Assembly: GCA_032161105.1 (NCBI GenBank) | Contig: JAVHTD010000001.1 | DNA from: Candidatus Thermosaccharophagus tengchongensis | Lineage (GTDB): Bacteria > Armatimonadota > Fervidibacteria > Fervidibacterales > Thermosaccharophagaceae | Direction: 5' to 3' (one strand) | DNA: 64,000 nucleotides | In this document: positions 1 through 64,000 of the stretch, in pieces | How positions within the stretch are numbered: the first letter of the stretch is position 1 | How the letters are laid out: each line of letters opens with the position of its first letter | Translations under genes and position numbers: made by a program | Notes under the pieces: generated by a model | What the model saw: only the letters and a program-made list of their open reading frames with translations | What the model was told of the DNA's origin: nothing | The model's database searches: none

Positions 1-2005
1 TCACTCGGTTGAAGCATTTTCCACCGGAGTCAGGCAAGGATTTGGCATAAATTATGCGTTTTCAAGCACATTGAACGATGTGCCAAACAGATTAGCATAC
101 AAATTCCGAGCGGGTGGCGAACCACATCAGTATATTTCAACAGGTCCTGTCATATTGGATTGGAGAAGATTAAATCGTGACTATTGGACATACGGTGGAG
201 AGCAGTTTGTAACGCCAAATTACCGATGGCCGCTCAAAATTGCTGTAGCCTCTGATGTTGGTCTGAGTAGCATAGAAATTTACGACAGAGATTTATTGCT
301 TTACCGCTTCTTGCCAAAGGGACGGAAGCAATTTGAGCGATTACTTGAACTTAACTGCGGTTATGGGCGAAACATCGTTATGCGGGTGGAAGACGAGAAT
401 GGAAGGGTTGCAATCAGTGATGTCGCTTATGGCTGGAATCAGGCATTCTCGCCAGTCTGGTGTTCGGACAGAATAAACAATTGCGGGAATTATGGCATTG
501 GGCATGGTCCGCTTTTCTTCTCTGCTTCGGCACCTGCTAATTTCCCGCTTGGTGCGACTTGGGATGGCGGACCTTCTGGGATTAGCCCTGTGATACACCC
601 ACAAGGAATTGAGCCGTTTTTGGACAGCGACATCGGAAAACAGTTTGAGGATCGCCGTCCGCATATTGCGCGACCTTTTGAGGAAATAATGAGCCCAGAT
701 GGCTATGTATTCAGTGCTGAATGTGCGTGGACTACTCCCAAGGAAGTCCCATCTGTAAATCCTTGGCATACGCTCGGACCACTCGTTGAAACACCGCTGT
801 TTCAATTCCGCCTCAAGCATACTGGTTTTCAATCACGCCCGGTGCGCGCGACGCCTGAGTTGCATTGGTCATACCCCGAAAGGAGGGGCAGCTCAATTGC
901 CGAATTTGAGGGGGAAATTGTGTTCAAAAAGACATTGAGGGTTAACCAACTTTATCTTTTCGGAGTCGGTCTTGGGAACATGCGTCAAATTGCTCATGCT
1001 GTGCCATTTGTTGTCATCAACGATGGCAATGGAAACTTTTGGTCTGGAACTCTGGAAAGCTTTCGTTCCGAGTTTTTCTTCGGCAAGCCGGGACAAGAAG
1101 CCGTAGAGACTTTAATTCACCGTGGAGGGTATGCTGCACTCTTTGCGCAAACTCCCTCCAATGCCTTTGCCATTTACAATTTGGGGGAGCCATTGAAAGC
1201 TGTAGTAAATGTTCCCAAATTGAACCTGAACTTCAACGGCGCTATTGCCTTTTACGCGCCTATAAATGGCAAGCAGGTCAAACATGGCGAAAAATATTCG
1301 TATCGTGTGCTTATCCTCAACGACCCGATGGATGAGGAGGGGAAAAATGGAAGGAGATACGAAATTATAAGGGAATTCTTGGGTATGGGTGGGGGCAAAA
1401 AATTCCCATTTGAGTTGCGTCAAGGAAAACTATTAAGCTATTTTGGCATACTTGATGTTAAAGTCCAAGATGGCGTGGTTGAAATTTATATGAAAAAGCC
1501 AAATGAGAGGCTGAATATTCCATTCCCGGTGCGAATTCACGGGTTAAACCCGAGATGGTCGGCGGGGCTGTTTCAGATTGAGGGTTATACTCAGGGAAGA
1601 TATACAAATGGCAAGAATGTTTATAAACCGATTGGTGTGACGAAGGGCGGTATCGGATTCGCAACTTTATACCCAGATTATTCCGAAAATACGCACATTA
1701 TTGTTGGTCACCCAATTGTAGCCGATGACGAAAGAATCGCCATAATTTTTGCCCATACCAATTGGAAGCCCCACGAATATTGGCTCATGGTGAATAATCC
1801 AACAGACGAACCGATCACAACGACAATTCGCCAGAAAATACCGCTACCGGATTTGAAATTTACGCGGCAGCTCATTACTCTACAACCTGGTGAAGATCGC
1901 ATATTGTTTAGCCCGAAAGGGTGGGAAAACCTGTGGGCTAAATCCCCTCAGGATATGCGGCAGTTCTTGGCAAAATATGGGGAATCATGCCAAAGTTGCC
2001 CATAA
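1..2005 (+). CDS. Hypothetical protein, 5'-truncated (frame open from position 2)
   Basis: 644-aa ORF; frame has no stop from base 2 to 71; no family recognised. Confidence 0.75.
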   Translation, partial: HSVEAFSTGVRQGFGINYAFSSTLNDVPNRLAYKFRAGGEPHQYISTGPVILDWRRLNRDYWTYGGEQFVTPNYRWPLKIAVASDVGLSSIEIYDRDLLLYRFLPKGRKQFERLLELNCGYGRNIVMRVEDENGRVAISDVAYGWNQAFSPVWCSDRINNCGNYGIGHGPLFFSASAPANFPLGATWDGGPSGISPVIHPQGIEPFLDSDIGKQFEDRRPHIARPFEEIMSPDGYVFSAECAWTTPKEVPSVNPWHTLGPLVETPLFQFRLKHTGFQSRPVRATPELHWSYPERRGSSIAEFEGEIVFKKTLRVNQLYLFGVGLGNMRQIAHAVPFVVINDGNGNFWSGTLESFRSEFFFGKPGQEAVETLIHRGGYAALFAQTPSNAFAIYNLGEPLKAVVNVPKLNLNFNGAIAFYAPINGKQVKHGEKYSYRVLILNDPMDEEGKNGRRYEIIREFLGMGGGKKFPFELRQGKLLSYFGILDVKVQDGVVEIYMKKPNERLNIPFPVRIHGLNPRWSAGLFQIEGYTQGRYTNGKNVYKPIGVTKGGIGFATLYPDYSENTHIIVGHPIVADDERIAIIFAHTNWKPHEYWLMVNNPTDEPITTTIRQKIPLPDLKFTRQLITLQPGEDRILFSPKGWENLWAKSPQDMRQFLAKYGESCQSCP

Positions 2006-2061
2006 GGTGAGTGTGAGGGGCAAAATAACCACAAATTTGGGGAAATTGTGGGGTGATGTGC

Positions 2062-3495
2062 ATGGATTTTGAGCCGGTAATTGGGCTTGAAGTTCATGCG
2101 GAACTTCTTACGGAGAGCAAGATGTTCTGCAGCTGTCCAACAAAGTTTGGCTCTCCACCAAACACGCAAACTTGCCCAGTATGCCTCGGTTTTCCTGGAG
2201 TTTTGCCGACGGTTAACAAGAGGGCGATTGAGTATACCCTGAAAGTGGCTATGGCATTGAACTGCCAAATAAATCGCCACACAATTTTTGAGCGCAAAAA
2301 TTACTATTACCCTGACCTCCCAAAAGCCTATCAAATTTCGCAGAAGCGGCTGCCCATAGGACACGATGGCTACCTTGAGATTGAAGTTAATGGGGAAATA
2401 AGGCAAATTGGGATAGCAGATGTGCACATTGAAGAGGATACAGGAAAGCTCATCCATGGTGAGGAGGGTGGCTTTGAATTCAGCCTGATTGATTACAACC
2501 GAAGTGGCATCCCACTCGTTGAAATCGTCACAAAACCGGAGATAAGGTCCCTGAAAGAGCTTGAGGAGTTTATGGTAACATTGCGCCAATTATTGCTGTA
2601 TCTTGAAGTGAGCGATTGCAAGATGGAACATGGTTCGCTCAGGTTTGAAGCAAGCGTTTCACTTCGCCCAGCAGGAAGCGAGGAGCTCGGGACGCGTGTT
2701 GAAATCAAAAACTTGAACTCATTCAAGGCTGTTTTAGGGGCAGTTGAAGCTGAAATAAGGCGTCAACAGCAATTGCTCATGCGCGGCGAAAAGATACAGC
2801 AACAGACGATGCTTTGGAATGAAAAAATGCGAATAACTGAGCCAATGCGAACCAAAGAGACAGCTCATGACTATCGGTATTTCCCGGAGCCGGATATACC
2901 GCCGATTGTGATCACCGATGAATGGCTTGAAAATGTGAGGAAACAGTTGCCGGAGTTTCCGAGGCAGCGAATGCAGAGATTCATTGAGCAATATGGATTG
3001 CCAATTCAGGATGCAAAATTGCTAACCGCTTCCAAGGCAAGTGCCGATTTCTTTGAAAAATGTGTTTCCATTTTCCAGCAGCCGAAAATCGTGGCAAATT
3101 GGATGTTAACAGAGATACAAAGTTTGCTCCATGACGACCAGATTGGGTGGGAAGAGTGCCCATTAAAGCCGGAGCAGCTGGCTGGGATGTTGAAATTGAT
3201 AAATGAAGGCGTAATTAGCGGCAGAATTGCCAAGTCAGTCCTTGAACAGATGTATCGGACTGGAAAGGATGCGCAAACTATTGTCAATGAGATGGGCTTG
3301 GTTCAAATCACAGATGAGGCACAATTGCGTCCAATTATTGAGCGCGTAATCGCTGAAAATCCGGATGCAGCGGAAAAATTCAGGAAGGGCGACGAAAAAG
3401 TCATAGGATTCTTCGTTGGTCAAGTCATGCGTGCTACAAAAGGAAGAGCCAACCCACAAATTGTCAACAAACTTATAAGGGAATTACTAACTTAA
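2062..3495 (+). CDS. gatB: Asp-tRNA(Asn)/Glu-tRNA(Gln) amidotransferase subunit B
   Basis: IGLEVHAEL, CPVCLGFPGVLP, RKNYYYPDLPKAYQISQ, DYRYFPEPD and C-terminal GFFVGQVM...KGRANP motifs. Confidence 0.97.
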   Translation: MDFEPVIGLEVHAELLTESKMFCSCPTKFGSPPNTQTCPVCLGFPGVLPTVNKRAIEYTLKVAMALNCQINRHTIFERKNYYYPDLPKAYQISQKRLPIGHDGYLEIEVNGEIRQIGIADVHIEEDTGKLIHGEEGGFEFSLIDYNRSGIPLVEIVTKPEIRSLKELEEFMVTLRQLLLYLEVSDCKMEHGSLRFEASVSLRPAGSEELGTRVEIKNLNSFKAVLGAVEAEIRRQQQLLMRGEKIQQQTMLWNEKMRITEPMRTKETAHDYRYFPEPDIPPIVITDEWLENVRKQLPEFPRQRMQRFIEQYGLPIQDAKLLTASKASADFFEKCVSIFQQPKIVANWMLTEIQSLLHDDQIGWEECPLKPEQLAGMLKLINEGVISGRIAKSVLEQMYRTGKDAQTIVNEMGLVQITDEAQLRPIIERVIAENPDAAEKFRKGDEKVIGFFVGQVMRATKGRANPQIVNKLIRELLT

Positions 3496-3513
3496 ATCAA
3501 GCATCACTTCCGC

Positions 3514-6500
3514 TTAACCTTCAAGCCTTATGTAGTCAATTTCAATGAAAATTCCCGTGCCAGAGCCTGGGTCAAGCCGTATTTGTAGTATTTTGCCGCG
3601 CCATTCTGGAGATTGCGATAAATCAACCCTTATTTCATGCCACTCGCCATCAATTGGAAGGGGGAATTTTATGCTTTTGCTTTCGCTCCATTTCTTGTCA
3701 TCCTCTCTGATCCAGAAAAGTTGTCCTATTGGAGAGGCATCTTTCGGAAATTGCAGCCTTATTTTGAGGGATAATGTCCGGTATTTTGCCGCATCAATTT
3801 CAATTGATGGACCATGCATATAAGGGTCACCGCCTGTAGATTTTGTCGACAAAATTCCATCCTTAACCGAAAATTCCTCCAAGTGGTTTGCCGGAACCCA
3901 GTCATCGGCATCAAACTCAAACTCCCAATTTGGTTTCTCCCAGACAACGCCTAATTGTCCGTAAACTTCCGGCTTCACTCCGATAACCTCAACCGAAAGC
4001 CTTTCGGAAACATGTGCGGTTTTGATTGTTAGCAGTTTTCGCCTGATGTCATATCGCCAACTGCACCCACTAATTTCCTCAATTCTTTTGCCGTTTATTC
4101 GCAGTTCCTTCGGCATAGATACACATGCCACGATAGTGGTTGTTTCACTTATACCTTTCGGCTGCGAAAGCGTGATTGTAAGGGTATCCCGAACAAATTT
4201 CACGGTTTCAATTAGAGCCTCGCTCGTGACCCTTATTTGTGTTTTTTCGGCAAAAATTGTCTCATAATCCCATGCATCATCATGCTCATTATGCAATAAC
4301 CAGATATTGCGGACGATTCCGTAAGGACCTATTATTCCCTTGTCATTTGGACCATAACGATATGTCAAAGAGACGCTATCGGGATAGTTTCCGTCTGGGT
4401 GATTGACCGCAGCCTGTTGCTGTATAGCGCAAACTGTTATTCCCTCGGCTATATGGCGCCAAAATGTGGCATTTTGCCATGTGGAGGTGACTTTATCGCC
4501 GTATGCCGATTTTAACGCCTTTGATAGCTTGAGCAAAGCGTAGGCATAATCAAGCCCGTTCCACTGAACTGGCGTCCCAAACCAAGGCGCAGCTGTAAAG
4601 AAACTCGTTCCGAACACCGGAATTGAAGCATAGCGCATCATCTGCGGTCTATCTGGCGGATTCCATAGGTAAATAAACGGTATCCCAGTTTTTGCCCAGT
4701 ATATTGCCCTTTCAAGCCAATAGCTATCGCGCGTTATTTGCCACGCTTCAAGATAGGCATGAATCGCATTTGCTGATGCGAGGACATCTGGGCAATGTAG
4801 CGGCACTTCCCAAGTTTGTGCGCCCTCCGGTCGGATAAATGCCCCATCAATGAATTTTATGGCTTTCATTCCGAGTTCTGTGGCGATTGTCGAGCCGCTC
4901 ATCCTTGCGTATCGCAGTAGTGCGGTCGCTCTGCCATTGACAAATGTGCAAGTCCCAATGGTTGTATCGCCCTCTTTTCCGTAGTCATCAAGCGGGCGAT
5001 GTGGTGCAAATTTCTTCAACATATCCAATGTCCATCCTCGGTCAATCGCAAATGCCCACGAACCATCTTCACGCTGCGTCCTTGAAGCCTCAATTGCGTT
5101 AACTTCAACATTTCTCAACCCCACCGCCAACCTTCCGTATCTGTCTGAGTGCTCCTTGACTTTGCTTCGCCTGAAGGTTTCCTCATCGCTGTATGGGCGT
5201 TCCGGTATCGGCGGAAGGGGAAATTTTGCAAAATAGTCGTCGTAAGCCCCAAGTATACCGCCATAGCCGCCAATTAACCAACTGCTAACCGAAATCTCCT
5301 CACCCGCTGAAAGAACCAGTGGCTTTTGAGCCATCATTTCGTTTTCCTTCACCCATGATGGGACATTGGGCACCATTAAAGCAAGCAGCGAGTTTTCTTG
5401 CCCCATAATCTCGTTCGGGACGATGAAGACTGGCTGAGGGCATATTGTTAAGCCATCCTTCAACTTTGACCAGCTTTGCAAGGCATCCCACATTAATCCG
5501 ACATAGTCTCCGCGGTGCTCAACAACCATCATTGGTTGTGTGAGTTTGTATGGGTGCGGGACAATGTGCAAGTGGTGAGGCGGGTCACTGTATAGCGTAT
5601 CAGTGACTTTTTCATCCCGAAGTAGCCAGTAAATTCCGGGAAGCAGTGCTGCGTCCTTTTCGGTCCCAAACAGGTTATCGCCGACGAATATTGCTGGGGA
5701 GTGTATGGCGCAAATTTTGACCGACTTATTTGGGGAAATCCTGCCGGAAAACTTGAGGGAATTACCATCCGGCTCAATTTTGACCTCTCCTTTGATTTCA
5801 AGACCGTTGGCTGTTTTCAGAGCTAATGGGAATGATATTCCGCCATTTGGCAGTTTGGAAAAATTCCGGGAAAATGCCGAAAGTTTTTGAATCACACCAT
5901 TGGTGTCCTCATAAGAGATGCTTAGCAAGCACGGTGAGTAGCCCATCCTCCTCCATGTTTTCCCCAGAACTTCAATGGCAAAAACACCATATCCAAAAGG
6001 ATTTTGTGGGAATAATAGCCTGACCTTACCTGACGAAACTGATAGCGTGCCTTTTTGGCGCTCATCAATTTGGTGTGTCACAGCAACTTCAGCCGAAGAT
6101 TTTTCCCAATTTTCCCCAAATTTTACCGAAACAGATGCTGAAGCCACACACGGGCTTTTTGCCCTCAGCTGCCACTCAATATGCCTCTCACCCGGCGGGA
6201 GGAGTGGCACATCTTCCGCAATTTTACCGCTAATTACAGTCAACTCTTTGCCCAAGTTGAGACGCACAGCTACACCTTTAGCAACTGCGCTGCCATCGTT
6301 AGCTAACACCAAGCGCAATTTCAGAGGTTTGTCAACGAAGGAAACCGCGTTTGAAAAATTGAACAGACGCAATCTCGTTTTGGCGCGGCAGACAAACGGT
6401 GCGCTTTCAACAATCCCGGCATAAGCTCCCCATTTTGCCATCAATTTCATCCCGTCGGTTCTCATACCCTTGATGTCAAATGCCACTTCGGCAAACTCAC

Positions 6501-7326
6501 CTGGTGCAACCATCTTTGGCGCCTCTTTTTGCAAAACTTCCAAATTTTTTGGCGCTTCAACTGAAGCTCTCACAGGTGCCGGTTTATCGCCGGAGTTATG
6601 CAGCTTAATCACAAATGTTCCCTCCATACCCGCGTTTTTGCCCTCACGCAAGTCCATTGAGACGAGGCATAAGTGCCATCCGGCATCCTCAGTGAAACGG
6701 ATGTCGTCAAAGATGACAGCCGCTGGGGCTTGTTTTCCGCCCTCATTTATCCGCAATCCAACCTGAACTGAGTGCACTTCGGGACTACCTGAGAAGTCAA
6801 ATGTCAGGACACCGATGTGCCAAACTCCGTCACCGGCAAAATAATGCGGGATGATGTATTGTGCCCTCGCAGCGCCACCCTCCAAATTGTCAGCCTTCAT
6901 CGGTATGGCATAGACGCGCACATTGTCGCTTTCGCACCTCAACAACTTGTATCGGAAGATGAGGGCACCCCTCTTTACGGGCAGCATCGCGCCGATGCTT
7001 TGCGCTGGCACATTTGGCTTGCTTGGCGCATATGCCCTGTTGACACCAACTACGATTGGCTTCCTCGCTTCCATGAGCAACGCATATTTGCCCTCAAATG
7101 CGTCCTCAACCACTTTAACCGTTGCGTCCTCAGGTGATGAGGAGAACCAACCCCAATCAACCGGGAAGCCAGCTTTATCAAGTTTTTCAAAGCCACCATT
7201 TGAGAGTTCAACACCGGGAAGAGCGCATGCTTGGAATACCAGCAACACAGGCACGGAGAGTAAAAGGGCACATACTGAGCACCATTGTGCATTCATCCCT
7301 CGCATCTTACTTGCCACCTCCTTCAA
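3514..7326 (-). CDS. Large secreted multidomain protein (CBM-like ends, possible carbohydrate-active core)
   Basis: 1270-aa ORF; signal-peptide-like N-terminus, NGGFE...W start typical of CBM4/9-like domains, Ig/CARDB-like middle, aromatic-rich helical core, C-terminal GDPY...GQLFW...RLDP module. Confidence 0.7.
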   Translation of the reverse strand: MKEVASKMRGMNAQWCSVCALLLSVPVLLVFQACALPGVELSNGGFEKLDKAGFPVDWGWFSSSPEDATVKVVEDAFEGKYALLMEARKPIVVGVNRAYAPSKPNVPAQSIGAMLPVKRGALIFRYKLLRCESDNVRVYAIPMKADNLEGGAARAQYIIPHYFAGDGVWHIGVLTFDFSGSPEVHSVQVGLRINEGGKQAPAAVIFDDIRFTEDAGWHLCLVSMDLREGKNAGMEGTFVIKLHNSGDKPAPVRASVEAPKNLEVLQKEAPKMVAPGEFAEVAFDIKGMRTDGMKLMAKWGAYAGIVESAPFVCRAKTRLRLFNFSNAVSFVDKPLKLRLVLANDGSAVAKGVAVRLNLGKELTVISGKIAEDVPLLPPGERHIEWQLRAKSPCVASASVSVKFGENWEKSSAEVAVTHQIDERQKGTLSVSSGKVRLLFPQNPFGYGVFAIEVLGKTWRRMGYSPCLLSISYEDTNGVIQKLSAFSRNFSKLPNGGISFPLALKTANGLEIKGEVKIEPDGNSLKFSGRISPNKSVKICAIHSPAIFVGDNLFGTEKDAALLPGIYWLLRDEKVTDTLYSDPPHHLHIVPHPYKLTQPMMVVEHRGDYVGLMWDALQSWSKLKDGLTICPQPVFIVPNEIMGQENSLLALMVPNVPSWVKENEMMAQKPLVLSAGEEISVSSWLIGGYGGILGAYDDYFAKFPLPPIPERPYSDEETFRRSKVKEHSDRYGRLAVGLRNVEVNAIEASRTQREDGSWAFAIDRGWTLDMLKKFAPHRPLDDYGKEGDTTIGTCTFVNGRATALLRYARMSGSTIATELGMKAIKFIDGAFIRPEGAQTWEVPLHCPDVLASANAIHAYLEAWQITRDSYWLERAIYWAKTGIPFIYLWNPPDRPQMMRYASIPVFGTSFFTAAPWFGTPVQWNGLDYAYALLKLSKALKSAYGDKVTSTWQNATFWRHIAEGITVCAIQQQAAVNHPDGNYPDSVSLTYRYGPNDKGIIGPYGIVRNIWLLHNEHDDAWDYETIFAEKTQIRVTSEALIETVKFVRDTLTITLSQPKGISETTTIVACVSMPKELRINGKRIEEISGCSWRYDIRRKLLTIKTAHVSERLSVEVIGVKPEVYGQLGVVWEKPNWEFEFDADDWVPANHLEEFSVKDGILSTKSTGGDPYMHGPSIEIDAAKYRTLSLKIRLQFPKDASPIGQLFWIREDDKKWSESKSIKFPLPIDGEWHEIRVDLSQSPEWRGKILQIRLDPGSGTGIFIEIDYIRLEG

Positions 7327-8617
7327 AGTGTGTGCTCATGATGATGCGTTGATAAACTTCGTGCAGCTTGCCATCGCCATCGCATTGGCATGTTCCAACA
7401 AACAGCACTGCATATTGCCTGCCGGGAAATAACATGCATGCCACCAAGGTGTGCATTTTCGGCGTCGCAGTTGTGCTTGGGATGTCAAACAGACCCATCA
7501 CCCCCTTACCATCCTGCGAAGTTAACTCCTGCCACTTTTCCCTTTGCCGCCAGTTAAGTGGCGATAGGAAAGTTTGCGCTATCTGCTTTGCCGCTTCAAT
7601 GGCATCCTTTGACAAGGCAAGTCCAACAACAGTCGGGACAAAGTTCACAGAGAGCGTTGGCACGAATCCGCCTTCCGATTCGCCGACAATGCAAAATCCA
7701 GCGGGCGCATTCAATGGCGCGACCTGTTGCGCCAGAATAATCTTCCAACCGCTTGGCAGGCGAAATTGCATGCCGAGCCATGGCAACCTGCAGATGCCGC
7801 TTTCATCGGGCGTGATTTCGCCGTAAGTTGCAGGTGAGGGCAGTTTGTGCCCCTTAGCACTGTGCTGCGGCTCAATTGCAATCGGGTTGAGCGCAATGCG
7901 CCTGAACTCCAACAAGTTAAACGCATGGCGATGCGGAATTGGGGTTGGTTGGATTGTTCGCATAGGCTTTGTGATGTGTGGTTCATTTGCCTTTGGTTGG
8001 ATTGAGACAACAACTTCACCCTCTGGCAATGGCAGGCGAATGCCGATCTCCTTGCTGGCGTCAATCTCACGAAGCGAGCAGAGAATTGCGAGCATCTCAG
8101 ACTTCACTGAATCGGCAATGTTGGGCGTGGATGTGCATACCGCTGCAATAAGCTTCTTTCCCATCTTGATCGCAGCCGCCCAAACAAAGATTTGCGCTTC
8201 ACCTTCAGGTGGACGGCGGAGCGTCGCAACGATGGCAAAGCCATTTTCGTGCGGGTAAATCTCCCTCGGAGCGACTTCGTCAAGCCCGTGATTGCGTTCC
8301 TTCAGCTCTTTGACCAAGTTAGAGAGCAATGAGTGTGCAGTCCATTGAGCTTCCACTTCGGGGACGAGTAAGCAAAAGAAAGCCTCCTTACCCTTCACAA
8401 AAATGCAAGTGCCCTTTCTGTGGCTGCCCTTTGCAGGTGACCATCCGTGTGGTAAACTCAACTTTACCCCGACTTCGTAACATGCGTGTTCAACCGCTTG
8501 GGCGATGGATTGGTATTGGGAGGCAATCGCAAGCAGGGGCAATGATAACAACGCTATGAACAGTTGTGCTTGCCACCAAAACATAGCGCACTCATGCCGC
8601 ATTCGCTTCAACCTCAC
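7307..8617 (-). CDS. Hypothetical exported protein
   Basis: 436-aa ORF with N-terminal hydrophobic segment, in line with flanking minus-strand genes. Confidence 0.6.
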   Translation of the reverse strand: MRLKRMRHECAMFWWQAQLFIALLSLPLLAIASQYQSIAQAVEHACYEVGVKLSLPHGWSPAKGSHRKGTCIFVKGKEAFFCLLVPEVEAQWTAHSLLSNLVKELKERNHGLDEVAPREIYPHENGFAIVATLRRPPEGEAQIFVWAAAIKMGKKLIAAVCTSTPNIADSVKSEMLAILCSLREIDASKEIGIRLPLPEGEVVVSIQPKANEPHITKPMRTIQPTPIPHRHAFNLLEFRRIALNPIAIEPQHSAKGHKLPSPATYGEITPDESGICRLPWLGMQFRLPSGWKIILAQQVAPLNAPAGFCIVGESEGGFVPTLSVNFVPTVVGLALSKDAIEAAKQIAQTFLSPLNWRQREKWQELTSQDGKGVMGLFDIPSTTATPKMHTLVACMLFPGRQYAVLFVGTCQCDGDGKLHEVYQRIIMSTHFEGGGK

Positions 8618-8625
8618 CGCAGCAC

Positions 8626-9282
8626 CTATGTTGATTCTCTCAATGTGGCGTTTGTTGAACTCGCATTGTTTAGCTGTGCATCATCTGTTTGCCCCCTTAG
8701 TGTTCCCTGTCCACCATCGGCATGTGCTAACAGTATTGGCGGCTCTATTTCACCTTCGTGTGGCTCCTTGGGTTCTTCCTGCTCTTCACTCCCTTTCGGC
8801 TCGCGCTTGTGTAAGCCTTCGCACTCAGTTTCCCACCGCTTTATGCGCTCATTGAGCATCGCTAACATCGTTTCAAGCATGCCCTTAATTTCGTATGCTA
8901 TGCGCATGCGCTCATTTTGCAGCTCGGCGATTTCACGCTTGATCTCCGATGCCCTTTTTGAGGCATCTTCAATTATGTGCTGTGCTCTCCCTCGCGCCTC
9001 GTCAACGATTAACTCGGCATGGCGCTGTGCGCTCTCTTTTGTCTCCTCGGCAGCACGCTGTGCGAGCACGATCGCATTCTGAAGCGTCTCCTCAAGCGAT
9101 TCGTAATAGTTCAATCGCTCACGCAACCTCTCAACCTCTTGCTTCAGCTGTGTGTTCTCAAGCATGAGTTGTTCAACGAATTCTGCAAGCTCCCTGTGAA
9201 AGGCTTTCACCTCACTCATAGCATAGCCTTTAAGCACTTTGCGAAACTCTCGGTGCAGTATCTCCACAGGCGTGATCGGCAT
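8626..9282 (-). CDS. divIVA: DivIVA domain protein
   Basis: MPITPVEILHREFRKVLKGY...EV N-terminus followed by coiled coil; ylm-cluster position. Confidence 0.92.
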   Translation of the reverse strand: MPITPVEILHREFRKVLKGYAMSEVKAFHRELAEFVEQLMLENTQLKQEVERLRERLNYYESLEETLQNAIVLAQRAAEETKESAQRHAELIVDEARGRAQHIIEDASKRASEIKREIAELQNERMRIAYEIKGMLETMLAMLNERIKRWETECEGLHKREPKGSEEQEEPKEPHEGEIEPPILLAHADGGQGTLRGQTDDAQLNNASSTNATLREST

Positions 9283-9409
9283 TTTCGCTCATCCCCCATC
9301 AGCCAGAACTTATCAACCCCTCCTCAACCTTATCAGGAGCACAATTTGCGAGACAGCCCTTCCTCAACAACCAGATTAATCTCGCCCACCACAATTGCGT
9401 GGCGAGGCA

Positions 9410-9673
9410 TCACCATGTGAGTGCCGCTATGAGCAACTTTGCCACAATCCATATGAGCACGACCGCAATGGCTGGCGATATGTCAATCCCATATCGGTAT
9501 GTGGGCACAAGCTTCCTTATCGGCTTAAGCATTGGCTCAGTCACATTGACGATGAAGTGGGTGAATGGGTGACATTGCACCCTCACATTCGGAATCCAAG
9601 AGAGTATAGCCCTGATGAGCAAGAGCAGCGTAAGCGCATTTGCAACCAGCGCGATAAGGTTGGCTACAAGCAT
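9410..9673 (-). CDS. yggT: YggT/YlmG family membrane protein
   Basis: AILSWIP...VTEPMLKPIRKLVP...IDISP signature. Confidence 0.93.
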   Translation of the reverse strand: MLVANLIALVANALTLLLLIRAILSWIPNVRVQCHPFTHFIVNVTEPMLKPIRKLVPTYRYGIDISPAIAVVLIWIVAKLLIAALTW

Positions 9674-9676
9674 GCC

Positions 9677-10537
9677 TCATTTCGCCCCCGTCGCCTTTGA
9701 CAGTGAGCGTGCCCTCTCAAATGCTGCAAGCACTGCATCCATTACAATCCCGCGAAAGCCGCGCCTCTCAAATTCGTGCAACGCTGCTATCGTTGTCCCG
9801 CCGGGCGATGTAACCATCTCGCGCAACTCGGCAGTGTGCTTTTGCATCTTCGCAGCCATTGTCGCAGCGCCAAGAACCGTGTGGATGGCAATGCGTGTCG
9901 CCATGTCCCTCGGCAAACCGACATTTACTCCAGCATCCGAGAGTGCCTCAATGAAGGTGAACACATACGCAGGTCCGCTCCCGCTCACTGCAGTTATCGC
10001 ATCCATCCATTCCTCGTGCACATCAATTGTGATCCCCATCGGAGAAAACAGCGTATGGACAACTTGCCTGTGCGTTTCGGTTGCATGCGTTCCGAGGGCA
10101 ATCGCGCACACGCCAGCACCAACAAGGCACGGCGTGTTCGGCATGACTCGCACAACCGCCAGACGAGGTGGTGTGGAGCGCTCAAGCTGCGAGATGGTTA
10201 TTCCGGCTGCGATGGAGATGAGCAAATGGCGTTCGCTTGACAGGTGGGGCGATATCTCGGCAAGCACAACTGGCACAACTTGCGGTTTAACAGCGAGCAG
10301 GATGACATCGCATGCTTTCACAGCCCAGGTATTGTCTCGGCAAACTTCAACACCAACTTCCTCCTTGAGCTGCTTGAGCTTTGTTTCATCAACATCGGTA
10401 GCTGCGATTTGGTTTGCTTGAAGCACTCCATGATTAACCAACGCCCTGACCAAACCGCCTCCCATAGCGCCGCTGCCGATTACGGCGAGCCGCATGCCAT
10501 CAAGTTTGGGAGCGCTGTTTTCCATGCACATCGCCAC
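9677..10537 (-). CDS. proC: Pyrroline-5-carboxylate reductase
   Basis: GSGAMG, LAVKPQ, RVMPNTP, SGSGPAY, VTSPGGTT motifs. Confidence 0.97.
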   Translation of the reverse strand: MAMCMENSAPKLDGMRLAVIGSGAMGGGLVRALVNHGVLQANQIAATDVDETKLKQLKEEVGVEVCRDNTWAVKACDVILLAVKPQVVPVVLAEISPHLSSERHLLISIAAGITISQLERSTPPRLAVVRVMPNTPCLVGAGVCAIALGTHATETHRQVVHTLFSPMGITIDVHEEWMDAITAVSGSGPAYVFTFIEALSDAGVNVGLPRDMATRIAIHTVLGAATMAAKMQKHTAELREMVTSPGGTTIAALHEFERRGFRGIVMDAVLAAFERARSLSKATGAK

Positions 10538-10602
10538 CTCGGTCTCGTAAGGGAGCGATTTGTTTGTCCCGTCATGAAAGCTGTGCCAATGTGATAACCG
10601 GT

Positions 10603-11139
10603 TTACCTTTCGCCCTTTAACTCACCGCTGTAATGCCCATCACTTAGCAACCTACCTTGCGTCGCGCTGCGCATTTGGTTCGGCTCAACGCCATTGGCTA
10701 TCCCGCCGATGAAGAGTTGATTAATCTCTTTCAAGCACTTCTCATCGCCGCTTGCTGGCACTGTCGGTGGCGCGAAGAGGAACAACCTGTCACCAAACCG
10801 CATGAATGTCCCATCAAGCGCATAGCAAACTCCTGACAAGACATCCACGATGCGCTGCGCTTGTCTCCTGTCTATGTTCTGCAAGTTGGCGACAACCGCA
10901 ACGCCGTTCTTGATCAAATCGGCAGCCTCTTGGGCATCGTGCAATGAGGTGACGATGAGCAAGTAAATGCCGCCTCGCTTCATCCCGGGGAATGGGACAA
11001 CATTTCCCCTTCCCCAAAACTTCAGCCTTCGCCACCACGATGCCCTCTTCCCTTCCGTCTCCCCTTCAAATTCCTCTTGGTCTTCATTGTGATTCTCGCT
11101 AAGTCCATTCCTGCGAGCGTAGCGCGGGAAGTCACTCAT
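10603..11139 (-). CDS. sepF: Cell division protein SepF
   Basis: DAQEAADLIKNG...VVANL...AQRIVDVLSGVCYALDG...FLFAP; between yggS and proC. Confidence 0.9.
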   Translation of the reverse strand: MSDFPRYARRNGLSENHNEDQEEFEGETEGKRASWWRRLKFWGRGNVVPFPGMKRGGIYLLIVTSLHDAQEAADLIKNGVAVVANLQNIDRRQAQRIVDVLSGVCYALDGTFMRFGDRLFLFAPPTVPASGDEKCLKEINQLFIGGIANGVEPNQMRSATQGRLLSDGHYSGELKGER

Positions 11140-11302
11140 CCCTTTCTACCCCCTTTGATCCGGCTGGGCTGTGATGCCATTTGCGGTGCATGGCTACATC
11201 ACCCTTGTGCCCACCCTGGGAAAGCGAATTCAAACAGCCTCTTCATCACCTCCATCCGGTGGGATTTGGTAACAGCTTAACGGCTGCTGGCGCACTTATT
11301 CA

Positions 11303-12010
11303 TCACTGTCTCGGACCGAATATGGCTGTCCCAATGCGAATCATGTTTGCGCCCTCTTCAATTGCCACTTCAAAATCGTTGCTCATCCCCATTGAAAGGT
11401 AGTCTGCGCTAACACCGTTAATCTTGGCTCGCTCCACCCGCTCAAAGAGCATCCTCATCATTCGGAAGTATGGGCGCGCATCCTCTGGATCGGGCTTGTA
11501 TGGTGGTATGCACATTAATCCCCTTATTCGTATCCGCTCAAACTTTGCTGCTGCACGGATGAAGTCAATGAGCTCGTCCGGCGGGACGCCAGATTTTGTT
11601 TCCTCTTGACCAATGTTAACTTGCACGAGCACATCAACTGTGCGCCCCAATTGTGCTGCCCGTTTGTTTAGCTCCTCAGCGAGTGAAAGCCTGTCAAGCG
11701 ATTGAATTAAGTCGCAGAACCGAATTGCATGCTTTGCCTTGTTCGTTTGAAGGTGACCTATGAAATGCCATCTTACAGCCCTGCCGATGGCTTCGTATTT
11801 GCGCAACGCCTCTTGAACATAGTTTTCCCCAATGTCCGTCAACCCGGCAGCTATGGCAGCCTTTATCCTCTCCACATCTACTGACTTGGTTGCGCCAACA
11901 ATAATGATTTCGCTCGCATCACGCCCAGTGCGCCTTGCGGCATTGCGCACTCTCTCAATGACATTCATCAAGTTGATGGCGACCTGCTCAATGCCAACTT
12001 GCTCACCCAT
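11303..12010 (-). CDS. yggS: PLP homeostasis protein YggS/PipY
   Basis: GATK, GENYVQE, WHFIGHLQTNK, LSMGMSNDF, RIGTAIFG motifs. Confidence 0.96.
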   Translation of the reverse strand: MGEQVGIEQVAINLMNVIERVRNAARRTGRDASEIIIVGATKSVDVERIKAAIAAGLTDIGENYVQEALRKYEAIGRAVRWHFIGHLQTNKAKHAIRFCDLIQSLDRLSLAEELNKRAAQLGRTVDVLVQVNIGQEETKSGVPPDELIDFIRAAAKFERIRIRGLMCIPPYKPDPEDARPYFRMMRMLFERVERAKINGVSADYLSMGMSNDFEVAIEEGANMIRIGTAIFGPRQ

Positions 12011-12061
12011 ATTGCCATATCACCTTTGGACAAAGCGATGATTGACAACCTCATGCGGCGC

Positions 12062-12070
12062 ATTATATCA
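12062..12070 (-). promoter_or_regulatory. Putative extended -10 promoter for the yggS operon
   Basis: Minus strand reads TGaTATAAT about 50 nt upstream of the yggS start; no good -35. Confidence 0.5.
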
Positions 12071-12184
12071 CAGGCATGCGTGTAATCGCTTGATGTAGTG
12101 CCGTCGCATTAGCTACAATATAACTGCCAACAATTGGTGTTCACTGTGCGCATCGTAGGCAGCCTGCAGTGGAGGGTGACAGAG

Positions 12185-12517
12185 GTGGGGTGGTTAAGCC
12201 AACTGCAACATTGGTGGCTATGGTTTGCGGCGGCACTTGTATCGGGGATTGTCGGCGCCCTCACTGGCTCTCCCATCTCACTTTACATTGCACTTGGAGC
12301 ACTCGCTGCAGGGCTTGTGTCCGTTGCCTTTCCGGGGTTCGTTGAATGGATGGCTTTCCTATTTGTGACTTGTGGCATGTGGATGTTTTCATCAACCCTC
12401 GTGAGGAAGCGCAGAAGAGCAGTTGTTGCCAATCCCGGCGATGATAAGAGCGGGGATAGCACACCATCGGAAAGGGCTCGCGAAGGTAACCATTGCCCAC
12501 ACGATGACAGTCCATAA
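12185..12517 (+). CDS. Small membrane protein resembling the NfeD N-terminal membrane region
   Basis: WWLWF...LGALAAGLVS hydrophobic helices; GGAGGG before GTG 12185; no OB-fold tail seen. Confidence 0.55.
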   Translation: MGWLSQLQHWWLWFAAALVSGIVGALTGSPISLYIALGALAAGLVSVAFPGFVEWMAFLFVTCGMWMFSSTLVRKRRRAVVANPGDDKSGDSTPSERAREGNHCPHDDSP

Positions 12518-12536
12518 ACACCTCGCCGGTAAAGGC

Positions 12537-14294
12537 TCAATTTGTGGCGGGCTTGTGAAAGACGAATACCCTCACCGTTGGATTTGTATACATCATGTCA
12601 TGTGGGATGTAACTCGGACCGAACTTAACTCCGAAAAGCTCAAATGGGCGCTCAAAACGCCTCTCAGTGACGAGACCAAGTTTGCACAGCCTCTCAAGTT
12701 CGTTCAATGTGCGCAAAACCTTCTTATCGCGCAAGCGCACAAATTCACGATACTCAAACGATGTGGCGATGAAGGCGCTTGCGTTGAGGCGTTTGATGGA
12801 ACTCAAATCAAACCAAGTTGGGTGCAGCTTATAATTGACTCGCTTTGCTTCCTCCGAATTGGGGAATTGGCACTTCGCAAAGTAGCGTGCATACGGTCCA
12901 GCTATCAGCGGCTTAACGGGGACAGTGTAAAACCACGGGTTGCCAGCAATTGCAATGGTTGAACCAAACGGTATGTTAGCTCTGACCCACTTTGCAGCTT
13001 CGTCTCGCGCGTCTGGGAGCACCATGGATTTCACAACAGCGATTGAATAAAGCCCCGTGTATGCTACGATGATCAACCATAGCGCTGTTGCGATGCTCGC
13101 TTTGGCAGCCCTTAACAGAATGTTCTTTGAGGGGCGCACACATATTTGAAACACTTCACACAGAGCATTTCCGGCAAGGATGCACAGCGGTGGCACGATT
13201 GGGATCAAGTATCGTGCAAAACGAACTTTGAAGCACCCGACGATGAAGAAGTAAGTGAGCGTGAATGAGAGGAGAAGCAGGTCCTGAGGACGCCTCCTCA
13301 GGCACGCCCATAGGACGCCAAAAATGGACGCAACCATGAGCGGCAATCCCATGCCGGAGTTGAGGTTAACTCGCAAGTGATAGATGTGACCGTTTCCTGT
13401 GTTGAGGAAAAGCTCACCGTGTCCCATCCGCATATGCCTTGCCTCAAAGCTTACGCCGGCGGCGAATTCACGCCATGCAAGAACCGAATACGGACATGCA
13501 ATGAGAAAGCCGACAATGCACATCGCAACCGCTAACCCGATCAATTTGGAGACCCGCTGCACTTTAATCCATGCCGAGCTCGCAAGTTCGGATTCAACTC
13601 GGAATGGGCTGCTTTTAACGATGTGGTAAGCCGCCACAAGCCATGTGACGCATAGGGGCAAGAGGACGCCATATTTTGTTCCGACCGCCAACCCACCAAA
13701 GAATCCGGAGAGGAGAAGCATCTTAAAGACTTCACGCTGACTTTGTTTGATTGCCAACAGGGCTTGAAGCGCATAGAGCAGTGAGACCATGCTCCAGAAG
13801 GCAAGGGACACATCAACCGTCATGAAATGGGAGTGCTGAACATGAATTGGAACAAGCGCAATGAGCAGCGCTGAGAATATGGCGCTTATGCTGCCGTATG
13901 CCATCCGTGCCCATTGCCATACTATGGCGACCGTGAGCGTGCCGATGAGCGCATTTAACAGCCTGCCTGTTGCGTGTATGCCGCGCCAATAGGAGAGCGT
14001 GAGCACCCTTTGAGGCGTAAGCAAGCCGATGCCGATCGCAAACAGCACCGCAAAGTAAACGAGATAGGTGAAGAGGGAGCCGTAGTTGAAGTGATGCGGG
14101 TTCATGCGCAGCGAGAAGATGTCAAGGAGGAGCGTGCACAGGGCTATAGTGGCTTCGTCCGGGTGGTAGCTGAAGAAGTGCCAGTCGTTGGGCAAACCCC
14201 AGTTTATCCCAATAAGACGCAACGCTAATGCTACAGCTAAGATCAACAAAAGCGATAGCGCTGCTATGACCCCTCTCCTCATGGCTAAGTTCAC
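12537..14294 (-). CDS. GT-C fold polyprenyl-phosphate-sugar glycosyltransferase (ArnT/PMT_2-like)
   Basis: WGLP...YHPDE, HSHFMTVD, GLAVGTKY, RYLIP motifs; many TM helices. Confidence 0.85.
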   Translation of the reverse strand: MNLAMRRGVIAALSLLLILAVALALRLIGINWGLPNDWHFFSYHPDEATIALCTLLLDIFSLRMNPHHFNYGSLFTYLVYFAVLFAIGIGLLTPQRVLTLSYWRGIHATGRLLNALIGTLTVAIVWQWARMAYGSISAIFSALLIALVPIHVQHSHFMTVDVSLAFWSMVSLLYALQALLAIKQSQREVFKMLLLSGFFGGLAVGTKYGVLLPLCVTWLVAAYHIVKSSPFRVESELASSAWIKVQRVSKLIGLAVAMCIVGFLIACPYSVLAWREFAAGVSFEARHMRMGHGELFLNTGNGHIYHLRVNLNSGMGLPLMVASIFGVLWACLRRRPQDLLLLSFTLTYFFIVGCFKVRFARYLIPIVPPLCILAGNALCEVFQICVRPSKNILLRAAKASIATALWLIIVAYTGLYSIAVVKSMVLPDARDEAAKWVRANIPFGSTIAIAGNPWFYTVPVKPLIAGPYARYFAKCQFPNSEEAKRVNYKLHPTWFDLSSIKRLNASAFIATSFEYREFVRLRDKKVLRTLNELERLCKLGLVTERRFERPFELFGVKFGPSYIPHDMMYTNPTVRVFVFHKPATN

Positions 14295-14546
14295 TAATCT
14301 ACCAAGCTGCAGTCATTGTAGGAGTTGCAGCGGATGAACAGGATTGCCAGCAACACATGTTAGCGTTAGCAGAGTTGCATGTCAATGTGGGCATCGCTGT
14401 TGTGTTACAATGGTTTGCGAAACACCGCCTTAAACATCGCCCGATGGTCTTGATGAGGGGTTGTTGCCTTCGCGGTGAATGAAGTTGAGTGATGGACAAA
14501 GTGAGCAATCGCAGTGGGCGCCGACCTCTATCCTTGAGGGTGCTAT

Positions 14547-15197
14547 GTGATGGGGAAGATTTACCTCGTCAGGCACGGGGAGACAAAAGCCAATGTGGCT
14601 GGGAATGTGCTTTGCGGATGGACCGATGTGGAGCTGACGGAGAGGGGTGAGCGCCAAGCTGAAGCGCTTGCAAAGAGGTTGAGTGGTGAGGGCATCATTG
14701 CAGTCTACAGCAGCGACTTGAAGAGAGCAGTTCGGACAGCTTCATTAATTGCGGATGCATGCGGCGCGATACTTTACATTGAGCCAAAGCTGAGGGAAAT
14801 AAACTACGGCGATTGGGAGGGGCGTTCATACAACGAGATTGAAAGCGCAAGTGAAGAGTGGCGTGAGATGCTCAACAGGCGCAGGACTGATGCGATGCGA
14901 TTCCGAGCGCCGAATGGTGAATCATTTGCTGAGTTTGTGAGGAGGGTTACTGAGGCATTTGATAGGATATCAGAAAGGCACCAGAACCAATCAATCGCAG
15001 TTGTGGCGCACAAGATGACCAACCGCGTGATACTATGTTATGCTCTCGGCATTCCTGTAAGCCTCTGGTTCACACTGTCTCAGGATGAGGCATGCCTGAA
15101 TTTGGTGATGCACATTGATGGCTTTGGGTATGTCGTCAGCTGCGTTAACGACTTATGTCACCTAAGTGATGCCGAAGCCGGCATGGAGGGAGCATGA
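14547..15197 (+). CDS. Histidine phosphatase (phosphoglycerate mutase/CobC-like)
   Basis: LVRHGET, SSDLKRA, LREINYGDWEG, GES, VVAH motifs. Confidence 0.92.
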   Translation: MMGKIYLVRHGETKANVAGNVLCGWTDVELTERGERQAEALAKRLSGEGIIAVYSSDLKRAVRTASLIADACGAILYIEPKLREINYGDWEGRSYNEIESASEEWREMLNRRRTDAMRFRAPNGESFAEFVRRVTEAFDRISERHQNQSIAVVAHKMTNRVILCYALGIPVSLWFTLSQDEACLNLVMHIDGFGYVVSCVNDLCHLSDAEAGMEGA

Positions 15198-16825
15198 GCA
15201 TGTCTCTGAGGAGATTGCGCCGCTTCATACGGATAAGGGTTGTTCGCACAACGCTGTGGCTGAGTATCTTCTTCATCTTCCTGATCGGGACATTCGTTAG
15301 CTTCGGGACAATAAGAAGGGCTCCGCTTCGCCCAACACCTCCAAGCATCGTTGCCAAGGTCAACGGATGGAAGATAATGCGAAACGACTTTGATGAACGC
15401 CTGCGCAATGAGCTCTCTGGTGGAGCACATGATGTGCGCACTTGGGTGGCAATTAAGTATTCCGTCCTTGACAGGGTGATTGATGAGATACTACTCAGGC
15501 AGGCTGCAAGGAAGTATCGCGTTCGCGTCTCAAGGAGAGATATACACAAGCGCATAGATGAGATTGTTAACGAGCGCATCGCTGCTCAGAGGCGCGAATT
15601 CCGCACGCTCAAGGAATTCACGGACTGGGTCAGAAACAACTTCGGTTCATTGAATGCATACAGGGCGAAGATGCGCGACGAGCTGCTTGACTATCGTGGG
15701 GCGATTGAGCTTCAGACGCTTCAGGACAAGCTGCGCAAGATCGTTGAGAGCGAGGTTAAAGTCACCGATGAGGATGTGCGTGATGAATATTGCAGGGTTA
15801 GGTTAAAGCACATTCAGGTCAGCTATGACAGGTTCATGAAAGGGAAGGCAAATCCATCGCCCGAGGAGAGGGAGAAAGCGGCTAAGCTTGCGGAGGAGAG
15901 GGCTGAGAAAATTTTGGAGCAATTGCGCGGTGGCAAAAGCTTTGAAGAGCTTGCGAAGAGCGAATCTGATGACACTGCCACGGCGGGCAAAGGTGGGGAT
16001 TTGGGTTGGCTTGACTTGCGCCAACTCAGCGCAATGTATGGCGATGAAATTGCAAAGGCTGCTAAAGGGACTCCGGTTGGTAAGCCGACAACGCCGCTCA
16101 GGGGTATAACAGGTTACCACATCATCAAAGTTGAGGAGCGGAAGTTTGAGTTTCCACCGGAGTATTACAAGGCTCGGTATAGATGCACATCATGCCGCCA
16201 TCAATGGGAAGTCAGGGATACGCGAAAGGAGAAGCCAAGCGCCTGCCCGAAGTGCAACGGGAAGAAGATCAAGGTCGTATGGAGGGGTAGCAAAGAAGTG
16301 CTAAACGATGTTCGCCGCAAAATGGTTGACAGGGCTTGGTTTGAATTCCAAAATAGGCTCCGTTCCGAAGCCAAGATTGAGTTGATTGATCCCGAACTCG
16401 CCGCATATAGGGCTGAGACATACGAGGGTGATAGGGAGAAGGCTTTGAGGCTTTACAAGAGGGCGCTAAGATACGCCGAGACAATGGAGGAGCCGCTCGT
16501 CTTTCCGGCAGCGATACTCTATCGCGTGGGTTCGCTCTACGAAAGCCGAGGCAAGAAAGAGCTTGCGCTCCAAACTTACAGAAGAGCATTGTCGTATGAT
16601 GAAGACCCAGCGTTGCGCCTCCGCATTGCAGCAATCCTTAAAGAGCAAGGTAAAAGGGACGAGGCGCTGCGCGAGTTGAAAAAGGCATCTGAGGCGATAA
16701 GCGATCCCTATGACAGGCTTGAACTTGCAAGGCTGTATGAGGAACTTGGCATGAAGAAAGAAGCCGAACAGCAGCGCAAGCTTTTCCAAACCGAGCTTAA
16801 GGAGCGCTTCGGCAGTTCAATGTGA
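15194..16825 (+). CDS. SurA/PrsA-like parvulin PPIase with zinc-ribbon insert and C-terminal TPRs
   Basis: N-terminal TM, VAKVNG SurA-N, HIQV...FEELAK.ES.D...GGDLGW...GYHII parvulin, CTSC...CPKC, TPR-like helices. Confidence 0.85.
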   Translation: MSMSLRRLRRFIRIRVVRTTLWLSIFFIFLIGTFVSFGTIRRAPLRPTPPSIVAKVNGWKIMRNDFDERLRNELSGGAHDVRTWVAIKYSVLDRVIDEILLRQAARKYRVRVSRRDIHKRIDEIVNERIAAQRREFRTLKEFTDWVRNNFGSLNAYRAKMRDELLDYRGAIELQTLQDKLRKIVESEVKVTDEDVRDEYCRVRLKHIQVSYDRFMKGKANPSPEEREKAAKLAEERAEKILEQLRGGKSFEELAKSESDDTATAGKGGDLGWLDLRQLSAMYGDEIAKAAKGTPVGKPTTPLRGITGYHIIKVEERKFEFPPEYYKARYRCTSCRHQWEVRDTRKEKPSACPKCNGKKIKVVWRGSKEVLNDVRRKMVDRAWFEFQNRLRSEAKIELIDPELAAYRAETYEGDREKALRLYKRALRYAETMEEPLVFPAAILYRVGSLYESRGKKELALQTYRRALSYDEDPALRLRIAAILKEQGKRDEALRELKKASEAISDPYDRLELARLYEELGMKKEAEQQRKLFQTELKERFGSSM

Positions 16826-17458
16826 CTCCGAGATGCTGAAGACCTCATAACTTCCATTTGGATTGAAGCGAGCCATCTCCCCGCCCTTAAGTTCAATTTC
16901 CTTTCCGGTTGACGAAATTTTGAGGGTGACAACGCCGCTGTAGACCTTCACCGTGACGGAGTTATCTTGGTTAACACCGATGCTGAATTCCGTTCCGCGC
17001 ACCGCTGCCATCACAACTGGTGTGCGCAGCTCAAACACCGAACCCGGTGAGAGCGCCCTCTCAAACCTCGTGATGGCTTCGCCAGTCCGCAAGAAGAACA
17101 GCGATGTCGTCGTATTCTTCCCCTTGTCAAATGAGCTTCGCAGCACCCTTAGAACTGTTTTGGGCTTCAGCTCAATTTGAAAGTCATCAACCCAACGCAG
17201 GATTACGCGCCCATTCTCTCCGGTGTGAACAACATCAAATGTTTTGACAAGCATGCCCTTCATTAGGGGCTTCCTCTTACTCTCAAGCCCGAATCTTTCA
17301 ACATACGCTTCCCCCGAGACAAATTTGACCACAGCCACACGCTGCACAATGTGGATTGTCTTCATGCTCATCGTCGCCACAGCAGCCAATAGCAATAGCG
17401 TGAAGACGCTCAGCGCCACGATCAAGCGCATCTGCATCACCACCCAAAGATTGCTCAC
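16817..17458 (-). CDS. FecR domain protein
   Basis: TP...AVRGTEF...V.VYSGVV FecR motif; N-terminal hydrophobic segment. Confidence 0.85.
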   Translation of the reverse strand: MSNLWVVMQMRLIVALSVFTLLLLAAVATMSMKTIHIVQRVAVVKFVSGEAYVERFGLESKRKPLMKGMLVKTFDVVHTGENGRVILRWVDDFQIELKPKTVLRVLRSSFDKGKNTTTSLFFLRTGEAITRFERALSPGSVFELRTPVVMAAVRGTEFSIGVNQDNSVTVKVYSGVVTLKISSTGKEIELKGGEMARFNPNGSYEVFSISESH

Positions 17459-17511
17459 CTCTCACAAGTTAAGTAGCCACTCTAATTGTTCCACAGCCGA
17501 GCTTTGAGGGA

Positions 17512-18525
17512 TCAAAGCAACGGTGGCATTGTGCGGATGCGCAAGTTATACCTCTCAAGGACGGCGCTATTAACGACATATTCCGGCACATTGCCCTTGA
17601 GGGCACTTGTGACGCACTCAACGGCAAGTTCGCTTATCAGCCTTGCCGCATCGGCATCATGCGTCCCCATGTGCGGTGTGCATATGCAGTTTGGCATCCT
17701 GCGCAGTGGATGCTCGGGCGGCAATGGTTCAGTCCAATACACATCAAGCGCTGCACCCGCAATCCAACCATCACTGAGAGCCTTGATCAAAGCTCCCTCG
17801 TCAATAACTCCGCCGCGAGAGGTGTTGATGAGGAATGCCGTTGGCTTCATCATCTTGAGCTCCCGCTCACCAATCAACTTTTCCGTTGACTGGGTCAATG
17901 GGACATTGACTGACACGAAGTCGGACTCAATCAAAAGTTCTTCAAGCGAGACGAACCTGATGCCGAGCGATTGAGCCTCCGGCTTCGGCAAGATGTCGTA
18001 AGCTAACACATTCATGCCGAAGCCAAGCGCCCTCCTCGCTATTGCTATTCCGATTCGCCCGCACCCGATTATGCCGAGCGTCTTCCCCCACACACTGACG
18101 CCCAGCTTCGGCTCCCACCGTCCGTTGCGGATTGAGAGCGCCGCATCAACTATCCCGCGCGCAAGAGCTATCATCAACCCAAATGCCAAATCGGCAACCG
18201 CCTCGGGAACGAACTTCGGCGTGTAGGTCACAACGATTCCAAGCTCTGTGGCGGCGTCCAAATCAATTGCATCATATCCGACACCCCAACGGGCGATGAC
18301 GCGAAGCCTCGGAAGACGCAGGAGCACTTCCCTTGTGTATGCCTCAGTTGATGCTATCACTGCATCGGCGTCACTTAAGGCATCCACGAGCCTCTCTTCG
18401 GACAACTTCCCTTTGACCTGCGGACGGAAGACATCAACCCCGGCTTCGCGCAAACGCTGCAGCGCATCACCCCCGCAAACCCAACAAAGGTGTGATGTTA
18501 CTGCCACACGAGCATTCCAACGCAT
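17512..18525 (-). CDS. D-2-hydroxyacid dehydrogenase (phosphoglycerate dehydrogenase-like)
   Basis: GVGYDAID, GIIGCGRIG, INTSRG, LDVY..EP, TPHMG; no ACT domain. Confidence 0.9.
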   Translation of the reverse strand: MRWNARVAVTSHLCWVCGGDALQRLREAGVDVFRPQVKGKLSEERLVDALSDADAVIASTEAYTREVLLRLPRLRVIARWGVGYDAIDLDAATELGIVVTYTPKFVPEAVADLAFGLMIALARGIVDAALSIRNGRWEPKLGVSVWGKTLGIIGCGRIGIAIARRALGFGMNVLAYDILPKPEAQSLGIRFVSLEELLIESDFVSVNVPLTQSTEKLIGERELKMMKPTAFLINTSRGGVIDEGALIKALSDGWIAGAALDVYWTEPLPPEHPLRRMPNCICTPHMGTHDADAARLISELAVECVTSALKGNVPEYVVNSAVLERYNLRIRTMPPLL

Positions 18526-18657
18526 ACTCAATCACCCATGCTGAATCAACATGGGAAGGGCACAACCTTAAGGACGCCGTCTTCCATACAGTTAAATGAA
18601 CCCCTCATGCTCGCAGGTTTCGACTTCCAGACCAGTTGCTGGTTGATCAAATTCTCG

Positions 18658-19536
18658 CTACTGCCTGCGCAGAGCGTTTGCTATAGCTCTTATGTGTTCT
18701 GGCGTCGTTCCGCAGCACCCACCAATTATGCGGAAGCCGATGCCGGCAAGTCGCAGGGAGACTTCAGCCATCTGCTCCGGCGTGGCATCCCAAACAACCT
18801 CTTCGCCAATAACTTGTGGCTTTCCACCATTCGGCTTTGCAATGAGCACAGCTCCATGCGGCGCATACGATGCCATAAGCTCGGCAACTTGCAAAGCCGA
18901 TTCCAGACCGGCACCGCAGTTAAATCCAAACGCGTCCACCGGGAGTTCTGAGACAGCTTTCACGAACTCATTTGGCGATACGCCCATCATGGTGTGAGTG
19001 CCCCTGTCAAAGCTCATTGTCACAATTAGCGGTGCATCGGTGACCGAGCGCACACCGCTGATGGCGGCAAGCAATTCATCAAGTGCAGCGAATGTCTCAA
19101 GCACGAGTGCGTCAACACCGCCTTCAAGGAGCAGCAATGCCTGCTCAGCGTATGCGGAGCTCACTTCCTCAGGCTTAAGTGACCCAAGCGGCTCAAGGAA
19201 ATCGCCAGTTGGTCCCATTGAGCCCGCAACGACGATGCTATCGCTCACGGCATCTTTGGCGATGCGCGCCCCCGAGATGTTGACTTCCTTAATTAACCCC
19301 GCTAAGCCGGCTTTTGATAGCCTGAATCTGTTTCCGCCGAATGTGTTTGTGTAAACGATGTCGGAGCCGGCTTCCATATAAGCCCTCGGTATTTGCGCCA
19401 CGACATCCGGGCGATTCAAATTCCACTCTTCGGGGCAGCGAGCGCCGCGCAGCCCGAGCATTTGCAGCATTGTTCCAGTGGCTCCATCTGCTATAAGGAT
19501 TTGCCTCTCGTTTAATAGACTGCGTAGGTCTCCCAT
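18658..19536 (-). CDS. Homocysteine S-methyltransferase domain (stand-alone MetH Hcy module)
   Basis: ADGATGTML, TNTFG, GSMGPTG, ETF, GFNC, GGCCGTTPEHI zinc motif. Confidence 0.93.
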   Translation of the reverse strand: MGDLRSLLNERQILIADGATGTMLQMLGLRGARCPEEWNLNRPDVVAQIPRAYMEAGSDIVYTNTFGGNRFRLSKAGLAGLIKEVNISGARIAKDAVSDSIVVAGSMGPTGDFLEPLGSLKPEEVSSAYAEQALLLLEGGVDALVLETFAALDELLAAISGVRSVTDAPLIVTMSFDRGTHTMMGVSPNEFVKAVSELPVDAFGFNCGAGLESALQVAELMASYAPHGAVLIAKPNGGKPQVIGEEVVWDATPEQMAEVSLRLAGIGFRIIGGCCGTTPEHIRAIANALRRQ

Positions 19537-19601
19537 AATCTGCAGTCGCCTCCATCCGCCTGGGAGAATTGTGATTACCAGATTGCTTTGCAGTTGTTGG
19601 C

Positions 19602-21578
19602 TCACGATGAGCTTGCGTTCTTTGGGAAGCGCATCCACTCAAAGAACGCCTCAGCATAGAGCGGGTTAGTGCCAAGCTCAATATGCCTTACAGAGCGAGC
19701 CACTAACTCAGCCCGCTTGAGTTCGTTCCTGTTTATTAGTGCGAGCTTGGCGCCGGTGCCGGCAGCATTGCCAACGCTGTAGATTCGTTCCATTGATATT
19801 GGCGGGATTAAACCTATACGCACGGCACTCCGTTTGGGAATGAAAGTCCCAAATGCGCCGCATATGTATACAGCTTGCAGTGCATCGTAGCTTACTCCAG
19901 CGAGGTTTAAAAGCGTCTCTGTTGCGGCTCTTATTGAGCCCTTTGCGAGTTGGAGCTGCCTTATATCACGCTGCGTTAGCACTATTGGGAATCCGCCCTC
20001 AGATTCATCTCCATGCACGAGCACAAATTCAACCTCGCCATCGCGCTCTATCAGGCGGTCTGCTATTCGTGACGGCAGCGATGGGAGCTCGCAGCGGTGA
20101 ACCATCCTTCCAGTTTCATCAATGATCCCGAGTTCAAGCAATGCGGCGACGGCGTCAATTAACCCAGTCCCGCATATCCCCTTTGCTGGGGCATCGCCAA
20201 TGACCACGCAACGCAAATCATTCCCATCCACCTTAACCGAGCAGATTGCCCCATTGGCGGCTCTCATGCCGTGCTTTATTCGCGCCCCCTCAAATGCCGG
20301 ACCAGCTGCAGCTGATGCGGCAAGCATTTCATCGCCACACTTGACCACCACCTCGCTGTTCGTGCCTATGTCAATGGCAAGCGCCACATCGGCACCGTTG
20401 AGGAGGTGCGAGATAATCATGGCTACGGTGTCAGCGCCCACGAAGCCGCCAATTCGTGGCAGCACATGTAGTATTGCGTTGGGGATCGCAGTTATGCCGA
20501 GTTCGCTCGCCCTCAACTCAACCAAAGATTGAGTGACCGCAACATATGGCGCACGCCCAAGCAGCGTTACATCAAGTCCGAGCAAGAGGTGCAGCATGCA
20601 AGTGTTGCCGACAAATGTTGCGTGATACACATGGCTTGGTGATACCGCGGCTTCAGCACACGCTTTCAAAGCCAATTCATTAACGGCACCAATGATCGCC
20701 TCGTGCAGGAGTTTTAACCCATTCTCACTCTCGCTCGCGAAGGCGATTCGGGATATAAGATCATCCCCATAAGCCACCTGTGGGTTGATGGTGGAAGTTG
20801 TTGAGAGCGTTGCACCGTTCGCCAAGTCAACGAGGTAGCATACGACTGTTGTCGTTCCAATATCAAAAGCCAAGCCGTAATTCATCTTGGTCGTATCTCC
20901 GCGCTCAACTGCGAGCATTTTTTTACCAGCCATCACTACAGTGACTTCAAATTGAGCGTCGCGCAAAACCCTCGGCAATGAGCGCAGCAACTCCAAATCG
21001 GGGTTGAGCTCGTCGGGTGAATGCTCTGAAGCGCTTTCTGACAGCGCTGCGACGAGCCTCTCCCAATCACCTCTCTCATCGTTCAGTGACGGTATGGGCA
21101 CTTTGATAAAGCGCTTGCGGACAAGTGGCTCAACCGACACCATCTTTGCAGTGCCGAATGTGAGGATGTATCCAGTTGGATGAGAGAGCTCTTGCGGGAT
21201 GATTATGGAGGCGTTAGAGAATATTCGTGAGCGGCATGCCAATCTATATCCGGATGCAATTTCCCGATCGCTAAGCAATGCTCTCTCTTGCTCAGTTGGC
21301 ATCGGAGGGTTTGATGTGAAACGCACCTTGCATTTTCCGCACACCCCGATGCCGCCACATGGTGTCTCAATGTGTATTCCGGAGCGCCGCGCTGCATCAA
21401 GCACGGTTATCCCGCTCGGCACTGCGACCTTTAGATGATGCGATTCAAAGAAAACGACAACCGCAGATGCCCCTGTAGCGCCTTTATCGGCTCTCCCCGT
21501 GTTTCCTTCGCTTGCTTCATTCCCGCCGCTTTGATTCAAGTTAATGCTCATCATCTCATCGCCTCTTGAGTCTCCCAT
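19602..21578 (-). CDS. ASKHA-type corrinoid reductive activator (RACo/RamA family) with N-terminal 2Fe-2S domain
   Basis: CGGIGVCGKC...RLAC, DIGTTT, GFVGAD, DIGTN, AGPAFEG, GICGTG, GAFG, GNAA. Confidence 0.93.
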   Translation of the reverse strand: MGDSRGDEMMSINLNQSGGNEASEGNTGRADKGATGASAVVVFFESHHLKVAVPSGITVLDAARRSGIHIETPCGGIGVCGKCKVRFTSNPPMPTEQERALLSDREIASGYRLACRSRIFSNASIIIPQELSHPTGYILTFGTAKMVSVEPLVRKRFIKVPIPSLNDERGDWERLVAALSESASEHSPDELNPDLELLRSLPRVLRDAQFEVTVVMAGKKMLAVERGDTTKMNYGLAFDIGTTTVVCYLVDLANGATLSTTSTINPQVAYGDDLISRIAFASESENGLKLLHEAIIGAVNELALKACAEAAVSPSHVYHATFVGNTCMLHLLLGLDVTLLGRAPYVAVTQSLVELRASELGITAIPNAILHVLPRIGGFVGADTVAMIISHLLNGADVALAIDIGTNSEVVVKCGDEMLAASAAAGPAFEGARIKHGMRAANGAICSVKVDGNDLRCVVIGDAPAKGICGTGLIDAVAALLELGIIDETGRMVHRCELPSLPSRIADRLIERDGEVEFVLVHGDESEGGFPIVLTQRDIRQLQLAKGSIRAATETLLNLAGVSYDALQAVYICGAFGTFIPKRSAVRIGLIPPISMERIYSVGNAAGTGAKLALINRNELKRAELVARSVRHIELGTNPLYAEAFFEWMRFPKNASSS

Positions 21579-21635
21579 CCTTACCGAGTCATCATCGCCC
21601 TTAAGTATGTCTGTAACCTTCCGTGCGGAACCATT

Positions 21636-22436
21636 CTAAAGGTCAAGCATGCCGCTCCTTGCGGCGCTGATGTAGTTCATGCAAAATTCATCCTGCCCGA
21701 GGAGCGCCCTTGAAGCTGTCACTAAAGCCATCATGCCTTTGTCTGTTGGGTCGCATATGACGGCATCAAGTCCCATTGCCATCGCCATTACAATGAAGGC
21801 GCGATTGAGCCATTTCCTTTTCGGCATGCCGTGTGATATGTTTGTTAGCCCAATGACTATGTGCGACTTTGGAAAGCGCTCCCTGAGTTGCGCTATCGTC
21901 TTCAAGATAACCTGACCAACTCCGTCGTCCACGCTTATCGGGAGCATCAATGGATCAATGAAGATGTCATCCTCGTCCACACCGGCTCTTGTGAGTTCAT
22001 CCATCAATCTTGCGGCGATCTCCAATCGGTCTTCAACCCCCCTTGGCATTCCTGCGTCATCCATGCACAGGCATATGACGCGTGAATTGTGCTCAACGAC
22101 TATTGGGAGCAGCATTGAGAGCTTCATCCTCTCAGCTGTAATTGAATTTATGAGCGCCCTGCCGCGGTGAACTTTCAATGCCTCTGCTATTGCAATTGGA
22201 TTGGGACTATCAATGCATATTGGGGCATCCACAGCTTCCTGTATTGCCTTGACAGCCCAAGCCAGTGTTGATGGTTCCTCCTCAACGCCCACTGCTGCAA
22301 CATTGCAATCTATGTAGTGAGCGCCAGCTTCAACTTGCATTCGTGCTTCCATCTGTAGTGTTGAGGCATCCCGTGAATGCACTGCCTCATATATGGGCTT
22401 GCGTGAGCTATTTATTCGTTCCCCAATGATGATCAT
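21636..22436 (-). CDS. Pterin-binding methyltetrahydrofolate:corrinoid methyltransferase (AcsE/MetH folate module)
   Basis: MIIIGERINSSRK, IDSPN, INSI, IDP, GLTNISHGMP, GLDAVICDP. Confidence 0.9.
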   Translation of the reverse strand: MIIIGERINSSRKPIYEAVHSRDASTLQMEARMQVEAGAHYIDCNVAAVGVEEEPSTLAWAVKAIQEAVDAPICIDSPNPIAIAEALKVHRGRALINSITAERMKLSMLLPIVVEHNSRVICLCMDDAGMPRGVEDRLEIAARLMDELTRAGVDEDDIFIDPLMLPISVDDGVGQVILKTIAQLRERFPKSHIVIGLTNISHGMPKRKWLNRAFIVMAMAMGLDAVICDPTDKGMMALVTASRALLGQDEFCMNYISAARSGMLDL

Positions 22437-22750
22437 AAATGCCACCCCCATCTGACGGCGCTTACTATCACAGTATGTCTCATCCGATGGCGGGAGATGC
22501 TGCATGTGAGTTATCATTAGCTTTAGCAATATAGCCTTTCATAGCTTGGTGAGTGCGATAGCTGCTTGTGCCGCTGGGACTTATTCATAGAGCTCATCCA
22601 ATAGCCCGCTCCTGTTACTGCGTAACAAATTGTTACTAATAGTAACTGCGGAAAATTGCCCGACGAATTTTCGGCATGACCCACTATATGCCCCCACAAT
22701 GCCGCCAAATCATTCCCCGAAATTTTGCCGCATAACGGCGGCTCAAGTTG

Positions 22751-22801
22751 GTGGTTTGAAGTGGGACAAAGTGGTTGACAATTCCGAAGGGGAATTATAA
22801 T
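22751..22801 (+). promoter_or_regulatory. mraZ/dcw promoter with three MraZ-type GTGG boxes
   Basis: GTGGTT/GTGGGA/GTGGTT at 10-nt period (22751, 22761, 22771); third box overlaps TTGACA (22775); TATAAT at 22796 (15-nt spacer, short). Confidence 0.7.
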
Positions 22802-22941
22802 GGATGATTGATGAGCACCATTTAGCGAGGGCAATTGGTTGCGAGCGATCAAAACGATCAGTTGACCAAACGGCAGTGAGGGGAGACGAAGGGTGAGCGA
22901 AATCGGGTCAAAGGATTTCGCTGATGTGAGGGTATCGGCAG

Positions 22942-23436
22942 ATGCGGGCGAAGAGAAACGAAAGCAAGCAATGGCAAGGTAGGGAGGCTAATTCGGCGAG
23001 GGTTGATTTCTCGGGTTACTTTTTCCACTCGCTTGATGACAAATACAGGCTCGTGATACCGCAGCAGTTTCGTGATGGTCTTGGGAGGAGGTTTAGAGTG
23101 GTTATAAGCTCTCGCGATACGCTCTACCTGCTCCCAATAAGCGAGTGGGAGAAACTTCAGGAACGCTTGAGTGAACTTGAGGCATCCGACCCAGCTCAAT
23201 ATCGCACAGTCGTTGAGAGGATGAGGACATTCTCAACGGAGCTTGAAGCCGATCAAAACTGGCGTGTGCTTATACCGAAGGAGCTGAGGGAACGAGCCCG
23301 CTTGACAAAGCAGGTGGTCTCCCTCGGACAGCGGATACGAATAGAGTTGATGGATAGGGACTTCTTTGAGAAGGAAGTCGCACCTATTCTGGAGAGCGAG
23401 CAAACAAAGCGCTTGCAGCAGAACATCGGTTGGTAG
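22942..23436 (+). CDS. mraZ: Transcriptional regulator MraZ
   Basis: FSG.F.HSLDDKYRLVIP...D..WRVLIP.ELR; first gene of dcw cluster. Confidence 0.9.
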   Translation: MRAKRNESKQWQGREANSARVDFSGYFFHSLDDKYRLVIPQQFRDGLGRRFRVVISSRDTLYLLPISEWEKLQERLSELEASDPAQYRTVVERMRTFSTELEADQNWRVLIPKELRERARLTKQVVSLGQRIRIELMDRDFFEKEVAPILESEQTKRLQQNIGW

Positions 23437-23474
23437 CAAATTCGCTGACACTGGCTCTTGAGGGGTAGCAGGCA

Positions 23475-24536
23475 ATGAGGGGAGTCGGCTTGATGGGTTC
23501 GCAAAGGAGCACAGCTATAAATCGGAGTTCGGAGTTGGCGCCTTATGACCCGAACTGTGGTTATGGTTTGGAGCACCAAGCGCCGCGCCTTCACAAGCCA
23601 GCAATGGTTAAGGAGGTGATTGAGTATCTCGGGTGCACAGCAAAACCCGATGGTGTTTTCGTTGACATGACGGTAGGCACTGGTGGACATGCAGAAGCAA
23701 TACTCCGTGCAGCACCAAAGGCAATGCTGATCGGGATAGATAGAGATGAGGAGTCTCTTGAGGTGGCTTCGGAGAGGCTCGTTGAATTTGGGGAACGGGT
23801 GAGATTGATTCACGGCGACATGAGGGATGTCCAAAGGCTGATCAAGCTTTGCGGTGTTGAGAGGGTTGATGGGTGCCTCATTGATCCTGGCATGTCGCTT
23901 TGGCAGGTTGATCAGGAGCGCGGGTTCAGCTTCCGCATTCCCGCTGAACTTGACATGCGTTATGACAGGATGCAACGGCTCACTGCAAAGGACATTATCA
24001 ACTCGGCTTCATTTGAGGAGCTCGTGAGGATGTTGACGACAGCGGGGGAGCGGAGGAAAAGAGCAAAAGCTATAGCACAAGCTGTAATAGAGGCTCGCGC
24101 TCAAAACCCAATAGAGACCACACAACAACTCGCAGCAATAGTCGCGGAAGCGGTCAAAGCAAAGGGATGGCAACGGATACACCCAGCGACAAAGCTATTC
24201 ATGGCATTACGAATCGCCGTCAACGAAGAAGCGGACGCTCTGGAACATGGGATAAGAGCGGCACTGCATGTGCTTCGCATTGGCGGGCGCATTGTGGTGC
24301 TGACATATCAAAGCATTGAAGATAGCATCGTCAAACGATTGTTCCATGCATACTCGCAGCCCGCTCGTGCTAACCTCCCCTCCCCCTTCCCCCCGCTACC
24401 GATGGCTGATGATGTCATCAGGGTGAAAGTGCTAACACCAAAACCATTAAAGCCGTCGCGCTCCGAGATAAGGAAGAACAGGTGCGCAAGGGGCTGTAAG
24501 CTGAGGGCAGCTGAGCGGATCAACGGAGAGGCGTAG
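23475..24536 (+). CDS. rsmH: 16S rRNA m4C1402 methyltransferase
   Basis: HKP, DMTVGTGGHA, RGFSF, LDMR, HPATKLFMALRIAVN. Confidence 0.95.
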   Translation: MRGVGLMGSQRSTAINRSSELAPYDPNCGYGLEHQAPRLHKPAMVKEVIEYLGCTAKPDGVFVDMTVGTGGHAEAILRAAPKAMLIGIDRDEESLEVASERLVEFGERVRLIHGDMRDVQRLIKLCGVERVDGCLIDPGMSLWQVDQERGFSFRIPAELDMRYDRMQRLTAKDIINSASFEELVRMLTTAGERRKRAKAIAQAVIEARAQNPIETTQQLAAIVAEAVKAKGWQRIHPATKLFMALRIAVNEEADALEHGIRAALHVLRIGGRIVVLTYQSIEDSIVKRLFHAYSQPARANLPSPFPPLPMADDVIRVKVLTPKPLKPSRSEIRKNRCARGCKLRAAERINGEA

Positions 24537-24675
24537 TTTGCGAAGTTTAGATGATTAAACGCGCTGGCTGAAGTCGGAGCTGCGATCTTACGCGGCGCTT
24601 GAAGAACTCATGCGATATTGCCCGTGATTCTTCAACGAGGCGCGAAGTTTGAGGGGAAGGAGGGAGGAGGTTAAG

Positions 24676-25128
24676 ATGCATCACAAGCGTTGTGCGTTTG
24701 GAAAGCGCAGGCGTTTACTTAGCAGCCGAGATGGGCTGCAAGCGCGCCTTCCGTTGAGTGTGATTGCATGGTATGGAGTGGCATTGTTTTTATGTCTCTT
24801 CGTGAATGCCACGCTCAATGCCATCAATACGCAAGCCCAGAGGAACAATTATCGCCTCGAGCGTTTAACAGTTATGTTGCGTATGCGTCATGAGTCGCTC
24901 CTTCGCGCTCTTTCCGTAGCCCTCTCACCAGCGCATGCAGAGGAGGTGGCAGAGAAATTGAGCATGCGTAGGGCGGGCACTAAGGATTGCAAGTTCGTGG
25001 TGATAGCGCCTGTGCAGGGTGAAAGGAAAGTGAGCGTTGATGCGATGAGAGCTAAAGAAGTGATCACTGATGCAAGTAGCGCAATCCATGATGGCAGTGA
25101 GGGTTTGAATAAACGCCCGAGGGATTGA
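24676..25128 (+). CDS. FtsL-like cell division protein
   Basis: Single TM plus coiled coil and LSP..EEVA.KL.M; between rsmH and PBP; GGAGG SD. Confidence 0.6.
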   Translation: MHHKRCAFGKRRRLLSSRDGLQARLPLSVIAWYGVALFLCLFVNATLNAINTQAQRNNYRLERLTVMLRMRHESLLRALSVALSPAHAEEVAEKLSMRRAGTKDCKFVVIAPVQGERKVSVDAMRAKEVITDASSAIHDGSEGLNKRPRD

Positions 25129-25142
25129 ATCGGGTGGTGAGG

Positions 25143-27017
25143 ATGGAAAGGCGAAGGGGGAAGGAGAAGTTAAATCTGGCATGTGCCGCAAGGCATCGCA
25201 TCATCTTTGCGCGCTTCGTTTTGCTGCTCGTCTTTTTCTTTGAGGGGATCTCGCTTGTGCGCTTGCAGGCTATTCTGCCAAGGAGGATGCTTTCAAGCGA
25301 TGGCAGTGCGTTGCCCAAAGGGATGCGCAGGGAGGTCATCGTCGCCAAGAGAGGCACAATATATGCCCGCGATATGACACCTCTGGCTATGACAGTAATC
25401 CGATATTATGTCTGCGCAGACCCAACCCTCGTTGAGGAGAGGGAGCGTGCGGCTTTGACCCTGTCAACCATTCTCAATGAGCCGTATGAAGACATCTTTA
25501 AGAGCCTTTTGCCGGGGGACGGAAGAAGCAAGCCTTTGAGGTTTCGGTTGATCAAGCGCGATGTTGATGCACAAGTTGCTGAGCGCTTGCTTAAAGCACT
25601 GAGGGCGGCGAGGTGTGGAAGGGAGTTGAAGGGCATTTTCATCGGGCGAGAGGCAAAGCGAGTATACCCGTGTGGGCGGTTGGCTTCGCAGCTTATCGGG
25701 TTTGTGAATGTGGATGGGACTGTGAAGGAAGGGATTGAAATGAAGTGGGACGATGTCCTCTCCGGCAGGGATGGGATTAAGTTTGTGGAAGTGAATGCAG
25801 CTGGTGAGCCAATAGCCGGTGGTGAGGTTGAGTTAGTTGAACCGAGCAATGGCAAAGACCTCGTGCTGACGATTGATCCGACCATTCAAAGAGATGTTGA
25901 AGAAGTGCTCCGTGAGGCTATAAAGCGTCACCATGCAAGGGCAGCAACTGCGGCTGTCATGGATGTTCGAACTGGCGAAGTGCTCGCTGCAGTGAGCATG
26001 CCGGATTTTGATCCAAACCGATACAGTGAGGCGCAGCAGGAGAGCTTTAGAAACAGGGTTACGATGTTTGTTTACGAGCCCGGCTCCGCCTTCAAAGTCT
26101 TGGTTGCGGCAATAGGGATTGACTGCGGTGCGTTTGATGAGAGATCAACGGCGTATTGTGATGGCAAGTGGGAAGTCGGCAACTCAGCCATAAGATGTTG
26201 GGTTGCATCTGGGCATGGGAATCAAACGCTTGCTGATGCCATAAAGAATTCGTGCAATGTAGCGATGGCGAAATTTGCCATGCGCATACCGAGGGACAAG
26301 TTTTGGCGCTATCTGTTAAAGTTCGGGTTTGGCAAGTTCACAGGGTGTGGTGCACCAGAAACAGCCGGTTGGATAGATCCGCCAGAGGTATGGAGCAAAG
26401 TTCGCAGGGCTAATTTGGGTTATGGCTATGGCATAATGGTCACTCCGCTGCAGTTGCTCAGGGCTATTTCAGCCATAGCGAATGGTGGGTTGCTGCTAAA
26501 GCCGACATTGGTCAGGGCAATCGTTGACCAAGACGGGCATTGGCAATCGCTAACCGACGGGGTGAATGGCGAGTATGTTATCGCTCCTACAACTGCAGCA
26601 AAAGTTAGGCGGATGATGGAGCTCGCTGTCCTCAAGGGAACTGGTAGGAAAGCCCGTTTGGACGGTTACACATGCGCGGGGAAGACTGGGACGACGAGAA
26701 AGATGATCCCGGGCAAGGCTTATGGTTCGGATGTCATTTGCACATTCGTGGGTTTCTTCCCGGCTGAGTCCCCGAAGGTTGCAGCGATCATTGTTTTGGA
26801 TGAACCCAAGAAAAGCAAGTGGGCGAGTGAGACTGCAGCACCATTGTTTTCCGAGGTAATGAGCAAAGTCGCTCTGCGCTTGGGCATACCGCCATCTGAC
26901 GGGCGGCTTTCGGGACGAACTGCGAGAGCAATCGTGAGTTGTGGTGTTATGGGTGGTGCTGAGAGCGGTCAGCTGAATGAGCTCATCGCTTTTGGGATGG
27001 CTGAGGGTGATTTTTGA
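25143..27017 (+). CDS. ftsI: Class B penicillin-binding protein (FtsI/SpoVD-like)
   Basis: RGTIY, R.YP, EPGSAFK (SxxK), SCN (SxN), KTGT. Confidence 0.9.
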   Translation: MERRRGKEKLNLACAARHRIIFARFVLLLVFFFEGISLVRLQAILPRRMLSSDGSALPKGMRREVIVAKRGTIYARDMTPLAMTVIRYYVCADPTLVEERERAALTLSTILNEPYEDIFKSLLPGDGRSKPLRFRLIKRDVDAQVAERLLKALRAARCGRELKGIFIGREAKRVYPCGRLASQLIGFVNVDGTVKEGIEMKWDDVLSGRDGIKFVEVNAAGEPIAGGEVELVEPSNGKDLVLTIDPTIQRDVEEVLREAIKRHHARAATAAVMDVRTGEVLAAVSMPDFDPNRYSEAQQESFRNRVTMFVYEPGSAFKVLVAAIGIDCGAFDERSTAYCDGKWEVGNSAIRCWVASGHGNQTLADAIKNSCNVAMAKFAMRIPRDKFWRYLLKFGFGKFTGCGAPETAGWIDPPEVWSKVRRANLGYGYGIMVTPLQLLRAISAIANGGLLLKPTLVRAIVDQDGHWQSLTDGVNGEYVIAPTTAAKVRRMMELAVLKGTGRKARLDGYTCAGKTGTTRKMIPGKAYGSDVICTFVGFFPAESPKVAAIIVLDEPKKSKWASETAAPLFSEVMSKVALRLGIPPSDGRLSGRTARAIVSCGVMGGAESGQLNELIAFGMAEGDF

Positions 27018-28570
27018 TGGGCGAGTTGAAACCAAAACCTTTGGAGGAGTTGGTTGAGTCCTTAAGGGAGGCAGCTCTTTTGGTCTCGGTCAATGGCGAT
27101 GTGAATAGGGCTGTCAGAGATGTGGTCAGTGATTCAAAGATGGCATGCGATGGGGCAATTTTCGTCTGCATACGCGGGATGAAGCACGATGGACATGACT
27201 TTATCAAAGAGTGCATAGCTCATGGTGCAAGTGCCGTTGTGTTTGAGGATGAAACGAAGGCAGCTCCGTTTGTGGGCGAGGTAACGCTCATCAAGGTGAA
27301 GGACACACGGAAGGCGCTCGCCATACTCGCATCCAAGTTTTTTGAGGAACCCTCAAAGCGAGTCCGGCTCATCGGAGTGACCGGGACAAACGGCAAAACA
27401 ACCACCGTGCATATGATAGCAGCATGCCTGCGCTCCCTCGGCAGGCGAGTGGCGACGATGGGCACAATGGGAGCCTCAACGGATGAGGGTGGGCAGTTTG
27501 ACCTCCCGCACACAACTCCGGAAGCTCCACTGATACAGCGCTACCTGCACATGTTCGCCTGCGGCGGCATTCAGGATGTCGTGATGGAAGTTTCATCGCA
27601 TGCCCTGTCGCAGGATAGGGTGCTTGGGTGTGCATTTGATGCAGCTGTGTTCACCAACCTGACGCAAGACCACCTTGATTATCACGGCGACATGGAGTCT
27701 TACTTCTCAGCCAAGGCGCTCCTGTTCACTGAATATGCAAGGTATGCCCTCAAAGTGGGGAAGGGATTCGCCGCCGCCATAAACGCTGATGACCCTTATG
27801 GAAGGCGCCTTTTGAGCATTCGCCATTGCAAAGTGATCTCATATGGGTTGAGCGATGAGTGCGATGTTTACGCGTCGGATGTGAGGATGCAAAGGACGCA
27901 TACGGATATCGTGGTGAGCATAAGACCGTTGGGCATTCAATCCATTCACATCAGGATGCCGTTGATTGGGATGTTCAATGTTTACAATGCGCTTGCTGCG
28001 CTCTCAACATTGGTGGCGCTCAATGAGGATGTCACATGTGCTGTTAATGCGCTTGAGCAGTTTACGCCGCCGAAGGGGCGGCTTGAGCCGATTGATGAAG
28101 GGCAGCCATTCACAGTGTTGATTGACTATGCCCACACTCCGGATGGGCTGCTTCAAGCCCTGAGAACGCTGAAGCCCATAAAGGATGGCGGGAGGCTCAT
28201 TGTGGTTTTTGGGTGTGGCGGCGACAGGGACAAGACGAAACGACCGAAGATGGGGCGCATAGCATCGGTTGAGGGCGACATCGTCATCGTTACATCGGAC
28301 AACCCGCGCTCCGAAGACCCGATGGTCATCATTGAGCAGATACTGTCGGGTGTGGAATTGACGGAGCGACACAAGGTCATAGTTGAGCCAGACAGAAGGA
28401 AAGCCATCTTTAAGGCGATTGGGATGGCGCAATGCGGCGACATAGTTCTCATAGCTGGCAAGGGGCATGAGACTTACCAAATCATCGGGCAGCGAAGGAT
28501 ACCGTTTGATGACGGTGAAGTGGCAAGGGAAGCATTGAGCTCTTTGGGAGGCGCGTTCAAGAGATGCTAA
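27017..28570 (+). CDS. murE: UDP-MurNAc-dipeptide--meso-DAP ligase
   Basis: VTGTNGKTT, MEVSSH, DYAHTPD, DNPR, AGKGHE. Confidence 0.96.
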   Translation: MGELKPKPLEELVESLREAALLVSVNGDVNRAVRDVVSDSKMACDGAIFVCIRGMKHDGHDFIKECIAHGASAVVFEDETKAAPFVGEVTLIKVKDTRKALAILASKFFEEPSKRVRLIGVTGTNGKTTTVHMIAACLRSLGRRVATMGTMGASTDEGGQFDLPHTTPEAPLIQRYLHMFACGGIQDVVMEVSSHALSQDRVLGCAFDAAVFTNLTQDHLDYHGDMESYFSAKALLFTEYARYALKVGKGFAAAINADDPYGRRLLSIRHCKVISYGLSDECDVYASDVRMQRTHTDIVVSIRPLGIQSIHIRMPLIGMFNVYNALAALSTLVALNEDVTCAVNALEQFTPPKGRLEPIDEGQPFTVLIDYAHTPDGLLQALRTLKPIKDGGRLIVVFGCGGDRDKTKRPKMGRIASVEGDIVIVTSDNPRSEDPMVIIEQILSGVELTERHKVIVEPDRRKAIFKAIGMAQCGDIVLIAGKGHETYQIIGQRRIPFDDGEVAREALSSLGGAFKRC

Positions 28571-29976
28571 AAGTCACGGTCACGCAACTGGCGCAGTGGT
28601 GCTCCGGCAAACTTTTGAAAACCTCCGAATGGAGCGCAGTGGATGATGTTGTCACCGACAGCCGATTCGCTCACCATGGCTGCGCATTTGTGGCTTTGAG
28701 GGGCGAGCGGTTTGATGGACACCAGTTTATTCCCGATGCCATTTCAAGGGGCGCAAAGACGGTCATAGTGCAGCACGCAGAGGCTGTCCCAAAGGATGCC
28801 GATGTAAACATCATCCTCGTTGAGGACACTCTCAAAGCCCTTGGCTCAATTGCCCGCTCGCACTTTGAGCACATCGCTAAGGTGTCAGACCCAAAGGTTG
28901 TAGCCGTCACCGGCAGCTGCGGCAAGACAACAACGAAGTTGATGATAAGCGCAATGCTGTCACGCTCTCTCAATGTGCTCACATCTCCCGAAAGCTACAA
29001 CAACGAGATTGGGATACCGCTAACGTTGTTTCGGCTCTCCGCAGAGCATCAAGCCATCGTGCTTGAATATGCTGCGAGGCGCGAGGGCGATATCGCCTAC
29101 CTGTGTGGTATCGCCAAGCCGCATGTTGGCATCATCACGAACATCGGGAAGGCGCACATCGGCATATTCGGCTCAAGGGAAGCCATAGAGAGCGCGAAGG
29201 GGGAAATAGTTGAAGCCATTGATGAAGATGGCTACGCAGTGCTGAACGCCGATGACCAAGCATTTGAGCGTCTAAAGGCGCGCACCAGGGCTACCGTGCT
29301 TTCGTTCTCAATGCACGATAAGCGCTGCCACGCATTCGCGGAAGGAGTGCGCTCCGAGCTGCTTGGTATAAGCTTTGATGCGAATGTGCTCGGACGCAAG
29401 CTTTCGGTTCGCTTGCCCGTGCTTGGGATACACAATGTTGCCAACGCGCTGGCGGCAATGCTTGCGGTGTGCTCTGTCAAGGGGGAAATTGATGAGGACG
29501 ATGTTAGGGCGCTTGAATCTTTTGAACCGCCAAAGATGAGGATGCAACCGCATCATCGGCGCAATGGGGTTGTCATCATTAACGACGCATACAACGCCAA
29601 CCCGGAGTCAATGAGAGCGGCATTGCAATCGCTTCAACTCCGCACAGACGCAAATAGGCGTGTGGTGGTGCTCGGTGAAATGAGGGAGCTCGGTGAAATG
29701 TCATATGAGGAGCACTTCAAGCTGGGCTGGGAGTTGATTGATTACGGCGTTGATGTGGCGGTCGTCGTAGGCGACGGTGCGGCGCCGATAGCGGAGGGCG
29801 CATTATTCCGCTCAAGGGATGCAAAGGGGCGCATGGAGGTGATACCCGTAAGTGACATTGAGGAAGCCGTCAATGTGCTTCGCAAGCTGCTCAAGCCGGG
29901 CGATGTCGTGCTTGTAAAGGCTTCAAGGGCGATTGAGCTTGACAAAGTGGTGGACAAGCTCATGGGTGAGCACTGA
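28564..29976 (+). CDS. murF: UDP-MurNAc-tripeptide--D-Ala-D-Ala ligase
   Basis: VTGSCGKTTTK, NNEIGIP, DAYNANP, KASR. Confidence 0.96.
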   Translation: MLKVTVTQLAQWCSGKLLKTSEWSAVDDVVTDSRFAHHGCAFVALRGERFDGHQFIPDAISRGAKTVIVQHAEAVPKDADVNIILVEDTLKALGSIARSHFEHIAKVSDPKVVAVTGSCGKTTTKLMISAMLSRSLNVLTSPESYNNEIGIPLTLFRLSAEHQAIVLEYAARREGDIAYLCGIAKPHVGIITNIGKAHIGIFGSREAIESAKGEIVEAIDEDGYAVLNADDQAFERLKARTRATVLSFSMHDKRCHAFAEGVRSELLGISFDANVLGRKLSVRLPVLGIHNVANALAAMLAVCSVKGEIDEDDVRALESFEPPKMRMQPHHRRNGVVIINDAYNANPESMRAALQSLQLRTDANRRVVVLGEMRELGEMSYEEHFKLGWELIDYGVDVAVVVGDGAAPIAEGALFRSRDAKGRMEVIPVSDIEEAVNVLRKLLKPGDVVLVKASRAIELDKVVDKLMGEH

Positions 29977-30986
29977 TGAGCATCGGCAACTCTGACCCGC
30001 TTTTGAAGATAGCTGCATGCGCGTTCATTCCGGCGGTGGCAATATCGGCGTGCCTGTGCGCAATCTGGATCAGGGTTGCTAAGGTTCTCCCGTGGCGTAA
30101 GGATGTGAGGGAAGATGTCCCGGAGAGGCATCGTGCGAAAGTCGGCACACCTACGATGGGCGGCTTGGCATTCATTGCCTCATCGGCGCTGACATGCGCG
30201 CTCATCGCCATCATTGTGAGGGGATATGATGCGCCTCAATCGGATGCCTTGCTGCTCCTCGCAGGCACGCTAATTCTCTTTTCCACCCTCGGGGCTATTG
30301 ATGATGTTTGGAAGGGAATCAAAGGGCGCGGGATAAAGGCGCGCTATAAGCTGCTCTGGCAAATGGCTTGCGGGCTGTTTGTCACCCTCATCCTGAGACA
30401 TGAGTTTGGCTTGCCGACAACCATCGGAGTAAATGAACTTGGTGTGGCGTATCTTCCCGTTGGAGCACTTCTCATCACGGCAAGCAGCAATGCTGTGAAC
30501 TTGACCGATGGGCTTGATGGGTTGGTGTGCGGTATGAGCATCGTTTCGCTTTTAACGCTGGCTGCCGTGCCGGTCATCCTCAAGGGTGCATCACCGTATG
30601 CCGTTGCTGCGGCAGGCGCATGCATTGTGCTTGCTGGGGCATTGATTGGCTTCTTGCCGTTCAACATTCACCCAGCCAAAGTGTTCATGGGTGATACCGG
30701 CTCGCTCCCACTTGGGGCGTTCATGTGCGCTGCAGCGATGCTCATGAAGGTTGAGCTGCTTTGGCTGCTCATCGGTTTGGTATTCTTCATTGAGATGCTC
30801 ACCGTCGTTATTCAGGTCGTTAGCTACAAGACCACAAGGAAGCGCGTCTTTCCGATCACTCCCATACACCATTCGTTTGAGCAAATTGGTTGGTCTGAGT
30901 GGCGCATCGTGCTCACCTTTTGGGCGTGCACTGCATTTTGTGCAATGTGCGCCATTTCAATTGCGGCACTTGCATGGCGAGTTTGA
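29976..30986 (+). CDS. mraY: Phospho-MurNAc-pentapeptide transferase
   Basis: GTPTMGG, NAVNLTDGLDGL, VFMGDTGS, PIHH. Confidence 0.96.
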   Translation: MSIGNSDPLLKIAACAFIPAVAISACLCAIWIRVAKVLPWRKDVREDVPERHRAKVGTPTMGGLAFIASSALTCALIAIIVRGYDAPQSDALLLLAGTLILFSTLGAIDDVWKGIKGRGIKARYKLLWQMACGLFVTLILRHEFGLPTTIGVNELGVAYLPVGALLITASSNAVNLTDGLDGLVCGMSIVSLLTLAAVPVILKGASPYAVAAAGACIVLAGALIGFLPFNIHPAKVFMGDTGSLPLGAFMCAAAMLMKVELLWLLIGLVFFIEMLTVVIQVVSYKTTRKRVFPITPIHHSFEQIGWSEWRIVLTFWACTAFCAMCAISIAALAWRV

Positions 30987-32434
30987 TGGTGGTGGCTTCA
31001 ATGGGTTTAAGGCTGGCGGGGGAAAAGTTGCCCAATCTTCCCGGCAATTTTGATGAGTTCAAGGGGATGAGAGTTGGAGTTATAGGGCTTGGTGAGACTG
31101 GATGCGCGCTTTCCGAAAAGCTGCTCAGCTGGGGTGCCGAGGTTATCGCCGTTGACTCTAAGCCGATTGATAAGCTCAAGGCTCGTGAAAGGCTCGAGAG
31201 GCTCATTGAGCTGGGGTTGAAGGTAATCGGTGGAAATGACGAAGCCGAAGAGCTGCTCGGATGCCAATTGGTCATACTCAGCCCGAGCGTGCGTCCAGAC
31301 AAGCCATTCGTGCAAAAGCTCCGCGAGAGGGGAATACGGGTGACTGGCGAGATTGAGCTTGCATACGCGATGTGCAAAGGACGAGTGGTGGCTGTAACCG
31401 GCACGAACGGCAAGACAACCACGGCGACAATCACGCATCATTTGCTTGTCTCAAACGGCGTAAGGGCATTCCTCGTTGGTAATATCGGGACGCCGGCAAT
31501 AAGCTATGTTGATGTTGCCGATGAGTCATGTTGGCTCGTTATGGAAGTGAGCAGCTTCCAGCTGATGACATGCGAGGCTTTCCGACCGGACATAGGCATC
31601 ATCACAAACATAGCTGTTGATCACCTTGATTGGCATAGGGATGTGGGCGAATACATTTCAGCAAAGGCGAAGTTGCTCAGGGGGCAAAGCGATGATGACT
31701 TTGCGGTATTGAATGCCGACGATGAAGGCGTGCGCAGGGTGATGCATGTCGGTGCCGCCAAGCGAATCCTCTTTGGGCTGAGCAGCGATGCGGCTCATGT
31801 TAGGTTGGTTAACGGCAAGGTTGTGGCTGACATACCGGAGTTGGGGGTTGGCAGCGTGACATTGTGTGAGCGTGATGAGATACGGGTTTTGGGGGAGCAC
31901 AATGTCCTCAATGTTATGGCTGCGTCAGCTGCGGCGTTGCTATGCGGTGCGCCGCCTGATGGCGTGAGGAAGGCAGTTGCATCATTCACCGGCGTTCCGC
32001 ACAGGCTTGAATTTGTTGCGGAGGTTGGCGGAGTTAGGTTCATCAACGACTCAGCTGCGACGACGCCCCATGCGGCGCTGCACGCCATCCGCTCAATCAA
32101 TTCACCCATTGTGTGGATAGCCGGCGGAAGGAATAAAGGGCTTGACCTCGGCGTCCTCTCCGACGCCGTGAAGGAAAAGGTCAAAGCCGCCATTTTGATT
32201 GGCTCCGCAGCAAGTGAGCTGTCCGAATTTTTAAGCCGTCTCAATGTGCGCTTTATGCTTGCCGACAGCTTGGAAGATGCTGTTTCACTTTCACTCAGCA
32301 TGGCGTCACCCGGTGATGTTGTGCTGCTCTCCCCGGCATGCACCAGCTTGGACATGTTTGAAAACTACGCTGAGCGTGGCGAGGAGTTCAGGAGGGCGGT
32401 CAGAAAGTTATGTGGGGTGGTGAGGGATGGGTGA
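30986..32434 (+). CDS. murD: UDP-MurNAc-L-Ala--D-Glu ligase
   Basis: TGTNGKTT, GNIG, EVSSFQL, DHLDWH, HRLE, LLSPAC.S.D; ATG overlaps mraY stop. Confidence 0.96.
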   Translation: MVVASMGLRLAGEKLPNLPGNFDEFKGMRVGVIGLGETGCALSEKLLSWGAEVIAVDSKPIDKLKARERLERLIELGLKVIGGNDEAEELLGCQLVILSPSVRPDKPFVQKLRERGIRVTGEIELAYAMCKGRVVAVTGTNGKTTTATITHHLLVSNGVRAFLVGNIGTPAISYVDVADESCWLVMEVSSFQLMTCEAFRPDIGIITNIAVDHLDWHRDVGEYISAKAKLLRGQSDDDFAVLNADDEGVRRVMHVGAAKRILFGLSSDAAHVRLVNGKVVADIPELGVGSVTLCERDEIRVLGEHNVLNVMAASAAALLCGAPPDGVRKAVASFTGVPHRLEFVAEVGGVRFINDSAATTPHAALHAIRSINSPIVWIAGGRNKGLDLGVLSDAVKEKVKAAILIGSAASELSEFLSRLNVRFMLADSLEDAVSLSLSMASPGDVVLLSPACTSLDMFENYAERGEEFRRAVRKLCGVVRDG

Positions 32435-33773
32435 AGCCGTTGCGAGGGCATGGATGAATGGCTTCTCCGAGGGTGTGCCGAAAGGTGATGCAATCAAACG
32501 GCGCAAGCAGAGCGCTGCTTGGGGCTCATTTGACAATGCCATGCTTGTCCTATCGTTGGTGGCAGTGGCATTTGGGCTCCTCGCAATTTACAGCGCAAGT
32601 TACCCCACTGCCATAGCGCAAAATCGCGTTGGCTACTTTTATGTCGTCAGGCAGGCTTGCTATGCGTTATTTGGCGGCGCCATTATGATCGCAGTCATGT
32701 TTTGTTCTCCGAGGGCATTGCGCAGGCTCTCATTTTGGTTTTTGGTGGTTTGCGCAGGGGCGCTCATACTCACGCTGTTTTTGGCGCATGGCGAGGTCAA
32801 GCGCTGGGTAAGGATTGGTCCTATAACGCTGCAGGCATCGGAGTGGGCTAAGGTGGCGCTCATCTTGTATGGCGCAGAATTCCTCTCAAGGAGGCGCCGG
32901 AGCCGTGACGAAAGCTTCGTCAGAGCAGCATTGCCTTTGCTTTCCGTGATTATGCTGTTTACCATCTTGGTTTGGGCACAGGCGCATCTGAGCGGAGCGC
33001 TGTTGGTTTTGATGTCGGGGGCGTTGGTCTGTTGGTTCGGCAACATGCGGCTTCGTCACCTCATTTACTGTGCAGCTATTGTTCTTTCAGTGATACTGCT
33101 CGCAGCCCCGCTGCTTGTCAGGCGATACCAATGGGAGCGCTTGATTGACCATATCAATTCACGCAAGGATATGCTTGGGAAGGACTATCAGAGGTTTCAC
33201 GCGCGTTCAGCATTCCTCAGGGGCGGCGTGTTTGGGTGCGGCTTTTGCAAGGGCGTGGAAAAACAACTTTACCTGCCGGCAGTGCTCACCGACTTCATCT
33301 TTTCGTCGATTGCCGAAGAGGGTGGGCTAATAGCCACATTGGCGATTGTCGTGTTCTATGGGTGGTTGGTGTGGTATGGGTTTAAGGTTGCAATGAGTTG
33401 CAGCAGCCGCTTTGGGATGGCTCTTTGTTCGTCCATCGTTACGCTCATTGCCATGCAGGCGGCATTGCACATAGCCATCAACATGGGCATACTGCCTACA
33501 ACTGGCATACCATTGCCGTTAATAAGTTACGGTGGCAATTCCCTTGTGACGACGCTGCTCGGGCTCGGGCTTCTGTTCAATATGTCCCTGCATAAGGATG
33601 TTCCCGATATGCCGCTGGAGGCGGTATCTCAGAATGCCGGGCACTCCAACAGTGGTCATGGCAGCGGGCGGAACAGGTGGACATATATATCCAGCTGTAG
33701 CAGTCGCAGAGGAAATAGGGCGACGGCTCGCGTGCGCAAGGGTAGTGTTCGTTGGCGCATCGCTGGGTCTTGA
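32427..33773 (+). CDS. ftsW: SEDS peptidoglycan polymerase FtsW
   Basis: KRW, QASEWAK, TDFIF, PTTGIPLPLISYGG. Confidence 0.93.
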   Translation: MGEAVARAWMNGFSEGVPKGDAIKRRKQSAAWGSFDNAMLVLSLVAVAFGLLAIYSASYPTAIAQNRVGYFYVVRQACYALFGGAIMIAVMFCSPRALRRLSFWFLVVCAGALILTLFLAHGEVKRWVRIGPITLQASEWAKVALILYGAEFLSRRRRSRDESFVRAALPLLSVIMLFTILVWAQAHLSGALLVLMSGALVCWFGNMRLRHLIYCAAIVLSVILLAAPLLVRRYQWERLIDHINSRKDMLGKDYQRFHARSAFLRGGVFGCGFCKGVEKQLYLPAVLTDFIFSSIAEEGGLIATLAIVVFYGWLVWYGFKVAMSCSSRFGMALCSSIVTLIAMQAALHIAINMGILPTTGIPLPLISYGGNSLVTTLLGLGLLFNMSLHKDVPDMPLEAVSQNAGHSNSGHGSGRNRWTYISSCSSRRGNRATARVRKGSVRWRIAGS

Positions 33774-34752
33774 GAGGGATTTGGTGACGAAGTTCGGATA
33801 TGAGTTGCACCTGCTATCGGTGCGCCCTTTCCCGAGGACTCTTTTCAACCCGGCATGCGCTGTTGCGGCTATCGCGGCGTTGGCTTCGTCCTTGAGGGCG
33901 GTGAAATTGCTCAAGTGGCTCAAGCCGGCTTGTGTGTTGAGCATCGGTGGATATGCAAGCGTTCCCGTTGTGTGGGCGGCGCACATGCTCAGGATCCCAA
34001 TCGTTATACTTGAACCAAACAGCATTCCCGGAAGGGCGAACAGGAGGTTCGCCAAATGGGCAGATGCGATATGCATCGCCTTCAAGAGCGCCAGCCGTTT
34101 CTTCAGGCAAGCGGTGATTCATACCGGCATGCCGGTGCGGCGACAGTTCAAACTGCTAACGAGGACTGAAGCGCGAGCTCGCCTTGGCATAGGCAATGAT
34201 GCCTTCATGCTGCTTGTCTTTGGTGGGAGCAGGGGGGCGAGAAGGTTGAACATATCGCTGTGGGAGACGCTTGAGAGCTTGCTTGCGGATGAGCCCAAAC
34301 TCATCATCCATCACATCTGCGGAGCGCACAGCTGTGATGAGGCATCGGCTGTCGTTTCAAATCTGCCGGATGAGTATAGGCGGCGTTATTTCGTGCATCC
34401 ATATTGCGATGACATGCCGACGCTCATACGCGCAAGTGACCTTGCAATATCAAGGGCTGGCTCGGGCTCAATAGCTGAGTTACTCATCGCCGGTGTGCCG
34501 AGCATACTTGTGCCCTATCCATACGCCGTAGACAATCATCAGCTTTACAATGCGCTTGAGGTTGCTGGAGCGGGCGCCGCGATCGTCATTCCCGATGGGG
34601 AGCTTGATGGGAGGCTGCTTTATCAACTCGTGAGGCAGCTTATCGGGTGCGAGAACTTGCTCAGGGGGATGCGAGAGGCTGCGCTCTCAATTGCGATGCC
34701 GAATGCGACTGAAATGGTGACCGACATCACATTGGGCGTTTCTCGGCTTTAG
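33634..34752 (+). CDS. murG: Lipid II GlcNAc transferase
   Basis: GGTGGHIYP, GGYAS, GGSRGA, SRAG, HQ..NA. Confidence 0.96.
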   Translation: MPGTPTVVMAAGGTGGHIYPAVAVAEEIGRRLACARVVFVGASLGLERDLVTKFGYELHLLSVRPFPRTLFNPACAVAAIAALASSLRAVKLLKWLKPACVLSIGGYASVPVVWAAHMLRIPIVILEPNSIPGRANRRFAKWADAICIAFKSASRFFRQAVIHTGMPVRRQFKLLTRTEARARLGIGNDAFMLLVFGGSRGARRLNISLWETLESLLADEPKLIIHHICGAHSCDEASAVVSNLPDEYRRRYFVHPYCDDMPTLIRASDLAISRAGSGSIAELLIAGVPSILVPYPYAVDNHQLYNALEVAGAGAAIVIPDGELDGRLLYQLVRQLIGCENLLRGMREAALSIAMPNATEMVTDITLGVSRL

Positions 34753-34769
34753 ACTCCGGGTGATTTGAA

Positions 34770-36149
34770 ATGAGCATTGCAGCATCGTCGTGGAAGCGAG
34801 TTCACTTTATCGGCATTGCTGGCGCCGGGATGAGCGCAGTAGCACAAGCGCTCGCCGAAGCCGGCTTCATTGTCACAGGTTGCGATGCTGACCCATCAGG
34901 GGCATCTGAAAAGCTATCAAGGCACGGGATAAAGGTTTACACGGGGCACGATGTGAGCCATTTGCAAGATGCCGATATTGTGGTTGTGAGCAGCGCCATA
35001 CGGAGCGACAATCACGAGCTTGCTGAAGCGAAGAGGCGTTCCATCCCGATATGGCACAGGGCAAAGATGCTCAGTTGGCTCATGGAGGGGAAAGAGGCGA
35101 TAGCAGTTGCTGGCAGCCATGGTAAGAGTTCGGTCACAGCGATGCTCGGTGCAATACTTGAAGCTGCCGGGTTTGACCCGACCGTCTTAATTGGGGCTGA
35201 CTTGGTTGCCCACGGGACGAATGCGCTCATCGGGAAAGGCAGGTGGCTCATCGCCGAAGCCGATGAATCAGATGGCTCGTTTCTCATGCTCAAGCCGAAG
35301 CACGCCATCGTCACGAATGTTGAGCTTGATCACGCAAATCACTATCCCGACATCGGGGCGCTTGTTGATGCCTTCACTGACTTCTTGAGGTTGGTATCGG
35401 ACGATGGTGTTATCGCGATATGCGCTGATTGTCCAAATGCAATGACGCTCTCACATGTGCTGACAAGGGGAGTCATCACATTTGGCATCAGCCAAGATGC
35501 CGACTACAGAATTGCGGATTTGCAAATCATTGACGGTGCCGCATCATTCTGGCTATGTCATCGCGGCAGCGTCATCACGCAGGTCAGGTTGGGCGTCTTG
35601 GGCGCATTTCAAGCGCACAATGCCCTCGCAGCGTCGGCGATGGCACATGCCATTGGCGTTGAGCCGGAAGCTATATCTCACGGGTTGGCTTCATTCAAGG
35701 GCATCAAGCGCAGGTTTGAGCTCATCGGGAAGATGCGCAACAGGGATGTGCTCATCATTGATGACTATGCGCATCATCCATCAGAGGTGCGCGCTGCAAT
35801 TCAATCTGCGCTTGCCATTCGCCACAAGCGTTGCTTGGTCATATTCCAACCACATCGTTACACGCGCACATACGCCCTGCACAGTGAGTTTGGTCCGGCG
35901 TTTGCCGGCGCCGATAAGGTCTGGGTGACGGAAATTTACAGCGCTTGGGAAGAGCCAATTGAGGGCGTCTCTGGGAGGCTCATTTACGAATCCGTGAAGG
36001 AAGCGCTCCCGCAGGTTGATGTTCAATTCGCTGATAGCTTTGATTCGCTCATTGAGCAAGTTGAGGCAGAAGCTGAGGATGGGGATATCCTGCTCGTGCT
36101 TGGTGCCGGCGACATTTACAAGGTGGCTTACAGGCTTTCAGGAATGTAA
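34770..36149 (+). CDS. murC: UDP-MurNAc--L-Ala ligase
   Basis: GIAGAGMS, GSHGKSS, EADESD, DDYAHHP, FQPHRYTR. Confidence 0.97.
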   Translation: MSIAASSWKRVHFIGIAGAGMSAVAQALAEAGFIVTGCDADPSGASEKLSRHGIKVYTGHDVSHLQDADIVVVSSAIRSDNHELAEAKRRSIPIWHRAKMLSWLMEGKEAIAVAGSHGKSSVTAMLGAILEAAGFDPTVLIGADLVAHGTNALIGKGRWLIAEADESDGSFLMLKPKHAIVTNVELDHANHYPDIGALVDAFTDFLRLVSDDGVIAICADCPNAMTLSHVLTRGVITFGISQDADYRIADLQIIDGAASFWLCHRGSVITQVRLGVLGAFQAHNALAASAMAHAIGVEPEAISHGLASFKGIKRRFELIGKMRNRDVLIIDDYAHHPSEVRAAIQSALAIRHKRCLVIFQPHRYTRTYALHSEFGPAFAGADKVWVTEIYSAWEEPIEGVSGRLIYESVKEALPQVDVQFADSFDSLIEQVEAEAEDGDILLVLGAGDIYKVAYRLSGM

Positions 36150-36246
36150 GCTACAATTGCAAATTGTGTTATGGGACTTCACCGTTCCTAACGGCGGGTG
36201 TTGGGTGGAGGACGCGCGCGAACGGTGTGGAAGTGAGGGATGAAGG

Positions 36247-37200
36247 ATGGCACAAACAATTGAAGGGCAGAAGGTAAAGTCAAGGAGCTTGCTCACCGAG
36301 GAAATGAAGGAGGGGCTCAGGAAGCTGCTGCGCGCCGAGCCTCTATTTGACGAACCCATGTCGTCGCACACAACGGTGAGGGTTGGCGGTCCAGCTGATG
36401 CCTTTGTGAGCGTATATAGCCTTGATGAGCTTCGCATGTTGCTCTCCTTCTTAAGGGAGCACCAACTGCCGCTGTTTGTTTTGGGTTGCGGAAGTAACAT
36501 CATCGTGCGGGATGGCGGCATCAGGGGTGTTGTCGTTCGCCTAAACGGTGAGTTCACCAAGATCAGTTTTAATGGGACTGTGGTTAGGGCTGGTGCCGGC
36601 GCGTTGCTCAGCCATCTTATTAACGCAGCTGCGGATATGGGATTGAGCGGGCTTGAACCAGCTGTTGGTGTGCCGGGGACGGTCGGCGGTGCGGTCATAT
36701 CCAATGCCGGCACGGCAACTGAGTATATCGGTGAGAGGGTGCTCTCTGTGAGTGTGCTCGCAGAAGATGGGACTCAATTTGAGGTTGATAGGGAAGCGCT
36801 CTCATTCGGTTACCGGCATAGCAATGTGCTTGACTTCGGGAAGCTTGTAATTGCGGCGGTGCTTGAGCTTGAGCGTTCCTCACCAGAGCGGGCGAGGGAA
36901 AAGATTGAAAGGTTAGTTGAGCACAGGCGCAGGACGCAACCAATAACCATACCGAGCGCCGGATGTGTTTTCAAGAATCCGCCGAATGAACGCGCCGGAA
37001 GGTTGATTGATATGGCTGGGCTGAAGGGCTTCAAGCTTGGCAGGGCACAGGTTTCGGAAATGCATGCCAACTTCATCGTTAACCTCGGCGGCGCAACGGC
37101 GAGGGAAGTGATAGAGCTGACCGAGTTTGTCCGAAGAGCAGTTTATGAGAAGTTTGGGGTGCTGCTTGAATACGAGGTTCAGATAGTCGGGGAGGAATAG
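36247..37200 (+). CDS. murB: UDP-N-acetylenolpyruvoylglucosamine reductase
   Basis: VGGPA, GSN, PGTVGGA, SAGCVFKNP, HANFIVN. Confidence 0.96.
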   Translation: MAQTIEGQKVKSRSLLTEEMKEGLRKLLRAEPLFDEPMSSHTTVRVGGPADAFVSVYSLDELRMLLSFLREHQLPLFVLGCGSNIIVRDGGIRGVVVRLNGEFTKISFNGTVVRAGAGALLSHLINAAADMGLSGLEPAVGVPGTVGGAVISNAGTATEYIGERVLSVSVLAEDGTQFEVDREALSFGYRHSNVLDFGKLVIAAVLELERSSPERAREKIERLVEHRRRTQPITIPSAGCVFKNPPNERAGRLIDMAGLKGFKLGRAQVSEMHANFIVNLGGATAREVIELTEFVRRAVYEKFGVLLEYEVQIVGEE

Positions 37201-37249
37201 CGGTTGGCGGTTAGCATTCATTCCATTGGCGCAACGGAGATGGAGGCGT

Positions 37250-38353
37250 ATGAAGAAGGGCATAAAGGTGTGCGTCCTCATGGGTGGCGATTCCTCAGAG
37301 AGGGAGGTTTCGTTGCGCTCCGGGAGGGGCGTGGCAAAGGCACTGACTGAAGCCGGCTATGATGTGCTTGCAATTGATGTATCATGGCGGTGGGAGAAAG
37401 CTTTGGGCAGGCGCATCGGATGGGAGCAGTTCAATCCGTCTGGATGGAAGGATTCATTGGGCGCTCTCGGCGTGAAGTTTGATGTGTGCACGCCAAAGGA
37501 GCTCGGTGAGAAGCTCTCCGGCTTTGGTGCCGATGTGGCATTTGTAGCGCTGCACGGCGGCTACGGTGAGGATGGCACAATACAAGCCTACCTTGAGCTC
37601 ATAGGGATGCCACACACATCTCCACCATCAAAAGCGTGCATGATAGCGATGGACAAGCGCTTGACGAAGCAGCTGCTCGTTTCGGCTGGCTTGCCAACGG
37701 CGGAGCATTTCTCCCTGAGCAAAGATGAGTTTGAGATGGTCGGAGTGGATGAGGTGAGCAGGCGCATAGAGGCATCGTTTGGCTTTCCATGCGCTGTAAA
37801 GCCGGCCTGCGAAGGTTCAACAATCGGCGTTTCAAAGGTAACCTCAAGCGATGAGCTTGAAAGCGCTTTGAGGGAGGCATTCCGCTATGGGCAATGGTCA
37901 ATCATTGAGCGATGGATAAATGGCACAGAAGTAACCTGTGCCGTGTTGGGCGAAGGCAGTGAGGCATTTGCGCTCCCGCTGATTGAGATTGTCCCAAAGG
38001 CGCCATCCGGGTTCTATGACTACAGCGCTAAATACACCGTTGGGATGTCGGACCACATAATCCCGCCGCGCCTTCCTGAGAGTGTGCAGGCTAAGGTCAG
38101 CACGCTTGCGTTGAGCGTTCACAGGCTGCTTGGCTGCAGCGGGTTCACGCGCACGGACATGATCGTGGATGTGGATGGCAATGCGTTCGTTTTGGAATTG
38201 AACGCTGTCCCCGGAATGACGGAGACGAGTCTTGTGCCGGATGCTGCTAAAGCTTATGGTTGGTCATTCACGCAGCTTGTTGATTGGATTGTGCGTGATG
38301 CCTTGCGCCGTTGGCGCACGGCTTGCAAGCGTGATTTTCAAATCTCACCTTAG
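37250..38353 (+). CDS. ddl: D-alanine--D-alanine ligase
   Basis: GG.SSEREVS, LHGGYGEDG, YDYSAKY, ELNAVPG. Confidence 0.96.
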   Translation: MKKGIKVCVLMGGDSSEREVSLRSGRGVAKALTEAGYDVLAIDVSWRWEKALGRRIGWEQFNPSGWKDSLGALGVKFDVCTPKELGEKLSGFGADVAFVALHGGYGEDGTIQAYLELIGMPHTSPPSKACMIAMDKRLTKQLLVSAGLPTAEHFSLSKDEFEMVGVDEVSRRIEASFGFPCAVKPACEGSTIGVSKVTSSDELESALREAFRYGQWSIIERWINGTEVTCAVLGEGSEAFALPLIEIVPKAPSGFYDYSAKYTVGMSDHIIPPRLPESVQAKVSTLALSVHRLLGCSGFTRTDMIVDVDGNAFVLELNAVPGMTETSLVPDAAKAYGWSFTQLVDWIVRDALRRWRTACKRDFQISP

Positions 38354-38368
38354 CCCTTCCCCACCGTC

Positions 38369-39067
38369 ATGCGGCTCATCATCACGGGCGCACTGGCTGT
38401 GCTGTTAGCCTGCATTATCCTCGCCTCAAACTTGCGAGTTCGCAAGGTCATATTTGAGGGCGCAGAACTCTCATCGCAGGATGCATTGATCAAGTGCAGG
38501 TCATCCCTCCTCGGGCAACGCATCTTAACTTTGCGCCGAGATGTTTCAAAGTTCTTCTGCGAAGAGCCGTTTGTGGCAGGGGCGAATGCTCGCATAGTTT
38601 TGCCCTATACTGTAGTAGTGGTGCTAAGGGGGCGCAAGCCAATCGGGTTGATAAAAACTGGTGGTGGGCTGCATGTGGTTTTTGATAACGGCTCAATTTA
38701 CTGGCGTGTGGAGAGCGCCGAGATAAAAGATGTGAGTGAGCTGCCCGTGTTCATTTCGGATGAATTTGAAAGATTGCGCGCTGGTGAGCGCCTGTCGGAT
38801 GAGGATTTGAAGCGGCTAAAGCGCCTCCTGTCGTTGTTCTCATCGGTTGGGTTTAGCGGTGTTCGGCAGGTTGAGTTTGGCAGTGCGAGGGAGATCAAAT
38901 TGCGAATGAGGGATGGCAGCATAATTGAACTTGGCAGCGAGGTCGGTTTGAGGGAGCGTTTCGCATTGGCTGCCGCCGTATATGCGGAGTTGAAAAGAAA
39001 GCATGGAAGGCCGGTGGCGATTGATGCCCGTTCCATAAAGGGGTGCACATATCGCCTGCTTGAGTAG
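38369..39067 (+). CDS. ftsQ: FtsQ/DivIB-like protein
   Basis: N-terminal TM, POTRA-like segment (LP.TV.V...RKP), C-terminal IDAR; position after ddl. Confidence 0.7.
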   Translation: MRLIITGALAVLLACIILASNLRVRKVIFEGAELSSQDALIKCRSSLLGQRILTLRRDVSKFFCEEPFVAGANARIVLPYTVVVVLRGRKPIGLIKTGGGLHVVFDNGSIYWRVESAEIKDVSELPVFISDEFERLRAGERLSDEDLKRLKRLLSLFSSVGFSGVRQVEFGSAREIKLRMRDGSIIELGSEVGLRERFALAAAVYAELKRKHGRPVAIDARSIKGCTYRLLE

Positions 39068-39146
39068 CTGCTCTTGGTTGTAAGCGGTGGTGCAGCAGCT
39101 TTGTGCGAGATGAGTGCAATGCCCAATCAAGGTGGGAGGTTGTGGC

Positions 39147-39926
39147 ATGAAGTTGGCACATGTGTTGAAAGCCATCGTCCCAAAAGAGGTGGATGTCGGC
39201 TGGCTTACCAGCCTTGCAGTTGCATCCCTTCTCCTCGGCTTCCTGATTGCCCATCAGGTGAGGGCGACAAGGGAAGGCATTGAACCTATGCCAATACATC
39301 AGCGCGCAAATTGGCTTGCGCAAAGGCTTGTTGAAGCTCAGGAGGAAATAAAGGCGCTTCAAAAGGAGGTTGATAGCCTGCGGTCGCAACTCACGGAGTA
39401 TGAGCGCAAGGCGAGCGAGGGCAAATCGGTCCTTGATGCGATGCGCAAGAACCTGATCAAAGCGATGTTGCTCGCCGGGTTGACGCCAGTCAAAGGTCCG
39501 GGTGTCATCGTTGAATTAAACGATTCAAAAGCTCCGATGGCACCCGGAGCGTATGTGCATGATTTGGATTTGCGTGAAGTGGTGAACGAGCTCAAAGCCG
39601 CCGGAGCTGAAGCGATCGCCATAAACGGTGAGAGGCTCATTGTCACTTCCGAGATACGGTGTTCAGAGGCGTTCATCATGGTGAACGGGCACAGGGTTGC
39701 GCCACCATACCTCATCTATGCCGTTGGCGACCCTGACAACATGATCAAGGCGCTGACGATCCCTCAGGGCATAGTTGACAGGTTGAAGGTCATCGGGCTT
39801 CAGGTTAAAGTTGTCCCGAGGCGAGAAATAATAATACCGCCGATGCGCACTCCGCCGAAGTTCAAATTTGCGCGCCCAGTTGATGTCCCGGGTGAAGAGC
39901 TTTTGGGAGATGCAATGGCATGGTGA
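39147..39926 (+). CDS. DUF881 family protein
   Basis: AGLTPVKGPGV...VHD.DL..VVNEL.AAGAEAIAING.R. Confidence 0.92.
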   Translation: MKLAHVLKAIVPKEVDVGWLTSLAVASLLLGFLIAHQVRATREGIEPMPIHQRANWLAQRLVEAQEEIKALQKEVDSLRSQLTEYERKASEGKSVLDAMRKNLIKAMLLAGLTPVKGPGVIVELNDSKAPMAPGAYVHDLDLREVVNELKAAGAEAIAINGERLIVTSEIRCSEAFIMVNGHRVAPPYLIYAVGDPDNMIKALTIPQGIVDRLKVIGLQVKVVPRREIIIPPMRTPPKFKFARPVDVPGEELLGDAMAW

Positions 39927-40369
39927 GCTTATGGGTTGCTACGGTGGCTCTTATAATTGGGCTGCTGCTTGGGCTTTATATGGCGATGCCTTTAACGCCG
40001 CTGCTGACGAAGTTCTCAAACTATGTTGGGTTGGCTGTGCTTGCCGGATTTGATGCCATCGTTGGCGGCGTGAGGGCAGCTCTGCAGGGCAACTTTGATG
40101 AGGGCATTTTCCTTTCCGGTTTCTTCGTCAACATGCTCATGGCGTCACTCCTCACATATGTTGGTAACCAAGTGCTCGGCGTTGACCTCTCAGTGGCAGT
40201 TGTGGTGGCGTTCGGGCTGCGCATATTCAACAACCTCGCCGTGATAAGGCGAATATTGCTTGATAGGCTTATGAGGTGGATTGAGGAAAGGAAGGTTGCT
40301 TCAAGGGTTTCGCGTGGCAGTGAGGAGACAGCCTCTGAGCGCAGCGCCACAAGTGTCAAAGTCCAATGA
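39920..40369 (+). CDS. sbp: Small basic protein (DUF1290)
   Basis: Y..LAVLAGFDAIVGG.RA...FD...F.SGFF.N...G.RIFNN. Confidence 0.9.
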   Translation: MVSLWVATVALIIGLLLGLYMAMPLTPLLTKFSNYVGLAVLAGFDAIVGGVRAALQGNFDEGIFLSGFFVNMLMASLLTYVGNQVLGVDLSVAVVVAFGLRIFNNLAVIRRILLDRLMRWIEERKVASRVSRGSEETASERSATSVKVQ

Positions 40370-41640
40370 TAAGCGACATGGGAGTGGATGAAGTGGGTGA
40401 GTCCACCCTTTGCGCCATTGATGTTGGCACGACAAAAATTTGCACCATCATAGGTCAGGCGCATGAGGATGGCTCGCTCAGCATCCTTGGCTACAGCACA
40501 GTTCCATCAAGGGGGCTGCGAAAAGGGCTCATCGTTGATATGGAGGAAACAACTGCAGCCATAACTGAATCGCTGCGCAAGGCGGAGAAGATGGCTGGAG
40601 TGCATGTCAGCCGTGCTGTAGCCGGCATAACCGGTCATCACATTCGCGGGATAAGGAGTTCCTCTTTAATCTCAATCCACGGTGAGAGCGACATCATAAC
40701 TGAAGAGCATGTGCACAGGTTGCTCAATGAGGCGAGAATGGTCATCACCATCCCGGAGGACTATGAAGTTTTGCATGTGATCCAAAGGCAGTTTGTGGTT
40801 GACGGCTTGAGCGGGATCTCAAACCCAATTGGGATGCACGGTAGGAAGCTTGCAGTTGACGCCTACTTCGTCCTTGCGAGGGCTTCATTCATGCGCAATC
40901 TCGTTAAATGCCTTCATCATTCGGGCATTGAACATGTTGAACTTGTCTTGGAGCCGATAGCGGCAGCTGAGGCTGTGCTCACGGAAACCGAAAAGGGGAT
41001 TGGTGTGGCTTTGATTGACATTGGTGGCGGGACGACGGACATAGCTGTGTTCATTGGCGGAAACATTGCCTACTCAAGGGCTCTCCCAATCGGCGGCAAT
41101 CATGTCACGCAGGATTTATCAATTGGGTTGCGCACATCATTCCGAGAGGCAGAGAAGTTGAAGCTTGAGCACGGGTGCGCACTCCAAAGGGAAGTTGGTG
41201 CAGATGAGTTGGTTGAGGTGAGGGATGTCGGCTCAAATGCGATAAGGACTGTCCCAAAGAGGGTATTGGCGCAGATCATTGAGTTGAGGATGCGAGAGCT
41301 GCTTGAGATTTCACAGGCAGCCATTATGGAATCCGGGCTTGCAGACAACCTTGCAGGCGGGATAGTCCTCACAGGCGGCGGCTCGCTGTTAAAGCACACT
41401 GAGGAGTTGGCGAAGGAGATTATGGATCTCCCTGTCAGAGTTGGCTCTCCGAGGGTGCCAATTGAAATAAGTGAGCCGCTAAGGAGCCCAGTCTATGCCA
41501 CGAGCGTTGGCTTATTCCTGCACGCTGCAAGGCTGGCTACAGAACGCGTGAGCGAGGTTAGCGAGGGCTCATTTTGGAGGTGGCTCTCTGCGGCTCTTCG
41601 GTCGCTTGCCGAGAAGATAAAGTCGGCATTTGGGCGTTGA
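40366..41640 (+). CDS. ftsA: Cell division protein FtsA
   Basis: DVGTTKI, DIGGGTTD, GGNHVT.D, LTGGGS. Confidence 0.96.
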   Translation: MISDMGVDEVGESTLCAIDVGTTKICTIIGQAHEDGSLSILGYSTVPSRGLRKGLIVDMEETTAAITESLRKAEKMAGVHVSRAVAGITGHHIRGIRSSSLISIHGESDIITEEHVHRLLNEARMVITIPEDYEVLHVIQRQFVVDGLSGISNPIGMHGRKLAVDAYFVLARASFMRNLVKCLHHSGIEHVELVLEPIAAAEAVLTETEKGIGVALIDIGGGTTDIAVFIGGNIAYSRALPIGGNHVTQDLSIGLRTSFREAEKLKLEHGCALQREVGADELVEVRDVGSNAIRTVPKRVLAQIIELRMRELLEISQAAIMESGLADNLAGGIVLTGGGSLLKHTEELAKEIMDLPVRVGSPRVPIEISEPLRSPVYATSVGLFLHAARLATERVSEVSEGSFWRWLSAALRSLAEKIKSAFGR

Positions 41641-41689
41641 TGGATGACCGTTTTCGGAAGGGATAAGAAAATGCGGGGTGAGATAGGGG

Positions 41690-42559
41690 ATGCGCCTTTT
41701 GACATACGGGGATGCCGGTGAAGAGAGATTGGCAGTCCTAATCAATGACAGGTGGGCGATTGACCTGCACTTGGCATCAAATGGCTCACTCCCATGGGAT
41801 GCCATTGAGTTCCTCAAGGGCGACTATTGGTGTCATGTGCGCAAGCTGCTTGAGCGAGGTGAGGAAGTTGATAGGCGCGCATTGATTGAGCTTGATGGCG
41901 TGCGCATTGGTCCACCGGTGCCGATGCCGGGAAAGGTCATAGCCCTTGGGCTCAGCTACAAGGATCATGCAAGCGAGCTCAAGATGGAGCTACCGAGCGA
42001 GCCACTGCTGTTTGCCAAAGCCCCTACGGCTGTGTGTGGACCATACGACCCGATAATCTATCCTGAGGTGACAAGCCAACTTGACTATGAGGTTGAGCTG
42101 GCTGTGATCATCGGGAGGAGGTGTAAAGGTGTTAGCGAGGACGAAGCCTTAAGCTATGTTGCTGGTTACTGTGTTTTCAATGATGTGACTGCGAGGGATT
42201 TGCAAGCCAAAGACAAGCAATGGTTTCGCGGTAAGAGCTGTGACACATTTGCTCCGATGGGACCGCACCTTGTAACTCCGGATGAAGTGGGCGATGTGCA
42301 TGCGCTCAAAATCATGCTCTGGGTGAACGGCGAGTTGCGTCAAGATAGCTCAACCGCCAACCTCATCTTCGGCGTCCCTCAAATCATCTCCTTCATCAGC
42401 AAGCACATGACGCTCCTTCCCGGCGATGTGATTGCCACAGGGACGCCAAGCGGCGTTGGAATATCTCGCAATCCGCCAGCGCTGCTCAAAGTTGGAGATG
42501 TCGTTGAAGCCGAAGTTGAGCGCATCGGGCGAATACGAAATTGTGTCATATCGCCATAG
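41690..42559 (+). CDS. Fumarylacetoacetate hydrolase family protein
   Basis: DYEVEL, NDVTARD, GKSCDTF, PGDVIATGTP. Confidence 0.94.
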   Translation: MRLLTYGDAGEERLAVLINDRWAIDLHLASNGSLPWDAIEFLKGDYWCHVRKLLERGEEVDRRALIELDGVRIGPPVPMPGKVIALGLSYKDHASELKMELPSEPLLFAKAPTAVCGPYDPIIYPEVTSQLDYEVELAVIIGRRCKGVSEDEALSYVAGYCVFNDVTARDLQAKDKQWFRGKSCDTFAPMGPHLVTPDEVGDVHALKIMLWVNGELRQDSSTANLIFGVPQIISFISKHMTLLPGDVIATGTPSGVGISRNPPALLKVGDVVEAEVERIGRIRNCVISP

Positions 42560-42616
42560 CTCTTTGTGGCGCAATCTGGGCGCTCCTACAGCCTTTGTCT
42601 CCGAGGGATTTCGCTC

Positions 42617-43699
42617 ATGCACATGTGCTCAAGGATTTTAAGGAGGCTGCTTTTTGAATGGCATGTTGGGTGCGGGTTGAGGAACTTTAACAGGAGCAAG
42701 TATGAAAGCGCGCTCATGCACATTGAACGGGCTCTATCGCTGGTTGATGATGTGAGGTTGCAGGTTTATCGTGCGATTGCCCTTTTGCGCATGGGCAGAG
42801 TTGAGTTAGCCGCTCAGGTTCTCGCTCAGAACGAAGCTCGCTGCTCGGGAGATGTCGCCTCACTCGTCCTATTTGCGCGAGCTTACAGCGAACTTCGCTT
42901 GCATGAGAGGGTTCGCAGCCTATGCGAAGCTGCTCTAAGGGTTGATTCCAAGAATATCGTTGCAACCTCTCTACTTGCCCTCGCGCTGCTTGAACAGGGC
43001 GAGTCAGATAGCGCTTTGAAGCTGCTTGAGGATGGCGGACTCGCTGACGACGCCAAAATTCAATCCCGCATTCTTGCCCTGCTTGAATCGCTGGCAAGGG
43101 AACAGCAAGTCTGGGAACAAAATGCGTATGGTGACATTGAGGGCGCATTGAAAGAGCTCAAATCAACGCCGAATAAGCCCATCCCGATTGTGAGCGCCAT
43201 AGTCTCTTGGTGGCACGCATGGAGTGGCACAAGATGCGCTTCAAAGGAAAGCGTTCGTGAGTCAATCATCCACTTTGCGAGGGCTCTCAAGCACGCACCC
43301 GGTAACTTCGGTCTGCGGTTCGCATTGGGCATCTTGCTGCTTGATGCTGGTATGCCGAAGCTCGCTCAGATGGTGCTTGAAGATGCCGATGCTCAGAGCG
43401 CTCAGCCGGATTATCACCTTCTCAAGGGCGCCATCCATCTCCACTTCGGTGAGTTTGATGGCGCTCTCGCAGAGTTTGAGTTGGCAGATCAATCCTTCGC
43501 TGTAACGCATTACTATATCGGGCTCTGTGAGCTTTGCGCCGGAAAGCCGGATACCGCCGTTTCGGAATTTGAGATGGCTTTTGAGCTTGACCCGGCATTC
43601 GTGCGCGAGCGCATACGGGAGCTTGTTAAGAGGCTGCGCATGGCAATGTCCGATGAGGAGCCGAAGGCGAAATCGGCGGACGATGAGGAAGCCATCTGA
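42617..43699 (+). CDS. Tetratricopeptide repeat protein
   Basis: Repeated TPR-like helices (e.g. HYYIGLC...A..EFE.A.ELDP). Confidence 0.75.
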   Translation: MHMCSRILRRLLFEWHVGCGLRNFNRSKYESALMHIERALSLVDDVRLQVYRAIALLRMGRVELAAQVLAQNEARCSGDVASLVLFARAYSELRLHERVRSLCEAALRVDSKNIVATSLLALALLEQGESDSALKLLEDGGLADDAKIQSRILALLESLAREQQVWEQNAYGDIEGALKELKSTPNKPIPIVSAIVSWWHAWSGTRCASKESVRESIIHFARALKHAPGNFGLRFALGILLLDAGMPKLAQMVLEDADAQSAQPDYHLLKGAIHLHFGEFDGALAEFELADQSFAVTHYYIGLCELCAGKPDTAVSEFEMAFELDPAFVRERIRELVKRLRMAMSDEEPKAKSADDEEAI

Positions 43700-43771
43700 A
43701 GCATCAAGATGGCGGGTGAAAGATTCCGAAAGATTGTATTCGCTGTGAAGCGCTTTGGGCATTTCAAGCCA

Positions 43772-45091
43772 TCAAGTTGTATCATTGGTGGCGTTCACTT
43801 CCGGGGCGACGCGGAGTGTTGTGGTGAGTGTGAATCCTCTACCATCAATGTTGAACTGTGCTTCAATGAGCATTGCCACATAGCCATCAGCTGGCACTTC
43901 AACTTTCCCGATGTATTCCCCATCACGCAGCTCCGCTGCTTGCGGCGTCCACTTTGCATCTCTGAAGTCAGTTGTCGGAGATCTCGCCACCCACAAGGTG
44001 ACCCCCACCGGTTTGGGCTCCGATGAGAACTTGAGTGTCATCTCACCTTTGGCATCAACGAAGCTCCATCTCATCTTCGGGAATGGGGCGCCGCCGGCAA
44101 TGTGATGGAAGAAAGCGACGAGGGCTGCAACGACACGCTCATATTGCCCTTCAAGGTTGTGTCCGGCGTTTGGGACATAGAGCACCCACTTTTCTCCGGG
44201 CAATTCATCCCAGTAGAATTTGAGCGCATCAACAGCCCAATACCTGTCGTTGGTGGCGTTGACAATCAACTTCGGCATGGTGAATTGGTGGCGGTAGAAG
44301 TATGGGTCAACGAGTTGGACGAGCCTCTTTCCCCTCTCGGTCTGCATTTGTTCCATTAGCCCTCGCTTGGTATACTCCTCAATCATCTCGCTGTAGCGCC
44401 CGAACATCTTGAGTTGGTGTGGCATCTGCGCGAAGAAGTTCAGGTTGTCAAAGACGATGGGCACAATCCCTTTGACTCGCTTATCGCATGCGGCAGTTAG
44501 CCATGTTGTCCAGCCGCGCTTTGATGCGCCTGTGAGGACGAAGCCCATTGGCTTGGTGCCAATTCTCTCCGTGAGGAACGCTTGAACTGCATCCATGGCT
44601 TTGACGACGCTTTTAACCATTGGGAGAAGGAGAGGCAGCGTCTCATCGCCGGTCTTGAGGTATTCGCTGAATGTGTGAGCAATCAAATCGTCCTCGCGCA
44701 ACTCGCCGAACAGTGGTTGATTCGGTATGTCGTAAAGGAACACCAATGGCGCACCCATAAGAGTTGATATGACTGTGCCATAGCTATCGTCATTGTTTGA
44801 AAGCCTGCCACCAGTTATGAGCAAGCCAGCCATGTGAGGATACTTTAGCAACCCCGGAACATACACATTCAATCCGTGTTCCCACCTTATGCCATGCCAC
44901 TCCTGTGAAGTCATGTGCAGCCTGAAAATTTTGACGCCCGCCAATTCGGTTGCCTCCTTCAACTCCCACCTGAAACACCCTTCATGGCGCTGCACATAAC
45001 TGAACAGGTCGCAAACTGCAGCACCTTGCATCAGGCTACACGCAGCAAGAGTAAGGGGGAGTAGCGCTGCCCTCCATGTGGCGAACCTCAT
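43772..45091 (-). CDS. PqaA-family (PhoPQ-activated pathogenicity-related) alpha/beta hydrolase
   Basis: TSQ.W, PNQPL, ED.LIA, GASKRGWT.W, PN.GH; signal peptide. Confidence 0.9.
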   Translation of the reverse strand: MRFATWRAALLPLTLAACSLMQGAAVCDLFSYVQRHEGCFRWELKEATELAGVKIFRLHMTSQEWHGIRWEHGLNVYVPGLLKYPHMAGLLITGGRLSNNDDSYGTVISTLMGAPLVFLYDIPNQPLFGELREDDLIAHTFSEYLKTGDETLPLLLPMVKSVVKAMDAVQAFLTERIGTKPMGFVLTGASKRGWTTWLTAACDKRVKGIVPIVFDNLNFFAQMPHQLKMFGRYSEMIEEYTKRGLMEQMQTERGKRLVQLVDPYFYRHQFTMPKLIVNATNDRYWAVDALKFYWDELPGEKWVLYVPNAGHNLEGQYERVVAALVAFFHHIAGGAPFPKMRWSFVDAKGEMTLKFSSEPKPVGVTLWVARSPTTDFRDAKWTPQAAELRDGEYIGKVEVPADGYVAMLIEAQFNIDGRGFTLTTTLRVAPEVNATNDTT

Positions 45092-45385
45092 CACACTCGC
45101 CTCCTTGCACACAGGGTTTTGGGAATTTGGATTGTGAGCGGTTGGAGCTGACTTTGGCAGCTTATGAAGGCGGCGCTTTTAAGGTCTTTAGATGACAGCC
45201 TCATCACTTGTGTTTCAGCAAGGCGCATTAGTTGCATTCTTGAACATGAGAGCAACTGCTAACCAATTTATGGCTTGCCAAAAATCCCACTCATCAAGCG
45301 TTTCTCTTCCCATCATCTGCGGCTTGCGTGCCATCATATTACGGCAGCGTGCAAATTGTAAACGATAGACGGGCAACATTTCTTG

Positions 45386-45451
45386 GGAGGGTGAGGCTCC
45401 AGCCGAACCCAAACTCCGTATTTATAGGCTCACCGGGAGGTTCGCCCTCCC
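45386..45451. repeat. REP-like inverted doublet
   Basis: GGGAGGGTGAGGCTCCAGCCGAACC ... GGCTCACCGGGAGGTTCGCCCTCCC, imperfect inverted arms downstream of pilin-like gene. Confidence 0.65.
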
Positions 45452-45484
45452 TGCGATGTCACTTACAGTGTGCACACCGCCATG

Positions 45485-46186
45485 TTACCAACCTGGTGGG
45501 AAGGAATCGGAGTTAGTCCATGGCAAATATGTGCGCATAGTAGTCCGATCAGGAGCCCAGAACTTCTGGCTTGATATCCACTTAACATGCCCATCAAAGT
45601 AAGCTACATTCACGCCACCACTGTGTGGCTCAATGTAATCGGTTCCGCATCCACCACCCCGCCTCCAAGGGCGCATGCAAGCCCAAACTCCGTCAGCAAC
45701 CATGGCTAAATCGGCAGGGCGTTTGATCTGCGGGAATTTTATGTCCTCCCCCATGTCCGCTGATACAGGGCAATTGAATGCATAACTTGTCCCGTATGGC
45801 TTAACATCCGGTATCCACCACTGGCAATTTACACCACTATTCCGAAGTGTGGTTGGGCAGATAAAAAGATCCCAATTCTTGACATATGGGTGAATTAGAT
45901 GATGAAACCACATCGCAGTGTTCGGATTGTTGCAATAGCTGGGAGAGAGAGCAGCGCCGCGCCATCCGCGAAACTTCTCGTCATAGTCCTGAGCATACAT
46001 CAGGACGCCCAATGCAATCTGCTTCAAGTTGGCTTGACATTTTGCCGTCCTTGCCTTCTCCCTTGCCCTCGCAAACACAGGAAACAGTATTGCTGCCAAG
46101 ATGGCGATTATCGCTATCACCACCAGCAGCTCTATCAGCGTAAAACCTCTCCACCTCAACCTAAGCATTCCAGCTGCTCGCTTCAT
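45485..46186 (-). CDS. Prepilin-type N-terminal cleavage/methylation protein with H-X9-DG motif (DUF1559-like)
   Basis: [33 protein letters not shown]...[20 protein letters not shown]. Confidence 0.93.
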
Positions 46187-46438
46187 TTCACATCCCTCCT
46201 TTGAGTTTAAAAACATCGTGTGGAGATTGTGGGGCGGACGATAGTCCGCCTCACATCGTTCCTCAGTTGTGAACTCGGACAGCTGCCCCTGCGAACTTTC
46301 ACTGCATCACCTCCTTCGGTGTGAGATTGACCCCGTTCAGAAAACCCAACTCCCACAACCCAACTTTGGCACAGCGCAATTTGATTGTAAAGTCTCACAT
46401 TGCAATCTCGTCAAACGACATCAATTGAGCAAGGCATT

Positions 46439-46851
46439 GTTCGTAGTAAGCCACAAAGCGGAGTGGCGTCATCATGACATCGCTCGTAGTAAGCCACGAA
46501 GCGTTAGCGAAGTGGCGTCCATCATGACATCATTGACGGCACTTCACTTCGTTTCGTGCCTTACTACGAACCTCACAACCGTTCGTAGTAAGCCACGAAG
46601 CGTAAGCGAAGTGGCGTTCATCATGGCATCGTTGACAGCACTCCACTTCGTTTCGTGCCTTACTACAAACCTCCGCCACAAAGCGAAAGTGGCATCCTCA
46701 TAACATCGTTCGTAGTAAGCCACGAAGCGTAAGCGGAGTGGCGTTCATCATGGCATCGTTGACGGCACTCCACTTCGTTTCGTGCCTCACTACGAACCCC
46801 ATAATCGTTGTAAGCCACGAAGGGAAAGCGAAGTGGCGTCCTCATGGCATC
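46439..46851. repeat. Cluster of 90-bp palindromic REP-doublet (REPIN/BIME-like) units
   Basis: Full units 46482-46571, 46581-46670, 46708-46797 (GTTCGTAGTAAGCCAC...GTGCCTYACTACGAAC) plus partial left halves. Confidence 0.85.
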
Positions 46852-46875
46852 AGAACTTTTGAATTACATCTTGAC

Positions 46876-48354
46876 TCACCTTAATCTTTGTATGAACCAA
46901 CTTGCGTGTCTGTCGTATGTTTCAAATGGGTCGTCCATGATGAACCATTGCCTTTCGTTGAACAGCCCGCACACAAGCGAAATGCAGTCCCATTCAATGA
47001 TGTAATTTGTCACGCCGCGCCTTATGAGCTCCCTTATCACTCGGCTGCGCGCATAAGCCCTTGTGTTGCGCGGGGGATGCAGCATTGCCTCCTCAATTTT
47101 CTCGTCAGTGGTGACGCGCGTGGCGCTGCCGTTTCGCTGGAGCACATAGAACAAGCCCTCGCTTGGGTTGATGTTGTGATACTCCAAGTCAATGCTGAAT
47201 AGGGCATCATCGTTCCAGTCAATTCCTTCGGCATCCATATACAGCTGCAGCATCTTAAGTTTGGTCACCCAATCAAGCTTGCCCGAAAGCTGCATTGGGT
47301 CTTCCTCAAGCTTATCCAGAACATACTCCCACTCTCGTATTATCCAGTCCGTCTCCATATCCCTGCCGAGCAGGTTGCGTTTTGCGGCTTCAAGATATTG
47401 CCTTTGGATGTCAATAGCCGATATCGTTGTCCCTTCTCGCAATGTTGTTATCCAGCGCCAGCTCATATCTCGTGAAATCTCGCGCAGCGATTTTATCGGA
47501 TGGGCGAGTTCAATTGTCGGCGCACACTTCATTTCAATCAAGTCAAGCACGAGTGCCGTCGTCCCAATTTTTAAAGCCGCTGCATACTCTGAGACATTTG
47601 ATTCTCCGAAGAGGAGGTGAAGGCGCGTGTAGCGTGAGAAGTCATGATAGCTGTCCCACTTCGGGTTTATAAGCCCGCGATTGAAGCGCACCCTGCCAGA
47701 GACAACATGCAGTATATGATCGGCACGCTGCGAAAGTTGAAACTTCACATCCGGGTCTGGCTTCACCTCATATGCGAAGTCCACAAACACATAGTCAATG
47801 TCATGTGAGGCAAATGGGCGTCTTGAGCGCTTTGTCGGGATGAGCTTATGTCCACCAACCCTTCCGGCACCGGCAAATATTTGCCTTGTGACCAAGAAAG
47901 CTACAAGCGGTTGCAACGCCTTCCGTGAAAAGTATTGGTCTGGGCGGAGTGAATAGTTTTCATGGCAGCCGAATGTGTGCCCGCCAAAATGGTCAATGCT
48001 GTTGTTGTGGAAGCTGACTTTGCCCTCCAAACCGAGCTCCTCAATTGCCCGGCAGATTATCCTCTGCCCGGCTTTGTCGTATGCGACTATGTCAAACACG
48101 GAGCGGCATTCCGGGGTAGCATACTCCTCGTGAGAACCAACCGCATCAATGTATAGCCTACCGCCATTTATCAGGAAGCCACCCGAGCGAGCCGGCTCAA
48201 AGAATGGGTCTCTAACATGCCAGTCAAGCAGCCCCCACTTGTTTTCCTTGAAGATGGCATCTTTTACCAACTCAACAACTTTCTCTGGCGGTCCGAGTGA
48301 TGGATCTCTCACAAAGCATCCGAATTCCGTCTCAATGCCGAATACCCTCTCCAT
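46876..48354 (-). CDS. pafA: Pup/UBact-protein ligase (PafA family)
   Basis: GIETEFG, NGGRLYIDAVGSHEEYATPEC, GCHENY, SQRA, RLH, LDWVTK, DLEYH. Confidence 0.88.
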   Translation of the reverse strand: MERVFGIETEFGCFVRDPSLGPPEKVVELVKDAIFKENKWGLLDWHVRDPFFEPARSGGFLINGGRLYIDAVGSHEEYATPECRSVFDIVAYDKAGQRIICRAIEELGLEGKVSFHNNSIDHFGGHTFGCHENYSLRPDQYFSRKALQPLVAFLVTRQIFAGAGRVGGHKLIPTKRSRRPFASHDIDYVFVDFAYEVKPDPDVKFQLSQRADHILHVVSGRVRFNRGLINPKWDSYHDFSRYTRLHLLFGESNVSEYAAALKIGTTALVLDLIEMKCAPTIELAHPIKSLREISRDMSWRWITTLREGTTISAIDIQRQYLEAAKRNLLGRDMETDWIIREWEYVLDKLEEDPMQLSGKLDWVTKLKMLQLYMDAEGIDWNDDALFSIDLEYHNINPSEGLFYVLQRNGSATRVTTDEKIEEAMLHPPRNTRAYARSRVIRELIRRGVTNYIIEWDCISLVCGLFNERQWFIMDDPFETYDRHASWFIQRLR

Positions 48355-48691
48355 GATGCTCTCATTCCCTATGGCTCAAGAGAGTTAATCAATCCGCGAG
48401 CGTTTGGGTTGCGACCGCACAGGCATTGCAAGCGATATGGCACACATGCAAGCAACTGCCTTCAGCTTGCCCCCTTGCGCTATCAGAATTGACCCCATTT
48501 GCCCGCCGCAAAACTCAGCTAACCATTATAACTCTCGGTGTCCTACGGGTGATAACCCAAAGGTGGCAATAAAGTGCCATGAGTGTGGTGTGGCTTGCAT
48601 CGTCGGATTATCCCGAGGGTGCATCATCTGCGTGTCAACATGGCATCTGAGGAGCGATCTATTCCCTCACAATGTGCTTCCTCTCCTTGAG

Positions 48692-49486
48692 TCACGCCGA
48701 AAGGCTTGAGAGCACCATTTCAACTCGCTCATCGGTGAGCATCTTGAATCGTCTCTCACTCACTGAATGCCGTTCAAGCAGGGCAGCTTCAACTTTCCCA
48801 TCCCTCAGGCTACGCTTCAATGCATCAATGAGCGTCTCCGAGGTGGGTTTGCACCCAGCCTCATCTCCAGAAGGCGCGCCGCTATCAGCTTTAACCTTTC
48901 CGAGTGCCCATGCCATCAAAGCAACTTGCAATGCCTCATCCAAAGTTGCATCGCCCAACTTCAGGTGCTCCTTGACGAATCGCTCCATCTCCGCTTCAAC
49001 CTCAACGACGCCAGCAATGGCTGCGACTTGCTCACGCTGCACAAACTCGCCATCGTAGTTGAGCACGATGAATGTATCCTCACCAATGCTTTCTCCAACC
49101 TGCGCAAACAGCCCTCGCACGACAAACGGCGTTCTGAATGGGTCGCTAAATGCCCTTCTAACATTCGGACTCACTGAGAAGCCAACCACCCTCTGTATTG
49201 AAACATCCTCCGGGCTGCGCTGGAAACCCTCAACATGGGCAAAGTCAACTGCGAGCATCCTTATGGCTTCAATGTCGGCTTGCTGACCGATGGCTGCAAA
49301 TGCGAGCCTGTCATACACCTCGTAAATTTTTCGCTGCGAGCCGCGCACAGTCGCAATTAGCACACCAAAGCCGCAACTAACACCAATTACAGGGCTGCCG
49401 AGGCGAAGTCTGTCCTCAACATAATCAGCCTTCTGACGAAGCATCTGTGCCCAATCGTAAGGTGTGTAAACCATGACCTGACTCAT
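48692..49486 (-). CDS. prcA: 20S proteasome alpha subunit
   Basis: TPYDWAQMLRQKADYVEDRLRLGSPV, RKIYEVYDR.AFAAIG, VEAALLER; next to pafA. Confidence 0.88.
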   Translation of the reverse strand: MSQVMVYTPYDWAQMLRQKADYVEDRLRLGSPVIGVSCGFGVLIATVRGSQRKIYEVYDRLAFAAIGQQADIEAIRMLAVDFAHVEGFQRSPEDVSIQRVVGFSVSPNVRRAFSDPFRTPFVVRGLFAQVGESIGEDTFIVLNYDGEFVQREQVAAIAGVVEVEAEMERFVKEHLKLGDATLDEALQVALMAWALGKVKADSGAPSGDEAGCKPTSETLIDALKRSLRDGKVEAALLERHSVSERRFKMLTDERVEMVLSSLSA

Positions 49487-49607
49487 ACCCTCACTTTATC
49501 GTGGGTTCGCAATCTCGTTCCTTCCCAACAAGCCCGGTTCATCCCATCATACAACTGTAGGAGGCAGCTTTAGCTGCGACAAGCTTATCCAAACCATGGG
49601 AATAGCT

Positions 49608-51146
49608 TTAACCGCGCCAGACTTGTGCATCCGAATTATGGCAGACAGCTCGCTTTGTCTCAAGTTGGCTTTCTGAAATGAATTCTTCCAAGGTGCATCC
49701 AAGCACATCAACTGCGGCTTGCTTATATGCGCCAAATGAGCCGCCGTTTAATAAAGCCCTCTCAATGACGCTCAATACACGCCTATCGCCGATTGAAAAC
49801 AGAGCTTGCAGCTGGCTTGCGCGAATGCTCTCAACCGATAATTTTACACGCTCAATGCCCTTGAGTGCCCTCGTAAGCAAATTGCGCTTCCTTTCCAATT
49901 CATCGCTTGGTGCCATTCCTAACCTCTCAAATGGCGTGCCGCGCTTTGGAACGAATGCACATGCACTGACTGTAAAACGCAACCGTTTGAAGCGCCTCAC
50001 TAACGAGCGCATAAATTCACCGATGGCGATGATGTCCTCGTTTGATTCCCATGGTAAGCCGAACATGAAGTAGAGTTTGATGGAGCGCATCCCGTATCTC
50101 TCAGCAAGTGCTGCAGCCCTGAAGAGATCCTCATCCTTTATCGGTTTGCCTATTGTCGCCCTCAGCTTTTCGGTGCCTGTCTCTGGCGCAATGGTCATGC
50201 TCATTGTGCCACTCTGGCTGAGCGCTGCAACCAACCCCTCTGGCAAAACATCGGCGCGCATTGATGAGACGCTTAACCTTAAGCCATCATTAACGACTGC
50301 CCACGCAATGCGCTCAATGTCTGGGTGCGCCGAAACGACAGCGCTTACCAACCCAACTGAGTTGAGCGTTTGCCTGTAGCGCCTGATCAAGTTGAGCACT
50401 TGCTCAGCCGTGAAATGCCTTGCCGGGTAGCAGCAATTGCCGTATGCGCAATAGTGGCACCTGAATGAGCACCCGCGAGCAACCTCAATGAGGAATGTGT
50501 CAGCGAACTCAGTTGAGCTCGTAAGGGCAATTGAGTGTGCTGGCTCAATTTGTTTAACATCGGCGAACACAGGTGCTGTTGGATGAGCCATAAGCTGTGG
50601 GACATACATACCCTTGACTTCGGCAAGCTCTTCCCATGCACGCACTCTATCATGCGCCGTTATGGCTTTCTCAGCAGCTTGCACAAGCTGCGGCATTATG
50701 ACCTCGGCATCTCCCATGGCGATGGCATCAAATAAGTCGGCAAGCGGTTCAGGGTTGATTGTCAGTGCAGTTCCACCGCCAATGACTAATGGCTCAAGCG
50801 GCTTTCGCTCACTCGCCCTCAAGGTTATGCCGCTGCTCAATAGCGCACGAACGATGTTTGGATAATCACCCTCAAACGGAACCGAGAAGGCAATGATGTT
50901 GAACGAGGATATCGGTGCGTTGCTTTCAATCGCCCTTATTGGCTTGCTCTGGTCGCACATTAATGCATCTACGAATGCCCTCTCACAGCTCACAGCGCAT
51001 TCGTCACTTGCAATTCGCAACACAGCATGCACGCCTAAGTTTGACATCCCGACAAAGTAGGTATTCGGATAGACGAGGACGATGCGTAACCTGCCGGGTT
51101 TGCGCGAACGCATTAACCAGCGTTCACTCGTTGAATGCATGTGCAC
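49608..51146 (-). CDS. Radical SAM protein (B12-binding-like N-terminus)
   Basis: YPNTY.VGMSNLG, EVARGCSFRCHYC (CxxxCxxC), APETG, KLYFMFGLP. Confidence 0.9.
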   Translation of the reverse strand: MHMHSTSERWLMRSRKPGRLRIVLVYPNTYFVGMSNLGVHAVLRIASDECAVSCERAFVDALMCDQSKPIRAIESNAPISSFNIIAFSVPFEGDYPNIVRALLSSGITLRASERKPLEPLVIGGGTALTINPEPLADLFDAIAMGDAEVIMPQLVQAAEKAITAHDRVRAWEELAEVKGMYVPQLMAHPTAPVFADVKQIEPAHSIALTSSTEFADTFLIEVARGCSFRCHYCAYGNCCYPARHFTAEQVLNLIRRYRQTLNSVGLVSAVVSAHPDIERIAWAVVNDGLRLSVSSMRADVLPEGLVAALSQSGTMSMTIAPETGTEKLRATIGKPIKDEDLFRAAALAERYGMRSIKLYFMFGLPWESNEDIIAIGEFMRSLVRRFKRLRFTVSACAFVPKRGTPFERLGMAPSDELERKRNLLTRALKGIERVKLSVESIRASQLQALFSIGDRRVLSVIERALLNGGSFGAYKQAAVDVLGCTLEEFISESQLETKRAVCHNSDAQVWRG

Positions 51147-51474
51147 CCCTAATCACCCTTGCAGACTCGGTTGAATTTGGAACCCTCAAATTGCATCACC
51201 AGGTTGACAGTTTGGCTCACTGTATTGCAAGTAAACTTATCGCCCTACAGATAACTGATGCAAGCCTGAATGGATGCTGTGCTTCGGGGCTTTACAAGCA
51301 CATTGAGTTGTGTCATAGTCAATTAAGGCAAGCGAAATATTGTAGCAACGGATGTAATGCCCATAAGGGGAGGTGATGAAACAGGATTGAGATTTAAGGG
51401 CGACATTAAAGCGCGATCGCTCTGAGGCGACAGAGGGGCGTTTAATCAAGCTAATCCAAGGGAGGGATGCAAGG

Positions 51475-52239
51475 ATGAAACTCGCGAATGGAAGGTCAAG
51501 GGGCTTCACACTGATAGAGCTGCTGGTGGTGATAGCGATTATCGCCATCTTGGCAGCGATTCTGTTCCCGGTGTTTGCGAGGGCAAGAGAGAAGGCTCGC
51601 ACGGCTGCCTGTCAGAGCAACATAAAGCAGATACTGCTCGGAATAAAGATGTATGTTGAGGACTACGATGGACGCTTCCCCGGAGCAAGGTATAGACCAC
51701 CTGGTCTGCCGCAATATACATGGCGTGCGGTTGTCTTCCCATATGTTAAGAATGAGCAAATTTTTGTGTGCCCATCAAACCCCAATCTCTTTCAAGAGAC
51801 AGGCGATATCGCTGGCAATTACGCGGTATCAGCATGGATGTTTTGCTCCATTCAATGTGATCCTGCAAGGAATATGAGGGTGAGCCAGCTCATCCACGGG
51901 ACTTACAAACCCGGAAGTAGTTTTTGGACGAATGTGCCACAGGCAACGCCGAACGGTCCGTCGCAGATGATTATCATTACCGAGGTTGGACCCGGGTGCG
52001 GGCACATTGACTTTAGTGGGCACTTCAGATGTGGTGGCAGTAACGCATGGTTTGCTACACGCCCATTCACTGGGCACCTTGGTGGGGCAAACTTTGGCTT
52101 TGCTGATGGACATGTCAAGTGGATGAAGTGGCTACAGACATTCTCACCAATTTTTATGTATCCAGCAGATTGTTGCAGCGATACAAACTACTACAACATG
52201 TTCAACCTGCATCCCGATGTGATAAAGGCAATACAGTAG
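51475..52239 (+). CDS. Prepilin-type N-terminal cleavage/methylation protein with H-X9-DG motif (DUF1559-like)
   Basis: [48 protein letters not shown]. Confidence 0.93.
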
Positions 52240-52399
52240 TTGGTTGAGAATGCGCGCTGTTGGTTGGTAACTTGGGGAGAGATGATGCAGGTGTAAGGAG
52301 GGGTGCACTATCCCCATCAGGAAGAGGTTATGGTATAGTGTTATCACTGTATGCATAGCAGGTGTGCTTTCATTTGCTAATCACTTCAGCAGCCGTGTA

Positions 52400-52939
52400 A
52401 TGGAAAACCTTAAGAAGGACGAGGTGAATGAACAAGCCCTGCTCTCGGGCAAAAGCGATGAACGCTGTTGTGGGATGCAGTGGAAGATATACATCGGGAA
52501 GAAGTTGTCAGATTCCGAACTATACAAAATGTGGGTTTACCCAGTGAAGCAGGAGCATGAACGAACGCTCCCGTTTTTGAAGCCGGTGGAGGTTTATGGC
52601 AATTTAAAGGCGCGCATTTGCATTAGGGCATTCTATCCCTTCCACCGCGGTCATGAGCACTTCAAAGATTACTTCAAGAGCCTCGCTGAGCGTTACTATC
52701 CGCGCTTAAGGGTTGAGTGCATAAACTTCGGAACGCCATCTGGGTTCAAGCTGTTCCGAAAAGAGGGGCTATCGTGTGGAGCTGTTATACTTCAGGCGTA
52801 TCCGCAGGCTAAGGCGAAGTTTGGTGAAGTTGAATTACCTATAGTTTTTGAAGGTCCGATGGATGCGGCATGGCAAAGGAGCGATCTGGAATCGCTCGTA
52901 GGGATGCTCACCAGTTATGAGGTATCGCAAGGCAAGTGA
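52400..52939 (+). CDS. Hypothetical protein, possibly thioredoxin-like fold; start uncertain
   Basis: ORF with globular-protein composition; no CxxC. Confidence 0.55.
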   Translation: MENLKKDEVNEQALLSGKSDERCCGMQWKIYIGKKLSDSELYKMWVYPVKQEHERTLPFLKPVEVYGNLKARICIRAFYPFHRGHEHFKDYFKSLAERYYPRLRVECINFGTPSGFKLFRKEGLSCGAVILQAYPQAKAKFGEVELPIVFEGPMDAAWQRSDLESLVGMLTSYEVSQGK

Positions 52940-54112
52940 AAGCGCGTTTTCCACTGTGCCTATCGCATCTCCGTAAGTGAGTAAGGGCGAAATTGCAATG
53001 CATCATCATAGACGCTATAGATTGCGCACCATCAAGCGTGCGCTATGCAGCCATGAGTTTATCCCTGAGAGGCGAGCTTTCCGCCCGCCCAATCTTCACC
53101 TTACATGCTCCCCGATGTGCGTGTTGCATGATGAGCAATTGAGCTGTGGCTTTCGTTTGCATGGGATGGTTGGAGCATCGGTTAATGATTCATTCCGGAA
53201 GCGAAGTTGAGTCAGCTACTGATGGCTTTCAGAATAACCCCGCTTGAAGCTGCATAGCTGCCCTGTGGGAACGCCGCGCCGCATCGGCGTCGTGAAGCAC
53301 AGTTCCAACGATGAGCACTCAGCATAGGTAACTCCCGTATAGATGCGTTGTCAGTGCGAGGCGCTGCAGCGAACAGCATGCATCAAGATGTGGAGAGCCC
53401 CATCAAGTTGTGGTATGAACTTGAAAAAATTCGTAGCACACATTAATGTGAATCATCACCGACATTGCGCATGTGGGAGAAGCATTAGGACGCTCATTGA
53501 ACCTCAATCATGTTCGCCGTTGAGGGTCATTGCTTCGTTGAGTGTGCGTTCCTCAATTGAGCCATTCCCAATTGAAGGAACTGCAGAGTGAGTTGAAGCT
53601 CAATTTATGCCTGTGTGTCTTAACCTCGGTGTCAAGCAAATTTTGCTGTGTGCTGCTCCTCTGGAAACTTGAATTCATTCCTCAAAGGCAATGGAAGAGC
53701 TGGCAGCAATAGGGAGAAGTTTGCCAATCATACATACGCTCAAATTGGTCACACAAAAGTGGGCAAATTCTTGGTGTGATAGTGTTGTCTTTTGTTCACC
53801 ATACCTTGCAGTGGGATTTTTAAAAATATGGGACAAAAAATGGCAATTATGTTTGATGGTTTGGATTTATGAAATTGGGTCCATTTTTGGATTTTTCTGG
53901 AAATTTTGGATGATGACAACGGTGCGGGTATTTTCCAAAATTTCCCGACCTTCTGGCAAATTTCCCAACCCGGCATCGTTTCCCGTTTATTTCACTATTT
54001 CACACAAAAATTTGGATTCGTAACATCATCACCATGTTTAGCAACAGTGAAATCCAAATTTAAAAACATCAACATGATTCTGTCAACAGCTATTTTAATC
54101 CGGATTTTGGGG

Positions 54113-54141
54113 TTGACAATCACCACGAATTTGGCTATAAT
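54113..54141 (+). promoter_or_regulatory. Consensus sigma70 promoter
   Basis: TTGACA (54113-54118), 17-nt spacer, TATAAT (54136-54141). Confidence 0.85.
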
Positions 54142-54223
54142 TAAACATGAAGCCGGATGTGCTGATGGTAGGCAGAATTGCCATAGTGCATCCTACACCA
54201 TCACATGGAAAGGGGGTGCTAAC

Positions 54224-54277
54224 ATGGCGAAGAAGGCAGCACCAAAGAAGAAGGCAGCGCCGAAGAAGAAGAAGTAG
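54224..54277 (+). CDS. 17-aa lysine-rich microprotein MAKKAAPKKKAAPKKKK
   Basis: AAGGGGGTG SD then ATG 54224; TAG at 54275-54277; own promoter and terminator. Confidence 0.7.
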   Translation: MAKKAAPKKKAAPKKKK

Positions 54278-54294
54278 CAATTAAAGCCGTAATT

Positions 54295-54340
54295 GGGGGG
54301 CAGTTGGCACTTGCCTGTGCCACTGCCCCCTTAACATTTT
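54295..54340 (+). terminator. Intrinsic terminator-like hairpin between microprotein and convergent parA
   Basis: GGGGGCAG(T)TGGCAC-ttgcct-GTGCCACTGCCCCC followed by TTAACATTTT. Confidence 0.75.
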
Positions 54341-54384
54341 ACCGGCTCTTTTGCGAAATTCTCCCAAATACTTTTCACTGATAT

Positions 54385-55260
54385 TTAGCAACCCTCGCCT
54401 CCAGATTGACCAAAAGGCTTTTGGTGGGTTGGTGGAGAGGGTAATTGAATTTCCCCCTGTAACTCGCCCGCTAAAGGCGTGGCGGTTTCCCTGACTTCAC
54501 CCAACCTTTCAAGCACTTCTTGGGCGAGTTGGCGATACGCTGCTGCTGCCACATTGCGGCTGTCGTAGTAGATAATTGGCAAGCCATGACTTGGAGCTTC
54601 GCTTAAGCGCACCGTCCTGGGTATGATGGTTCGCAAGACCCAATGCTGGAAGTGCTTTTCAACTTCCTCAGAAACCTGTGAGGCGAGGTTGGTGCGCGTG
54701 TCATACATTGTGCGGAGTATACCGAGCACAAGCACCGACGGATTCAAACTCATGCGAACCTTCCGTATCGTGCTCAGGAGATTTCCCAAACCCTCAAGCG
54801 CGTAATATTCACACTGAATTGGGATGAGGATGTAATGTGCGGCGGTGAGACAGTTGACCGTGAGCAAACCCAACGATGGTGGCGAGTCAAGGATGATGAA
54901 ATCGTAGTTAATGACGAGCGGTTGCAGCGCCCGATGTATCATGAATTCCCTTTCTTCAAGTTGGCTCAGCTCAATCTCAGCTCCAGCCAAGTCAATGTCA
55001 GACGGTATGATATCAAGCCGCGCAAAACGAGTATGCTTGACAGCTGCCCCGGGTTCGACGAAACCGGCAAGCACATCATAAAGTTGCGGGCGTGCGGCTT
55101 GCCTCGGGATGCCGATACCGGAAGTGGCGTTGCCTTGTGGGTCTGCGTCTACGAGTAAGACGCGTTTGCCAATCTCAGCCAAGCATGCACTTAGGTTTAT
55201 TGCCGTCGTCGTTTTCCCTACGCCGCCCTTTTGGTTGACGATTGAAATGACTATCCCCAC
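54385..55260 (-). CDS. parA: ParA/Soj family ATPase
   Basis: NQKGGVGKTT, DADPQGNAT, DSPPSLG, QCEYYALEG, LSEAPSHG. Confidence 0.95.
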   Translation of the reverse strand: MGIVISIVNQKGGVGKTTTAINLSACLAEIGKRVLLVDADPQGNATSGIGIPRQAARPQLYDVLAGFVEPGAAVKHTRFARLDIIPSDIDLAGAEIELSQLEEREFMIHRALQPLVINYDFIILDSPPSLGLLTVNCLTAAHYILIPIQCEYYALEGLGNLLSTIRKVRMSLNPSVLVLGILRTMYDTRTNLASQVSEEVEKHFQHWVLRTIIPRTVRLSEAPSHGLPIIYYDSRNVAAAAYRQLAQEVLERLGEVRETATPLAGELQGEIQLPSPPTHQKPFGQSGGEGC

Positions 55261-55410
55261 AACAGCTGCCTACCCCGCTTTCACTGTGCGCAGTGACTTT
55301 CACAACGCACGCTGTTTGCAATATGACATTTTATCCCTCTCCACACTTCATGTCACCAGCGCGCATAATTGCAACATGCAATTCACATTAGAGGTGCAGG
55401 GGCAGGAAAG

Positions 55411-56172
55411 ATGGGTGAGGGCAATCGCTGGTCTCATCTTCTCACGAGCTTGAAGGATGTGCTTCACAAGGGCTTTCATGCCGTGCTCAGGTTGCTTTAT
55501 CCGCCACGCTGTCTTGTGTGCGGTTCGCTATCCGAGGAGGTGCTTTGCAGGGGATGTTTTGCGCAACTCAAATTTATCAAACCGCCGATGTGCGACCTCT
55601 GCGGAAAGCCATATGACGAGCTTGCTCACGCTGCGCCCATATGTTCCGATTGCAGGAACACAAAGCGATGGTTTGACCGATGCAGATGCGCTGTCAGGTA
55701 TGAGGGTGTCGCACGGGAGATGATCCACAAGTTCAAGTATGGCGGCGAGAGGCGGCTTGCATCGGAGATGGCGAGGCTTATGGTTGAGATTCTGAACGAC
55801 TTCCCGCTCCAGATTGAGTTAGTGATCCCAGTGCCGTTGCACAGCAAGAGGCTGCGAGAGAGGGGATTTAATCAATCGGAGTTGATTGCGGAGCTGTTAT
55901 CAGAACGGGTTAATGTGCCGATGAACTCATCCTTATTGATTCGCATAAGGGAAACAAAGCCCCAGTTTGACCTTGAGCCGAGGGAGAGGTTAAACAATGT
56001 GCGAGGCGCATTTGAGCTCGTTGAAGCGAGTGCTGTGACTGGCAAGGTTGTCCTCATCGTTGATGATGTAATGACTGTCGGGGCGACATTGAATGAATGT
56101 GCGAGAGCGCTCAGGAAAGGAAAACCAAGAGCAGTGTATGCAGCTGCGTTTGCGAGGGCAGTCGGAATGTGA
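55411..56172 (+). CDS. comF: ComF family protein (double zinc ribbon plus PRTase)
   Basis: LYPPRC..C, VPLH..RL.ERGFNQ, VDDVMTVGAT. Confidence 0.92.
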   Translation: MGEGNRWSHLLTSLKDVLHKGFHAVLRLLYPPRCLVCGSLSEEVLCRGCFAQLKFIKPPMCDLCGKPYDELAHAAPICSDCRNTKRWFDRCRCAVRYEGVAREMIHKFKYGGERRLASEMARLMVEILNDFPLQIELVIPVPLHSKRLRERGFNQSELIAELLSERVNVPMNSSLLIRIRETKPQFDLEPRERLNNVRGAFELVEASAVTGKVVLIVDDVMTVGATLNECARALRKGKPRAVYAAAFARAVGM

Positions 56173-56375
56173 ATTGCATACCTGTTGCATGGCGATCCAA
56201 GTTGAGGAAGCCACTTCCCCGGGGGCTGCTCACGCAAGCTGCAATCGGTGTGGACTTATAAACCGTAGGCAATTCATGTTGGGCATATGTGTTGCAGCTA
56301 CGAAGTTAATTCGGGCTGGCTATACGGGTTGAGGCTTTGTGAGTTTGGTGCGATCCAATTGGTTGGAGGCGATAA

Positions 56376-57350
56376 ATGATGGCTGTGCGCATCGGCTTTA
56401 TAGGTTCAGGTGGGATAGCCCGTTTGCACATGCAGAACCTGAGCAGGATTGAAGATGTTGAGTTGGTTGCGTTTTGCGATGTCGCAATTGAGCGTGCAGT
56501 GGAGTGCGCAAACCAGTATGGTGGTAGAGCATACGACAACCATGCCGAGATGTTTGAGAAGGAAGAGCTTGATGCAGTTTACATTTGCATTCCTCCGGGA
56601 GCGCATTCCGACCAAGAGGTTATGGCTGCTCAAGCGGGCGTGCACATATTCGTTGAGAAGCCGATAGCGCTAACACTTGATGCTGCCGAGAGGGCGCTCA
56701 ATGCGATCAAGAGCGCCGGCGTGATAAACTCCGTCGGATACCACTTTCGCTACCTTGACACCACTGACATCGTCAGAGAGAGGTTAGCTGAGCAAACTGT
56801 GGGCATGGTCTTGGGCTATTGGATGGGCGGCTTACCGGGAACACCTTGGTGGAGGCGCATGGAACAATCTGGTGGGCAGATTGTGGAACAGACGACGCAC
56901 ATATTTGACCTTGCAAGATACATTGTGGGCGAGATAACACATGTGTGCGCTGCAGCTGCCCTCCGTGCATTGCACGATGTGCCGAATCTCAATGTGCCTG
57001 ATGTCGGCGCTGTGCTCGTTTGGTTTGAGAACGGTGCCATCGGATGCATCTCAAACACATGCATGCTGAGGAGGGGTCACAGGGTCGGGCTTGATGTCTT
57101 TTGCCGTGACATGGTCGTTGAGCATATGGGTGGAAGCGTCCGCTTCATTTACCAGCAGAGGGTTGAGGAGATTAGCGCGACAAGAAATGGGCATGCATAC
57201 GAATCGGAGGTATTCATCAGGGCTGTTAAGGAAAGGAATCAATCGCTCATACGGTGCGATTACGAAGATGCGGTTAAGACGCTCGCAGTTACACTCGCCG
57301 CCAATGAATCCATCCAGAAAGGTATGAGGGTGAATGTGCCAACGCTTTAA
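56376..57350 (+). CDS. Gfo/Idh/MocA family oxidoreductase
   Basis: GFIGSGGIA, EKP, GG..VEQTTH..D. Confidence 0.93.
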   Translation: MMAVRIGFIGSGGIARLHMQNLSRIEDVELVAFCDVAIERAVECANQYGGRAYDNHAEMFEKEELDAVYICIPPGAHSDQEVMAAQAGVHIFVEKPIALTLDAAERALNAIKSAGVINSVGYHFRYLDTTDIVRERLAEQTVGMVLGYWMGGLPGTPWWRRMEQSGGQIVEQTTHIFDLARYIVGEITHVCAAAALRALHDVPNLNVPDVGAVLVWFENGAIGCISNTCMLRRGHRVGLDVFCRDMVVEHMGGSVRFIYQQRVEEISATRNGHAYESEVFIRAVKERNQSLIRCDYEDAVKTLAVTLAANESIQKGMRVNVPTL

Positions 57351-57383
57351 AATTGCTGGCTGCCAAGATGGCAATGATGGGTA

Positions 57384-58178
57384 TTACCACATCACAAGGT
57401 TCTCGTGTGACTTTCTAAGGATGATCGGACCATCAGGTGGCACCCTGAGCAGGTTCCACTTATACCACTTCACATGCCCATCGGCGAATGCAATGTTGCA
57501 GCCACCAAGATGTCTTGGACCCTTCTCATCCGTCATCTTATCTGCGATGACAGTATTTGGATTGCAGCATCCACCGAATGCATCTCCTCTCGCATTGAAG
57601 TTTGCGAAGACTATACGGGCGAGAAAGCCACCAGGATCCCAGCCTGTAAGGGAAGAGCGCCCATCGGCAAGTAGCAGGGTCTGAGCAGGAAGCCTGATAC
57701 TGGCTAAACGGTTGAAATTGCAGCAATTGGCAGATATCGGCTCATTGTAGGTATAGCTGAAAGGCCACCTGTCATACTTGCAGTCTGAGCAGCACATCCG
57801 CCCTAACGGCCCACCATCGGGACACCTTGTATCAGATGGACAGAGATAGAGCTCTCTGTTCTTAACATAGGGATAGATAGCTGCATACCAAGGCAATGGG
57901 GTGCTCGGACCCTGCCCATGCACCGGTGGGTTCCCGCGGTCTCTACCCCACTCCCAGTTCGGGAAACGCTCATCGTAATCTTGCGCATAGGCAAGCAGCG
58001 CAATCGCTAACTGCTTCAGATGGCTCTGACAAGTTGCACTTCTTGCCTTCTCCCTCGCCCTCGCAAACACCGGGAACAACACTGCTGCCAGGATAGCGAT
58101 AATCGCTATCACCACCAACAGCTCTATCAGTGTGAAGCCTATTGAACTTACCTTAAGCCTTCCGACTATGTGCCTCAT
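57384..58178 (-). CDS. Prepilin-type N-terminal cleavage/methylation protein with H-X9-DG motif (DUF1559-like)
   Basis: [48 protein letters not shown]. Confidence 0.93.
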
Positions 58179-58341
58179 TTCGCATCCCTCCCTTGAGTTT
58201 ATTTTGAACACATCGCGAGATTGACTTCACTTAGAAAGCTCTAACTCCCGTAACCTAACTTTGGTGCAGCGTAAGTTGTTTGTAAAGTCTAACATCTCGC
58301 TCTTGTCAAACGCCATCAGCTGAGCAATGATGCGATGCACC

Positions 58342-58593
58342 GTTCGTAGTAAGCCACGAAGCGAAAGCGAAGTGGCGTTAATCATGGCATCATTGACGGC
58401 ACTCCACTTCGTTTCGTGCCTCACTACGAACCTCGCAATCGTTCGTAGTAAGCCATGAAGCGATAGCGGAGTGGCGTTAATCATGACATCGTTCGTAGTA
58501 AGCCACGAAGCGAAAGCGAAGTGGCGTTTGTCATGGCATCATTGACGGCACTTCACTTCGTTTCGTGCCTCACTACGAACCTCGTAATCGTTC
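58342..58593. repeat. Second cluster of the same 90-bp palindromic REP-doublet units
   Basis: Full units 58342-58431 and 58491-58580, half unit 58441-58490. Confidence 0.85.
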
Positions 58594-58633
58594 AAAGTGC
58601 ACGGAGCAATCCAGTGTGCGGAGGGTGGTGCGC

Positions 58634-61360
58634 TTATTGCAACTCCCAAACTTCGTTTAAGGCGGGTGCGATGCATTTCCAACCGCGCACGGTTAGCATC
58701 TGCTGAAGTGCCGTTAATGCATTTACCTCGCCGTGCACAACGAATGTGCATCTTGGTGGTTGCCTGAAGGAACCAAGCCACCAGTCAAGATCTTCCTGAT
58801 CGGCATGCCCGCTTAGCGCCTCTATCTTTGCAACCAGCGCTTTCACTTCATGATGTTCTCCAAATATGCGCACGCTTTTCTCGCCGTCCAAGATTTGCCT
58901 TCCAAGAGTCCCCTGAGCCTGGTAACCAACGAAAAGTATCGTGCATCTTGGGTCGCCAATGTGGTGCTTGAGGTGATGTTTTATTCTCCCGCCAGTGCAC
59001 ATGCCATTTCCAGCGATGATGACGCATGGTTCATCAAGCGTGTTGAGCATCTTTGACTCCTCAACGGTTGAGAGCAGGTGCAAGCCTTCAAATGAGAGCG
59101 CCTTCCCATAACGCCTTAAGTCACCGAGCGCATCCTCATCGTAAAGTTCAATGTGGCGTTCAAAAACCCTGAGCGCCTCAATTGCCATTGGGCTATCAAC
59201 GAAGACGGGCAATGGTTTAACCGCGCCGCTCCTGAACAACTTGCCGAGCACATAAAGGACATCCTGAGCGCGCTCAATCGCGAATGTCGGGATCAGCAAT
59301 TTGCCGCCGAGTTCCCTCGTGCGCTCAATCACCTCGGTGAGCGTTTGCAGATAGGTCTCTTTACCCTCATGGATTTGCCCCGCATATGTTCCCTCGGTGA
59401 TGAGCACATCGCATTGGCTCACGAGCTCTGGGTCTCTGATGATTGGCGCATTGCGCCTGCCCAAGTCACCAGTGTAAACGAGCTTCACCTCAGCGCCGTT
59501 CAATCTGAGATTAAGCTCGGCTATTGCCGAACCAAGGATGTGCCCCGCCTCTCGCAGTGAGATTGAGACACTGCCAATGGTAACTTCCTCATGGTAGTCA
59601 ATCGGCTCAAAGCGCTCAATGCATCTAAGCGCCTCCTCGGTGGTGAAGAGCGGCGTCACCCATGAGTAATCCTCCCCAGCCTTCTTGAGGCGCTTTATCT
59701 TCCACGCGGCGTCCTCTTCGTTAAGCTTTGCGCTGTCAAGGAGCACGATTCGGGCGAGTTCGCAAGTTGCCCTTGTGGCAAGTATGCGCCCTTTAAACCC
59801 AGCCTTCACGAGCAGCGGCAATCTCCCGCAATGATCAAGATGTGCGTGTGTCAACAGGCATGCATCAACCCTTGAGGCATCAAATGGGAATGGCTCCCTG
59901 TTGCGGATGTGCCTCTCCTTGCCTCCCTGTATCAAGCCGCAGTCAAGCAGGAGGTGAGTATTTCCTGAAACAAGCAGGTGGCATGAACCTGTTACTTCCA
60001 TTGCAGCACCGCAGAATTGCAATTTTGCGCTGACGCCTTTCTGGCTGTGCGCGTGGGTGGACATGGGGAGTTTGTGGGCATCCTGAGCAGCTGGCTCTTT
60101 GCTCGGTCTTTGCTCGGTCTCATTCATTGCAGTGCTGCGATAACTCAGCAGGGCATAAGCGGCAGCTTTAAAAAGCTGCGGGATATAATTGCGCTGCTTA
60201 ATGAGCATCCAAACTGAAAGCGAGATGTAGGACATGGTGAACACCATCCTCATCATCCCAACAGATTGCGGATCGTGGAGCACCGCTGGCAATGAGAGTT
60301 GTGCGGCAAACAGGGTGAAGAGCAAAGCCGCTTCACCGATAGTTATGTCAAAGCTCATGAGGATGGCACACCCAAAGAGCGACTGCGCCGCTGTGAGCAA
60401 TATCTCGCTCCTTTGGAGTTCAACTAACGGGAGCGATTTTATGGCTCCGCTTGAGATGCTGTAGACGATTGGGAGCGAGCTGATGAGGAGCGTCCACTGG
60501 TTGAATTTCGCGGATATGACGGCGGTGAGCGCTGAAGCTGGCAAAGCGCGCAGGGCAAAATATGAGGCAACGATGAGCTCAGGGGCTTCGGAAGCTACAG
60601 GGGCAATCCATTGTATCATGAAGAACTCACCGATACCAAGTAGCTTGCCCAACTCCCTCAAGCTCTCGGAGAGTGGCTCAGCCGAGATGAATATGACAAA
60701 ACCGCTAAACGCAAACAGCAGGAGCACAAGTATATGCCTCAGGAGTGGCTTCATTGAGGCAATCAGTTGTGCTGGTCCGATGAGCTCAACATTTCCCTTT
60801 GGTGCGCGAGCAGCGAAGCTTATGTAGGCGCAATAAAGCCCAACCAGTATGAGTGCATCAAGCGGTGATATGGCTCTTCTGATTGGCAGCGTAAACGAGT
60901 AAAGCGTAGCCAAGCTGAGGAAGGAGATCTCAAGCGCCATGCCTCTGTCAAGCGGCACCGAGAAGCTTTTGATGCCCTTTAGGCGCTTCAATGAATGCCA
61001 AGCGAGCAGCGCCGTTAAAGACCAACCTATGCCTATTAGGAGCCTGTTACCGCCAGTCATGTTTGCGCACGCAAGCCCGATGTATTCGCTATTCCTACCG
61101 GCACGCCATGAAAGGTAAATGTCAACGGCGTATTCTGGCATAACTGTGATGAGCGAGAGCACAGCGAGCGACAGTGAGCGTGAGACATCAACTTGAGCCG
61201 CTTCAGCAGCCCATGAGATGGTAAGGGCAGCGCCAGCAATAGCTATCGCTGCCAATAGGGCGAGGTAGGCATGGGGCAAATGAATGTTGAAAAGACGCAC
61301 ATAGCACCCCGGCAGCGTTATGAGCAAAGCCGCGATCAACATGAATGTGTTGCGCCTCAT
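58634..61360 (-). CDS. Fusion of CaCA-type (Na+/Ca2+ exchanger family) antiporter and MBL-fold beta-CASP ribonuclease
   Basis: N-half multi-TM with alpha-repeat-like PEYAV and SEAPE; C-half GAAMEVTGS, THAHLDH, GHILGS, GDLG, SGHAD, VHGE. Confidence 0.85.
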   Translation of the reverse strand: MRRNTFMLIAALLITLPGCYVRLFNIHLPHAYLALLAAIAIAGAALTISWAAEAAQVDVSRSLSLAVLSLITVMPEYAVDIYLSWRAGRNSEYIGLACANMTGGNRLLIGIGWSLTALLAWHSLKRLKGIKSFSVPLDRGMALEISFLSLATLYSFTLPIRRAISPLDALILVGLYCAYISFAARAPKGNVELIGPAQLIASMKPLLRHILVLLLFAFSGFVIFISAEPLSESLRELGKLLGIGEFFMIQWIAPVASEAPELIVASYFALRALPASALTAVISAKFNQWTLLISSLPIVYSISSGAIKSLPLVELQRSEILLTAAQSLFGCAILMSFDITIGEAALLFTLFAAQLSLPAVLHDPQSVGMMRMVFTMSYISLSVWMLIKQRNYIPQLFKAAAYALLSYRSTAMNETEQRPSKEPAAQDAHKLPMSTHAHSQKGVSAKLQFCGAAMEVTGSCHLLVSGNTHLLLDCGLIQGGKERHIRNREPFPFDASRVDACLLTHAHLDHCGRLPLLVKAGFKGRILATRATCELARIVLLDSAKLNEEDAAWKIKRLKKAGEDYSWVTPLFTTEEALRCIERFEPIDYHEEVTIGSVSISLREAGHILGSAIAELNLRLNGAEVKLVYTGDLGRRNAPIIRDPELVSQCDVLITEGTYAGQIHEGKETYLQTLTEVIERTRELGGKLLIPTFAIERAQDVLYVLGKLFRSGAVKPLPVFVDSPMAIEALRVFERHIELYDEDALGDLRRYGKALSFEGLHLLSTVEESKMLNTLDEPCVIIAGNGMCTGGRIKHHLKHHIGDPRCTILFVGYQAQGTLGRQILDGEKSVRIFGEHHEVKALVAKIEALSGHADQEDLDWWLGSFRQPPRCTFVVHGEVNALTALQQMLTVRGWKCIAPALNEVWELQ

Positions 61361-61635
61361 CTGCGATCACCATGGATTTGCATTTCCAGTTTCCAGCCAA
61401 ACCCCACACCGCTCAAAGGATGACGAGATGGTATAGAGGCTGCCCGATTGAGAAAACAACTGTGGCGCACCAAATCGCATGCTCATGATAACACGGTATC
61501 GCTGTCGGCTCAAACTGCCGTTGACATTGCTTGGAGGGATTTTGGTGGCATCTCATTGCCTTTGCCATTAGACTTTGATAGCGATGCATTCTGTTGAATT
61601 CGGTTACTTCGCCGTGTTGAGGGAGGTGAAGGTGA

Positions 61636-63507
61636 ATGTCAACTTCATTGGTTGAAACCCCAAGGGCGAGGGGCTTTTGGGGTTGGGTGAGAAGCAGTGT
61701 GAGGCGAAGGTTCACATTTCAAGTCTTCCTCGCATCATCTGTAACCATGTCTGCATTCTTCATCGTCATGTTGCTCCTTCAACGCCACCTGTTAAATGCC
61801 GTCATCTCCTATGCTCCAGCGGATGTGATCTCGGGGATAAGCATGAAATTGGTCAGCGCCATGCTCCTTGGTATTGTGCTTGTCGTGCTCATTGTGACAC
61901 TTCTCGTTTGGGGCATGGCACAAGCCATTGCAAGCCCAGTTGAGGAAGTCGCAAAGCAGCTCTCTTCCATAGCACAGCATGGTGGTGACCTGACACAGGA
62001 GGTGCGAGTTCCGTCGGCTGATGAGATATGGCTGTTGGCTGAGGCATACAATGCTTCGGCGAGGAGTTGGCGCGAGCGTGTAAGGAGGGTAGCCCACACA
62101 GTGGGCGGGCTCGTCTCAGCCAGCAATGAAGTATCTCGGTCTGTTACGGAGACTTTGCACGCAAGTCAAGAGGTGGCGAGGATTGCGGGTGAATTGCTTG
62201 ACGGGGCTCAGAAGCAGCTGCAAAGCGTTGAATGGACATACGGGGGCGTTCGGCACATGCTGTCAACAATTGACGGTTTGATTTCGGATGCCGAGCGCCA
62301 AATAGCGCAAGCCGAAGACATGGCGGAGAATGTTAAGCGAACGCTCGCTTCAATTGATGACATCGCCGAAGGCGCTGAGGAGCAGCGCAATGCCATTGAA
62401 ATAGCAGCTGCCAAAGTGATGGAAGTGACGGAGTTAGCAGGTGAGGTTAGCAAAAGCGCTCAAGCTCAGGTTGAGAGCGTCTCCGATGTGACGCGCAGGA
62501 TAAAAGAGATGTCGGAAGCTATAGCGCGAGTTGTCTCAACATGCCAAAGGGTGACGGAGAGTTCAAATCAGGCGTTGTCCGTAGCTGAGCAGGGCTACAA
62601 AGCAGTTGATGAAACAGTTGAATCAATACTTCGGTTGCAAGATGGTGTTGGCGTTTGGGCAAAGGAAGTGATGGAGCTCGGGCAGGCAGTCGGACGCATC
62701 GGTGAGATACTCTCCGTCATTGAGGACATATCTGAGCAGACAAACCTCCTTGCGCTCAATGCCGCAATTGAAGCTGCAAGGGCTGGTGAGCATGGGCGCG
62801 GCTTTTCCGTTGTCGCAAGCGAAGTTAGGGGGTTAGCTGAGAGGGCGCATCAGGCAGTGAGGGAGATCGCCGAGCTAATAAGCACGATACGGAGTGAAGC
62901 TGAGGAAGCCGTCGTATCAATGCAGCAAGCCGTTACCCAAGTTGAGGAGGGCGTTGGGCTCGCGAAGCGAGCGGGCTTGGCGCTTCGTGAGATAGTTGAG
63001 GCTGTTAGGGGGACAGCCCGTCAAATGGATGAAATCACGCAAGCCGCCTCGGTGATGGAAAGAAGTGCCGAGATGGCTGTTAGCGCTATGGATAGCATTG
63101 CAACCGTTGCAAGGCAAAGCGCAGCAGGTATGCAAGTGATGTTATCTCACACGGCGGAGATAAGCGTTGCCATGCACAACATCGGTGAGATAGCGAAGCA
63201 GCATACCGATGCGGCGCAAGCCCTTAAGGCTGAGAGTGAGACGAGGATCAGCCAGATTGAAGGCATCGCCAAAATAGTTGAGCAGAATAAGGAAGCGATG
63301 GAAAGGATGCGCAAGATGGCATTAGAGGTGAATCAAGCCCTTGAGAGGGTGGCTCAAATTTCAAATCAGACAGCCGAGGGCGCAACACGCATCTCGGCAG
63401 CCACAAGGCAACAGGTGGAGGCGCTTGAAGGCATACAAGCTGCAGCCAATAATGTAGCTCAGATAGCGGCACACCTGCAAAGCTTCACCAGCCAGTTTAA
63501 AGTGTGA
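61636..63507 (+). CDS. Methyl-accepting chemotaxis protein
   Basis: Two TMs, HAMP (GDLTQ...DEI), [31 protein letters not shown]. Confidence 0.95.
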
Positions 63508-63525
63508 TGGAAAGGCACTTGAGCA

Positions 63526-64000
63526 ATGACGATGCCACAAGGTCAGTCAACGCAAGATCAAACGCCCGATAGGGGAATCGTCTCGGCTTCGGGATGCGTT
63601 TTTATGCTCTCGTTGAGTGCGCTCTCATTTGAGGTTGCCCTTACGCGCCTGTTCTCGGTGGTGCTTCATTATCATTTCAGCTTCCTATCCATATCGCTCT
63701 CACTTTGCGGGCTCGGCATCGGTGGCTATCTCGCTCATATCGTTAAGCGCAGCGGGAAAACTGATATTGCATCCCTGCCGATCATCCTCTCCCTTTATCC
63801 GATATGCCTCGTGCTTGTCCCTGTTGGGTTATTTCGCCTTCTGCTCCCAATCGGTGCTGCAATGGAAGGCGCTATGGCGATTATTTTCATCGTCGCCTCA
63901 TGCGGGCTGGTTGCCATGTTGCCATTTCTGTGCGTCGGATTCGCCTTAAGCGTTTTGTTTGAGCGACACCATCAAAGCAGTGGCATCCTGTATGCCGTTG
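63526..64000 (+). CDS. Membrane protein, 3'-truncated; resembles N-terminus of spermidine-synthase-like membrane fusion proteins
   Basis: Translates MTMPQ...LSFEVALTRLFSVVLHYHFSFLSISLSLCGLGIGG; runs off the window. Confidence 0.7.
   Translation, partial: MTMPQGQSTQDQTPDRGIVSASGCVFMLSLSALSFEVALTRLFSVVLHYHFSFLSISLSLCGLGIGGYLAHIVKRSGKTDIASLPIILSLYPICLVLVPVGLFRLLLPIGAAMEGAMAIIFIVASCGLVAMLPFLCVGFALSVLFERHHQSSGILYAV

Follow-up and report, generated by a model that had tools for sequence, protein, structure and literature searches.

A CaCA-type antiporter and a TTHA0252-like beta-CASP ribonuclease in one conserved reading frame of a small bacterial lineage

Introduction

An open reading frame of Candidatus Thermosaccharophagus tengchongensis appears to join a complete ion antiporter to a complete ribonuclease, which raises the questions of whether the fusion is real, where it places the ribonuclease in the cell and whether ion transport and RNA decay are coupled in it. 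The window analyzed here is a stretch of 64,000 nucleotides of contig JAVHTD010000001.1, taken from a metagenome-type assembly in 44 contigs that is 97% complete (genome G000). Both parts belong to known families and membrane-held RNases are a known kind of enzyme; the new element is the anchor, a whole and intact secondary transporter. In the literature searched, the use of a complete secondary transporter to anchor an RNase is met solely in an engineered chimera of RNase E with LacY, whereas the present case would be a natural one that is confined to one small lineage. The open-access literature searched contained no description of an antiporter-RNase fusion, and a term search of the main text of the Fervidibacter paper (PMC11535203) returned no mention of an antiporter or ribonuclease. 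The fusion is therefore apparently undescribed, as a first-pass annotation made from the sequence had supposed.

Results and Discussion

Architecture of the fusion gene

The gene is a conserved single frame encoding a CAX_Af-type antiporter followed by a TTHA0252-like beta-CASP RNase. Its features within the window are as follows.

58634..61360, minus strand: whole fusion ORF, 908 aa, a single open frame with no internal stops
61367..61371, minus strand: Shine-Dalgarno-like GGTGA, 6 bases 5' of the ATG, also present before the G002 and G003 starts
60140..61360, minus strand: CAX_Af-type CaCA antiporter domain, residues 1-407 (Pfam, 4KPP match, model)
61133..61135, minus strand: E76 in the alpha-1 repeat (PEYAVD), aligning with 4KPP E78
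60578..60589, minus strand: E258 and E261 in the alpha-2 repeat (ASEAPE), aligning with 4KPP E255 and E258
60029..60139, minus strand: polar linker, predicted disordered, residues 408-444 (model, alignments)
58637..60028, minus strand: TTHA0252-like MBL/beta-CASP ribonuclease domain, residues 445-908 (Pfam, TTHA0252 match, tree)
59831..59848, minus strand: motif 2, H505-x-H507-x-D509-H510 (motif alignment)
58733..58807, minus strand: beta-CASP motif B (H852) to motif C (H876) (motif alignment)

The first-pass annotation had described a single ORF of 908 aa with about 400 aa of CaCA-like transporter, a polar linker of about 40 aa, a full MBL-beta-CASP domain with HxHxDH and no clear internal Shine-Dalgarno sequence plus start. 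This description was borne out in every part: the exact coordinates and strand were recovered with no stop inside, two Na_Ca_ex stretches and a 4KPP match cover the transporter, the linker lies at about residues 408-444, Lactamase_B, Beta-Casp and RMMBL all match in the last 460 residues, and HxHxDH reads H505-A-H507-L-D509-H510. The absence of a clear internal start also held, as the four genomes G000-G003 share no linker start codon preceded by a Shine-Dalgarno match. GGTGA precedes the antiporter start in three of the four fusion genes (G000, G002, G003), the check in G001 having used the first in-frame start and not the likeliest one. Stand-alone orthologues of the RNase carry a strong G-rich ribosome site 5' of their start in most of the ten examined. 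The methionine at position 433, 16 codons 5' of the RNase, is a possible start that G001 and G002 lack, and in G000 and G003 no Shine-Dalgarno match accompanies it; its codon is GTG in strain variants and so still a possible start. Judged from these sequences, the fusion is likely translated as one polypeptide, and a full-length product is presumably made and stays whole. Database gene callers begin the protein at Met7, which gives 902 aa. Scans for promoters and terminators returned about as many matches as chance would (5 against 3.6 expected, and 4 against 4.2).

The linker drifts while remaining open. Polar or small residues make up 76-92% of it in six fusions, and residues 408-443 have pLDDT values below 50 in the AlphaFold2 model, compared with mostly 80-97 in the antiporter and mixed values in the RNase, where the alignment is shallow. 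The model was built on 105 rows; a version from 5 sequences (pLDDT 42) was discarded, and a mixed alignment of 150 rows was left out because it smeared RNase rows across the antiporter. Among the six pairs of the genomes G000 to G003, linker identity is 52% for the closest two and 6-17% for the other five pairs, and the distance between fixed anchors ranges from 49-59 residues in G000-G003 to approximately 75 in the more distant fusion P0355. Neither a conserved residue nor an acidic Ca2+-binding motif was found in the linkers of the fusions compared. Despite this drift, the linker is open and in frame in every full-length relative seen. When the 41-codon linker was shuffled, 28, 34, 15 and 10% of shuffles remained free of stops in the four genomes; the product of these rates, about 0.001, overstates the case because the genomes are kin. 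Of 40 listed strain differences (65 more exist), 37 fall inside the ORF and none creates a stop. Twelve of the listed differences lie in the linker, where they change 10 codons, 8 of them non-synonymously.

The antiporter half

Na_Ca_ex is matched by two Pfam stretches within the first 400 residues, both above the cut-off (81 bits versus 24.9). The best solved relative by sequence is 4KPP, the H+/Ca2+ exchanger CAX_Af of Archaeoglobus fulgidus (residues 3-410, E 7e-97; 46-49% identity over approximately 400 aa), and a Foldseek comparison of the model with 4KPP gave an E of 2e-28, a TM of 0.93 and an rmsd of 2.0 A. The model contains 12 long helices and then an extra helix at 392-415, with the C-terminus predicted to be cytoplasmic. 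The glutamates of the alpha repeats, which we take to form the ion site in CAX_Af itself, align between the two proteins, and E76, N100, N105, E258, E261, S283, N287 and Q288 are kept in all 13 fusion rows. The same eight polar residues are present in 100% of the stand-alone rows (n=91). In CaCA proteins, two carboxylates of the alpha repeats carry the ions (PMC10227063), and by analogy to CAX_Af the ion pair would be Ca2+/H+. Purifying selection acts on this half, with dN/dS values of 0.09-0.18 in the five estimable of six pairs among G000-G003, whose synonymous sites are close to saturation.

CAX_Af differs from the fusion in being a stand-alone protein of 394 aa, whereas the fusion carries a 464-aa RNase after the antiporter. 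A few positions conserved in the antiporter family are changed in the fusions, e.g. E to S/N at 318 (12 of 13 rows) and F to L at 230. Antiporters of the YfkE/VCX1 type have a histidine right after the alpha-2 glutamate, H256 in YfkE (PMC10227063). In the alignment of the fusions with 4KPP, no histidine comes right after E258 or E261, nor after the equivalent residues of 4KPP.

The ribonuclease half

Pfam matches on the RNase half comprise Lactamase_B (457-644), Beta-Casp (PF10996, 135 bits, 698-823) and RMMBL (838-899). The best solved relative by sequence is TTHA0252 of Thermus thermophilus, a bacterial CPSF-like protein (2DKF), matched over residues 450-895 with an E of 8e-94; Foldseek of the model against it gave a TM of 0.72. 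TTHA0252 shares approximately 38% identity and every motif with the fused domain and differs in its length of 431 aa without a membrane domain. The MBL motifs 1-4 (D473; H505/H507/D509/H510; H607; D632) and the beta-CASP motifs A (E656), B (H852) and C (H876) are invariant in 6/6 fusion lineages. According to the published motif definitions for MBL/beta-CASP proteins, a histidine at motif C marks RNA-specific members (PMC3095777). TTHA0252 is a 5'-3' exo-RNase, probably also an endo-RNase, whose loss alters 207 transcripts in log phase (PMC4229858). The fused domain may, by analogy with this relative, have Zn-dependent 5'-3' exo- and endonuclease activity in mRNA turnover.

This half is likewise under purifying selection, with dN/dS values of 0.06-0.10 in all six pairs among G000-G003 compared with 0.05-0.19 for unfused orthologues, using only pairs with pS below 0.70. 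The equal values for fused and unfused domains thus give no sign of an altered RNase role. Three other identities were rejected: RNase J (TIGR00649, 20.9 bits versus a cut-off of 400), aCPSF1/FttA (TIGR03675, 263 versus 580 bits, matched from model position 173 onward, with no KH match) and the type VII CRISPR protein Cas14 (NF045584, 389 versus 800 bits, model positions 2-425 of 612). The sequence likeness to Cas14 is explained by the beta-CASP fold common to both.

Distribution and origin of the fusion

Full-length matches in one frame without stops were found in all four genomes of the genus (G000-G003, 67-75% identity) among 41 genomes searched, with fusion genes of 899-912 aa in open frames of 910-944 codons. 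A protein search yielded 63 matches, among which five clusters carried both domains, and further fusion lineages are P0003 (81% identity) and P0355 (61%, 930 aa, with a linker approximately 16 aa longer), the latter a sixth lineage that came from a cluster look-up. Of the 23 cluster members examined, 17 span the linker, and the other six are fragments whose ends lie well away from the linker. Comparison with sister genomes and mapping across the linker had been proposed as checks with the first-pass annotation. The relatives carry one frame with no stop in the linker and no adjacent gene pair, and no split form was seen in the four genomes or the 23 cluster members. Contigs from the sequencing runs X3, X6 and X11, which come from three studies, span the linker as single pieces with no gaps, and contigs from X2 span it as overlapping short pieces. 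An assembly or sequencing artefact that joins two genes might be suspected from the metagenome-type, 44-contig genome. It can practically be dismissed and was rejected, because the single frame recurs in three other genomes and two further lineages and uninterrupted contigs from three other studies span the linker. Fusion DNA also occurs in hot-spring metagenomes; no RNA data set is among those listed for the stretch, which is neutral with respect to expression.

The searches point to a single lineage. Among the best 150 matches of a phmmer search against 1.84 billion representatives, only P0006, which belongs to the fusion lineage, covers both halves; a second fusion with equally close halves would have ranked near the top. 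In a survey of long RNase relatives with 8000 scored candidates, 69 relatives of 813-2320 aa were found and Na_Ca_ex occurs only in the five clusters of the fusion lineage. Antiporter and RNase halves lie together in 14 of 117 loci (flanks of 1.5-3 kb), and all 14 are the fusion itself. Judging by these sequence comparisons, the architecture is unique within what was searched.

The RNase is inherited vertically across the order as a single copy: 22 of 24 genomes each have one RNase of the RMMBL type. The sister family encodes it separately, in a gene of approximately 465 aa with 52-59% identity to the fused domain (near-full-length matches). This soluble form is present in 18 of 20 sister-family genomes, and a CaCA gene in one of the 20, ten of which are less than 90% complete or more than 5% contaminated. 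In a quick maximum-likelihood tree of the RNase (57 rows, midpoint root), the six fused domains group together (SH-aLRT 99), with the ten sister-family rows as their sister group (99). The six fused antiporter domains are likewise monophyletic (99), with a branching order compatible with that of the RNase tree, near a stand-alone copy in genome G009 and other bacterial proteins. The antiporter and RNase genes of G009 are approximately 450 kb apart. The trees point to a single origin of the fusion, and the simplest history is one fusion event on the stem of the family between the inherited RNase and an antiporter gene.

In G000, the fusion is the sole RMMBL and the sole Na_Ca_ex match. RNase J was not found in this genome. 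A gene of the RNase E/G family is present, as is RNase Y, which has a hydrophobic helix at its N-terminus. The fusion gene is divergent from an MCP gene, and a Gfo/Idh/MocA gene converges on it downstream; this arrangement is shared by 3/3 related loci. No cas families were detected in the nine neighbouring ORFs scanned, and the sole Rfam matches in positions 44000-64000 were two miRNA hairpins, both below threshold and located on the downstream repeat.

Membrane topology and competing explanations

If the loop between TM5 and TM6 is assigned to the cytosol (PMC3355786), the 12 helices of the model would place both antiporter termini inside. Lysine and arginine number 17-21 in predicted inside loops versus 7-11 in outside loops of the six fusions, and 23 versus 6 in 4KPP. 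With the termini inside, a flexible tether would suspend the RNase in the cytoplasm. CaCA topology and this positive-inside bias thus argue for an RNase on the cytoplasmic side and support the membrane-tethered RNase that the first-pass annotation had proposed. The reading that we favour, with moderate confidence, is that of two largely independent modules with the RNase tethered to the membrane at its cytoplasmic face. The antiporter would sit in the inner membrane and exchange Ca2+ for H+, and the RNase would degrade RNA from the antiporter's cytoplasmic C-terminus. The tether would confine the RNase to the membrane, where the TM-anchored RNase Y encoded by this genome also resides, and there it would act chiefly on finished rather than nascent transcripts, as with membrane-held RNase E. 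Several observations count against this reading, among them the possible start at M433 and the equal constraint on fused and unfused RNases. The RNase of the sister family is soluble and mostly occurs without any CaCA gene, so tether and partner are dispensable in close kin. Long relatives of the RNase are joined to many unrelated soluble enzymes, which suggests tolerance and not purpose; in a family that fuses so readily, a fusion weighs less as a sign of functional coupling.

The main rival is a locked-in accident, in which an antiporter gene landed upstream, the stop and the ribosome site of the RNase were lost, and the frame stays open only because the RNase needs the upstream start. As a variant, the RNase could be freed by proteolysis of the linker or by an internal start, or its location could be indifferent. 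The unconserved, predicted disordered linker fits this history, as do the 8 non-synonymous changes among 10 changed linker codons in listed strain variants, the many unrelated fusion partners of the RNase family, several C-terminal add-ons in the antiporter family and the candidate start codon at position 433 in G000 and G003. However, the fusion persists over divergence down to 61% identity and near-saturation of synonymous sites, with no split form seen and no conserved internal start, and an accident of this kind also predicts a membrane-bound primary product. It is considered unlikely, though a serious contender.

The first-pass annotation had further suggested coupling to ion flux and a role in stress or defence, and neither suggestion fared well. 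For coupling, the RNase would dock on the cytoplasmic face of the antiporter, so that the transport cycle or local Ca2+, H+ or transition metal switches RNA decay, or RNA or a nucleotide gates the antiporter. Both halves are intact and under selection, and CaCA members are regulated via cytosolic parts (PMC3355786, PMC10227063). In addition, 11 RNase residues are fixed across the six fusions and occur in none of nine stand-alone proteins of the sister family; the converse control gave 4. These fusion-specific residues include W860 (polar in the sisters), W905, L882, R636 and E679 and could form a contact surface, although six related sequences share residues by descent. Against coupling stand the variation of the linker in sequence and in length, its lack of an acidic Ca2+-binding motif, and a constraint on the RNase that equals that of its unfused orthologues. 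Ion-coupled control is accordingly rated improbable, and so is its specific form, a transporter-gated RNase with contacts via W860, W905 and L882 in which mRNA would decay at a speed governed by Ca2+/H+ exchange. If it were true, such an enzyme would directly link the ion or pH state to transcript turnover in these thermophiles, and control of a nuclease by an ion site would be a new kind of signalling. A module for stress or phage defence, with the nuclease set loose by Ca2+ influx or by depolarisation of the membrane, has in its favour only that a nuclease is combined with a membrane domain in general terms. It is very improbable and was rejected as a defence system, given that no PADLOC family matched the fusion protein, that the MCP and Gfo/Idh/MocA neighbourhood is fixed and of a housekeeping type, and that the RNase is a vertically inherited single-copy orthologue of the order's housekeeping-type enzyme.

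Related systems

A tethered fusion RNase would resemble other decay enzymes held at the inner membrane: RNase Y with its TM anchor (PMC7029143), RNase E with an amphipathic MTS (PMC12594526) and the peripheral RNase J of H. pylori (PMC7492731). Their anchors are single helices or partners, whereas that of the fusion is a whole secondary transporter with its ion site intact, and the RNase of the fusion belongs to the TTHA0252 subfamily. The nearest working analogue is the engineered RNase E-LacY12 chimera. With the 12-helix LacY as its anchor, RNase E stays at the membrane and cells grow normally, and cytoplasmic RNase E variants degrade nascent mRNA faster (PMC12594526). The stand-alone orthologue in the sister family offers a ready comparison for the effect of membrane tethering on bacterial mRNA decay, and the fused and unfused pair is also useful for the little-studied TTHA0252 subfamily.

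In other TTHA0252-like fusions, this RNase core is paired with second modules that differ between lineages, including beta-lactamase with GNAT, transketolase, LOG/SLOG, M24 peptidase, Zn-dehydrogenase, TPR and KH (aCPSF1; intein-containing forms). At least four hydrophobic segments were found in none of the 64 other long relatives, compared with 4-7 in the six fusions at the same threshold. Two of the long RNase relatives, P0382 and P0397, have one strong hydrophobic segment apiece.

Neighborhood of the fusion gene and RNase complement

The region downstream of the antiporter-RNase fusion gene contains the following features of the window:

57384-58211, prepilin-type gene (N_methyl + DUF1559), between the fusion gene and the Gfo/Idh/MocA gene
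58338-58598, tandem-like cluster of a 112-nt hairpin-forming repeat, adjoining the prepilin-type gene
46478-46852, second tandem-like cluster of this repeat

At the fusion locus, the prepilin-type gene was found only in the window's genome and was missing at the same site in the three compared relatives. The corresponding loci of relatives were devoid of the 112-nt repeat. The repeat was predicted to fold into a hairpin (about -44 to -46 kcal/mol) and yielded 56 BLAST matches genome-wide, which formed 21 clusters on 12 contigs and were chiefly intergenic, with some located within long ORFs. No Rfam family scored above threshold for this sequence, which we take to be REP/MITE-like.

An RMMBL-type RNase was detected in 22 of the 24 genomes of the order (G000-G023), never in more than one copy. 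In the window's genome, RNase Y occurs together with a gene of the RNase E/G family, and no match to RNase J was obtained there.

Other fusions of the two protein families

TTHA0252-like RNases were repeatedly found fused to other domains (P0362-P0401, P0088, P0093, P0146, P0179), including beta-lactamase+GNAT (one cluster with 1926 members), transketolase, LOG/SLOG, M24 peptidase, PF00591 and Zn-dehydrogenase. One strong hydrophobic segment was observed in P0382 (RNase-TM-TPR order, Planctomycetota in name), P0397 (TM-CBM6-RNase order) and P0206 (signal-like N-terminus). These TTHA0252-like RNases, each known from a single sequence, could be further membrane-anchored forms or else gene-calling errors. 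Added domains were also identified in CAX_Af-type antiporters (P0045, P0052, P0055-P0057, P0033, P0043, P0049, P0058), with AAA_33 as the partner in five clusters and HEAT-type repeats, PF00481 phosphatase and cytochrome c domains in the remainder.
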